From assembly GCF_009831105.1 (NCBI RefSeq), contig NZ_WUUQ01000001.1, positions 900,001 through 932,000 of the forward strand: 32,000 nt of DNA, given 5' to 3'. Shown here piece by piece: positions 1 through 32,000 of this stretch (its first letter is position 1; each line of letters opens with the position of its first letter). Both the position numbers and the translations under genes were made by a program. This DNA comes from Copranaerobaculum intestinale. Its GTDB lineage: Bacteria; Bacillota_I; Bacilli_A; Erysipelotrichales; Erysipelotrichaceae. A model generated the notes under the pieces. The model was not told the DNA's origin, did not search any database, and was given only the letters and a program-made list of their open reading frames with translations.

Positions 1-1
1 G

Positions 2-511
2 GAGACAGCTTTGAAAAAAGATAATAAAAGATTATATATGCTGATCCAGACGATCTGCGGAACCGGGATCCGTGTATCCGAGCATCGCTTTATCACGGTG
101 GAGAGCTTGAAGGAGGGGCAGGTAATGGTAAGCAATAAGGGGAAGAGTCGAATTATCTTTATCCAAAAGAAGCTGAGAAGACTCCTATTGGAATACTGTC
201 GGGAGGCGAAGATCGAACGGGGATCGATCTTTATCACGAAAAACGGAAGACCGATGGATCGCTCAAACATCTGGAGTGCGATGAAGCAGCTCTGTGAGGA
301 AGCGGGAGTTGAACGAAGGAAAGTTTTTCCGCATAATCTGCGGCACCTCTTTGCATATACCTATTATGGACTATACAAGGATGTAGTGCGGCTGGCTGAC
401 ATCTTGGGCCATTCGAGTATTGAGACGACAAGAATCTATACGATGAGCAGCGGAAAGGAATGCCAGCGGTCGTTAATGAGGATGGGCTTGGTCGATCTGA
501 TAAAAACATAA
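2..511 (+). CDS. tyrosine site-specific recombinase, C-terminal catalytic domain (5' end lies outside the window)
   Basis: The reading frame is open to the window edge. The catalytic signature is readable: GTGIRVSE (Arg), HNLRHLFA (His-x-x-Arg), LGHSSIETTRIYT (His plus the Tyr nucleophile). Confidence 0.85.
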   Translation, partial: ETALKKDNKRLYMLIQTICGTGIRVSEHRFITVESLKEGQVMVSNKGKSRIIFIQKKLRRLLLEYCREAKIERGSIFITKNGRPMDRSNIWSAMKQLCEEAGVERRKVFPHNLRHLFAYTYYGLYKDVVRLADILGHSSIETTRIYTMSSGKECQRSLMRMGLVDLIKT

Positions 512-551
512 AAAAAACGATTTGAAGGAAACGGTGAGAAAATGAGCAGCG

Positions 552-577
552 TTACCACATAATGTGTATTATGTGGT
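552..577. repeat. left inverted repeat (IR-L), TTACCACATAATGTGTATTATGTGGT; candidate recombinase core site
   Basis: Read directly from the sequence. It is the exact reverse complement of 935-960. Internally it has 10-bp palindromic arms (ACCACATAAT / ATTATGTGGT) around an asymmetric GTGT centre. Confidence 0.8.
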
Positions 578-795
578 CAAACGCCGTAAGCTTATTAAAA
601 AACCGCAATAAACGGAGGCTGATTATCGCAACTATTTGTAAATATTTAATATATGTGAGAAATGTAACCGTTTTACATGTTTTATCTTACCATGTTACTT
701 TTTCTTCAACAACGAATATTGGTAAATAACGAAATATGTTGGGGAAATCATATAAATCACATAAAATCACACAGATCATCACGCTTATGTATACG

Positions 796-816
796 AAAAA
801 AAGGCATGATCATGCC
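796..816 (-). terminator. terminator-like hairpin inside the invertible segment, currently facing leftward
   Basis: Palindrome GGCATGATCATGCC (803-816) is preceded on the plus strand by A7, so the minus strand carries hairpin plus T7. Inversion would point it at the LytTR operon. Confidence 0.35.
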
Positions 817-901
817 GCAAACAGACGATTTGTCAGAAATATACTGCCAATATAAGTAAAAAAACAAGATATCTGAAATGACATCCGATGGTGATGTTTT
901 T

Positions 902-930
902 TTGTATGTCAAAAGGATCAGGAATATGCT
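902..930 (+). promoter_or_regulatory. candidate sigma-A promoter inside the invertible segment, facing the LytTR gene
   Basis: TTGTAT (902-907), 17-nt spacer, TATGCT (925-930). A second weaker candidate is TTGTCA (830-835), 15-nt spacer, TATAAG. Both are imperfect matches. Confidence 0.25.
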
Positions 931-934
931 CGTT

Positions 935-960
935 ACCACATAATACACATTATGTGGTAA
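935..960. repeat. right inverted repeat (IR-R), ACCACATAATACACATTATGTGGTAA
   Basis: 26/26 match to the reverse complement of 552-577. The centre is ACAC rather than GTGT, so the two sites are in inverted orientation. Confidence 0.8.
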
Positions 961-986
961 GAGAGAATAAAGGGAAAGGGAATGAC

Positions 987-1796
987 ATGGACAAAAAGAG
1001 TATTGAACAATGTCTTGCGCTAAGTAAGGAAGTGATGATCCGGCACTTTCATGGGGATAATGAGTTTGCTGTATCACATATGCATAAAAACTGTATCTGG
1101 ATCGGTTCATGTGCCAGTGAATTCTATCAGGGGAAGGATACCATCGCTGCGGTCTTGCGCCAGGAAGCAGCCGATCTGCCGCAGGTAGAGCTGTCGGCCT
1201 TCGAATATATGTGTGTATCGCAGGATGTACATGACTGTACCGTAACGGGCAGACACGTCGGAAGGACACGGTTAGATTCCGGAGAGCTGTATCGGGACAT
1301 GCAGCGAGTCACATTTGTGTGGAAAAAGGAAAAGGATGAATATCGGATCATGCATATTCATGTATCAAATCCAATGAACAATTTGAAAGAGGGAGAGGTG
1401 TTTCCCCACCGAATGGGGAAGTATGCAAAGGAATATCTGAACATGCTGGTGAGCCGAGAGGTGGAAAAGAACGGAACGATCACGGTCAAGGATCAGCAGA
1501 ATCGGTTTCATATCATCCAAATCAGCGATATCTTGTATTTTGAAGCATTCAATATGAATTGTATCCTGCATCTGAAGAACGATGATGATGTATTCGGAAG
1601 GATCACGCTGCTGGAGGTGGAGAAACAGATTCAAAAAAAGAATGCTGATATGTTCAAGCGGGTACATAAGAGTTACTTAGTTAATAAGTATCATACAGCA
1701 GCTTTAAAGCGTTATGAGATAACAATGAGCAATCAAGAACAAATTCCGGTATCTCAGAAACGCTATAACGAGGTGAGAAAATGGCTCCATCAATAA
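987..1796 (+). CDS. LytTR-family DNA-binding protein with an NTF2/SnoaL-like N-terminal domain (no receiver domain)
   Basis: C-terminal LytTR pattern: ISDILYFEAF...FKRVHKSYLVNKYH...IPVSQKRYNEV. The N-terminus ends in RVTFVWKKEKDEYRIMHIHVS, typical of the NTF2-like fold. The ATG at 987 follows AAAGGGAAAGGG. The ORF-track start at 888 lies inside the IR and is unlikely. Confidence 0.8.
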   Translation: MDKKSIEQCLALSKEVMIRHFHGDNEFAVSHMHKNCIWIGSCASEFYQGKDTIAAVLRQEAADLPQVELSAFEYMCVSQDVHDCTVTGRHVGRTRLDSGELYRDMQRVTFVWKKEKDEYRIMHIHVSNPMNNLKEGEVFPHRMGKYAKEYLNMLVSREVEKNGTITVKDQQNRFHIIQISDILYFEAFNMNCILHLKNDDDVFGRITLLEVEKQIQKKNADMFKRVHKSYLVNKYHTAALKRYEITMSNQEQIPVSQKRYNEVRKWLHQ

Positions 1797-1802
1797 GGGG
1801 GG

Positions 1803-1988
1803 ATGATATTGAAGCAAGGAAGTCGATACGAAATAGGACAAAGCTATTCACATGAGGAATATCGAAACGCGGGTGTGGCTCACATAAAGCAGGGGAATGG
1901 TCGCTGTGAATATTATCATAAGGGTAAATTGATTAGTGAGGAAGCAGCGGAAGAGCTGGTAAGGAGCTATCAGAAAAAGCTGAAATAA
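1803..1988 (+). CDS. hypothetical 61-aa protein
   Basis: The ORF is packed tightly between the LytTR and EAL genes, with a G-rich RBS directly upstream (TTG at 1809 is an alternative start). I recognise no motif. Confidence 0.45.
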   Translation: MILKQGSRYEIGQSYSHEEYRNAGVAHIKQGNGRCEYYHKGKLISEEAAEELVRSYQKKLK

Positions 1989-2006
1989 AGAGAGGGGTGA
2001 TGGAAT

Positions 2007-3686
2007 GTGGAACAATCACCAAAAACCGAATTGGACGATTTGAACGAAGCGTTGATTGACGGCTGGATGATTGATCATGAACCGAAGGTACTGATCGAAA
2101 AGCTGGCTGAGACATGTACATGGATCAGTGCGGGCAGGGAGGAAATACTCACCGGGAAAAAAGCAATCATTACGTATTTGGAAGCGATGGCAGAAGAAAA
2201 GACAAAACGGCCCCTAAAGCGCGGCAGTTATACGGTGATCCTGGCAGAAGCCGGATATGGATTAGTCAGCATCGAATGCCTGCCGATGCGGTATACGATC
2301 CTTTGGGTGAAGGAAGGATCAAAATGGCAGATCAGACATCTGCATGATTCGCTGTATATATATGGAGAAACGATGCATGAACGATTGAAGATTGCGGCAA
2401 GGACAGATACGGTGACGAAGCTGCATAACCAGCAAGGGTTCTGTGATGCGGTGAGCGAGCTGATGAAAGCGCATGATAAGCGATATGCGCTGATCAAGTT
2501 TGGAATCAAGGATTTCCGCTATATCAATCAGCGATACGGCTATGCCAAGGGAGAAGCGGTTTTACAGAATATCGGAAAAAATCTGCAAAAAACATGTGAA
2601 GCAGATGAGACATGCGGACATATTGAAAAGGATATCTTTGCGATGCTGTATCGATATCACGGAAAACAGGATATGGCAAGGCGGATGGAAGAAGTGCGGC
2701 ACAAGCTGTTGGATAAGCATCTGTTGTATGAGCTGGGGATCGAGATTGATTTCATCGCAGGAATATACACGATACCGAAGGGAATGCAGGAGCATGTGAA
2801 GGATATGCTGGATAAGGCGCTGATGGCGCAGCAGCAGGTGAGCCGGCAGCAGATTGGAAGCCACTACCGATATTACGAGGAAAGCGTAATGCGGAAGCAG
2901 TATCAGCATCAGCAGCTCATACAATATGCACCGACCGCAATGAAAAAAGATGAATTCTTGTTGTATATACAGCCGCAGTTCTCGATTAGTTGTGGAAAAA
3001 TTGTAGCGGGTGAAGCGCTGTGCCGCTGGAAGAGCAGGGACGGAACATTCATCCCGCCGGATGAATTCATACCGTTATTTGAAGAATATGGACTGATCTG
3101 CGCATTTGATTTCTACATGTTAAAGAAGCTGTGTGAAAAGATGAAGGCATGGATGGAGCGGGGAAGAATCATTACCCCGATTTCGATCAATCAGTCACGG
3201 CTGCATATTGATAAGAAAGACTATATTGAACGCTTCTGTAAGGTGGTAGATCACTATGAGATACCGCATAGCTATATAGCATTTGAACTGACGGAGTCGG
3301 CGTTCGTGGAACAGTATGAGAAGATGATTCGTTTGGCAGGAGAGCTGCATCGCCAAGGGTTCCAATTAGCAATCGATGATTTCGGAACAGGCTTTGCGAG
3401 TTTGAATCTGCTGAGCGTAGTATCTGCGGATATCTTGAAGGTAGATAAAAGCCTATTGGACAGCATTCATACGAAACGGGGAAGAACTGTATTGGAGAAA
3501 GTGATCGAGCTGGCACATCAAATGGAAATGACAGTAATCTGTGAAGGAATTGAGGAGGAAACTCAGCTGAAGGAACTGAAAGAGCTGAAGTGCGACATCG
3601 GTCAGGGATATTTGATGGGAAGACCAATTCCGGCTGAAGCATTCGAGAAGCGTTGGATAGAAGGAAATGAGGAAGCAAAGGGATGA
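2007..3686 (+). CDS. c-di-GMP phosphodiesterase: NTF2-like sensor, degenerate GGDEF, EAL
   Basis: EAL-domain residues are all readable: EALCRW, SINQS, ELTES, DDFGTG, KVDKS, EGIEEE, GQGY. The GGDEF position reads GHIEKDIF, so the A-site is lost. GTG start lies 7 nt after AGAGGGGTGA. Confidence 0.85.
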   Translation: MEQSPKTELDDLNEALIDGWMIDHEPKVLIEKLAETCTWISAGREEILTGKKAIITYLEAMAEEKTKRPLKRGSYTVILAEAGYGLVSIECLPMRYTILWVKEGSKWQIRHLHDSLYIYGETMHERLKIAARTDTVTKLHNQQGFCDAVSELMKAHDKRYALIKFGIKDFRYINQRYGYAKGEAVLQNIGKNLQKTCEADETCGHIEKDIFAMLYRYHGKQDMARRMEEVRHKLLDKHLLYELGIEIDFIAGIYTIPKGMQEHVKDMLDKALMAQQQVSRQQIGSHYRYYEESVMRKQYQHQQLIQYAPTAMKKDEFLLYIQPQFSISCGKIVAGEALCRWKSRDGTFIPPDEFIPLFEEYGLICAFDFYMLKKLCEKMKAWMERGRIITPISINQSRLHIDKKDYIERFCKVVDHYEIPHSYIAFELTESAFVEQYEKMIRLAGELHRQGFQLAIDDFGTGFASLNLLSVVSADILKVDKSLLDSIHTKRGRTVLEKVIELAHQMEMTVICEGIEEETQLKELKELKCDIGQGYLMGRPIPAEAFEKRWIEGNEEAKG

Positions 3687-3841
3687 AGCTGTTTAAGCGA
3701 AAAGAGAAAAAGCAAAAGAAAGATGAGCGCTATATTGAAGTGAGAAGCGGGGAGAAAGATATACGGAAATATCCGAGAGATATGATGTTGATGGATCGGG
3801 TGAAGCGAGAAAGAAGTGAGGAGAATGAGAGCGAAAATTGA
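3683..3841 (+). CDS. possible 52-aa Lys/Glu-rich mini-ORF within a purine-rich leader
   Basis: Its ATG overlaps the TGA of the EAL gene (ATGA). It translates as MKLFKRKEKKQKKDERYIEV... and is below the ORF-track size cut-off. It could simply be non-coding leader. Confidence 0.2.
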   Translation: MKLFKRKEKKQKKDERYIEVRSGEKDIRKYPRDMMLMDRVKRERSEENESEN

Positions 3842-3906
3842 AGGGAAGAAGCTGGAATGGAATGAAGACGGATGAGAAACGGATAAAGAAGCAGAAAGAA
3901 GGAGGA

Positions 3907-6900
3907 ATGGTGTTGAAAACAATGAGAAAGAAAAGAACAGCAGGTATACTTTTGAGCGGATTTTTGATCGCGGGAATCACGCTGGGAAATCCATATGTGT
4001 ACGCGAAGGAACAGGAAATCGAAGAAACAAGCGTACAGGAACAGCAACCAGAAGCACAAGAAACAAACGAGGAGGCTGAAACAAAAGCTGCTGAAGATAA
4101 GTCTACCGCGTTACAAAGGCCTTTAAAAAGAGAGCTTGGACAGACCATGCTCAATGGTGTGACACCGATGGTGAGCGGGACATTTGGAAGCTTTCAGGTT
4201 GACGCATCTTCATCAGATATGTGGGTCGATGCCGGATCAGATGTGTTGGAGATCACGCAGCCGGGTACGATCAAGATCACCGGAGATGGTACGGGTTCTT
4301 CGAGTAATTTTACAAATGGAAGTATAAAGATCACAGCCGTTGGAACGGTCAATATCACAATTGATGGTGTCTGGCTGTCAGGAAGTGATAAAGGAATGGA
4401 TATATCCTCAGCCTGTACAGTCAATTTGACCTTGATGAATGATAATTTCTTTAGGGGAATGAACGGAGGTGTACGAGTTTCATCAGAATCCAGCTTGACG
4501 ATAGATGGAACGGGATCCCTTGGCGCAAAAGGAATGGCAGGAGGAACAGGAATCGGCGGAAATACAAGAGAAGCTAATGGCCCGATTACAATCAATAGCG
4601 GAACAATTACCTCAACTGGTATGAGGGCCGCAGGAATCGGTAGTGGTTCTCAAAGCACTGATGGAGGTAATATTACGATCAACGGCGGTAATATAAATGC
4701 CTCGGCAAATCGAGGAGGAGCAGGTATTGGCGGTAGTCCAGGCGGCAACGTAAAAAATATTACCATTAATGGCGGAACAATTGAGGCAAGTGGAGATACC
4801 GGCGCTGGTATTGGAAGTGGCTTGGGGATAGCATCCGCAAGAACAATGGTTGAAAATATTACGATCAACGGTGGTAATGTAAGTGCCTATGGCAATGAGA
4901 GTGCTGCTATAGGTGGGGGTAACTATGGAGACGTGAAAAATATTACGATTAATGGTGGAAATATTGTTGCGGATGGTTTGGCAGGGACAATAATTGGTGG
5001 TGGAAGCAATGCTTTGGTCGAGAATATTGAAATCACCGGTGGAAGTATAAAAACGAGTAGTCGTAATGACAATGACATTGCTGACATTGGTGATGGATTA
5101 AATCCTGTTGAACCAATCAAAGGGCTGTATATCAGTGGCGGATTGTTTCACCTATTAAAAGAATTAACAATTCCTGTATATAATAATCCAACTGACAAGG
5201 TTCCGGTATACGGGACAGCTTTTCCTAGTACAAATGGGACAAAAAAATTCAAAGTAGATGGACATGATTACAAAATCGAGGAAATAACGGATCCGACCGG
5301 ATACAGCTTTTTTATGACCGGAGAAGATCATCTGGTCATGACAAGAGATACGAACAGTGACCGGAATACTCCTTATAGTGCAATATGGAATCCCGACACA
5401 CAGCGATTTACCTTTTCTGCTGCTGCGGAAGCAGGTGATTTTGTAGTTGTTGGCGGTGTATCAGGAACAAATTATCAATTTGACGAATCACAAGGATTTC
5501 TTGAAATCTTAACGTCTGGTGATTATCGAATTTATAGTGTTGTTGATGAAACAAGCGATGCTATCTTTATATCCAATTCAAATTTAGCTGCTGACGTGAA
5601 TTTAACCATTGTTGATTTGAATATCAATGGTTATCTATCGGGAATTACGTTAAGAAATAAATTAACCAAATTAACCCTGATAGGAGAAAATACAATTATT
5701 GCCCAAGGTACAATCTCAGCGGCATTTACGGTCGAGGAAAAAGCAAAATTGGAAATTATGGGTGATGGTTCGCTTACTTGTTCAGCGGCTGGAGAAGCGG
5801 GTATCGGCGGCGCGAAAGGAAATATGAACGGAGAGATTACGATCCAAAGCGGAACAATCACGGCAAGCGGTGTAACAGGAGCCGGAATCGGCGGAAGCAG
5901 GGGCCCTAGTGGACGCATCACCATCAATGGCGGAACGGTTCATGCAATCAGTGAAAGCGGTGCCGGAATCGGGGGAGCCAGCGGTAAAATGGGCGGAGGT
6001 ATTACGATCAATGGCGGCAATGTCATCGCAGAAAGTACCTCTGGTGCTGGAATTGGTGCCGGCGAAGGTACATATGCAAAAAATGTAGTCGTTAATGGTG
6101 GAACCGTAACCGCAATCAGTTCAACCGGTGATGGCATCGGATCCGGAGCCAATGATCCAGCTCCTTTAAATAATACCATTGAGATTGGTTATGCTTCTGT
6201 TCTGGCCAAGGGGGTAAATCCAATTTCAGGGAAACAAGTAATTACTACTGAGGGTCGTAGCGGCGCTATGTATGAAATCAAGAACCATAATGGTGCGGCC
6301 CCGATCAAAGTAGATGATGTAGAATATACGATGGATGGCAATCATCCAAACGGAGATACCAGCTACTACTTATATATGGAAGCCACTGTACCCCACACGA
6401 TTACCGTCGGAACGGATAGCTTTGAAATCGCTTGGTATGATGGAATTTTCAAATTGAAACCGCCACAGGTGGATAGTGCTCAGGTGGTTGAAACAACGAC
6501 CTCGTCGATCAGTGTTACAGCTACTCCGCAGCCTAAATACGGGGATGTGGAATATTGTATGACAGGAACAGGTTGGGTGTTTACCAAGGATACGACTTTT
6601 GAAAACCTTAAGGCGGGAGAAAAATATTCAATCATGGTACGCTATGCGGGCAATGATGAATATGGTACATCTGAAGAAGTCTTTCTAAACACAGAAACAA
6701 AGCCGGCCATCTATACCATTTCGATCCCAACGGAAATGACGGCGGATGGCACATCGCAGAATATTGCCGTCGATACGGCTGAGGATTTTGCTTTGGGATA
6801 TCAAGGCAAGGTGAATGTAAAAGTCACCGGAGGAATCAACAGTGATGGTTTAATGCCGCTCACAAGAACGAGCGGTACAGAAAAGCCTACGATTACATCT

Positions 6901-7068
6901 CAATTAAACGTATTAAATACACCGTTCAAAAATTTGAGCGCGAATGTAGCGACCTTCCAAACAAAGAATGATCCGGCTGTACCGATCTCTTTCGCAAAGC
7001 CAACCGGAAACATTCCGGCCGGATCGTATCGCGGCACGGCAGTGTTTACGATCAGCTATACCCAATAA
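3907..7068 (+). CDS. large secreted parallel-beta-helix repeat surface protein with Fn3-like and small-subunit-like C-terminal domains
   Basis: Signal peptide MRKKRTAGILLSGFLIAGITLGNPYVYA/KE. Two blocks of ITINGG-x-I-x-A-x(3-5)-GAGIGG repeats. The last ~130 aa align with the three small proteins at 7603-9048. The start is ambiguous (ATG 3907, TTG 3913 or ATG 3922, after GGAGG at 3901). Confidence 0.85.
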   Translation: MVLKTMRKKRTAGILLSGFLIAGITLGNPYVYAKEQEIEETSVQEQQPEAQETNEEAETKAAEDKSTALQRPLKRELGQTMLNGVTPMVSGTFGSFQVDASSSDMWVDAGSDVLEITQPGTIKITGDGTGSSSNFTNGSIKITAVGTVNITIDGVWLSGSDKGMDISSACTVNLTLMNDNFFRGMNGGVRVSSESSLTIDGTGSLGAKGMAGGTGIGGNTREANGPITINSGTITSTGMRAAGIGSGSQSTDGGNITINGGNINASANRGGAGIGGSPGGNVKNITINGGTIEASGDTGAGIGSGLGIASARTMVENITINGGNVSAYGNESAAIGGGNYGDVKNITINGGNIVADGLAGTIIGGGSNALVENIEITGGSIKTSSRNDNDIADIGDGLNPVEPIKGLYISGGLFHLLKELTIPVYNNPTDKVPVYGTAFPSTNGTKKFKVDGHDYKIEEITDPTGYSFFMTGEDHLVMTRDTNSDRNTPYSAIWNPDTQRFTFSAAAEAGDFVVVGGVSGTNYQFDESQGFLEILTSGDYRIYSVVDETSDAIFISNSNLAADVNLTIVDLNINGYLSGITLRNKLTKLTLIGENTIIAQGTISAAFTVEEKAKLEIMGDGSLTCSAAGEAGIGGAKGNMNGEITIQSGTITASGVTGAGIGGSRGPSGRITINGGTVHAISESGAGIGGASGKMGGGITINGGNVIAESTSGAGIGAGEGTYAKNVVVNGGTVTAISSTGDGIGSGANDPAPLNNTIEIGYASVLAKGVNPISGKQVITTEGRSGAMYEIKNHNGAAPIKVDDVEYTMDGNHPNGDTSYYLYMEATVPHTITVGTDSFEIAWYDGIFKLKPPQVDSAQVVETTTSSISVTATPQPKYGDVEYCMTGTGWVFTKDTTFENLKAGEKYSIMVRYAGNDEYGTSEEVFLNTETKPAIYTISIPTEMTADGTSQNIAVDTAEDFALGYQGKVNVKVTGGINSDGLMPLTRTSGTEKPTITSQLNVLNTPFKNLSANVATFQTKNDPAVPISFAKPTGNIPAGSYRGTAVFTISYTQ
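4498..5060 (+). repeat. in-frame degenerate tandem repeats, block 1 (about 8 units of roughly 20-28 aa)
   Basis: The DNA motif AATATTACGAT(C/T)AA(C/T)GG(C/T)GG recurs near 4672, 4755, 4857 and 4940. The protein motif is NITINGGNI...GAGIGG. Confidence 0.75.
5750..6155 (+). repeat. in-frame degenerate tandem repeats, block 2 (about 5 units)
   Basis: ITIQSGTITASGVTGAGIGG, ITINGGTVHAISESGAGIGG, ITINGGNVIAESTSGAGIGA, VVVNGGTVTAISSTGDGIGS. Confidence 0.75.
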
Positions 7069-7083
7069 GGAGCAAATAGAACG

Positions 7084-7584
7084 ATGAAGAATAAGAAAAC
7101 GATCAGTATTGTGCTGTTGATGGCGGTACTGCTGGCAGGGGGCATCACGATCGGAATGAACTGGGATAGCTGGTTTGGTAAAGACGATCCCAAAGATAGC
7201 TTAGCAGTTGATGATCAGGCGGAGGATTGGACCGGTAATAAAGAAACCTATACAGGTAAAAAGAATACAGATACGATTGATATTCCCGGATATGGAGCAA
7301 TCGATCTGCAAGCGGATACGGTCAAGCAAGCAGTGAATCTTTATAATCCGGAACAGAATAATTGTTATTTCAAAATGTCGCTGCTGCTGGAGGACGGAAC
7401 GAAGCTGTGGGAATCACAGCTGATCGCGCCGGGCAAAGCAGTATACAAGATCACGCTGAATCAAGCATTAAAAGCGGGTGAATATAAAGATGCGACCTTA
7501 AAATATGAATGTTTCAAAATGAATGAAGAGCGGACGCCGCTGAACGGCTCAGAGATTAAACTGAACCTGAATGTTAGAAAGTAA
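7084..7584 (+). CDS. N-terminally membrane-anchored extracytoplasmic protein, function unknown
   Basis: There is a single N-terminal hydrophobic helix (ISIVLLMAVLLAGGITIGM) with no clear AXA cleavage site. The remainder is beta-rich. It starts 15 nt after the upstream gene. Confidence 0.7.
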   Translation: MKNKKTISIVLLMAVLLAGGITIGMNWDSWFGKDDPKDSLAVDDQAEDWTGNKETYTGKKNTDTIDIPGYGAIDLQADTVKQAVNLYNPEQNNCYFKMSLLLEDGTKLWESQLIAPGKAVYKITLNQALKAGEYKDATLKYECFKMNEERTPLNGSEIKLNLNVRK

Positions 7585-7602
7585 AAGAAAGAGGGAAAAA
7601 AC

Positions 7603-8064
7603 ATGAAAAAATTAGCAACAGGTATCGTAAGTGCAGGACTGCTGACAATGATGATTTTGCCGATCCAGGCAAATGATACAGCCGTGAGCTATTCTCAGTC
7701 ATCATCGTATGTACTGAGCATACCGGATACCATTGAATTGAACAGCGCGTCAAGCAAGAGCTTGGCGATCGGGGTACAGAACGTGAATACGACTCCGGAG
7801 CAGAAGGTACAGGTGAAAGCAAGCGGGCTTACGAATGGAAAGGTGACGCTGACCAGAGCGAGCAAGGGAGATACGATTCAGGTTACAGTAAGCAAGACCG
7901 ATGGTGGATCAGGAATTTCTGACACAGATGTATTGGCAGAGTTTCAGGATCAGTCAACGACCGCAGTAAGCGGAGGTACGATTTGGTTTGCCGCAGTAGG
8001 CGATGTGCCAGCTGGAACATACAGCGGAACGATCACGTTTACGGGATCCTATGCGAATCGATAA
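7603..8064 (+). CDS. small secreted subunit-like protein, paralog 1 (WxL-like C-terminal motif, no W-x-L)
   Basis: Signal peptide ending IQA/ND. Conserved blocks: YVLSIP, KVQVKASG, NGKVTLTR, AEFQDQSTTA, AGTYSGTITFTGSY. Confidence 0.8.
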   Translation: MKKLATGIVSAGLLTMMILPIQANDTAVSYSQSSSYVLSIPDTIELNSASSKSLAIGVQNVNTTPEQKVQVKASGLTNGKVTLTRASKGDTIQVTVSKTDGGSGISDTDVLAEFQDQSTTAVSGGTIWFAAVGDVPAGTYSGTITFTGSYANR

Positions 8065-8078
8065 GGAGGAAGAAAAAA

Positions 8079-8561
8079 ATGAAAAAGATCACAAAGTGCA
8101 TGCTTGGGGCATTGATGACAGGAGCGATGCTGACACCGGTACATGCAGAGGAAGCAACAACAAGCATTCAATACAGTAAGACATCAGAATATACGCTGAG
8201 CATTGATAGCTCAGTAACGGTAAGCAGTACCACCGAGACTGAGCAGGCAATCAAAGTATCGAACGTCAATACGAAAAGCAATGAAAAGGTACAGATTGCG
8301 ATAAAGAGCGGTGTCGGTAGCAACGGAAAAGTAACCTTGACCCGTGATGACGCAAGCGGAGTGACGACTGAGGTGACAGCCAGTCTGGATAAAAATGGAG
8401 CAGGCATTGGTGCAAATGAAGTAATCGCGGAATTTGAGGATCAATCAACCACAGCCACCAAAGGCGGAAAGCTGTATTATTCAAAAATCCCCGCAGATGC
8501 TGCCGCGGGAAGCTATACAGGAACGATTGTGTATGTCGGATCTGTAGTAGCCCGCAATTAG
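8079..8561 (+). CDS. small secreted subunit-like protein, paralog 2
   Basis: The ATG at 8079 follows AAGGAGGAAG. Signal peptide ends VHA/EE. It shares YTLSI, NGKVTLTR, AEFEDQSTTA and AGSYTGTIVYVGS with paralog 1. The ORF-track start at 7983 overlaps the previous gene. Confidence 0.8.
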   Translation: MKKITKCMLGALMTGAMLTPVHAEEATTSIQYSKTSEYTLSIDSSVTVSSTTETEQAIKVSNVNTKSNEKVQIAIKSGVGSNGKVTLTRDDASGVTTEVTASLDKNGAGIGANEVIAEFEDQSTTATKGGKLYYSKIPADAAAGSYTGTIVYVGSVVARN

Positions 8562-8571
8562 GAGCAGATAT

Positions 8572-9048
8572 ATGAAGCATAAGAAGCTCCTGTTGGCAGG
8601 AATGGCAATGATGCTTGGATGGCTGCCGCTGCGGGTACAGGCAGCGGATGATCAGGAAGGAACGATCACCCTAAAGGCAACGGTTCCGGCAAGCTATGAG
8701 CTGTCGATTCCGATCACGAGCACAAACATTGATTATGATCAGCAGACACAGCAGATCGGAAAGCTGAGTGTGCAGGGAAATATCGAAGCCGGAAAGACAA
8801 TTACGGTATCGGTAAAAGAGAAAAAGGATTTTAAGGCGTCAACGAATCCGCAGGAAGTACCGGGAATCCCCTTCAAGGTAACAAAGGCAGGAAGTGAATT
8901 CTCAAATGAGGTATGGACATCGGATGAGATCAAGGCCGCAGTACCAAAAGAGATCACACTGTCGATCGAGTTCGAAGCGGATGCATGGTCGATGGCCAGC
9001 AGCGGAGAGTATATCGGATCAGTAGTGTTCTCAGCAGCTATGAACTAA
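8572..9048 (+). CDS. small secreted subunit-like protein, divergent paralog 3
   Basis: Signal peptide ending VQA/AD. It has YELSIP near the mature N-terminus and SGEYIGSVVFSAAMN at the C-terminus. Confidence 0.75.
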   Translation: MKHKKLLLAGMAMMLGWLPLRVQAADDQEGTITLKATVPASYELSIPITSTNIDYDQQTQQIGKLSVQGNIEAGKTITVSVKEKKDFKASTNPQEVPGIPFKVTKAGSEFSNEVWTSDEIKAAVPKEITLSIEFEADAWSMASSGEYIGSVVFSAAMN

Positions 9049-9079
9049 AGAAGATGAATGCGGAAGGAGGTGCTGAGGA

Positions 9080-9994
9080 TTGCGAAAAGGAAGAAGCATA
9101 GTATGGCTGGCGGTGATCGGCTTGCTGTTGTCGCAGATGACACCGGTACAGGCTGAGGAAGTCGGCGGCGGTGAAACAACAATCCATATCGAAGTGCCAA
9201 AGCAGCACAAAATGCGGCTGAAGATCGGAACCCATGGGTCGGTGAAGGTCGCAGGGAAGAGCTATCAAGGAGATCAGCAGATCACGGTAAAGCGACTCAC
9301 AAGACCGCAATTTGAGATTAAGGCGGACAAAGGATACACGATCAAACGTGTGAGCTTCGGAGGAAAGAATGTATTAAATGAGATCAAGGGTAATGTTTAT
9401 ACCGCACCGCTTATCCATGAAGATGATATTCAGTTGGAGATAAGCTTTCAAAAAGGAAGCAGCAGTGCCGAGGAGAGCCAGCCCGGAGAAACTGAGAAGC
9501 CAGTGAAACCGGGCGGTGGAAACGAATCATCCGGATCGAATGAACCGGCGAAGGATGCAGACTCTGATGAAAATGCGGAGGAAGGATCGATTAACAAAGG
9601 GGATCAATCAAAGCCGGAAACGGGAAAAGAAGATATTCTGGATGAATTGGATAAGATCGACGATCTGTTAACAAAAGGGGAGCTTACACCGGCAGAGCGA
9701 GAAGAACTGCAGGAAAAGCAGACACAGCTGATCGAAGAATTGACCAAACAGCTGATAAAAGGAAATCCAAAGGATAAGCAAGCAATCGAGGATGACTTAA
9801 AACAGATCGAGAAATTGTTGTCACGAAAGGATCTGAGCAAGAAACAGCGAAATGCTTTAAAGCAGCGTCAGGCAGCGCTGCGTAAACAGCTGGATGCCGC
9901 AAAGGATACCGGAAATCATGAAGTGATCATCCTGATCATTTTAGGGGTTACAGTGCTTGGCGGTGCTGTGTATTTCTTTATTAAGAAAAAATAA
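9080..9994 (+). CDS. secreted, C-terminally tail-anchored protein: Ig/InlB-B-repeat-like domain, acidic linker, coiled coil, TM helix
   Basis: TTG start after GGAAGGAGG. Signal peptide ends VQA/EE. HGSVKVAGKSY...KADKGYTIKRVSFGGKNV resembles divergent InlB B-repeats. The E/K-rich heptad-like stretch is followed by VIILIILGVTVLGGAVYFFIKKK. Confidence 0.75.
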   Translation: MRKGRSIVWLAVIGLLLSQMTPVQAEEVGGGETTIHIEVPKQHKMRLKIGTHGSVKVAGKSYQGDQQITVKRLTRPQFEIKADKGYTIKRVSFGGKNVLNEIKGNVYTAPLIHEDDIQLEISFQKGSSSAEESQPGETEKPVKPGGGNESSGSNEPAKDADSDENAEEGSINKGDQSKPETGKEDILDELDKIDDLLTKGELTPAEREELQEKQTQLIEELTKQLIKGNPKDKQAIEDDLKQIEKLLSRKDLSKKQRNALKQRQAALRKQLDAAKDTGNHEVIILIILGVTVLGGAVYFFIKKK

Positions 9995-10042
9995 AAAAAT
10001 TAAATATTGAACTCTTTTATCTTAAAAACAAGAGTGTTGAAG

Positions 10043-10092
10043 GTGTGTAAATTAGATAAATGTACAGTATTTAATTTACGCACTTTTGTTTC
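10043..10092 (+). terminator. probable intrinsic terminator ending the 987-9994 operon
   Basis: GTGTGTAAATTA pairs with TAATTTACGCAC (12 bp including one G-U, 17-nt loop), followed by TTTTGTTTC. The stem is AT-rich and therefore weak. Confidence 0.45.
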
Positions 10093-10243
10093 TGATCATT
10101 CCCTTTTACCGAATCATTGTAAAAAATGCTTATCTTTATCTAAGATAAACAAAGAAAGTAATCGGAAATAAAGAATTAAACATCATAAGACAGCATTATT
10201 ATGTTTGCAAGAGGATGAGTTGATGTTGTAAAAGGAGGAACAA

Positions 10244-13200
10244 TTGTCTATGAATAAAAAGCTAAGAAGAATAGGCATTTTGTTATTTGTATGTGCAATG
10301 TGTTTTGGGATGATACATTCTGTTCAGGCAAGTAATGATAACATGGATGATATCTCCGTTGCTTTTCATCATGAAATCAGCGAGGATAAGCGGACGGTAA
10401 ACATAAAGGTAGAGACAGCGAGCACAGAAGGATTCATTATCGATGCGGTAGCGTTCGAGGGTAATTCACGGATTAATGCAGATAAAGCTGAATTTATCGT
10501 AAGTGAAAACGGGGATTATGATATAACTGTTTATTATCATTCCCTTACTGATAAAGACGCATCGGATTTATCAAAGACGGTTGTCGATCATGTGAGCGAG
10601 CTGCCGGAAAATGTATCGCAAAACAATGGTGATAACAAAGAAATTCACCGGAGTGCTGCGAAATCTGACACGTTACCATCAAATAGAAGTACATCATTAC
10701 AGCCTACCACCTTTGATGAATTGAATGCGGCAATCACAAATGCATCTGATAATGATATCATTGATTTGTCAAGCTTAACAAGTGATGGGAAGAATCATAC
10801 ATTGAATATCACAAAGAATCTTGTGTTAGCCGGATCAGGTAATACTATTGAGGGAATCTATATTGAGATTGATCCTAACCAGACCTGTACACTGCGTAAT
10901 ATTGTGATAAAAGGCTCCTACATTGCGAGCGATTCAAAAAAAATGACAGTAGCCGGACAGGATGCAAATTTAATTGTAGAGGGTGATGCAACCTTGATTG
11001 GAAGCTCAGAAGATCGAAAAATGAGCTACATGTCAGGTCTGGCGGTTTCTGGCTTGAAAAATGTAACGATCTATGGAACAGTTCAGAGCGGAAACGGCAG
11101 TAAAAAAATAGAAAGAGGAGCGATTGAAGGTTGTTATAGAGTTGTTGTAGACGGCGGAAAGATCATAGGGTCCACCGTGGTAGCCGGTAAAGATGACCAC
11201 GGGGCAGCCAACAATCCCTTACTTTTTGCCATAAACTATCTGGAGCTAAAAAATGCAAGCATCATTGGCTGTAAGGATAGTTATGAAAATTCATCTGGGG
11301 GAAGTTTGATTGATTATGCTTATCAAGTATCGATTACAAATAGTCATCTGCAGCCCGCAGATGTCAAGTTACCCTTTACATTAGTGAGTGTATCTAATAA
11401 TACACTGGGACATACCTATGCCCGTGACAGTGCGCTATCGCTGGATATTAAAGGAACCAATCTGATTCAGGCTGACAGCAATCGGTCGACGGGGAATACC
11501 GATAGTTCGGATTACGGCAACGGAAGCAGCTACACATTTGCCAGTGCAATTAAGTTTGATATGTCACAGAATCAAATTGATGCTTATGACAATGTGTCAC
11601 CGACAATTAACATCGGTGCAGATGTTACGATTCAAGGCGGAAATACAACCGTTGGAAATGCTTCATCAGCAATCATTTGTTGGTCCAATAAGGTACCGGT
11701 GATTATTAATATGCAGAAGGGTTCCAAGGTGATCGGCGGCAGCACTACTGATACATCTGCTGATACCTATGGCGGAAATGGAATTACCGGCGCACAAGTA
11801 AATACGGATGGAGCTTTGGTACAAGGCGGTAAGGGTACTTATGGCGGATACGCTATTTCACGGTGCTGGTCTGATTCAACGTTTGCCGGTGATAGTCAAA
11901 TTATCGGCGGTGAAGGATATAAAGTCGGAGGCCACGCTGTTTATAACGCTTCTAAGATTACCGTTGATAATGCGGTGATCACCGGAGGAAAAGCACCGGC
12001 GTTTGCGGATGAAACGCAGCATGCCGGATCCGCGGTAAATAGGGTGAATACGCTTGTTTTAAATGACGGTATCCTCAGTCCCGGTGAAGGCGGATATGCT
12101 ACATGCTATATAACCAATCTATATATGCGTGGAGGAGCCATTTATAACAGCGGCGGACATATTGAACCGCATACAGATGATCCCAATAAGCCAGCTGTTC
12201 ATTTATATAATTCACCAACGGTACAGATCAGCGGCGGTCAGATTGGTTATATGAATTATGGAACAACAAAATATTTGGCTATTTGGGGATCAAGCACTAC
12301 CCATTGGTCTTATCGAAAAGAAGATCGAAAAGTACAATGGCAAGATTCTATTTATTCAGGCAGTGGTTATACGCTCTATGCGGATGAAGTAATCAGTGAC
12401 GGCGTCAATATTACGGATACTACAGATATTAAAAAAGCAAATAATATTTATAGTCAATTCAGTATGGAAAACAAAACTGAATCAGGAAACGTGTTGATTT
12501 ATGGAACCGATACGGTCACGGTTACCTTTCCCCGGGCGATCACAGAGGATGATCTTGTAATTATCTCAGCCCGTAACTGGGATAAGCGTGATGCCCCGTA
12601 CGAAGCGTTAGAAATCCCGGTTACCTTGGTAAATGGCGGCAGTGACGGCAAGATCGAGTTTAAACAGCCGGCTCGTTCGATTCGAGTTGAGCTGCGAAAA
12701 AAGAGTGCTGTTGCTGATGATAAAGACAATAAAATTGTTGATTTAGATATTAATAAGCAGTACATAGTAAATGAAATGATCACTTTTAAAGCTGTGGGTG
12801 TAAATATGGATGAAGCGAATCCTGGATTGAATGATATCCGCTATAAGCCTGTGGCTTGGAGTGTAAATCCAAACGGAACATGGGAAAACGCTCCATACAC
12901 AGCATCCTTTCAACTTACAAAACCGGGTATTTATACACTAAAGGTTGCCTTCGCAAAAGAACAATATTTGTCACAGGATAAATGGATCAAGACTGATGAG
13001 ACGGTACAGAAGGAAGTTAAGATTGAAGTCAAGGAAGCAGACAGCGAAAAAGAAGATGATAAGGATACACCGAAAGAAGATGAGGATACACCGAAAAAAG
13101 ACACGGATAATTCAGATAAAGAAAGCAATGCTTCGGCAGAAACATCAGATTCAACGAATAAAAATCTCTGGCTTTTGTTTCTGCTTACAAGCTTTGGCAC

Positions 13201-13258
13201 AATTATCTTGCTGATCCTGAAAAAGTGTAAGAGTTATTCGAAGAATATGCTTGGTTAA
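10244..13258 (+). CDS. second large secreted beta-helix (pectate-lyase-fold-like) surface protein with an acidic stalk and C-terminal TM anchor
   Basis: Signal peptide ending VQA/SN. TFDELNAAITNASDNDIIDLS...LNITKNLVLAGSGNTIEG is typical of the start of right-handed beta-helix adhesins. There are many GG-rich turns. The C-terminus has a D/E/K-rich stalk and then LWLLFLLTSFGTIILLILKK. Start is TTG 10244 or ATG 10250, after GGAGG. Confidence 0.8.
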   Translation: MSMNKKLRRIGILLFVCAMCFGMIHSVQASNDNMDDISVAFHHEISEDKRTVNIKVETASTEGFIIDAVAFEGNSRINADKAEFIVSENGDYDITVYYHSLTDKDASDLSKTVVDHVSELPENVSQNNGDNKEIHRSAAKSDTLPSNRSTSLQPTTFDELNAAITNASDNDIIDLSSLTSDGKNHTLNITKNLVLAGSGNTIEGIYIEIDPNQTCTLRNIVIKGSYIASDSKKMTVAGQDANLIVEGDATLIGSSEDRKMSYMSGLAVSGLKNVTIYGTVQSGNGSKKIERGAIEGCYRVVVDGGKIIGSTVVAGKDDHGAANNPLLFAINYLELKNASIIGCKDSYENSSGGSLIDYAYQVSITNSHLQPADVKLPFTLVSVSNNTLGHTYARDSALSLDIKGTNLIQADSNRSTGNTDSSDYGNGSSYTFASAIKFDMSQNQIDAYDNVSPTINIGADVTIQGGNTTVGNASSAIICWSNKVPVIINMQKGSKVIGGSTTDTSADTYGGNGITGAQVNTDGALVQGGKGTYGGYAISRCWSDSTFAGDSQIIGGEGYKVGGHAVYNASKITVDNAVITGGKAPAFADETQHAGSAVNRVNTLVLNDGILSPGEGGYATCYITNLYMRGGAIYNSGGHIEPHTDDPNKPAVHLYNSPTVQISGGQIGYMNYGTTKYLAIWGSSTTHWSYRKEDRKVQWQDSIYSGSGYTLYADEVISDGVNITDTTDIKKANNIYSQFSMENKTESGNVLIYGTDTVTVTFPRAITEDDLVIISARNWDKRDAPYEALEIPVTLVNGGSDGKIEFKQPARSIRVELRKKSAVADDKDNKIVDLDINKQYIVNEMITFKAVGVNMDEANPGLNDIRYKPVAWSVNPNGTWENAPYTASFQLTKPGIYTLKVAFAKEQYLSQDKWIKTDETVQKEVKIEVKEADSEKEDDKDTPKEDEDTPKKDTDNSDKESNASAETSDSTNKNLWLLFLLTSFGTIILLILKKCKSYSKNMLG

Positions 13259-13308
13259 GACAGGAAAAATAAATCAGACAAAAAGGCATTGAGAAGGATA
13301 GATTCTTT

Positions 13309-13347
13309 AAGTACTCCGTTATTTTACTGGCGGAGTACTTACTTTTT
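13309..13347 (+). terminator. intrinsic terminator
   Basis: AAGTACTCCG, 12-nt loop, CGGAGTACTT, then ACTTTTT. Confidence 0.8.
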
Positions 13348-13779
13348 AAGAGCGGTAATTTATGTGAAAGTGAATTTCACAGGAAAGCTATATGCTTTAT
13401 TTCTCTGACTGAACGATCTTGGATAGTCTGCTAAAAACAAGATTTTTAATAATTGATTAGAATCTTTCATAAGCTTTATGAGGATGAATCTGTTAACGCA
13501 GTAATCGTGATAGAATGTTTGATATTTAGTTAGAAAAGCAATTATCATACATATTAGTATTTACGATACACATGGTAATTGGCAATGGATAAATATTATC
13601 ATTTACCATACCTTTTTTGTAAATAAAAAGTGGTTCTAATGAAAGATCACTTCTGTTGTATTCAACGTTTTCTTTTATACCGTTGTCTACTTCAGTGTGA
13701 TCAGATCAAAGGGTTACCACTTTTTTTATTACATTATTTATAAGCATTAGAAACTATTACATAACAGGTAATAGGTGAT

Positions 13780-14364
13780 TTATTCCGTTAATCCAAATGA
13801 TTTGGGATAGGTTTTTAGGTGCAACATGTTACCGATTTCCATTGCCCATTCGCGATAGCCATAGGCAACGGAAGTAAGGATATGATCACTGCGGATGAAT
13901 TTTAAAGTATCATACTCTTTTATACAATCATTCCAATCCATCATCAATTCCATTTCATCCATGGTGATGCCTTCTTCCAGCAAACCTTCTTTCGGACATG
14001 CGCACATAAAATGTCTGTCTTTTAATACGCCAGCTTTGATCAGCATGATCGGTCCGGCAGATATGGCCGCCAATACCTTTTTCTTTGCATCGAACTGGCG
14101 TATGATCGATTGTAATAATGGGTTGTCGGCCAGCGGAAAGTGTTCATTTTGAAATCCCGTGAGCAGCAGGGCATCATATTCATCGACGCAGAGTTCTTCT
14201 AAAGAGCGCTCTGCCTGACAAAGCAATCCCTCTTCACTTCGATAAAGCTGTTTATGTTCACCGAAGACGGTGATCGGAACGTTTTCCATGGCAAACATTT
14301 CTAAGGCGATACAAAATTCAAAATTACAGAAATTATCATAAATCAAAACAGCTATTTTCATCAT
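13780..14364 (-). CDS. DJ-1/PfpI-family protein (class I glutamine-amidotransferase-like fold)
   Basis: KIAVLIYDNF...DALLLTGF...KVLAAISAGPIMLIKAGVL. The nucleophile-elbow position reads Ser instead of the usual Cys. There are three candidate starts (TTG 14367, ATG 14364, ATG 14361) after GAGGAGG. Confidence 0.7.
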   Translation of the reverse strand: MMKIAVLIYDNFCNFEFCIALEMFAMENVPITVFGEHKQLYRSEEGLLCQAERSLEELCVDEYDALLLTGFQNEHFPLADNPLLQSIIRQFDAKKKVLAAISAGPIMLIKAGVLKDRHFMCACPKEGLLEEGITMDEMELMMDWNDCIKEYDTLKFIRSDHILTSVAYGYREWAMEIGNMLHLKTYPKSFGLTE

Positions 14365-14380
14365 CAATCCTCCTCATATA

Positions 14381-14433
14381 AAAAACTTTTGTGAAAACAG
14401 CCTGTTATTCAAAAGACCATCACAAAAGTTTTT
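14381..14433 (-). terminator. strong terminator or attenuator hairpin abutting the RBS of the DJ-1/PfpI gene
   Basis: A 14-bp perfect inverted repeat, AAAAACTTTTGTGA / TCACAAAAGTTTTT, with a 25-nt loop. A T-run follows on the minus strand, and then comes GAGGAGG and the start codon. Confidence 0.6.
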
Positions 14434-14555
14434 GATGTAATAAATATATGCATGATAAAAAGGATTGGATAATCTATTGATAACAGGGATTGAAAGGAAT
14501 CCCATATATGGATTCAACAGATTATTTGCTCACGCTTCATCACCTCGCTAAATAC

Positions 14556-14584
14556 AGTATAACACAGACCTGATATTCAGTTAA
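14556..14584 (-). promoter_or_regulatory. candidate promoter for the DJ-1/PfpI leader
   Basis: On the minus strand: TTAACT, 17 nt, TATACT, with TGT immediately upstream of the -10 (extended -10 type). Confidence 0.35.
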
Positions 14585-14592
14585 GTATCTTA

Positions 14593-15054
14593 TTATTTCA
14601 GCATTCGCTGCACAATTTTTACTGACAGCAGCGTTTTTTCAGAAATCTGTTCAACGCTGAGTCCTTCCTTGAAAAATCGTTTCACAACGATTGATAAGGG
14701 TTCTGCAATTTCAATAATATGCATATCCGGATCATAGATACGCAGTCCGCGCTGTCCCCAGCTATGCGTCTGAAGCGGATGTACCAGCTTTACCTGTTCC
14801 TGTTCAACAAGTTTCACAAATGCATCGAGATCATCTACTTCAGCGTAAATTTCGACGTCATTGCCGCCGAGCTTGATTTCCTTAGCATCCTTATGGATGA
14901 AGGTACTCCAGCTGTCTATCGTCTGAAAGGACAATCCTCCTGTTAAGGTGATGTTCTCTACAAAGTCACTGATCACGCGCATTTTGAACAGCTTTGCGTA
15001 AAATGCTTTTGTCTGTTCCAAATCGCGTGATATAAGCATGGTTGAAAATTTCAT
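14593..15054 (-). CDS. VOC (glyoxalase/bleomycin-resistance fold) family protein
   Basis: The beta-alpha-beta-beta-beta pattern is readable: LEQTKAFYAKLFKMRV...HSWGQRGLRIYDPDMHIIEI. Confidence 0.7.
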   Translation of the reverse strand: MKFSTMLISRDLEQTKAFYAKLFKMRVISDFVENITLTGGLSFQTIDSWSTFIHKDAKEIKLGGNDVEIYAEVDDLDAFVKLVEQEQVKLVHPLQTHSWGQRGLRIYDPDMHIIEIAEPLSIVVKRFFKEGLSVEQISEKTLLSVKIVQRMLK

Positions 15055-15066
15055 AATGTATCCTCC

Positions 15067-15495
15067 TTAAAATATCAGCAAACCGTTTTCATCGTAGCGA
15101 AAATTCGGTCCCCAGGCTACTTCCCAGTAATAATCATCTAAATCCTTGAAATAGGCGTGATAGCCGCCCCAGAATGCGTTCTGAGGTTTTTTCACGACAA
15201 TTCCTCCCGCTTGCTTCACCAAAGCGATAACTTCATCAACCTCTTCACGGCAGGGTACATTATAAGCAAGCGTGATTCCGTTGAAGCCTTTCGCAATCGA
15301 CAGGGTGGGATCGCCGATATCCTGCATCAGCTGCTCCAGCGGAAACAGCTCAAATTTGGTGCCGGGCGTATCAAAAAAGATAACGGCGGGCTGATCCTCT
15401 GTTTCATCCGTATGAAAGCCGAGCTTATCCCGATAAAAGTGAATGGACGCTGCCATATCCTTTACCCCTAAGCAGACACATGTAATTTTATTCAT
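15067..15495 (-). CDS. VOC family protein (glyoxalase/bleomycin-resistance fold)
   Basis: VCLGVKDMAASIHFYRDKLGF...GGYHAYFKDLDDYYWEVAW. Confidence 0.75.
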   Translation of the reverse strand: MNKITCVCLGVKDMAASIHFYRDKLGFHTDETEDQPAVIFFDTPGTKFELFPLEQLMQDIGDPTLSIAKGFNGITLAYNVPCREEVDEVIALVKQAGGIVVKKPQNAFWGGYHAYFKDLDDYYWEVAWGPNFRYDENGLLIF

Positions 15496-15524
15496 ATCCT
15501 TTACCTCCTGCCATTTATGATACG

Positions 15525-16331
15525 TTAAAACTTATAAAGTTCATTGTAAAAAACGGACATCTGCTTCTGGTAGGTGCGAGGAGTTAGCTTCATCACCTTT
15601 TGAAAGTCATGCAGAAAATGCGCTTCATCATAATACCCGCAAAGCTGTGCTATTTCGGTCAGTGCACAGGGGGTTGTCTGTAAAAGGTGAACGGCTTGAT
15701 TGATTCGCGCAATCCGCTGATATTGCTTCATTGAACAGCCGGTCTGTGACTGAAATAATCGTTGCAGATGACGTTGGCTGTAACCGATCCTTGCAGTGAT
15801 CGACGCGATGGACGCTCCTTGATGAAGCTGCTGATGAATAAAAGATATACTGCTGTCAGGCATTTCCAACCGCTTTAAAAATAAGGCATCGATGCCTTTG
15901 GTAAATTGTATGAGCGTATCACTGGTTTCATACAGCATGGATATATGATCACTAAAGGAAGGAAACACCGTATCCAGTGACAGGATCTGATTGTGGTATG
16001 CACTTTGACTGTGATGAAGGAATGCGAATGCGCCAGCTGGCAGAAATTCAATAAAAAAATGAAAATAAGTGTGGGCCGCATCGCTCATTACTTGTATGAC
16101 GGTGCTTGTGCTGCCCCAAAAACGACAGGAAATACCCGCATCGGTTACTTGAATCACAATGCATCCGGACGCATCAGGGACAAGGGTAAGTGTGGATTCA
16201 TCCGCAAAGAGCTGATTCTGCATGTAGGTGTAATGTGCGATTGTTTTACCTAGGAGCGGATGCGGTTTTAGATAAAGATGTTTTTTCTGATAAGCGTTCG
16301 CATCCTGATGAAGCAGCCAGTTAAGTTCCAT
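15525..16331 (-). CDS. AraC-family transcriptional regulator
   Basis: C-terminal double HTH: IASITARIGYSQRHLQRLFQSQTGCSMKQYQRIARINQA...IAQLCGYYDEAHFLHDFQKVMKLTPRTY. Confidence 0.85.
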   Translation of the reverse strand: MELNWLLHQDANAYQKKHLYLKPHPLLGKTIAHYTYMQNQLFADESTLTLVPDASGCIVIQVTDAGISCRFWGSTSTVIQVMSDAAHTYFHFFIEFLPAGAFAFLHHSQSAYHNQILSLDTVFPSFSDHISMLYETSDTLIQFTKGIDALFLKRLEMPDSSISFIHQQLHQGASIASITARIGYSQRHLQRLFQSQTGCSMKQYQRIARINQAVHLLQTTPCALTEIAQLCGYYDEAHFLHDFQKVMKLTPRTYQKQMSVFYNELYKF

Positions 16332-16403
16332 AGTAATTTCCTTTTTTGTGTATGTTTATTATAACATGGAAGATTTTCAATCCGTTTGTAATCCTGTAAT
16401 TTC

Positions 16404-16434
16404 CAGAAAAAAAGAAGATGCATTATGCATCTTC
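16404..16434 (-). terminator. intrinsic terminator of the PAP2/NifU-like pair
   Basis: GAAGATGCA / TGCATCTTC stem with the stop codon in the loop. The plus-strand A-run gives a T-run on the minus strand. Confidence 0.7.
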
Positions 16435-16659
16435 GGCAAGTCTTACTTCAACCACTCCCGGAACTTCTTCCAGAAGGATTGCTTCAACTCCATCTTTTAA
16501 AGTATCATCGATCATCAGACAGCCGGCACAGGCACCAAGCATTCTCACCGTGACGATTCCTTCTTCGAATTTCACAAATTCTACATCGCCGCCGTCATGC
16601 TGAATATAGGGACGAATTTTATCCAATACTTTTTTGATCTCTGTTTCTTTGGTTTCCAT
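16423..16659 (-). CDS. NifU-like (Nfu C-terminal type) Fe-S scaffold domain protein
   Basis: IRPYIQHDGGDVEFVKFEEGIVTVRMLGACAGC, the CxxC motif of Nfu-type domains. Confidence 0.8.
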   Translation of the reverse strand: METKETEIKKVLDKIRPYIQHDGGDVEFVKFEEGIVTVRMLGACAGCLMIDDTLKDGVEAILLEEVPGVVEVRLAEDA

Positions 16660-16674
16660 TAAATTTCCTCCTTT

Positions 16675-17133
16675 TTAGATCAGAAAATAAAACAGCAGGG
16701 TTTCTGTCAGACCGAGGATAAATCCTCCGATTACCTCAATCAGCCGATGACCCAGTACTTCCTTGATTTTTTCGTAATAGATTGGATCGGAAAATTCAAC
16801 TTCTCCGGATGCGGATAAATCATTGATCAGCTGTTTGGTGAGCTGAATGTTTTTGCCGGCATAATACCGCACGTTGATCGCATCGTAAATTACGATAAAG
16901 GAAAAGATTGCGGTTATCGCGAATAGTGACGAGGAAAGACCTTCCACTAAGGCGACTGCGGTTGACAGCGCTACTACCGTAGAGGTATGAGAGCTTGGAA
17001 AGCCGCCGCAGGATATCGTCTGCCGCATATCAAAGCGTTTGGTGCGTGACATCAGGAACAGCGGCTTCAGCAGCTGTGCTGTAACATTTGCAAGCAGCGC
17101 TGCAAACATCGGGAACATCGTTTCAATCATCAT
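16675..17133 (-). CDS. divergent PAP2-family membrane protein (DUF212 / YuiD-like)
   Basis: GGFPSSHTSTVVALSTAV motif and multiple TM helices. Confidence 0.75.
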   Translation of the reverse strand: MMIETMFPMFAALLANVTAQLLKPLFLMSRTKRFDMRQTISCGGFPSSHTSTVVALSTAVALVEGLSSSLFAITAIFSFIVIYDAINVRYYAGKNIQLTKQLINDLSASGEVEFSDPIYYEKIKEVLGHRLIEVIGGFILGLTETLLFYFLI

Positions 17134-17221
17134 CTATCGTAATGGATATAAATTCCATTATTCCTTTCTGCTGGATTCTTATCATAAGCTCCATTATTAT
17201 AACACAAAACACCCTTGTTTA

Positions 17222-17230
17222 TGATATAAT
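17222..17230 (+). promoter_or_regulatory. extended -10 promoter element (TGATATAAT) for the S1-domain/pgi unit
   Basis: TGnTATAAT about 25 nt upstream of the start codon. Confidence 0.45.
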
Positions 17231-17254
17231 TGATTCGCGAAAGAGGTGAACGGA

Positions 17255-17617
17255 ATGCATTATTTGGTAGGTAATATCGTGGAGGGGGTCATCACGGGAA
17301 TTCAGCCCTATGGTGCATTTGTCAGTCTGGACAACGATCATACCGGCTTGATTCACATATCCGAAATATCTTCCGGTTATGTGAAGGATGTGAATAAGTT
17401 TGTGAAGCTACATGAACGGGTTCGCGTTAAAATACTGGATATGGATGAAGAACAGAATCATTTTAAGCTGTCGCTGAAGGCGGTGAAGGCGCGCAATGTA
17501 AGAAAAGCCCGCAAGCATCCATCGCCGCGGCTTCCGGACATGATAATCGGATTTCGTTCCATCGCTGATAAAATGGATGACTGGCTGAAAGAGGCCGGCC
17601 GTAAGGAGGAAATATGA
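17255..17617 (+). CDS. S1 RNA-binding domain protein (YugI / general stress protein 13-like)
   Basis: GNIVEGVITGIQPYGAFVSLDNDHTGLIHISEIS...VRVKILDMDEE. ATG 17255 lies about 6 nt after AAAGAGGTGA. Confidence 0.8.
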   Translation: MHYLVGNIVEGVITGIQPYGAFVSLDNDHTGLIHISEISSGYVKDVNKFVKLHERVRVKILDMDEEQNHFKLSLKAVKARNVRKARKHPSPRLPDMIIGFRSIADKMDDWLKEAGRKEEI

Positions 17618-18888
17618 TTACTTTTGAAACCGCACATGCATACCTGAGTGAAGATGTAAAGTCATATCAAAAGGAAGTTACTCGCCTTCATGAACAGTTA
17701 ATGAATAAAACCGGAAAGGGCAGCGACTATGTAGGCTGGGTGGAATGGCCCAATGCCTATGATAAGGAAGAATTTGCACGAATCAAAAAGGCTGCGGCGG
17801 TAATTGCGAAGCAGTGTGACGTTTTCCTAGTCTGCGGCATCGGCGGTTCTTATCTGGGAGCTCGTGCCGCAATCGAAACGATCAACGGTCTGTATGCTGA
17901 TAAGCAGCCGGAAGTCATTTTTATCGGCAATACTTTTTCATCAACCTATATTATGCAGGTTCTGAATTATATCAAGGATAAAGAGGTTGTCGTAAATGTA
18001 ATTTCCAAATCAGGTACGACTACTGAAACGGCGCTGGCTTTTAGACTGCTGAAACAGTTTATGGAAAAAAAATACGGAAAGGCTGAAGCTGCGAAACGCA
18101 TTTATGCGACAACGGATAAAAATAAAGGAACCTTGAAAACGATCGCCGATAAGGAGGGCTATGAAACCTTTGCCATACCTGATGACATCGGAGGCCGCTT
18201 CTCTGTAATTACTGCGGTAGGCTTGCTGCCGATCGCAGTAGCCGGTATTGATATTGACGCACTGATGGAAGGAACCCGTAAAGCTTATCAGGATCTTGCG
18301 GATCCAAATCTGGAAAAGAATCCGGCCTATGCCTATGCAGTAGCCCGCCGGATCTTAGAGAAACAGGGGAAATGTGCCGAAATGCTTGTCAGCTATGAAT
18401 TTCAGATGAGCTCCTTTGCAGAATGGTGGAAGCAGCTGTTCGGTGAGAGCGAGGGCAAGGACGGCCGTGGAATTTTGCCATGCAGCGCGGTGTTCTCTAC
18501 TGATCTGCATTCACTTGGACAATTTATTCAGGATGGCAATAAAATGCTGTTTGAAACGCTGCTGATGGTTGACAAGCCGCAGCAGGATATGATCTTCCCG
18601 GAAGATAAGGACAATGCGGACGGCATGAATTATCTAGCCGGCAAGAGCCTTGATTATGTCAATAAAATGGCCTGCAAGGGTACGCTGGAAGCGCATGAAA
18701 TCACCGGTAAAGTGCCTAATCTGATGATTACGATTCCAGAACTGAACGCTGAGAGCTTCGGTTATGTGTGTTACTTCTTCTTCCGTGCGGTTGCGATGAG
18801 CGTTTATTTACAGGACAGCAATCCGTTTGATCAGCCGGGTGTTGAGGTTTATAAGAAAAATATGTTCCGGCTGCTGGGGAAGAACTAG
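17614..18888 (+). CDS. pgi: glucose-6-phosphate isomerase
   Basis: Gram-positive-type PGI of about 425-450 aa: GIGGSYLGARA, ISKSGTTTET, GGRFSV, FGESEGK. The ATGA start overlaps the stop of the S1 gene. Confidence 0.9.
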   Translation: MITFETAHAYLSEDVKSYQKEVTRLHEQLMNKTGKGSDYVGWVEWPNAYDKEEFARIKKAAAVIAKQCDVFLVCGIGGSYLGARAAIETINGLYADKQPEVIFIGNTFSSTYIMQVLNYIKDKEVVVNVISKSGTTTETALAFRLLKQFMEKKYGKAEAAKRIYATTDKNKGTLKTIADKEGYETFAIPDDIGGRFSVITAVGLLPIAVAGIDIDALMEGTRKAYQDLADPNLEKNPAYAYAVARRILEKQGKCAEMLVSYEFQMSSFAEWWKQLFGESEGKDGRGILPCSAVFSTDLHSLGQFIQDGNKMLFETLLMVDKPQQDMIFPEDKDNADGMNYLAGKSLDYVNKMACKGTLEAHEITGKVPNLMITIPELNAESFGYVCYFFFRAVAMSVYLQDSNPFDQPGVEVYKKNMFRLLGKN

Positions 18889-18890
18889 CG

Positions 18891-19148
18891 ATGGAAGAAA
18901 TTGAATATCGTTTTGATACCCAACTGCTGATCGAGGGAAAAAATTTGTCAGAGGACGCAATTCATGATTACATTATCAAGAATATAGAGGGCGACTGTCT
19001 GCTGGCGGTCGGAGATGATGAACTGATCAAGATTCATTTTCATACCAATACCCCTTGGAAGCTGTTGGAATATGCCGCAAGCCTTGGTGATATTCATGAC
19101 ATTGTTGTAGAAAATATGGTACGTCAGGCAAACGGGTTGCAGGGATAA
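18891..19148 (+). CDS. stand-alone small protein resembling the C-terminal domain of DAK2-fusion (YloV/FakA) proteins
   Basis: GDCLLAVGDDELIKIHFHTNTPWKLLEYAASLGDIHDIVVENM matches, from memory, the ...kvHvHTn.P...G.l..i.i.nM pattern of that family. Confidence 0.5.
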   Translation: MEEIEYRFDTQLLIEGKNLSEDAIHDYIIKNIEGDCLLAVGDDELIKIHFHTNTPWKLLEYAASLGDIHDIVVENMVRQANGLQG

Positions 19149-19153
19149 TAAAT

Positions 19154-19188
19154 AAAGAAGTCAGGCGATGTCAGCCAGACTTCTTTTC
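19154..19188 (+). terminator. intrinsic terminator
   Basis: AAAGAAGTC ... GACTTCTTT followed by TC. Confidence 0.7.
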
Positions 19189-19278
19189 TATATCCTTTAT
19201 ACAAGGTTATTTCATATTATGTGAAACGGCGAGATACAGGCTCTTGGGATTACAACATATTACTTGCGTATCACCAGC

Positions 19279-19308
19279 TAAAAGAAAAGAAGCCGCAGCT
19301 TCTTTTTT
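19279..19308 (-). terminator. intrinsic (bidirectional) terminator after the YhgE/Pip gene
   Basis: AAGAAGC, CGCA loop, GCTTCTT, flanked by an A-rich run on one side and a T-rich run on the other. Confidence 0.55.
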
Positions 19309-19318
19309 ATGATTTCGC

Positions 19319-21508
19319 TTAGTGATATTGGGCAAGGCGTGTTTGCTCAAATTGTTCATCGCTTAATGTTACCTTCCATTTGTAGAATAGAATCGATAAT
19401 GCGGAGAAGACAATGATCATGGCAGCGAAAATCAGAGCATCACTTCCGACATTGCCGCTCATGGCCAGCGTCTGACGGAATGCATGAACGCTGTATGTGA
19501 ACGGCATGAACGGATGGATAGCAAGATAAAATGCATTGGATGTTTCAATCGGATAGGTACCGGCGGCACCGCCTAGCTGAAAGACCATGAAAATCAGCAC
19601 TAGGAATGCTCCGATTTTGCCGCAGGTGATGTTGAAAAAGACAATCATCGACATAAAGGCCGCAGATATCAAAATCGCCATTAAGAAGGTAGCGGCGACA
19701 TTTGCCGGCTGCATCCCATTGATGCCCATTAATGCCGCAATCATCAGGACTGCTTGGATTGTAGAAACGGTAAACATGACACTTGCCTTATTTAGCCAGA
19801 GCTTGAATCCAGATTCCTTTTCACTGCCGTTTTTCATCAGAGGATACATGAGCGTGAAGGCCATGCATGCGACATACATGCCGACCGACATCATATACGG
19901 TGCCATCGCATGTCCGTTATTTTTTACTTCATACATTTCTGAATGCCTGGTAGTCAACGGTTCAGCCATCATTTTCATGGTTTCATCACTGATGTTCATC
20001 TGGCTCTTGGCCGCACCGTCACCTAGTTTTTTACTTAATTCATCAGTGCCGTTCTTTAAGGTTGTGAGCCCGCTTCCCATGGTTGAGGAACCCGAGGCAA
20101 GCTGGAAGGCGCCGCTGCTGATCGCGGAAGAACCGCCGTTCAGCTGCGCCATACCATTCAGCAGCGTTTTGTTGGTGTTGGTCAGGGCTGCTGCTCCCTG
20201 ATTCAGCTTGCGGACACCAGCTGTATACTGGGCAAGTCCGGCAGCCAGTCCCTCATCCCCATTTACTGACGCATTCATTTTGCTCAGTCCGGTATTGAGC
20301 TTTTCTGCACCGGCAATCAGTCCCTGGGTTGGATCAGGATCGTCCAATACCTTCTGTAGTGCCTGCAGGTTGGCTGAAAATTCACCGATAGTAGCATAAT
20401 TCTGTTTATTCATATTGTCCATAGTTCCAAGCAGCGTGCTGAGGGAAGTATTGTTAGCGCTCAGCGTGTCGGCAGCGGCTTGTATCGCTTTTTTCTGGTC
20501 GGTGGTCAAGTTATTTTGATCCATTGCAGTTAAGGCATTCGCTGCATTGGAATTGGCGATCAGCTGAGGATCAATCAATTCGGCTTTCAGCTTGGCAGCC
20601 GTTTCGTTATTTAGATTTTGCAGAGTCTGTAAAGCCTGTAATTTCTCCGGCGTCATCTGTGCTTTTAATTTACCAGATGTTAATTGCAGCCCGTTCAGTA
20701 AATTCTGACTGCCGTTCTCAGCATTGGTGATACCAGTTCCCAGCTTTGATATACCGCCGTTCAGACCACTGCTTTTTTCATTCAGCAGCTTGGTACCGCT
20801 GTACACTTCATCAACGCCTTCAGTATAAAGCATTAACCCGTTTTCCAGGGTCTGGGCACCATCACGGAAGGTTAAGGTACTCGCAGACAGTACCTTCAGA
20901 TTGTCATGAATAGCAGCATTGCCAATAACCAATTGATCGACGCCGGTGTTCAGCTTTACGGAGCCATTGCTGGCATCCTTTAATCCTTTGCTCAGCGTTC
21001 CCACCTGATCAAACAGTGTATCTGCATAGGTGTGAGTTACCGTAGCGGAAACACTGGCCTTGATCTTGTTGATGGCGGTTTCATCCATCTTGGATGCGAT
21101 ATAATTGGTTCCCGGATTGGTTTCATATTTCAGAACCATTTTTTTCGGATTTTCATTCAACAGCGTTGTGGCATTTTTTGAAAAGTTTTTGGGAATGGTG
21201 ATTACCATATAATAATCTCCGTTCTTCAATCCTTTTTTTGCTTTCTTAGCACTGGTGAATTCAAATTTCATCGACTGATTATCTTTTAGATTATCTGCCA
21301 GATCTTTTCCAATGTGCATTTTCGCTGACTGGAATGTAACCGGTCTATCCTCATTTACGACTGCCACCGGAATCTGATCGGCTTTTCCGTAAGGATCCCA
21401 CATGGATCCTAAAAACACCCCGGCATATACCGAAGGGATGATCATAATGGCGGCCATTACGATGCGAAGCCAATTACTTTTGAATATCTGCTTCCATTCT
21501 TCTTTCAT
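19319..21508 (-). CDS. YhgE/Pip-domain membrane protein
   Basis: N-terminal TM helix, a long extracellular helical low-complexity region with repeated L-x-x-G / N-x-L periodicity, and a C-terminal ABC-2-like bundle of 5 TM helices. Confidence 0.8.
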   Translation of the reverse strand: MKEEWKQIFKSNWLRIVMAAIMIIPSVYAGVFLGSMWDPYGKADQIPVAVVNEDRPVTFQSAKMHIGKDLADNLKDNQSMKFEFTSAKKAKKGLKNGDYYMVITIPKNFSKNATTLLNENPKKMVLKYETNPGTNYIASKMDETAINKIKASVSATVTHTYADTLFDQVGTLSKGLKDASNGSVKLNTGVDQLVIGNAAIHDNLKVLSASTLTFRDGAQTLENGLMLYTEGVDEVYSGTKLLNEKSSGLNGGISKLGTGITNAENGSQNLLNGLQLTSGKLKAQMTPEKLQALQTLQNLNNETAAKLKAELIDPQLIANSNAANALTAMDQNNLTTDQKKAIQAAADTLSANNTSLSTLLGTMDNMNKQNYATIGEFSANLQALQKVLDDPDPTQGLIAGAEKLNTGLSKMNASVNGDEGLAAGLAQYTAGVRKLNQGAAALTNTNKTLLNGMAQLNGGSSAISSGAFQLASGSSTMGSGLTTLKNGTDELSKKLGDGAAKSQMNISDETMKMMAEPLTTRHSEMYEVKNNGHAMAPYMMSVGMYVACMAFTLMYPLMKNGSEKESGFKLWLNKASVMFTVSTIQAVLMIAALMGINGMQPANVAATFLMAILISAAFMSMIVFFNITCGKIGAFLVLIFMVFQLGGAAGTYPIETSNAFYLAIHPFMPFTYSVHAFRQTLAMSGNVGSDALIFAAMIIVFSALSILFYKWKVTLSDEQFEQTRLAQYH

Positions 21509-21644
21509 TTACAACACTCTTCCTTTCAAATCCGAATGAGTTTTCACTCATTCATCGTTGAACATTATATTCCGGCTGTAAGTTTTGTATATAAACAAAA
21601 TAGCAATTTTGTATAAAAGGCAGACAGGTTCATTTGGTGTGTCA

Positions 21645-21671
21645 TAAAAAAACATACAGCGAGCTGTATGT
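21645..21671 (-). terminator. intrinsic terminator after apbE
   Basis: ACATACAGC / GCTGTATGT stem with a T-run on the minus strand. It overlaps the stop codon. Confidence 0.7.
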
Positions 21672-22780
21672 TAATGAAATGTAATCTGTTTTTTTAAATC
21701 TGATGTAATAACTAGATCATAATTACCCGCAGGATAGGTTTTCACGCCTTTTGGAGCGGGCTTTTGCTGATCAAATACCCATATTGCCTGAATATCCATG
21801 CCATCCTTTTTCAGCTTATTTATCAGCTTAGAGCCTTCTTCATAGGAAAGGGTGAATAAGGTGGTAGACAAGGCATCCGCAATGCCGCTGTCTTTTGTAA
21901 GAACCGTGACCGCCCGCTGATGATCGGCAGGCATGAGGGTATCGGGATCGATGATGTGATGAATCATTTTGCCGTTAACCAGATAGTAGCGCTGATAGTC
22001 ACCGCTGGTGACAAAGCTGTAATCCTTCTGTACTTCGATGCTTGCAAGCGAGCCGCTGTCCTTTGGGTTAGGGGATTGAATACCAATACTCCATGTTTTA
22101 TCCTCTGGCTTACTGCCGATCAGGCGAACATTGCCTCCGGCATTGATGATTGCGTGTTTCAAACCCTGCTTTTTCAAAGCCTTGGCAACCTGTTCAGTAG
22201 CAAACCCCTTCGCGATTGCCCCAACATCCAGCTGCACTTCTGATTTGGTCAGAAAAACTGTCTGTGCCTGCTCATCGATCTTTAAATAATCGAAACCGGC
22301 ATTGTTTTTCGCGTCCTTTAAGGTTTGAAGGTCAGGCAGTACTCCGGATTTACCCTGTTCATTCAGCAGCGTTCCCGCGTCTCTTGCATCATGCCAAATA
22401 TCCAAGACGGAGCCCATTGTTATATCGAGATGATGCCCGCTTGCTTCATAGTATTGCTTTGCCAGCTTCAGCATCTGGATGATTGAGGAATCTACCAAAA
22501 CCGGAGCGATGCCGGCCTGATCGTTAATGGTCTTTATATTGTTGACAGCGGGGTAGTTATGATATTTGTCAAACAGCTGATGATAATGAAGAAAATCTTT
22601 CTTCATCTGCCGAAAGAAGGATTGAAAGGTTTTTTCATCTTTCGTATACGCAATCAGGGTGATCGGCGTATCAAAACCGGATTCGGTAGTTGTGGACGAA
22701 TATTTATGCAGCTCATTACGAGAGCCGGCACAGCCGCTGATCAAGAGTGCGGCCAAGATCGTTAAAATTGTTTTTTTCAT
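21671..22780 (-). CDS. apbE: FAD:protein FMN transferase (ApbE-family lipoprotein)
   Basis: MKKTILTILAALLISGCAGS contains a lipobox. ApbE-like blocks are present: DVGAIAKGFA, SGDYQRY, HHIIDP. It is divergent from the rnf operon. The ORF-track start at 22831 precedes the signal peptide. Confidence 0.85.
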   Translation of the reverse strand: MKKTILTILAALLISGCAGSRNELHKYSSTTTESGFDTPITLIAYTKDEKTFQSFFRQMKKDFLHYHQLFDKYHNYPAVNNIKTINDQAGIAPVLVDSSIIQMLKLAKQYYEASGHHLDITMGSVLDIWHDARDAGTLLNEQGKSGVLPDLQTLKDAKNNAGFDYLKIDEQAQTVFLTKSEVQLDVGAIAKGFATEQVAKALKKQGLKHAIINAGGNVRLIGSKPEDKTWSIGIQSPNPKDSGSLASIEVQKDYSFVTSGDYQRYYLVNGKMIHHIIDPDTLMPADHQRAVTVLTKDSGIADALSTTLFTLSYEEGSKLINKLKKDGMDIQAIWVFDQQKPAPKGVKTYPAGNYDLVITSDLKKQITFH

Positions 22781-22925
22781 AGCTTCACCGGGGGTATTAT
22801 ACCACATTTTTAAATGATTTACGCATTTCATGAAGTTTGTGAAACCGATAAGAAAGAGCGAAAGAATGCAGGGAATTGGTAAATTGTGAAATTTATAATT
22901 AAAGCTTTTTATAGATTGGTGAAAA

Positions 22926-22934
22926 TGCTATAAT
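22926..22934 (+). promoter_or_regulatory. extended -10 element (TGCTATAAT) upstream of rnfC
   Basis: TGnTATAAT lies 56 nt before the rnfC ATG. An AACTGT / ACAGTT hairpin follows in the leader (22946-22966). Confidence 0.4.
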
Positions 22935-22989
22935 TATGCTGGCGTAACTGTAAGAGAAGGACAGTTCGTAGGAGATAAGGAAAGGAAGG

Positions 22990-24297
22990 ATGAGTGTGAT
23001 ATCATTGTTTAAAGGCCCGATGCGGCAGCATATCAATGGACACAAGGATCTGAGCGATCACGGCGATATAAAAGCGGTGAAGGCTGGCAAAGAAGTTAAA
23101 ATTCCGCTGTATGCGACGCATTCCGCCAACTTTGATGTTTTGGTTAAAGAGGGCGATCATGTATGTGTCGGTACAAAGCTGGCGCAATGCAATGATCGTA
23201 TGATCGTACCGATTTATTCCAGTGTATCCGGTACGGTGAAAGGAACCGCAAAGATCATGCATGCGGCGCTGAAGCCGGTGGAGCATATTGTGATTGAAAA
23301 TGATGATCAGTATGAAACGACGAAGGCATTTGCTCCGTTGGATTATTTGGAAGCGGATAAGGCAGAACTTGTGGAATTTGTGAAGAATGCCGGCATTGTC
23401 GGCTGCGGCGGCGCATGCTTTCCCACGTATATCAAATATGCGTCGGATGCGAAGATCGATACGCTGATTATCAATGCGGTAGAGTGTGAGCCGTACATAA
23501 CATCGGATTATAAAATGCTGAATGAATATCTGGATGACATGCTGTATGGCATTCAGGCAATGCGGAAAATGGCAGGTAATCCGGAGGTTCTGATTGCAAT
23601 TAAAGAAACTAAGAAAGAAATGATCGCGGTATTGGAAAAAGCTGTAGAAGGTGATCGCGATCATGTATCAGTAGCGAAAGTACCGGACGTCTATCCGATG
23701 GGATGGGAGAAAACTCTGGTACAGCAGCTGCTGAAAAAGACCTACAATAAGCTGCCCAGTGAGGTTGGCGCCATTGTCAACAACGCATCAACCGCAATTA
23801 CGCTGGGTCAGGCGTTAAAGGAAGGTACTCCGCTGGTTGAGAAAATCGTGACGGTATCCGGAGATGCGGTAAAGCATCCATGCAATGTGCGGGTAAGGAT
23901 CGGAACTCCGGTACATGAGATCATGGAAGCGATCGGCGGTTATACCTGTGAGGATGTAAAGCTGATCAGCGGCGGTCCGATGATGGGCAAAACCATCGTG
24001 AATGATCAGTTTGTGATCGACCGGGCTGTTAATGCGCTGACGGTGCTGGAAAATAAACCGTTGTCCAGCGTAGCCTGTCTGCGCTGTGGAAGCTGCTCCG
24101 ATCATTGCCCAAGCGGCTTACAGCCGGTGCGGATCGCGCAGGCGCTCAATGCCAACGATCCGGTCACGATGGAGCGTTTATCGGTATTAGACTGTGTGGA
24201 GTGCGGACTTTGTTCTTATGTCTGCCCATCGCGTCTGGATGTTACGGAAAATATGCGAAAAGCGAAGCGTCTGATGATGCTGAAGGCGAAGAAGTAA
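22990..24297 (+). CDS. rnfC: Rnf electron-transport complex subunit C
   Basis: GIVGCGGACFPT nucleotide-binding loop and two ferredoxin motifs, CLRCGSCSDHCP and CVECGLCSYVCP. Confidence 0.9.
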   Translation: MSVISLFKGPMRQHINGHKDLSDHGDIKAVKAGKEVKIPLYATHSANFDVLVKEGDHVCVGTKLAQCNDRMIVPIYSSVSGTVKGTAKIMHAALKPVEHIVIENDDQYETTKAFAPLDYLEADKAELVEFVKNAGIVGCGGACFPTYIKYASDAKIDTLIINAVECEPYITSDYKMLNEYLDDMLYGIQAMRKMAGNPEVLIAIKETKKEMIAVLEKAVEGDRDHVSVAKVPDVYPMGWEKTLVQQLLKKTYNKLPSEVGAIVNNASTAITLGQALKEGTPLVEKIVTVSGDAVKHPCNVRVRIGTPVHEIMEAIGGYTCEDVKLISGGPMMGKTIVNDQFVIDRAVNALTVLENKPLSSVACLRCGSCSDHCPSGLQPVRIAQALNANDPVTMERLSVLDCVECGLCSYVCPSRLDVTENMRKAKRLMMLKAKK

Positions 24298-24309
24298 GGA
24301 GGAGACAGA

Positions 24310-25434
24310 ATGAAATTTAATTTTAACGTGTCGCCGAACCTGCGCCAGAAGCAGAGTACACGGCGAATCATGGCGGAACTGACAGCTGCTTTACTTGTCG
24401 TTTACGCATTCAGTTTGTATTTTTATTACACCCGATACGATCTGGATCGGGCAATGCAAGCGGTGAAGCTGATGGTGGTTTCCCTGGCAGTAGCACTGGC
24501 AACGGAAAGTATCTGGGCCTTGGTGACAAAACAGAAGGTAAAAACGTTTTTGATGAATTCCTTCGGTTTTGTGACTGCGATTATTTTAACGCTGATGTGT
24601 CCGTTGAATATAACCCCATTTGCATTAGGGATTGCGACATTTTTTGCCATCTTTTTCGGCAAGTTGCTGTTTGGCGGTTTCGGACAGAATATCTTTAATC
24701 CGGCAGCGTTTGGACGTGCGATTGTTTTTGCGGCCTTTGCGAAGGCGTCTACCGATGTTATCACCGGGGCGACTCCGACTACGCTCATGGCCACTTCTTA
24801 TAACTGGCTGCCGGCCAATAACGCGGCTTTTACCCAGCTGCTGGATTCCATCGGCGGCCTTGGCAATATGGCGACTGGCTGGTATGCTGGAGCTATCGGT
24901 GAAACCAGCGCGATTTTACTGCTGATTGTCGGCGTGGTATTGGCGGTTCGTAAAGTCATTGACTGGCGGGTACCGCTGATCTTCATCAGTACGGTATTTG
25001 TTTTAGGTGCGGTTGTCGGTATCGCGGCCGGCATGAGTGCTGATCTGTGGATTCAATACGCTGCCTTTCATGTGCTGAGCGGCGGGGTCATGTTCGGCGC
25101 AGTCTTTATGCTGAGTGATCCGGTCACCTCACCGACAAGCGCTCCGGGACGCTGTATCTTCGCACTGGGCTGTGCGTTCATCACGATGCTGATCCGTCTG
25201 AAGGGCAATCTGCCGGAAGGCGTTTTGTATTCTATCCTATTGATGAATATGCTGACACCGATGATAGAAAAAGCACTGGACGGCAAGCAGAATCAAATCA
25301 TGAAAAAAGCCGTAACGATATTTGCGGTACTGGCGCTGTTCGCGGTTGGTACTTCCTATGTATTAGGGGCAACCGGTGAAAAAGCAGAACCTGCGGGACA
25401 CACTGCCGGTATTGCTCAGGAGGTACAGCGATGA
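24310..25434 (+). CDS. rnfD: Rnf complex subunit D
   Basis: Polytopic NqrB/RnfD-type membrane protein with a TGAT flavinylation motif (VITGATPTT). Confidence 0.9.
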   Translation: MKFNFNVSPNLRQKQSTRRIMAELTAALLVVYAFSLYFYYTRYDLDRAMQAVKLMVVSLAVALATESIWALVTKQKVKTFLMNSFGFVTAIILTLMCPLNITPFALGIATFFAIFFGKLLFGGFGQNIFNPAAFGRAIVFAAFAKASTDVITGATPTTLMATSYNWLPANNAAFTQLLDSIGGLGNMATGWYAGAIGETSAILLLIVGVVLAVRKVIDWRVPLIFISTVFVLGAVVGIAAGMSADLWIQYAAFHVLSGGVMFGAVFMLSDPVTSPTSAPGRCIFALGCAFITMLIRLKGNLPEGVLYSILLMNMLTPMIEKALDGKQNQIMKKAVTIFAVLALFAVGTSYVLGATGEKAEPAGHTAGIAQEVQR

Positions 25435-25943
25435 AAAAGATTCTTCATTTGACGATTTTCTTAGCAGTCATTGCGGCAATTGCCGGGGGAGCGCTGGCGT
25501 TTGCCAATGATGTCACAGCTCCGATCATCGAAAAAAACGCATTGGCCAGTGAACAGAAAAATTTGAAGAAGCTGTTTCCGGATGCGGATAGCTTTCAAAG
25601 CGTAGAAGTTAAGAAAAATGAGAAATATGCAAACATCCAAAAGATATTTGCAGTAGAGAATGGAACATATATATTCAAAATGGAAGTGAAGGGCTATAAG
25701 GATGGTACGGTTTATTTGGTAGCGATCGATAAGTCCGGTAAAATTGTCAACTATGTAGTAGATTCACAAGGGGATACTAAAGATATCGGCACTCAGGTAG
25801 CGGATCAGCCGTTCATTGATACGCTGATCGGTAAGGATGCCAGCGGTCAGCTGGATACAATTTCCGGCGCTACGATATCTTCAACCCCGGTAATCGATGG
25901 TATTCATGAGGCTGCGGCATACTATGCGCAGTACTTGAAGTAG
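25431..25943 (+). CDS. rnfG: Rnf complex subunit G (FMN-binding)
   Basis: N-terminal anchor and the SGATISS flavinylation motif. Its start overlaps the rnfD stop. Confidence 0.9.
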   Translation: MKKILHLTIFLAVIAAIAGGALAFANDVTAPIIEKNALASEQKNLKKLFPDADSFQSVEVKKNEKYANIQKIFAVENGTYIFKMEVKGYKDGTVYLVAIDKSGKIVNYVVDSQGDTKDIGTQVADQPFIDTLIGKDASGQLDTISGATISSTPVIDGIHEAAAYYAQYLK

Positions 25944-25956
25944 GAGGTGGATAGAC

Positions 25957-26616
25957 ATGAATCGTAGAGAAAACTTTACGGCAGGATTTATCCGTGAAAA
26001 TCCTGTCTTCTCCCTGTATCTCGGAATCTGTTCAACCCTGGCTATTTCCACGTCATTAAACAATGCAATCGGCATGGGGGTGGCGGTTATCGTAGTTCTG
26101 ATTTTATCAAATGTGCTGATATCAGCGCTGCGCAAGATTACTCCCAATGAAATCCGGATTCCGGTTTATATCGTGGTAATCGCCGCATTGGTTAAGATCA
26201 TTCAGATGGTGATCAAGGCTTATGCCCCAAGTCTGGATACCGCGCTCGGTGTATTTATTCCGCTGATTGTTGTAAACTGTATTATTCTGGGAAGAGCGGA
26301 AGCGTTTGCCAGCAAAAACGGTATATTTGATTCAGCCCTGGATGGACTGGGCATGGGACTTGGCTATATGTTTGCTTTGATCGTCATGTCAAGCATTCGT
26401 CAGATTCTGGCAACCGGAATATTAAGCTTCAGCAATCCGTTCAATATTGAACAAACGATCTTTTCTATAAAGATCATACCTGAGGATTATATCATTTCCT
26501 TGTTTTCTCAGCCGTTCGGCGCGTTCTGTACGTTCGCACTGCTGGCTGCTGCTGTAGCGGGATATAAAAATTATAAAGTCAACAAGGCAAAAGCTGCTGC
26601 GAAGGAGGCGAAATAA
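25957..26616 (+). CDS. rnfE: Rnf complex subunit E
   Basis: NqrD/RnfE-type six-TM protein. NPVFSLYLGICSTLA and LIVVNCIILGRAEAFA are readable. Confidence 0.9.
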   Translation: MNRRENFTAGFIRENPVFSLYLGICSTLAISTSLNNAIGMGVAVIVVLILSNVLISALRKITPNEIRIPVYIVVIAALVKIIQMVIKAYAPSLDTALGVFIPLIVVNCIILGRAEAFASKNGIFDSALDGLGMGLGYMFALIVMSSIRQILATGILSFSNPFNIEQTIFSIKIIPEDYIISLFSQPFGAFCTFALLAAAVAGYKNYKVNKAKAAAKEAK

Positions 26617-26618
26617 AT

Positions 26619-27191
26619 ATGGAGCTATTCACATTATTTATTACTGCGGTATTGATTAACAACGTCGTCCTGAACCAGTTTCTCGGTATGTGTCCGTTCA
26701 TGGGGGTATCTAAAAAATCCAGCAGCGCAGTCGGCATGGGGGCAGCGGTTACCTTTGTCGTCGTTGCGGCTTCAATCGTAACGTATGTGCTGTATAAGCT
26801 GGTATTGGATCCTTTAAACATTCAGTATATGGATCTGTTAACCTTTATCCTGGTTATCGCAGCGCTGGTTCAGCTGACAGAAATGATCATCAAGAAAACA
26901 TCGCCGTCATTATATAAGGCGCTTGGTGTGTATCTCCCTTTGATAACGACCAACTGTGTCGTATTGAATGTAGCGCTGGAAAATATCAAGCAGGGATTTG
27001 ATTTTGTCCAGATGCTGACGTATTCCTTTGCGATCCCGATCGGATTCACACTCGTCTTATACATTTTCTCGACGATCCGTGAACGTCTGGATGCCGCAAA
27101 AACGCCGCTTGCATTTAAAGGTAATCCAATAGCGCTGATTGTTGCCGGTATCATGGCGCTTGCCTTCAGCGGTTTGGCAGGCTTGGTATAG
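26619..27191 (+). CDS. rnfA: Rnf complex subunit A
   Basis: NqrE/RnfA type. NNVVLNQFLGMCPF and LITTNCVVLNVAL are readable. Confidence 0.9.
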   Translation: MELFTLFITAVLINNVVLNQFLGMCPFMGVSKKSSSAVGMGAAVTFVVVAASIVTYVLYKLVLDPLNIQYMDLLTFILVIAALVQLTEMIIKKTSPSLYKALGVYLPLITTNCVVLNVALENIKQGFDFVQMLTYSFAIPIGFTLVLYIFSTIRERLDAAKTPLAFKGNPIALIVAGIMALAFSGLAGLV

Positions 27192-27192
27192 C

Positions 27193-27363
27193 ATGTCATA
27201 TCTATATGCTGCGGTGCTGTTCGCACTGTTAGGCGGACTATATGCTCTGCTTTATTATCTGAATCACAAAACACCGGTGCCGAAGGGCTGTGAGGATATC
27301 AAAGCAGAATGCAAGGGATGTCATGATACAGCTTGTGCCAATCATCCGGCACATGAGCTGTAG
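27193..27363 (+). CDS. 56-aa membrane mini-protein with a Cys-rich tail, inserted between rnfA and rnfB
   Basis: MSYLYAAVLFALLGGLYALLYYL forms a TM helix, followed by C-x6-C-x2-C-x4-C (CEDIKAECKGCHDTAC). The ATG lies 2 nt after the rnfA stop. The longer ORF-track start at 27139 overlaps rnfA. Confidence 0.5.
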   Translation: MSYLYAAVLFALLGGLYALLYYLNHKTPVPKGCEDIKAECKGCHDTACANHPAHEL

Positions 27364-27378
27364 AAAGGATGAGAGAAT

Positions 27379-27687
27379 ATGATAACTGCAATCATTGTGA
27401 TGGTCGTTCTGGGAGCGCTGCTGGGCTTCGGGCTTGGAATCGCTGATAAATTTCTGAAGGTAGAAGCTGATGAACGTGTCGAAGCGGTTACGGGCATGCT
27501 GCCGGGTTATAACTGTGGCGGCTGCGGCTATGCCGGTTGCTCGGGACTGGCCGAAGCACTGGTAAATGGCGAGGTCACTACGGTTGGAACCTGTAAGCCA
27601 AGCAAGCCGGAAGCGAAAGAAAAAATCGCCGAATATTTGAATCAGACGCCGGGTCCGGATGGATCATGTGTGAATGTGAAACCTTAA
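27379..27687 (+). CDS. rnfB: Rnf complex subunit B, short form (membrane anchor plus N-terminal Fe-S domain only)
   Basis: TM helix followed by LPGYNCGGCGYAGCSGLAEAL...GTCKP. No ferredoxin-type CxxCxxCxxxCP motifs follow, and the ORF ends at a clean terminator. Confidence 0.75.
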   Translation: MITAIIVMVVLGALLGFGLGIADKFLKVEADERVEAVTGMLPGYNCGGCGYAGCSGLAEALVNGEVTTVGTCKPSKPEAKEKIAEYLNQTPGPDGSCVNVKP

Positions 27688-27715
27688 AGAACTGTTGAAA
27701 ACAGTTCTTTTTTTG
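27688..27715 (+). terminator. intrinsic terminator of the rnf operon
   Basis: AGAACTGT, TGAAA loop, ACAGTTCT, T7. Confidence 0.85.
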
Positions 27716-27776
27716 GTTATATGTGCGAGACAATGCAGATCATGTGACATATGGTAGAGTTAAAGGGGTCTTTTTT

Positions 27777-28244
27777 ATGAATCTGCGGCCATGGCGTCTA
27801 AAAGATGCACCGGCACTGGTAAGAATCAGTCGTCATAATATGGAAGAAGCACCCTCCGGCTATCTGATCGCGGATACAGAGGAACATGCTCGCGAACTTA
27901 TCATACATTATCAGCTGCTTCCAAAAAGCCGCGGCCGTATTTATGCGGTCTGGCATCATCTGTGTATCATTGGCTATGTACAGCTGCTTCAGCTTCATGA
28001 GACACGTTGGGAGGTCGGTTATTATATGGATGAATCAAAGCGCAATCACGGCTATATGAAGAAAGCGCTGCACTGTCTGCTGAAACAGATTCAGAAGGAT
28101 GAGAGGATACAGGAAATACAGGCACGGGTGCTGAAAAACAATGTGGCCTCGCGGAAGGTGCTGGAGTATCATGATTTCATACTTTATGAGGAGTGGGATG
28201 ATCTGCTGTGCTATCGCCGCAACAAGAAGAACACTTCTGCTTAA
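27777..28244 (+). CDS. GNAT-family N-acetyltransferase (RimJ/RimL-like)
   Basis: MNLRPWRLKDAPALVRI...VGYYMDESKRNHGYMKKAL...RVLKNNVASRKVLEYHDF. The start is moved to ATG 27777, after AAAGGGG. Confidence 0.7.
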   Translation: MNLRPWRLKDAPALVRISRHNMEEAPSGYLIADTEEHARELIIHYQLLPKSRGRIYAVWHHLCIIGYVQLLQLHETRWEVGYYMDESKRNHGYMKKALHCLLKQIQKDERIQEIQARVLKNNVASRKVLEYHDFILYEEWDDLLCYRRNKKNTSA

Positions 28245-28285
28245 AGATACCGGCCGCTTATAAACCGCCTGCTTTGGTAATGAAT

Positions 28286-28316
28286 AAGGACTGTATTTCA
28301 TGCGGTCCTTTTTGTT
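28286..28316 (+). terminator. probable intrinsic terminator
   Basis: AAGGACTG ... CGGTCCTT followed by TTTG. Confidence 0.55.
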
Positions 28317-28629
28317 TGCATCATCTGGAGAATGAATATCAAAAATTATTTACAATGTAAGGTTCATAAAAACTGACATTGAAAAACAATGTCTGATCTA
28401 TTTAAATACGCTGTCATGAAACCATGAAAAGTGGAGAATGAGATAGGAAGCGATCCTGCTTCAAGCTTGCTGTAAGCTTCCGTCGTATATCTCTTATCGG
28501 TATAAAAAGGAGAATTTGTGCGACCCTGTTACTATGTAGAAAACGCTTTCCTTTAAGGGCTGTTTCATATTTTCAAATATGGGAATGATTTTTTAATTAT
28601 GTAGAACTATGGGAAATTAGAAAAAGCAG

Positions 28630-28657
28630 TTGACAATCTTTTGAACCTGCGTATAAT
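28630..28657 (+). promoter_or_regulatory. near-consensus sigma-A promoter for the marR-ABC operon
   Basis: TTGACA (28630-28635), 16-nt spacer, TATAAT (28652-28657). The ATATTAA-N6-TTAATAT inverted repeat overlaps the 3' end of the -10 hexamer and extends downstream, and may be the operator. Confidence 0.7.
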
Positions 28658-28711
28658 ATTAAACATGCTTAATATTTAAGCTACTTAAGTATTTTGATAA
28701 GAGGTGAAAAA

Positions 28712-29188
28712 ATGGATGAAAAAGCAGTTGCCCGTGAAATGTATCATCTGATGTTTCTGTTTCGGCGTCAAGCAGACAATCCGGATGATCATATTCATGA
28801 GGGTCGCACTTGCCGACATGGTGCATCCTTACGCATCAGTCATCGGGATATGATGTTTCTGAACGGCATTCGTCAGCTGCATGAAGGCGAGCTTGTGAAA
28901 ATGAGTGAACTATCTTCCAGCTTCCGGATCACACCGGCTGCAATATCGCAGGTGGTAAGACATCTGGAGCATGAAGGACTCGTGGAACGCGTAGTCCTGG
29001 AAAGTGATCGCCGAAGTGTTTATGTCAGAATCACAGAGCTGGCCTCCGAGATTATCGGGAAACAGGAAGCAAAGATCAATCAGAATATGATTGAACTGCT
29101 TCATTATCTAGGTGAGGAGGATGCCGAGGCACTGCTTCGCATTATGCGTAAATGTGTAGTATTTGTGAATCAAAAGCATGAGCAGTAA
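28712..29188 (+). CDS. MarR-family transcriptional regulator
   Basis: Winged-HTH pattern: VKMSELSSSFRITPAAISQVVRHLEHEGLVERVVLESDRRSVYVRIT. ATG 28712 follows AGAGGTGAAAAA. Confidence 0.8.
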   Translation: MDEKAVAREMYHLMFLFRRQADNPDDHIHEGRTCRHGASLRISHRDMMFLNGIRQLHEGELVKMSELSSSFRITPAAISQVVRHLEHEGLVERVVLESDRRSVYVRITELASEIIGKQEAKINQNMIELLHYLGEEDAEALLRIMRKCVVFVNQKHEQ

Positions 29189-29208
29189 ATTATGAAAGGA
29201 GTAAGGAT

Positions 29209-31440
29209 ATGTTTCAATTAGTAAAGAAATATATAAAACCGTTCCTGATTCCGGTGATCGCGATCATTGCCTTATTGTTTGGGCAGGCGCAGTGTGAGCT
29301 GGCTTTGCCTGACTATATGTCAAACATCGTGGATACCGGTATTCAAAACGGCGGTATTGAAGACGGAGTACCCTTGGCTATCCGGGAAAGCGAGTTTCAG
29401 CATCTCACACTCTTTATGTCTGATGCCGATAAAGCATTTTTTGAAGACAGTTATCGGCTGATCAAAACCGGTGATGCCGCTAAGGATCAGCTTCAGGACT
29501 ATCCGGTCCTAAAAAAGGAAAACGTTTATGAGTTAAAGGATATCAGCAGTAAAAATCGTGATAAGCTGAATGATCTTTTGGTGAAGCCGGAAATGATGGT
29601 TACCGCTATTGCCAAAAGTGCTGCTGATAAAGACGGTGATCTGTATAAGATGATGAATCAGTATCATATTACTGATCCATTTCAGATGATCTCCATGATG
29701 CCGGCTGATCAGCTGAAGGCCCAGGAGAAAATGATCGATAAGCAGATTAAGAAAATCGGCGCGTCGGTTACCAGAGCCAGCGGGGCAGCTTTTGTCAAAA
29801 ATGAGCTGAAGGCCATCGGGTATGATACCGATGCAATGAAAGATAACTATATCATGATCGCCGGAGCGAAGATGCTGCTGATTGCCTTAGGCAGCGCGTT
29901 GTGTGCGATCCTAGTAGGTCTGCTGGCATCACGTGTATCAGCCGGTTTCTCTCGGGATCTGCGCGGTGATGTATTCAAGAAGGTTGAAAATTTCTCCAGT
30001 GAGGAATTCAATCGCTTCTCCACATCCTCTTTAATCACCCGTACGACCAATGATGTACAGCAGGTACAGATGGTCATGGTCATGTTTTTAAGAATCGTCG
30101 TTTATGCACCGATCATCGGGTTTGGAGCAGTTCTTCATGTCATCAGCTCCGGCGCGTCAATGACCTGGATCATTGCGATGTGTGTCATCATCCTGCTTGG
30201 TATCATCGGCATTTTGATGATGCTGGCGATGCCGAAGTTTAAGATCTCGCAGAAGCTGATTGATAAAATCAACGGTGTTACCAGAGAATTCTTAGACGGC
30301 ATGCCGGTTGTCCGCGCCTTTAATAACCAGAAAAACGAAGAAGAAAAGTTTGATGATGTCAATCAGCGTATCTTGAAAAATCAGCTGTTTATCAATCGTA
30401 CGATGTCCTGTATGATGCCGGCGATGACGTTGGTCATGAACGGTGCTTCCCTGCTGATTATCTGGGTCGGCGGACATCAGATCGAAAGCGGAAGCATCCA
30501 GGTCGGCGATATGATGGCTTTTATGCAGTATTCCATGCAGATTATCATGGCCTTCTTAATGATCGCGATGGTTGCGGTCATGCTGCCGCGTGCGAGTGTT
30601 TCCGGAAAGCGTGTGCTGGAGGTGCTGTCAACAGACTTCTGTATCCATGATCCGCAGGAACCGAAGCATTTCAATGATGAGCAGAAGGGCTATATCGACT
30701 TTCAGCATGTCAGTTTCCGCTATCCGGGAGCTGAAGAAGATGTGCTTCACGATATCAACTTTACGGCTAAGCCGGGGGAAACAACCGCCTTTATCGGAAG
30801 TACCGGCAGCGGTAAATCAACTGTGATTAATCTAGTACCGCGTTTCTTCGATGTCACTGAGGGTGCAATTCTGGTCGATGGCGTAGACATCCGTGATGTC
30901 ACCCAGCATGAGCTGCGTGAAAAAATCGGCTATGTACCGCAGAAGGGCGTACTCTTCACCGGTGATATCGCCAGCAATCTGCGGTATGCAAAGGCAGATG
31001 CTACGGATGAAGAGCTGCGTATTGCCTCGGATATCGCACAGGCTACTGAATTTATTGATTCGAAGCCGGAGGGATATGCGACCTTGATTGCTCAAGGCGG
31101 TACAAACGTATCAGGCGGACAGAAACAGCGTCTGTCGATTGCTCGAGCCCTGGTAAAACAGCCGGAAATCTTTATTTTTGATGATTCCTTCAGTGCGCTT
31201 GACTTCAAGACCGATGCCAAGCTGCGCGGTGAGCTTAATAAGCTGACAAAACAGACCAAAGCAACGGTGCTGTTGGTTGCGCAGCGTATTTCCTCCATTA
31301 TGCATGCAGAACGCATTGTCGTATTGGATAAAGGAATGGTTGCCGGTATCGGAACGCATGAGGAATTAATGAAATCCTGTGAAGTATATCAGGAAATTGC
31401 ATATTCACAGTTGTCAAAGGAGGAACTAGGAAATGAGTAA
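29209..31440 (+). CDS. ABC exporter, fused permease/ATPase, with a long extracytoplasmic loop after TM1
   Basis: Walker A GSTGSGKST, signature VSGGQKQRLSIARAL, Walker B IFIFDDSFSALD. A soluble insert of about 180 aa separates the first two TM helices. Confidence 0.9.
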   Translation: MFQLVKKYIKPFLIPVIAIIALLFGQAQCELALPDYMSNIVDTGIQNGGIEDGVPLAIRESEFQHLTLFMSDADKAFFEDSYRLIKTGDAAKDQLQDYPVLKKENVYELKDISSKNRDKLNDLLVKPEMMVTAIAKSAADKDGDLYKMMNQYHITDPFQMISMMPADQLKAQEKMIDKQIKKIGASVTRASGAAFVKNELKAIGYDTDAMKDNYIMIAGAKMLLIALGSALCAILVGLLASRVSAGFSRDLRGDVFKKVENFSSEEFNRFSTSSLITRTTNDVQQVQMVMVMFLRIVVYAPIIGFGAVLHVISSGASMTWIIAMCVIILLGIIGILMMLAMPKFKISQKLIDKINGVTREFLDGMPVVRAFNNQKNEEEKFDDVNQRILKNQLFINRTMSCMMPAMTLVMNGASLLIIWVGGHQIESGSIQVGDMMAFMQYSMQIIMAFLMIAMVAVMLPRASVSGKRVLEVLSTDFCIHDPQEPKHFNDEQKGYIDFQHVSFRYPGAEEDVLHDINFTAKPGETTAFIGSTGSGKSTVINLVPRFFDVTEGAILVDGVDIRDVTQHELREKIGYVPQKGVLFTGDIASNLRYAKADATDEELRIASDIAQATEFIDSKPEGYATLIAQGGTNVSGGQKQRLSIARALVKQPEIFIFDDSFSALDFKTDAKLRGELNKLTKQTKATVLLVAQRISSIMHAERIVVLDKGMVAGIGTHEELMKSCEVYQEIAYSQLSKEELGNE

Positions 31441-32000
31441 TGAGAAAACTTCAAGACCTATGGGCCGTCCTGGACATGGACCGATGGGCGGCGGTGGCCG
31501 TCCGGTTGAAAAGGCAAAGGACTTCTCCGGAACCATTAAGAAACTGATTAAATTTATGCGTCCGCATTATGGAAAGATGCTGATCGGTATCATATTTGCC
31601 GCAATCAGTGTTATTCTGATGATCATTGGGCCAAAAATTCTGGCCAAGGCAACCGATGAGCTGGTATCCGGCTTTTTGCGAGTTGTCTATAAAACCGGAA
31701 GCATCGATTTCGAATATATTTTGCAGATCATCGGTATTCTGATCGGTCTTTATCTGGTCAGCTCGGTTCTGCAGTATGTAATGAGTATCATTATGGCTAC
31801 GGCTACGCAGAAAACAGCATATTCACTGCGTAAACAAATTGCGGAAAAGATCGACCGCATGCCGTTCAGCTATTTTGATTCCCGCCCGCATGGAGATGTT
31901 TTATCACGTGTGACCAACGACGTCGATACGCTGCAGATGTCACTTGGTCAATCACTGTCACAGACTGTACAGTCTGCGATTCAGGTAGTCGGTTATCCGA
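31433..32000 (+). CDS. second ABC exporter permease/ATPase subunit (3' end outside the window)
   Basis: My own translation from ATG 31433 (8-nt overlap, ATGAGTAA): MSNEKTSRPMGRPGHGPMGGGGRPVEKAKDFSGTIKKLIKFMRPHYGKMLIG...FDSRPHGDVLSRVTNDVDTLQ. This is typical of a type-1 exporter TMD. It is missing from the ORF track because no stop codon falls within the window. Confidence 0.85.
   Translation, partial: MSNEKTSRPMGRPGHGPMGGGGRPVEKAKDFSGTIKKLIKFMRPHYGKMLIGIIFAAISVILMIIGPKILAKATDELVSGFLRVVYKTGSIDFEYILQIIGILIGLYLVSSVLQYVMSIIMATATQKTAYSLRKQIAEKIDRMPFSYFDSRPHGDVLSRVTNDVDTLQMSLGQSLSQTVQSAIQVVGYP

What the first reader, a model, noticed from the sequence alone, without database searches (positions are those of the whole stretch)
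1..9994. Candidate undescribed system: an inverton-gated operon joining a LytTR regulator, a c-di-GMP phosphodiesterase and a sortase-independent surface-fibre/adhesin gene set
SEEN IN SEQUENCE: from IR-R (ends 960) to 9994, every credible gene is on the plus strand. Gaps between genes are 0-65 nt, including one ATGA overlap, and I see no terminator until about 10043. The gene order is: LytTR regulator, 61-aa protein, NTF2-GGDEF(degenerate)-EAL, purine-rich leader, 1054-aa beta-helix protein, membrane-anchored 166-aa protein, three paralogous secreted proteins of about 150 aa, and a tail-anchored 304-aa protein. A recombinase and an IR-flanked segment sit directly upstream, with no room for a fixed promoter. 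ESTABLISHED KNOWLEDGE: tyrosine-recombinase invertons drive phase variation of surface structures in gut Bacillota and Bacteroidota. Clostridioides difficile has RecV-dependent switches upstream of cwpV, flgB, cmrRST and the phosphodiesterase gene pdcB. c-di-GMP commonly controls adhesins and pili. INFERENCE: one flip would simultaneously switch a transcription factor, a c-di-GMP sink and a multi-subunit surface structure. This would be a self-contained ON/OFF lifestyle module. I do not recognise this combination as a described system.
Basis: partly seen in the sequence, partly recalled or inferred. Interest (0 to 1): 0.85.

Follow-up and report, generated by a model that had tools for sequence, protein, structure and literature searches.

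The report
Invertible promoter switch gating a surface-fibre operon
A gut bacterium carries a 357-base DNA segment, predicted to flip, whose internal promoter would turn on one operon holding a regulator, a c-di-GMP-degrading enzyme and a set of pilus-like surface proteins; the switch principle is well known, but this version and the fibre it controls appear undescribed.

Summary
In Copranaerobaculum intestinale, a tyrosine recombinase gene is followed by two perfect 26-nt inverted sites flanking 357 nt. Nine same-strand genes follow, ending at a strong terminator.

The main addition is comparative. The block of sites, SnoaL-LytTR regulator and, in most lineages, an adjacent recombinase and a ~60-aa protein recurs in about 12 Erysipelotrichales lineages. 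Its cargo varies, and the EAL phosphodiesterase is optional.

Inside the segment, on the minus strand, lies a conserved promoter preceded by two LytTR-box-like repeats. So the window, like every assembly seen, is in the OFF orientation.

Flipping is not shown for this genome. Two relatives' assemblies carry hybrid half-sites that match the predicted ON junction, and two contigs end at the base where OFF and ON diverge.

The cargo is a separate cassette, also found in Lachnospiraceae under other regulators. It comprises:
- a variable adhesin ending in a pilin-like domain;
- a conserved 166-aa membrane protein;
- small subunits whose predicted fold resembles chaperone-usher pilins;
- an anchor protein.

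The closest analogue is Klebsiella fimS-fimA...fimK. I rate it a new variant of a known kind; the fibre cassette is the most novel part.

The parts
11..511 (+). 3' part of the tyrosine (Xer-like) recombinase gene; the gene is cut by the window start (full protein is 303 aa)
   Evidence: Pfam Phage_integrase 1.8e-24. The full protein from L001 best matches XerA/XerD/XerC models, all below their cut-offs, and FimB/E-type invertase models only weakly. Catalytic motifs are present.
552..579 (.). Left recombination site, dif-like 11-6-11: TTACCACATAA-TGTGTA-TTATGTGGTCA
   Evidence: 26-nt perfect IR arm 552-577. Each site is itself a palindrome with an asymmetric centre. The same architecture is seen in about 12 related lineages.
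578..934 (.). Invertible segment (357 nt between the IR arms), assembled in the OFF orientation
684..747 (-). Conserved promoter inside the segment, on the minus strand. Two direct repeats TTTCCCCAA (747-739) and TTTACCAAT (726-718) sit 21 bp apart. They are followed by -35 TTGTTG (712-707), a 17-nt spacer and the extended -10 TGGTAAGAT (692-684).
   Evidence: The alignment of 7 species is gapless when anchored on the -10, with the spacer variable in sequence but fixed in length. A PWM trained without the window scores 69.5 bits here; the next best site in 32 kb scores -8.5 and the best shuffle 2.1.
663..677 (-). Invariant 15-mer TGTAAAACGGTTACA, just downstream of the -10 (operator or 5' RNA hairpin; function unknown)
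   Evidence: Identical in the window, L002, L008, L009, L010, L050 and L069.
881..903 (+). Hairpin + T7 on the plus strand just before IR-R; terminator-like, facing the LytTR gene in this orientation
   Evidence: -7.2 kcal/mol in the window (weak). Positionally conserved and stronger in L010 (-10.4, z -3.7) and L050 (-10.8).
796..816 (-). Hairpin GGCATGATCATGCC + T7 on the minus strand, upstream of the repeats. After inversion it would stop read-through from the recombinase gene.
   Evidence: Equivalent hairpin + T-run in L009 and L050.
933..960 (.). Right recombination site: TTACCACATAA-TACACA-TTATGTGGTAA (centre inverted relative to the left site)
987..1796 (+). One-component regulator: N-terminal SnoaL/NTF2-like domain + C-terminal LytTR DNA-binding domain (269 aa)
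   Evidence: Pfam LytTR 3e-16 and SnoaL_3 8.4e-5. 33 homologues found. Always the first gene after the right site.
1803..1988 (+). Conserved 61-aa soluble protein (motif YTHEEYRxAGVAHL...EFYYKGKxIS), function unknown
   Evidence: Alignment of 5 lineages. Follows the LytTR gene in most lineages; absent in L010 and L068.
2007..3686 (+). SnoaL-like - degenerate GGDEF - EAL protein; predicted active c-di-GMP phosphodiesterase
   Evidence: Pfam EAL 7.1e-63 and GGDEF 2.8e-18. EAL, N, ExxE, DDFGTG, K, EGIE and QGY motifs are present and there is no GG(D/E)EF. The N-domain is homologous to the LytTR N-domain (E 8e-6).
3907..7068 (+). 1053-aa secreted beta-helix protein ending in a pilin-like domain (residues ~929-1052): candidate tip adhesin
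   Evidence: Beta_helix_3 repeats. The C-terminus aligns with the small paralogues and matches their profile at 6.6e-22.
7084..7584 (+). 166-aa protein: N-terminal TM helix + Ig-like sandwich; conserved cassette component, candidate assembly factor
   Evidence: At least 235 homologues, 58-73% identical among those listed. AF2 pLDDT 77. Foldseek hits are mixed and include PapD-like chaperones, so not specific.
7603..9048 (+). Three paralogous secreted ~150-aa pilin-like subunits (7603-8064, 8079-8561, 8572-9048)
   Evidence: AF2 pLDDT 88.9. The leading Foldseek PDB hits are almost all chaperone-usher pilins or their adhesin relatives (CsuA/B, SafA, FimA, PapE, Caf1, FimH pilin domain), at E 1.7e-3 and weaker. 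The family has 2465 representative clusters and no Pfam/NCBIfam model.
9080..9994 (+). 304-aa anchor protein: signal peptide, Ig-like N-domain, acidic linker, coiled coil, LPXTG-anchor-like C-terminus (AAKDTGN + TM + KKK)
   Evidence: TIGR01167 scores 18.2, above its cut-off of 15.9. Homologues close the cassette in L050, L010 and L058. Lachnospiraceae versions end in AAKTGDET / GVKTGDET.
10039..10095 (+). Intrinsic terminator closing the transcription unit
   Evidence: -20.2 kcal/mol, z -5.3, followed by UUUUGUUU.

Best explanation
This is a promoter-inversion phase switch of the fimS type.

1. Inversion. A Xer-like tyrosine recombinase, encoded immediately upstream, acts on two dif-like 28-bp sites. 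Each site has 11-bp arms and a 6-bp centre, TGTGTA on the left and TACACA on the right. Because the centres point in opposite directions, recombination inverts the 357-bp segment between them.

2. OFF state. The segment carries one outward-reading promoter: -35 TTGTTG, a 17-nt spacer, and an extended -10 TGGTAAGAT. Two direct repeats 21 bp apart, with the architecture of LytTR boxes, precede it. As assembled, this promoter points at the recombinase gene, and a hairpin plus U-run faces the LytTR gene. The operon is therefore OFF.

3. ON state. After inversion the promoter reads through a leader of about 100 nt and the right site into LytTR, the 61-aa protein, the EAL phosphodiesterase and the fibre genes. 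The second hairpin plus U-run now blocks read-through from the recombinase gene.

4. Feedback and sensing (inferred). The LytTR protein probably binds the repeats, giving positive feedback that sharpens the ON state. Its NTF2-like domain, shared with the phosphodiesterase, would add a ligand input.

5. c-di-GMP (inferred). The phosphodiesterase lowers c-di-GMP, which would re-tune other c-di-GMP-dependent functions while the fibre is made.

6. Fibre (inferred). The cargo is exported by Sec and would build a surface fibre. It would consist of a membrane or wall anchor (304 aa), pilin-like subunits (3 paralogues) and a beta-helix tip adhesin that joins through its own C-terminal pilin-like domain. 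The conserved 166-aa membrane protein would help assembly.

Shown here: the sites, the gene content, the promoter conservation and its orientation, synteny, and recombinant junctions in relatives.
Inferred: flipping in this strain, LytTR autoregulation, co-transcription, PDE activity, and fibre assembly.
For: - Perfect IR with palindromic sites and oppositely oriented centres.
- A catalytically complete recombinase next door.
- The same sites-LytTR arrangement, usually with an adjacent recombinase, in about 12 lineages with 42-76% identical LytTR proteins.
- Promoter block: gapless cross-species alignment with a variable spacer. A PWM built without the window scores 69.5 bits at 748(-) against -8.5 for the next site.
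- Hairpin + T-run elements on both strands.
- Recombination at the sites, L009: the third site is an exact hybrid, with the outer half of the right site joined to the inner half of the left site. It links the LytTR 5' end to the left end of the segment. The normal two-site arrangement of that species is seen in L060/L061.
- Recombination at the sites, L010: the contig right of the N10 gap starts with the hybrid CTACAACATAAT-GTGT-ATTATGTGGTAG. The true left site is CCACCAC..., as seen in L062/L065/L066.
- Recombination at the sites, L063/L067: these contigs from two different runs start exactly at the base where the OFF and ON junctions diverge.
- Operon: tight spacing, no Rfam element, and a strong terminator only after the last gene. 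The whole gene order is conserved in L050-54 and, without the small protein, in L010/L062.
- PDE catalytic motifs are intact.
- Fibre cassette.
Against: - No contig of any lineage (about 35 contigs) is assembled in the ON orientation. The single other contig of this species (L001) is OFF as well.
- A metagenome scan for the flipped junction of the commonest relative found nothing.
- The hybrid junctions come from scaffolds with gaps (an N at L009:8984 and N10 in L010). Assembly artefacts therefore cannot be fully excluded.
- The plus-strand hairpin in the window itself is weak (-7.2 kcal/mol, z -0.9).
- The generic sigma-70 scan finds no excess of promoters (22 found, 22.3 expected). The promoter call rests on conservation only.
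- The 220-nt gap before the beta-helix gene could hold a second promoter.
- LytTR binding to the repeats is inferred from their architecture alone.
- Fold matches to chaperone-usher pilins are consistent but weak (best E 1.7e-3, TM 0.45-0.57).
Confidence: 0.72

Rival explanations
1. The switch is a relic or is locked. The sites and the recombinase are conserved, but in this strain the segment no longer inverts (or inverts at negligible rates). The operon is then permanently silent, or is expressed from another signal.
For: Every assembly is in the same orientation. One metagenome strain (L045) has non-matching central regions, TGAGTA against TGCGTA, which would hinder strand exchange. No ON contig was found.
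Against: The window's two sites are perfect and their centres are exactly complementary. The recombinase has all its catalytic residues. Hybrid ON-type junctions exist in two relatives. Consensus assemblies always report the majority orientation, so an OFF bias is expected for a costly surface structure.
Confidence: 0.1
2. The inversion controls only the regulators (LytTR, the 61-aa protein and the PDE). The fibre genes form a second transcription unit with their own promoter in the 3687-3906 gap, possibly activated by the LytTR protein. This would be a cascade rather than one operon.
For: The fibre cassette exists on its own under other regulators in Lachnospiraceae. The switch module exists with other cargos. 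The 220-nt gap is the longest in the string.
Against: The gap shrinks to 54 nt in L050 and 108 nt in L010. No terminator-like site follows the PDE gene. No second copy of the repeat-promoter motif occurs anywhere in the window.
Confidence: 0.15
3. The dif-like sites mark a Xer-dependent integrative element (IMEX-like) or a resolution site, not a phase switch. The recombinase would then serve mobility.
For: The sites resemble dif, and the recombinase is Xer-like (dif sequence recalled from memory). The module sits in different neighbourhoods in strains of one species, once beside ParA/ParB-like genes and once near Tn916-type int/xis.
Against: The central regions are in inverted, not direct, orientation, which gives inversion rather than excision. 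The 357-nt segment encodes no protein but holds a conserved promoter and terminators. The observed hybrid sites are those predicted for inversion.
Confidence: 0.03

Closest known systems
Klebsiella pneumoniae type 1 fimbrial switch: fimB/fimE - fimS - fimAICDFGH-fimK
   Same: Tyrosine recombinase genes lie next to a short invertible promoter element that gates a fimbrial operon. The operon also encodes FimK, a DNA-binding protein with an EAL c-di-GMP phosphodiesterase domain, thought to cross-regulate another fimbria through c-di-GMP (PMC9487511). This is the same logic of one flip switching a fibre, a regulator and a c-di-GMP sink. The fibre subunits here also have a chaperone-usher-pilin-like predicted fold.
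   Different: - The recombinase is Xer-like, not FimB/FimE (27.6 and 25.8 bits against cut-offs of 222 and 221).
- The sites are 28-bp dif-like palindromes, not 9-bp IRs.
- The regulator and the PDE are two proteins placed first in the operon, and they share an NTF2-like sensor domain.
- The promoter carries LytTR-box-like repeats.
- The host is a Bacillota (Erysipelotrichales) bacterium, presumed monoderm, and no usher or two-domain PapD chaperone is present.
Clostridioides difficile RecV-dependent switches (pdcB, pdcC, cmrRST, flgB, cwpV)
   Same: A Firmicute gut organism in which invertible elements upstream of c-di-GMP phosphodiesterase genes and of a signal-transduction operon create ON/OFF heterogeneity affecting surface behaviour (PMC9286219 and PMC6837544, abstracts).
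   Different: - In C. difficile each target has its own switch, and a single recombinase acts in trans from elsewhere (recalled). Here one switch covers the regulator, the PDE and the fibre genes, with a dedicated recombinase adjacent. The L010 species, which lacks an adjacent gene, is an exception.
- There is no c-di-GMP riboswitch here.
- The regulator is a one-component SnoaL-LytTR protein, not a response regulator.
LytTR-family autoregulated promoters (AgrA P2/P3, ComE, PlnC/D type)
   Same: Two direct repeats with a ~21-bp period lie immediately upstream of a weak -35 and in front of the regulator's own operon (architecture recalled from the literature; repeats seen).
   Different: The regulator has no receiver domain and no kinase or peptide partner. 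The repeat sequence TT(T/C)(C/A)CCAA is not a known box. The whole promoter sits on an invertible element. Binding was not tested.
Donor-strand-exchange fibres without an usher (B. subtilis TasA/SipW; archaeal threads, bundling pili)
   Same: These are small secreted beta-sandwich subunits encoded as paralogues in one operon in organisms without an outer membrane. Sister switch modules (L002, L046) carry SipW-type signal peptidases. TasA fibres assemble by donor-strand exchange (PMC9674648).
   Different: The window has no SipW, and its subunits have ordinary Sec signal peptides. The fold matches are to chaperone-usher pilins rather than TasA. No sequence relative has a solved structure. Donor-strand exchange itself was not tested.

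Membership tests
Tyrosine-recombinase promoter inverton (fimS / RecV type) | Two inverted repeats flanking a short non-coding segment | tested here: met
   26/26-nt IR, 357 nt apart. The core pattern occurs twice in 32 kb against 0.21 expected.
Tyrosine-recombinase promoter inverton (fimS / RecV type) | A tyrosine recombinase with intact catalytic residues | tested here: met
   Phage_integrase 1.8e-24. The R, HxxR, H and Y motifs are present. The gene ends 40 nt before the left site.
Tyrosine-recombinase promoter inverton (fimS / RecV type) | A promoter inside the segment that reads outward | tested here: met
   Shown by conservation only. A cross-species PWM scores 69.5 bits on the minus strand at 748-684, with the spacer length conserved and its sequence variable. 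No transcript data are available.
Tyrosine-recombinase promoter inverton (fimS / RecV type) | Both orientations exist in a population | tested here: inconclusive
   Not testable for this genome because no reads are available. In relatives, ON-type hybrid junctions occur in L009 and L010, and contig ends fall at the OFF/ON divergence base in L063 and L067. No fully ON contig was found.
FimB/FimE invertase family | The protein passes the family model | tested here: not met
   PRK09871 scores 27.6 bits against a cut-off of 222. PRK09870 scores 25.8 against 221.
XerC/XerD/XerA chromosome-dimer resolvases | The protein passes an equivalog model | tested here: not met
   These are the best hits but lie far below the cut-offs: XerA 130 against 220, XerD 104 against 330, XerC 103 against 335. 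The protein is Xer-like, not a Xer orthologue.
XerC/XerD/XerA chromosome-dimer resolvases | A 28-bp site with 11-bp arms and a 6-bp centre | tested here: met
   TTACCACATAA-TGTGTA-TTATGTGGTAA. The resemblance to E. coli dif is recalled from memory and was not computed.
EAL-domain c-di-GMP phosphodiesterase | An EAL domain with the catalytic motifs (EAL, N, ExxE, DDFGTG, K, EGxE, QGY) | tested here: met
   Pfam EAL 7.1e-63. All motifs were located. Enzyme activity was not tested.
Diguanylate cyclase (active GGDEF) | A GG(D/E)EF active-site motif | tested here: not met
   The GGDEF domain is present (2.8e-18) but has no GG(D/E)EF; the sequence at the corresponding place is GHIEKDIF.
AgrA-type LytTR response regulators | An N-terminal receiver (REC) domain and a cognate kinase | tested here: not met
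   The N-terminal domain is SnoaL/NTF2-like (SnoaL_3 8.4e-5). There is no Response_reg hit and no kinase gene in the operon.
LytTR regulatory systems (HdrRM/BrsRM) | A co-transcribed membrane-bound inhibitor protein | tested here: not met
   The co-transcribed 61-aa protein has no hydrophobic segment. The definition of this family is recalled from memory.
Chaperone-usher pili | Pilin subunits with the incomplete Ig-like pilin fold | tested here: inconclusive
   AF2 model pLDDT 88.9. The leading Foldseek hits are almost all CU pilins, but at E 1.7e-3 to 1e-1 and TM 0.3-0.57. Pfam gives only a sub-threshold DUF4402 hit (0.004).
Chaperone-usher pili | An outer-membrane usher and a two-domain PapD-like chaperone | tested here: not met
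   No gene in 1-13258 matches a usher or PapD model. The 166-aa protein has a single Ig-like domain with non-specific matches that include FimC, FaeE and Caf1M.
Sortase-assembled Gram-positive pili | An LPXTG sorting signal on each pilin and a pilus sortase gene in the cluster | tested here: not met
   The three subunits and the beta-helix protein end without a sorting signal. No family search of the window's ORFs returned a sortase. Only the 304-aa anchor matches TIGR01167 (18.2 against 15.9), and its motif is degenerate (AAKDTG).
TasA/SipW fibres | A SipW-type signal peptidase in the operon | tested here: not met
   None in the window. Present in the sister modules L002 (105 and 93 bits against 51.85) and L046 (82 bits).

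The most novel reading that the evidence does not exclude
The cargo would be a previously unrecognised class of pilus in Firmicutes, which lack an outer membrane. Its subunits fold like chaperone-usher pilins. Its variable tip adhesins plug in through a C-terminal pilin-like domain, as FimH does. A strongly conserved membrane-anchored Ig-like protein would stand in for the chaperone and usher, and an LPXTG-like protein would anchor the base. Assembly would proceed by donor-strand exchange without sortase. The switch in front of it (Xer-like invertase, LytTR-autoregulated invertible promoter, 60-aa protein) would be a portable phase-variation cassette that Erysipelotrichales have attached to several different fibre and adhesin operons.
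Probability: 0.35. Interest if true: 0.85.

Novelty: new variant of a known kind. Interest (0 to 1): 0.66.

Why it matters
1. It extends promoter-inversion phase variation to Erysipelotrichales. In one defined-community survey, genomes of the GTDB 'Firmicutes' (primarily Bacillus-like) group had a median of 0 invertons (PMC11892184). To my recollection GTDB places Erysipelotrichales in that Bacilli group; I did not check this.

2. The switch has an unusual wiring. The invertible promoter carries putative binding sites for the regulator that it itself turns on, so DNA orientation and positive feedback are stacked. A ligand-sensing domain is shared by the transcription factor and the c-di-GMP phosphodiesterase.

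3. It flags a widespread, unannotated cassette of pilus-like genes in gut Firmicutes: 2465 cluster representatives for the subunit family and no Pfam or NCBIfam model. This cassette may be a new way of building adhesive fibres without sortase or usher, and it is directly testable by EM of ON-locked cells.

4. It offers an orientation marker, usable in metagenomes, for adhesion states of common human gut commensals.

Tried and rejected
- Flipped-junction scan: a metagenome scan for the flipped junction of the commonest relative gave 0 hits. An orientation-neutral scan gave one contig, which is OFF. JGI metagenomes hold too little of these species for this test.
- More assemblies: eleven encoding-contig look-ups and one genome scan for LytTR, p166 and their homologues were used to find an ON assembly. 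None was found.
- Possible LytTR regulon site: I considered that the second surface-protein gene (10244-13258) is a LytTR regulon member, because its upstream region reads TTTACCGAAT..TTGTAA..N18..TAAGAT. I rejected this because the full PWM gives no significant second site.
- L047: this contig starts inside the right site, which I considered as evidence of flipping. I did not use it, because the break lies 17 nt away from the predicted divergence point.
- L001: the scaffold gap lies 40 nt upstream of the left site and is uninformative.
- Riboswitch or other RNA family in the leaders: none found.
- WxL, TasA/camelysin, SCPU and sortase-pilin families for the subunits: no Pfam or NCBIfam hit beyond a sub-threshold DUF4402 match. 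There are no sequence relatives in the PDB.
- Small secreted proteins of the sister module L002: not in Pfam's camelysin family. I therefore call them only 'SipW-associated'.
- p166 as a PapD-like chaperone: the Foldseek hits are generic for Ig-like sandwiches, so this remains a hypothesis only.
- The generic sigma-70 scan is uninformative (22 sites found, 22.3 expected).

Full report
ORIGIN AND OBSERVATION. The LytTR protein of the window is 100% identical to a protein of 'Clostridiaceae bacterium DONG20-135' / Copranaerobaculum intestinale. Judging from the organism names of its relatives and from memory, this is an Erysipelotrichales gut bacterium; I did not look up its taxonomy. The C-terminal part of a tyrosine recombinase lies at 11-511 (Pfam Phage_integrase 1.8e-24). 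A perfect 26-nt inverted repeat has arms at 552-577 and 935-960. Nine plus-strand genes follow, from 987 to 9994. A strong intrinsic terminator lies at about 10039-10095 (-20.2 kcal/mol, z -5.3). The repeat is not a chance event: its core pattern occurs only at these two places in 32 kb, where 0.21 matches are expected.

ANATOMY OF THE SWITCH. Each repeat arm is itself a palindrome. The left site reads TTACCACATAA-TGTGTA-TTATGTGGTCA and the right site TTACCACATAA-TACACA-TTATGTGGTAA. These are therefore two complete 28-bp recombinase sites, with 11-bp arms and a 6-bp centre, whose only asymmetry (the centre) points in opposite directions. That geometry gives inversion. The 11-6-11 layout and the inner-arm sequence ATAA/TTATGT resemble dif, though I compare with dif from memory only. 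Consistent with this, the full recombinase (303 aa, from L001) scores best against the XerA, XerD and XerC models. All those scores are far below the family cut-offs, and the FimB/FimE-type invertase models match only weakly. The recombinase has the R, HxxR, H and Y catalytic motifs.

THE PROMOTER AND ITS ORIENTATION. I extracted the segment from eight related lineages and read the minus strand. Seven of them align without gaps when anchored on an extended -10. The aligned block contains two direct repeats, TT(T/C)(C/A)CCAA.AT, with a 21-bp period. Next come a -35 (TTGTTG or TTGATT) and a 17-nt spacer that varies in sequence but not in length. The block ends with TGnTAAGAT and an invariant 15-mer, TGTAAAACGGTTACA. 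A position weight matrix built from the other species alone scores 69.5 bits at window 748-684 on the minus strand. The next best site in the window scores -8.5 and the best shuffle 2.1.

This is the conservation signature of a working promoter, and the repeats have the architecture of LytTR boxes (inference). In the assembled orientation the promoter points at the recombinase gene and away from the operon. On the plus strand, just before the right site, sits a hairpin plus T-run (881-903). It is weak in the window (-7.2 kcal/mol) but positionally conserved and stronger in L010 and L050. On the minus strand, upstream of the repeats, a second hairpin plus T7 (816-796) is found, with equivalents in L009 and L050. 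So in either orientation one terminator-like element faces read-through from the recombinase gene. Only the internal promoter, once flipped, can drive the operon. The window is therefore in the OFF state. Only 26 nt separate the right site from the LytTR start codon.

COMPARATIVE EVIDENCE: TWO SEPARABLE MODULES. Homologues of the LytTR protein (33 proteins) were followed into their contigs and into one genome per species. In every Erysipelotrichales relative (LytTR 42-76% identical) the LytTR gene is the first gene after a pair of such sites. A recombinase gene usually lies directly upstream, and a conserved 60-71-aa protein usually lies directly downstream (alignment). The rest varies:
- The P0002 species (L050-54) has the full window gene order.
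- The L010/L062 species has the sites and the whole operon, but no small protein. A dehydrogenase gene, not a recombinase gene, lies upstream.
- Erysipelotrichaceae sp. 66202529 has two modules about 70 kb apart. One carries the PDE and a cargo of two SipW-type signal peptidases, small secreted proteins and a 2582-aa protein. The other has no PDE and a different SipW-containing cargo.
- L055 carries only a giant (>3800 aa) fn3-containing protein.
- L068 goes from LytTR straight to a beta-helix protein.

Conversely, the window's surface genes form their own cassette. Its 166-aa protein has at least 235 homologues, and those listed are 58-73% identical. In Marvinbryantia formatexigens and Faecalicatena it sits in the same order: large variable adhesin, p166, two small subunits, anchor. 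There the cassette lies next to a MalT/LuxR-type regulator or a receiver-LytTR regulator with a kinase, and no inverton is present. More distant SnoaL-LytTR proteins (about 30% identity) have no recombinase nearby. Several of them precede genes whose products, by their N-terminal sequences, look like contractile-injection-system sheath and tube proteins; no family search was run on them.

DOES IT FLIP? About 35 contigs from about 12 lineages are all in the OFF orientation. Scans of JGI metagenomes gave no ON contig. Recombination products are nevertheless visible in three places.

1. L009, the scaffold of isolate MGYG-HGUT-00132, has a third site, GCACCACATAAT-ACGG-ATTATGTTGTAA. This is exactly the outer half of the right site joined, at the centre, to the inner half of the left site. 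It connects 471 nt of the LytTR 5' end (inverted) to the left end of the segment, which is precisely the ON junction. Other assemblies of that species show the ordinary two-site OFF arrangement (L060, L061).
2. In L010 the contig to the right of an N10 gap begins CTACAACATAAT-GTGT-ATTATGTGGTAG. This is again the outer half of the right site joined to the inner half of the left site. The genuine left site is CCACCAC..., as seen in L062, L065 and L066.
3. Two Logan contigs from different runs (L063, L067) start at exactly the base where the OFF and ON right junctions diverge. The two sites share only 18 nt, which to my recollection is shorter than the k-mer used for Logan assemblies, so the repeat itself should not break the assembly.

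These observations fit mixed populations with OFF as the majority. They come from scaffolds and contig ends, so I treat flipping as well supported for the family and unproven for this strain.

THE REGULATORS. The first gene encodes a one-component regulator, with a SnoaL/NTF2-like domain (8.4e-5) and a LytTR domain (3e-16) and no receiver domain. The third gene encodes SnoaL-like, degenerate GGDEF and EAL domains. The EAL, N, ExxE, DDFGTG, K, EGIE and QGY motifs are all present and no GG(D/E)EF motif is found, so a phosphodiesterase without cyclase activity is expected. The two N-terminal domains are homologous to each other (E 8e-6). This suggests that one ligand addresses both outputs. No c-di-GMP riboswitch or other Rfam family is present.

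THE CARGO. The three ~150-aa paralogues and the last ~125 residues of the 1053-aa beta-helix protein share one domain. An AlphaFold model built from 21 sequences has pLDDT 88.9. Its leading Foldseek matches in the PDB are almost all chaperone-usher pilins or their adhesin relatives: CsuA/B, SafA, FimA, PapE, Caf1 and the pilin domain of FimH. The statistics are weak, however (best E 1.7e-3, TM 0.45-0.57).

The family is large and unannotated. It has 2465 cluster representatives at E<=1e-3, including proteins of about 500-1900 aa that carry the domain at the extreme C-terminus. It has no Pfam or NCBIfam model and no sequence relative in the PDB.

The 166-aa protein is a TM helix plus an Ig-like sandwich (pLDDT 77). 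Its structural matches are non-specific and happen to include PapD-like chaperones. The 304-aa protein has a signal peptide, an Ig-like domain, a linker, a coiled coil, and a C-terminus that passes the LPXTG-anchor model (18.2 against a cut-off of 15.9). Its motif is degenerate (AAKDTG), whereas its Lachnospiraceae homologues end in AAKTGDET or GVKTGDET. No family search of the window's ORFs returned a sortase, usher or SipW.

My reading, which is inference, is a fibre made of an anchor, pilin-like subunits and a tip adhesin. The adhesin would join through its own pilin-like domain, as FimH does, with p166 acting as an assembly factor.

MECHANISM. The recombinase inverts the segment. In the ON state the LytTR-box promoter transcribes LytTR, the 61-aa protein, the PDE and the fibre genes as one unit up to the terminator at about 10090. 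LytTR feeds back on its own promoter. The PDE lowers c-di-GMP and so coordinates other surface behaviours. In the OFF state the promoter fires, if at all, antisense into the 3' end of the recombinase gene. The shown and inferred steps are listed under the best explanation.

COMPARISON WITH KNOWN SYSTEMS. The closest analogue in logic is the Klebsiella type 1 fimbrial locus. There FimB/FimE invert fimS in front of fimAICDFGH-fimK, and FimK combines a DNA-binding domain with an EAL phosphodiesterase (PMC9487511). C. difficile phase-varies the phosphodiesterase genes pdcB and pdcC and the cmrRST regulators (PMC9286219 and PMC6837544). The present locus is not a member of the FimB/E family, the Xer orthologue families, AgrA-type regulators, chaperone-usher systems, sortase pili or TasA/SipW systems (see the membership table). 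I found no paper combining inverton or phase variation with LytTR or Erysipelotrichaceae. One defined-community survey reports a median of 0 invertons per genome for the GTDB 'Firmicutes' (primarily Bacillus-like) group (PMC11892184).

VERDICT. This is a real, conserved, fimS-like invertible-promoter switch, seen in its OFF state. It has distinctive wiring: Xer-like recombinase and dif-like sites, a probably self-activating LytTR promoter on the invertible DNA, and twin NTF2-sensor outputs. It is fused here to a separable, widespread and unannotated pilus-like cassette. I rate it a new variant of a known kind. The fibre cassette is the part most likely to be truly new.

Noticed in passing
L009:8680-10420: The scaffold of isolate MGYG-HGUT-00132 holds three recombination sites and a ~471-nt inverted duplication of the LytTR 5' end, with a single N at 8984. 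It looks like a chimera of ON and OFF molecules. The middle site is an exact hybrid of the other two.
   Followed up: yes
L010:9500-9570 and L062:1300-3000: This species has both sites and the whole operon, but a 6-phosphogluconate-dehydrogenase-like gene rather than a recombinase upstream. It still shows an ON-type hybrid half-site at a scaffold gap, so a recombinase encoded elsewhere probably acts in trans.
   Followed up: partly
window 663-677 (minus-strand reading TGTAAAACGGTTACA): This 15-mer just downstream of the -10 is identical in seven lineages while the flanks diverge. It is better conserved than the -35. It could be an operator or a 5' RNA hairpin; unexplained.
   Followed up: partly
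L045:4300-4790: In one metagenome strain the left central region is TGAGTA while the right one (reverse complement) is TGCGTA. A mismatch in the crossover region could lock the switch.
   Followed up: no
L012, L015, L016, L017, L024, L038 (1-7 kb downstream of the LytTR match): Distant SnoaL-LytTR regulators (about 30% identity) in several Clostridia genomes (Anaerotignum, a Lachnospiraceae MAG, Candidatus Avoscillospira and unclassified Clostridia MAGs) sit directly upstream of genes whose products look like contractile-injection-system sheath and tube proteins. No recombinase is nearby. The identification rests on N-terminal sequences only; no family search was run.
   Followed up: no
window 7084-7584 and P0078, P0142, P0150, P0172: Homologues of the 166-aa membrane protein are named 'tRNA (uracil-5-)-methyltransferase' in NCBI/UniRef records. 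This is implausible for a TM-anchored Ig-like protein and looks like a propagated mis-annotation.
   Followed up: no
window 10244-13258: A second 1004-aa predicted surface protein with a signal peptide and a C-terminal TM. It has no Pfam hit and no pilin-like domain. It forms its own unit after the strong terminator, preceded by TTGTAA-N18-TAAGAT. It is not conserved next to the operon in L010.
   Followed up: partly
window 3683-3841: A 52-aa Lys/Glu-rich ORF overlaps the PDE stop codon by ATGA inside the purine-rich 220-nt gap. The gap is only 54 nt in L050 and 108 nt in L010, so this is probably not a gene.
   Followed up: partly
L002 vs L003/L005 (upstream 0-8.5 kb); L052:4100-6650: Contigs carrying the identical LytTR protein have different upstream neighbourhoods: murein-synthesis genes in some, ParA/ParB/HTH genes in others, and Tn916-type xis/int nearby in another species. 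The module, or its surroundings, may be mobile.
   Followed up: no
L046:8737-18621: The genome CP046174.1 has a second, paralogous switch module about 70 kb from the first. It lacks the phosphodiesterase and carries a different cargo containing a SipW-type signal peptidase. Nearly all metagenome contigs carrying its LytTR gene are shorter than 5 kb.
   Followed up: partly
window 21671-27191: ApbE followed by an RnfC/D/G/E/A-type operon. Together with DJ-1, glyoxalase, AraC-type and PGI genes at 13.7-18.9 kb, this is an ordinary chromosomal context.
   Followed up: yes

What the first reader, a model, noticed from the sequence alone, without database searches (positions are those of the whole stretch)
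6700..9048. A family of small secreted proteins whose fold recurs as the C-terminal domain of the giant protein: WxL-locus-like logic without the WxL motif
SEEN IN SEQUENCE: three consecutive genes (7603, 8079, 8572) encode proteins of 153-160 aa with cleavable signal peptides. They share these blocks: Y-x-L-S-I-[PD] near the mature N-terminus, KVQV/KVQI, NGKVTLTR, AEF[QE]DQSTTA, and a terminal A-G-[ST]-Y-x-G-T-[IA]-x-[FY]. Paralogs 1 and 2 are clear tandem duplicates and paralog 3 is divergent. The last ~130 aa of the 1054-aa protein carry the same blocks: AIYTISIP ... KVNVKVTGG ... PLTRTSG ... ATFQTKN ... AGSYRGTAVFTISYTQ. ESTABLISHED KNOWLEDGE: enterococcal and lactobacillal WxL/Csc loci combine small WxL proteins, a large protein with a C-terminal WxL domain and a tail-anchored DUF916 protein. 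WxL domains end in a similar G-x-Y-x-G-T-L-T-W-x-L strand. Here the Trp-x-Leu is replaced by F-T-G, Y-V-G, F-S-A or F-T-I. INFERENCE: this is either a very divergent WxL-type non-covalent cell-surface complex or a fibre built by strand sharing between the small subunits and a tip adhesin. No sortase, LPXTG, SLH, LysM or choline-binding anchor is visible anywhere in the locus.
Basis: partly seen in the sequence, partly recalled or inferred. Interest (0 to 1): 0.72.

Follow-up and report, generated by a model that had tools for sequence, protein, structure and literature searches.

The report
Usher-type pilin fold in Gram-positive gut bacteria
Three small secreted proteins and the tail of a giant adhesin share one undescribed domain whose predicted fold matches Gram-negative chaperone-usher pilins, in a conserved operon of Gram-positive gut bacteria that looks like an unrecognised kind of surface fibre.

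Summary
S1 (7603-8064), S2 (8079-8561), S3 (8572-9048) and the last ~125 aa of the giant protein share one domain: S1/S2 E 2e-36, S1/giant E 6e-6, S3 by profile only (E 1e-12; hhalign 99.6%). It is not WxL. No PF13731 hit occurs in 155 members, no Trp is conserved, and hhalign against real WxL domains gives 5% (control 98.5%). The domain has no Pfam or NCBIfam model but at least 617 cluster representatives. AlphaFold (pLDDT 97.6) gives a beta-sandwich whose 35 best PDB matches are all chaperone-usher pilins. In at least ten species the full gene order is large adhesin ending in the domain, a membrane-tethered Ig-like protein (7084-7584), 2-5 small subunits with an S3-type last, then a base protein (9080-9994). 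Stand-alone subunits carry an N-terminal [VLI]-x-Y segment (104/110) that large proteins lack (0/44), as pilus shaft subunits differ from tip adhesins. Strong hits are all in Gram-positive gut lineages, and no chaperone, usher or pilus sortase is encoded. Best reading (about 0.5): a wall-anchored fibre or stalk joined by strand complementation. Assembly itself is inferred.

The parts
3838..7068 (+). Giant secreted protein. The ORF has 1076 aa from the TTG at 3838; the likely start is near 3904, giving 1054 aa. It has a signal peptide and beta-helix repeats. Proposed role: distal or tip adhesin.
   Evidence: Pfam Beta_helix_3, E 1.2e-14. Syntenic large proteins in other species carry Beta_helix_3, Glug, BspA-type LRR or Big_2 domains and always end in the shared domain.
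6706..7068 (+). C-terminal pilin-like domain of the giant protein. It lacks the N-terminal [VLI]xY segment.
   Evidence: BLASTP against S1: E 6e-6 over giant residues 959-1074. hhalign 99.9%. Tyr at the segment position in 0 of 44 large proteins.
7084..7584 (+). 166-aa type II membrane protein: N-terminal TM helix, linker, and a 7-strand Ig-like ectodomain. The KNTDTIDIPG segment and a Cys are nearly invariant. Proposed role: membrane-tethered assembly factor or chaperone.
   Evidence: More than 1213 homologues at 60-79% identity with no Pfam model. It lies next to the large-protein gene in 14 loci, usually just after it and in four before it. AlphaFold pLDDT 85.9, with the conserved segment poorly ordered. 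Foldseek hits are generic Ig-like folds and include FimC, CsuC, DraB and PapD.
7603..8064 (+). S1, 153 aa: signal peptide, N-terminal [VLI]xY segment, pilin-like domain.
8079..8561 (+). S2, 160 aa: tandem paralogue of S1.
   Evidence: 42% identity to S1, E 2e-36. 100% identical to an NCBI hypothetical protein. Sub-threshold DUF4402 hit, E 0.004.
8572..9048 (+). S3, 158 aa: divergent subfamily. The S3-type gene is the last small gene, directly upstream of the base protein, in the 13 loci checked. Proposed role: adaptor to the base.
   Evidence: Family HMM E 1.2e-12 on its L005 copy. hhalign 99.6%. Position of S3-type orthologues.
9080..9994 (+). 304-aa base protein. It has a signal peptide, an N-terminal segment ETTIHIEVPKQH resembling that of S3, and a small beta domain. 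These are followed by a low-complexity and coiled-coil stalk and a C-terminal sorting signal (AKDTGN, TM helix, KKK).
   Evidence: TIGR01167 at 18.2 bits, above the 15.9 cut-off. 15 of 17 complete orthologues carry a TG motif just before the terminal hydrophobic stretch and K/R tail. Conserved as the last gene of the cluster. hhalign to S3 is 96% but covers only the signal peptide and the first ~35 mature residues.
10244..13258 (+). 1004-aa secreted protein with a C-terminal TM helix. It is lineage-specific and not part of the conserved core.
   Evidence: Found only in the near-identical contigs L005 and L006. No family-HMM hit. No significant Pfam hit.
552..960 (.). Candidate invertible switch: perfect 26-nt inverted repeats (552-577 and 935-960) around 357 nt, directly downstream of a tyrosine recombinase fragment (11-511).
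   Evidence: The same repeat core and layout occur in the related locus L001.
888..3686 (+). Regulatory genes between the switch and the structural genes: a LytTR-domain protein (true start probably near 984), a 61-aa ORF, and a GGDEF-EAL protein (2007-3686).
   Evidence: Pfam LytTR 3.8e-16, EAL 7e-63, GGDEF 2.8e-18. The same order occurs in L001 and L005.
13308..13341 (+). Terminator-like hairpin (14-bp stem) after the last gene of the cluster.

Best explanation
The cluster encodes a cell-surface fibre or short stalk of Gram-positive gut bacteria. It is built from subunits with the Ig-like fold of Gram-negative chaperone-usher pilins but has no usher.

Proposed assembly (inferred): all parts are exported by Sec.
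- The giant beta-helix protein is the distal adhesin. Its C-terminal pilin-like domain has no N-terminal [VLI]xY segment.
- S1 and S2 (shaft) and S3 (adaptor) each give their N-terminal amphipathic segment to the subunit ahead of them, by donor-strand complementation.
- The 304-aa protein closes the chain with an S3-like N-terminal segment. Its long stalk and sortase-type sorting signal fix the structure to the wall or membrane.
- The highly conserved 166-aa membrane-tethered Ig-like protein holds or primes subunits at the membrane, replacing the periplasmic chaperone.
- Expression is probably phase-variable, through the upstream invertible element, and tied to c-di-GMP signalling.

Shown: the domain family, its predicted fold, the conserved gene order, the distribution of the N-terminal segment, and the sorting signal. 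Inferred: polymerisation, its polarity, and the role of the 166-aa protein.
For: - Fold: AlphaFold pLDDT 97.6, pTM 0.87. The 35 best Foldseek PDB matches are all chaperone-usher pilins or pilin domains (SafA, FimA, AfaE/DraE, PapE, CsuA/B at TMq 0.61, FimH pilin domain at 22-25% identity, Caf1, FimG, PapA), with probability 0.66-1.00. Sub-threshold Pfam hits go to DUF4402 (4 members) and MrpH_C (1 member), and none to WxL.
- Architecture: about one third of members are the extreme C-terminal domain of 470-2018-aa adhesin-like proteins; the rest are stand-alone.
- N-terminal segment: V/L/I in 104/110 and Tyr in 104/110 stand-alone proteins; Tyr in 0/44 large proteins. This is the shaft-versus-tip asymmetry of usher pili. 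The segment is kept when ubiquitin is fused in front of it, so it belongs to the domain and not to the signal peptide.
- Gene order: ten species show the full order large protein, 166-aa protein, small subunits (S3-type last), base protein. They include Lachnospiraceae, Faecousia (Oscillospiraceae group), Anaerovoracaceae and Bifidobacterium jacchi. Further contigs, cut at an end, show parts of the same order.
- Anchoring: only the base protein has an anchor, a TG-type sorting signal. The giant protein and S1-S3 end directly in the domain, so they can stay on the cell only by binding one another.
- Precedent: chaperone-free or membrane-chaperone strand-exchange fibres exist in cells without an outer membrane. 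Examples are TasA (PMC9674648), archaeal threads (PMC9715654) and CPR Pam pili (bioRxiv 10.64898/2026.03.03.709456).
Against: - No multimer model or coordinates were available, so strand insertion was not seen.
- In the monomer model the N-terminal 11 residues are confidently placed (block mean pLDDT 93) but are not a strand. They may pack in cis on a complete fold.
- Foldseek E-values are modest (2e-3 to 0.1) and TM-scores are 0.37-0.61.
- The similarity of the 166-aa protein to PapD-type chaperones is not specific. A porphyran-binding carbohydrate-binding module and GbpA rank higher, and antibody/TCR-type Ig domains and RhoGDI score in the same range.
- Homology between the base protein and the subunits covers only the signal peptide and the first ~35 mature residues.
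- No experimental data exist for any member.
Confidence: 0.5

Rival explanations
1. A WxL-like surface complex without polymerisation. The shared domain is a docking module that binds the cell wall or the tail-anchored protein. Each small protein and the giant adhesin sit on the surface independently, and the small proteins act as a platform or as competitors.
For: The gene order parallels real WxL clusters: large adhesin, small anchored protein, three small same-domain proteins, then a tail-anchored Ig-domain protein. The last-strand motif AGxYxGTxTF resembles the second WxL motif Y..TLTWxL. A WxL-like protein with ..GTYSGTITFTL exists in L094. The published WxL model also has a partner strand inserting next to the WxL N-terminus (PMC10599100). 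The monomer model looks compact.
Against: No sequence homology to WxL or DUF916/DUF3324. The fold matches are to polymerising pilins. This reading does not explain why stand-alone proteins keep a near-invariant N-terminal segment that large proteins lack. It also does not explain why an S3-type gene always sits next to the base gene. Wall binding was not tested.
Confidence: 0.28
2. Independent secreted binding proteins. S1-S3 are soluble lectin-like or nutrient-binding proteins released into the medium. The shared domain in the giant protein is a ligand-binding module, not an assembly module.
For: S1-S3 have no anchor. Several usher-type subunits among the fold matches (Afa/Dr, PsaA, Saf) are themselves adhesins. 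Paralogue number varies from 2 to 5.
Against: The fixed gene order with a tail-anchored last gene and a conserved membrane protein argues for an assembled machine. In the 44 large proteins the domain is always at the extreme C-terminus. The most conserved positions are core and edge-strand residues, not a plausible variable binding site.
Confidence: 0.1
3. Covalently joined pilus. The invariant Cys of the 166-aa protein makes it a new transpeptidase that links subunits, as pilus sortases do.
For: The ectodomain has an invariant Cys in the NP..N.C.F motif across both clades of the family. The protein is much more conserved than the subunits, as expected of an enzyme.
Against: It is a ~100-aa Ig-like sandwich with no sortase among the 50 listed fold matches. 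No His or Arg is invariant. The subunits have no sorting motif.
Confidence: 0.07

Closest known systems
Chaperone-usher pili of Gram-negative bacteria, especially archaic Csu pili and FGL-type Saf/Afa-Dr/Psa fibres
   Same: The predicted subunit fold matches. The C-terminal strand motif AGxYxGTxTFxxxY is of the same type. The tip adhesin is a large N-terminal part plus a C-terminal pilin domain without an N-terminal extension, while shaft subunits have one. Several paralogous minor subunits are present. An upstream invertible element with a tyrosine recombinase recalls fimS with FimB/FimE (the comparison is from memory).
   Different: There is no PapD-like chaperone, no usher and no outer membrane (strong-hit hosts). 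No Pfam Fimbrial, SCPU or DUF4402 hit reaches threshold. The base subunit carries a sortase-type sorting signal. A single-domain membrane-tethered Ig-like protein is conserved instead of a chaperone.
WxL / Csc clusters of Lactobacillales, Listeria and Bacillus (PMC9772566, PMC10599100, PMC1534035)
   Same: Small proteins consist only of the domain. A large beta-helix or LRR adhesin has the same domain at its C-terminus. A tail-anchored Ig-domain protein is present, and the gene order is similar. The small and large proteins have no covalent anchor.
   Different: There is no WxL motif, no PF13731 hit, and profile-profile probability is about 5%. The domain is about 125 aa against about 180 aa for small WxL. 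No DUF916/DUF3324 is present. The host range is Clostridia, Erysipelotrichia-like taxa and Bifidobacterium rather than Bacilli.
Pam pili of Candidate Phyla Radiation bacteria (bioRxiv 10.64898/2026.03.03.709456)
   Same: In concept: truncated Ig-like pilin domains joined by donor-strand exchange in a cell without an outer membrane, membrane-anchored chaperones instead of an usher, and a terminating or anchoring subunit.
   Different: Pam pilins are reported as CPR-specific two-domain proteins, and the Pam chaperones have two beta-barrel domains. Homology to the present family was not tested because no Pam sequences were at hand.
TasA fibres of Bacillus subtilis and archaeal threads or bundling pili (PMC9674648, PMC9715654, PMC9245690)
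   Same: Chaperone-free donor-strand complementation of secreted beta-sandwich subunits outside a single membrane.
   Different: No Peptidase_M73/TasA homology and no SipW-type signal peptidase. Here there is a heteromeric set with a tip adhesin and an anchored base.
Sortase-assembled pili of Gram-positive bacteria
   Same: Tip, shaft and base logic, with a base subunit carrying a sorting signal.
   Different: Only the base protein has a sorting signal. No class C sortase is encoded. No CnaA, CnaB or SpaA-type domains were found.

Membership tests
WxL domain (PF13731) | Match to the Pfam WxL model | tested here: not met
   No hit for S1-S3 or the giant protein at E<=1. No hit in 110 small members at E<=0.01 or in 45 large members at E<=0.001.
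WxL domain (PF13731) | Two conserved Trp-x-Leu motifs (PMC9772566) | tested here: not met
   No Trp is among the invariant or nearly invariant columns. The C-terminal strand has Phe or Tyr where the second WxL motif has Trp.
WxL domain (PF13731) | Profile-level homology to bona fide WxL domains | tested here: not met
   hhalign gives 5.8% against 18 small WxL proteins and 4.6% against 7 large WxL C-termini, over the last strand only. The WxL-small vs WxL-large control gives 98.5%, E 2e-15.
WxL cluster | Small and large proteins share the domain, which is C-terminal in the large one | tested here: met
   (by analogy, with a different domain).
WxL cluster | DUF916-DUF3324 protein with a C-terminal TM helix | tested here: not met
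   No Pfam hit on the 304-aa or 166-aa proteins. hhalign to 8 DUF916 proteins matches the signal peptide only. A tail-anchored protein does occupy the same position in the gene order.
WxL cluster | Non-covalent binding to peptidoglycan | not testable with these tools
   Needs binding assays.
Chaperone-usher pilins | Ig-like pilin fold | tested here: met
   The 35 best Foldseek PDB matches are all usher-pathway pilins or pilin domains, with probability 0.66-1.0 and TMq up to 0.61.
Chaperone-usher pilins | Fold lacks its last strand and is completed by a neighbour's N-terminal extension | tested here: inconclusive
   Only a monomer model without coordinates was available. Indirect support: the N-terminal [VLI]xY segment is in 104/110 stand-alone members and 0/44 large ones.
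Chaperone-usher pilins | PapD-like two-domain periplasmic chaperone and an outer-membrane usher encoded in the cluster | tested here: not met
   Pfam scans of the window ORFs tested find neither. The 166-aa protein is a single Ig-like domain with non-specific similarity to FimC, CsuC, DraB and PapD.
Chaperone-usher pilins | Sequence match to Fimbrial, SCPU or DUF4402 models above threshold | tested here: not met
   Best results: DUF4402 at E 1e-4 in 4 of 110 members, and 18.3 bits for S2 against a 25.2-bit cut-off; MrpH_C at E 2e-4 in 1 member.
Sortase-assembled pili | Every pilin carries a sorting signal, and a pilus-specific sortase is encoded in the locus | tested here: not met
   Only the 304-aa protein has a sorting signal. 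No sortase is encoded in the window.
TasA-type fibres | TasA/camelysin (Peptidase_M73) subunit and SipW signal peptidase | tested here: not met
   No such Pfam hits.
F-ENA endospore appendages (DUF4183) | DUF4183 subunit | tested here: not met
   No DUF4183 hit in 155 members. The family is defined in PMC11844507.

The most novel reading that the evidence does not exclude
A previously unrecognised class of Gram-positive pili is widespread in human and animal gut Clostridia and present in Bifidobacterium. Its subunits have the chaperone-usher pilin fold and polymerise by donor-strand exchange outside a single membrane. A membrane-tethered one-domain Ig-like chaperone guides assembly. The fibre is capped by interchangeable giant adhesins and fixed to the wall through one sortase-anchored base subunit. 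Some loci add a subunit that displays a near-eukaryotic ubiquitin on the fibre.
Probability: 0.42. Interest if true: 0.88.

Novelty: new variant of a known kind. Interest (0 to 1): 0.78.

Why it matters
Two routes to pili are textbook for Gram-positive bacteria: sortase-linked pili and type IV pili. Usher-type pilins are regarded as a Gram-negative invention that needs a periplasmic chaperone and an outer-membrane usher.

A conserved operon in gut Gram-positive bacteria that uses this fold, with a tip adhesin, ordered minor subunits and a wall-anchored base, would be a third route. It would also give a direct handle on how abundant and poorly studied gut commensals attach to hosts, food particles or each other. 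The commensals include Blautia, Mediterraneibacter, Faecalicatena, Ruminococcus and Bifidobacterium.

The family has no Pfam or NCBIfam model. Its most conserved component is misnamed 'tRNA (uracil-5-)-methyltransferase' in public records. The system is therefore invisible to current annotation. The ubiquitin-carrying subunits raise the possibility of host mimicry displayed on a fibre.

Tried and rejected
- Word-indexed homologue search with S1 found only 6 proteins. The exhaustive profile search was needed to see the family.
- A PDB sequence search with the family profile gave only noise, DnaK at E 0.04.
- The search for related loci failed with the broad alignment and found nothing with the narrow one. 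A degenerate DNA pattern for the C-terminal strand plus my own HMM filter replaced it.
- Tandem copies of the domain inside one protein, which would mimic self-complemented constructs, do not exist. The extra 'stretches' were signal peptides or noise.
- The inner segment of the invertible element has the same orientation in the window and in L001, so no inversion was caught.
- No riboswitch or other Rfam family lies in 1-14000.
- F-ENA (DUF4183), TasA and sortase pili were considered and rejected.
- The library holds no paper mentioning DUF4402 or the locus tags of family members. Targeted searches for donor-strand fibres in Clostridia found nothing matching.

Full report
**1. The observation**

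The + strand between 3838 and 13258 carries a run of secreted proteins:
- a 166-aa protein with an N-terminal membrane helix (7084-7584);
- three small proteins: S1 (7603-8064, 153 aa), S2 (8079-8561, 160 aa) and S3 (8572-9048, 158 aa);
- a 304-aa protein (9080-9994);
- a 1004-aa protein (10244-13258).

S1 and S2 are 42% identical (E 2e-36). S1 aligns to residues 959-1074 of the giant protein at 33% identity (E 6e-6). S3 cannot be linked by pairwise BLAST (E 0.078) or by a shallow profile. A family HMM built without S3 finds its copy in the syntenic locus L005 at E 1.2e-12. hhalign of S3-type proteins against the other small proteins gives 99.6%, E 4e-24 over the full length. S2 is identical to an NCBI 'hypothetical protein' of Clostridiaceae bacterium DONG20-135.

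**2. Size and make-up of the family**

Pfam and NCBIfam have no model for these proteins. An exhaustive HMMER search with an eight-sequence profile finds 617 cluster representatives at E<=1e-3 and 172 at E<=1e-10. About two thirds are stand-alone 150-200-aa proteins with signal peptides. About one third carry the domain as the extreme C-terminal domain of 470-2018-aa proteins. The N-terminal parts of these large proteins hit Beta_helix_3, Glug, BspA-type LRR, Big_2 or CD1107-like models.

A scan of one genome per species for the C-terminal strand motif was filtered with my own HMM. It gave strong hits only in Gram-positive lineages:
- Lachnospiraceae (Blautia, Mediterraneibacter, Faecalicatena, Fusicatenibacter, Choladousia, Egerieimonas);
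- Oscillospiraceae-type taxa, Acutalibacteraceae, Ruminococcus and Faecousia;
- Anaerovoracaceae, [Eubacterium] hominis, a Streptococcaceae MAG and Bifidobacterium jacchi.

Hits in Sphingomonas, Acidobacteria and Omnitrophota are weak (1e-4 to 1e-5).

**3. It is not WxL**

- PF13731 hits none of 155 members.
- No Trp is conserved. The near-invariant positions are Tyr30, Ile40, Pro41, Asn62, Leu83, Phe114, Ala137, Gly138, Tyr140 and Phe146 in S1 numbering.
- I fetched eight real WxL clusters from Enterococcus, Melissococcus, Bacillus cereus and Lactiplantibacillus plasmids and built WxL profiles from them. hhalign of the present family against small WxL proteins gives 5.8%, and against large WxL C-termini 4.6%. 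In both cases only the last strand aligns (AGtYtGTitF against Y.ttlTWtL). The positive control, WxL-small against WxL-large, gives 98.5%, E 2e-15.
- The 304-aa and 166-aa proteins show nothing in common with DUF916/DUF3324 beyond a signal peptide.

What is shared with WxL clusters is the layout. There, a large pectate-lyase-like, MucBP or lectin adhesin is followed by a small LPXTG protein, three WxL proteins and a tail-anchored DUF916/DUF3324 protein.

**4. Fold**

AlphaFold2 of mature S1 with a 110-sequence alignment gives mean pLDDT 97.6 and pTM 0.87. The model is an all-beta domain of nine strands. Foldseek against the PDB returns chaperone-usher pilins or pilin domains as its 35 best matches. 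They include SafA, FimA, AfaE/DraE, PapE, CsuA/B (TMq 0.61), the FimH and FocH pilin domains (22-25% identity), Caf1, FimG, PapA, AggB and HdaB. Probabilities are 0.66-1.00 and E-values 2e-3 to 0.15. The few sub-threshold Pfam hits point the same way: DUF4402 in 4 members (best E 1e-4) and the pilin domain of the fimbrial adhesin MrpH in 1. The terminal motif AGxYxGTxTFxxSY resembles the C-terminal strand motif of fimbrial subunits; this comparison is from memory and was not tested.

**5. A conserved system, not just a domain**

Searching the fetched loci with the window's other proteins shows a fixed, co-directional gene order. The order is large protein ending in the domain, the 166-aa membrane protein, two to five small subunits, then the 304-aa-type protein. 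Ten species show the full order, among them Blautia pullicola, Faecalicatena faecalis, Choladousia, Faecousia, an Anaerovoracaceae MAG and Bifidobacterium jacchi. In four further loci the 166-aa gene precedes the large-protein gene. Other contigs are cut at an end and show part of the order. In the 13 loci checked, the S3-type gene is the last small gene, directly upstream of the 304-aa-type gene. The 1004-aa protein is not part of this core.

**6. The base protein is anchored**

The 304-aa protein ends in ..AKDTGN, a hydrophobic helix and KKK, and passes the curated cut-off of TIGR01167 (18.2 vs 15.9 bits). Of its 17 complete orthologues, 15 carry a TG motif a few residues before the terminal hydrophobic stretch and K/R tail. 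Examples are SPKTGD, SPETGD, TPKTGD, SPQTGD, PLQTGE and VQTGD. From memory, this is the (S/P)PxTG type used by clostridial sortases. No sortase is encoded in the window. The giant protein and S1-S3 end directly in the shared domain. They can therefore remain cell-bound only by binding one another or the wall.

**7. An asymmetry that mirrors tip and shaft subunits**

After the signal-peptide cleavage site, stand-alone proteins carry an amphipathic segment with consensus T-x-[VLI]-x-Y-x-E. It lies six residues before the conserved Y-x-[LVI]-x-I-P strand. V/L/I occurs in 104 of 110 stand-alone proteins and Tyr in 104 of 110. In 44 large proteins the Tyr position is a gap or a small or polar residue, and never Tyr. 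Ubiquitin-fusion members keep the segment between ubiquitin and the domain, so it belongs to the domain and not to the export signal. The base protein starts with a similar segment; compare S3 TITLKATVPASY with the base protein's ETTIHIEVPKQH. In usher pili this is exactly the difference between shaft subunits, which have an N-terminal extension, and tip adhesins, which have none.

**8. The 166-aa protein**

It has more than 1213 homologues, typically 60-79% identical across genera. That is far more conserved than the subunits, and it has no Pfam model. Several records name it 'tRNA (uracil-5-)-methyltransferase'. It is a type II membrane protein. AlphaFold gives a seven-strand Ig-like sandwich for residues ~70-166 (pLDDT above 90). 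The nearly invariant KNTDTIDIPG segment in front of it is poorly ordered in the monomer. Foldseek matches are generic Ig-like domains. FimC, CsuC, DraB and PapD are among the 50 listed matches, but so are a porphyran-binding carbohydrate-binding module, GbpA and antibody or TCR-type Ig domains. One Cys (NP..N.C.F) is invariant in both clades. A chaperone-like role is therefore a hypothesis and not a finding.

**9. Mechanism proposed**

I propose a Sec-exported, non-covalently joined fibre or short stalk. The order from the tip would be giant adhesin, S1/S2, S3, then the base protein. Each N-terminal segment would complete the fold of the more distal partner. The base protein would provide the stalk (low-complexity and coiled-coil region) and the wall or membrane anchor. 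The 166-aa protein would hold subunits at the membrane.

Precedents for strand-exchange fibres without an usher are TasA (PMC9674648), archaeal threads (PMC9715654), bundling pili (PMC9245690) and the CPR Pam pili. For Pam pili, membrane-anchored chaperones and an anchoring terminator are proposed.

I put this at about 0.5. No multimer model was possible. The N-terminal segment is confidently placed but is not a strand in the monomer model, so cis packing on a complete fold is not excluded. The main rival, at about 0.28, is a WxL-like docking complex without polymerisation.

**10. Regulation and context (outside the finding)**

Perfect 26-nt inverted repeats at 552-577 and 935-960 flank 357 nt, directly after a tyrosine recombinase fragment. 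The same repeat core and layout occur in a related locus. Both copies have the same orientation, so inversion was not observed. A LytTR regulator and a GGDEF-EAL protein lie between the switch and the structural genes. No riboswitch was found.

**11. Novelty**

Neither the library searches nor Pfam, NCBIfam or source annotations give any description of this family or operon. The fold and the proposed assembly principle are known. Their combination in Gram-positive bacteria is not described in what I could search: no usher, a one-domain membrane protein, and a single sortase-type anchored base.

Noticed in passing
window 552-577 and 935-960, with 11-511: Perfect 26-nt inverted repeats enclose 357 nt directly downstream of a tyrosine recombinase fragment. 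This is a candidate invertible promoter switch for the whole surface cluster. The same repeat core (ACCACATAATACACATTATGTGGT) and layout occur in the related locus L001 (2499-2522 and 2907-2930). Both copies have the same orientation, so no inversion was seen.
   Followed up: partly
P0045, P0085, P0100, P0110, P0133 and P0163-P0177; locus L135 8001-8690: About 20 family members consist of a signal peptide, a near-eukaryotic ubiquitin and the pilin-like domain. The ubiquitin reads [59 protein letters not shown] (Pfam ubiquitin E 5e-30). In L135 the fusion gene lies directly after the base-protein gene of a complete cluster (1066-aa beta-helix protein, 163-aa membrane protein, four small subunits, 377-aa base). 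This looks like a secreted, possibly fibre-displayed ubiquitin in gut Clostridia.
   Followed up: partly
window 7084-7584: The 166-aa membrane protein has more than 1213 close homologues and no Pfam model. In several NCBI and UniRef records it is named 'tRNA (uracil-5-)-methyltransferase', which is almost certainly a propagated misannotation. It has an invariant extracytoplasmic Cys (NP..N.C.F) of unknown role.
   Followed up: partly
window 888-3686: A LytTR DNA-binding protein with a SnoaL-like N-terminal domain, a conserved 59-63-aa ORF and a GGDEF-EAL protein sit between the switch and the structural genes, in the same order in L001 and L005. This suggests c-di-GMP-linked control of the fibre. 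The listed LytTR ORF start (888) lies inside the invertible segment, so the true start is probably near 984.
   Followed up: no
window 10244-13258: A 1004-aa secreted protein with an acidic low-complexity region and a C-terminal TM helix plus basic tail. It has no family-HMM hit and no significant Pfam hit. It is present only in near-identical contigs, and its first kilobase has lower G+C (0.357). It looks like a lineage-specific second surface protein appended to the cluster.
   Followed up: no
L001 1-2500 and 13400-20477: In a related metagenomic contig the whole cluster lies between ParB, HTH and integrase genes on one side and DNA methylase, DnaG-type primase and HTH_36 genes on the other. 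That suggests carriage on a mobile element. In the window it is followed by housekeeping genes (DJ-1, glyoxalases, PGI, Rnf).
   Followed up: no
L094 (Streptococcaceae MAG), minus-strand ORF of 166 aa: A WxL-like protein (PF13731 E 1.3e-4, first motif VTDARGGDGNWEV) has a last strand reading AGTYSGTITFTL, with Phe in place of the second-motif Trp. It shows that the C-terminal strand motif is shared between WxL proteins and the present family, although the profiles are otherwise unrelated.
   Followed up: partly
L076 (Candidatus Methanocorpusculum equi MAG), + strand ORF at 3604: A short ORF ending ..PPVAGTYTGTITFTASVSND scores E 1.5e-8 with the family HMM. It may be a fragment or a transfer into a gut methanogen, or a binning contaminant.
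   Followed up: no
L020 and L026 (Streptococcaceae MAG): Here the domain, with its N-terminal segment, is the N-terminal part of 400-450-aa proteins and is followed by a DUF6273-like region. This is an exception to the C-terminal rule seen in the 44 large proteins.
   Followed up: no
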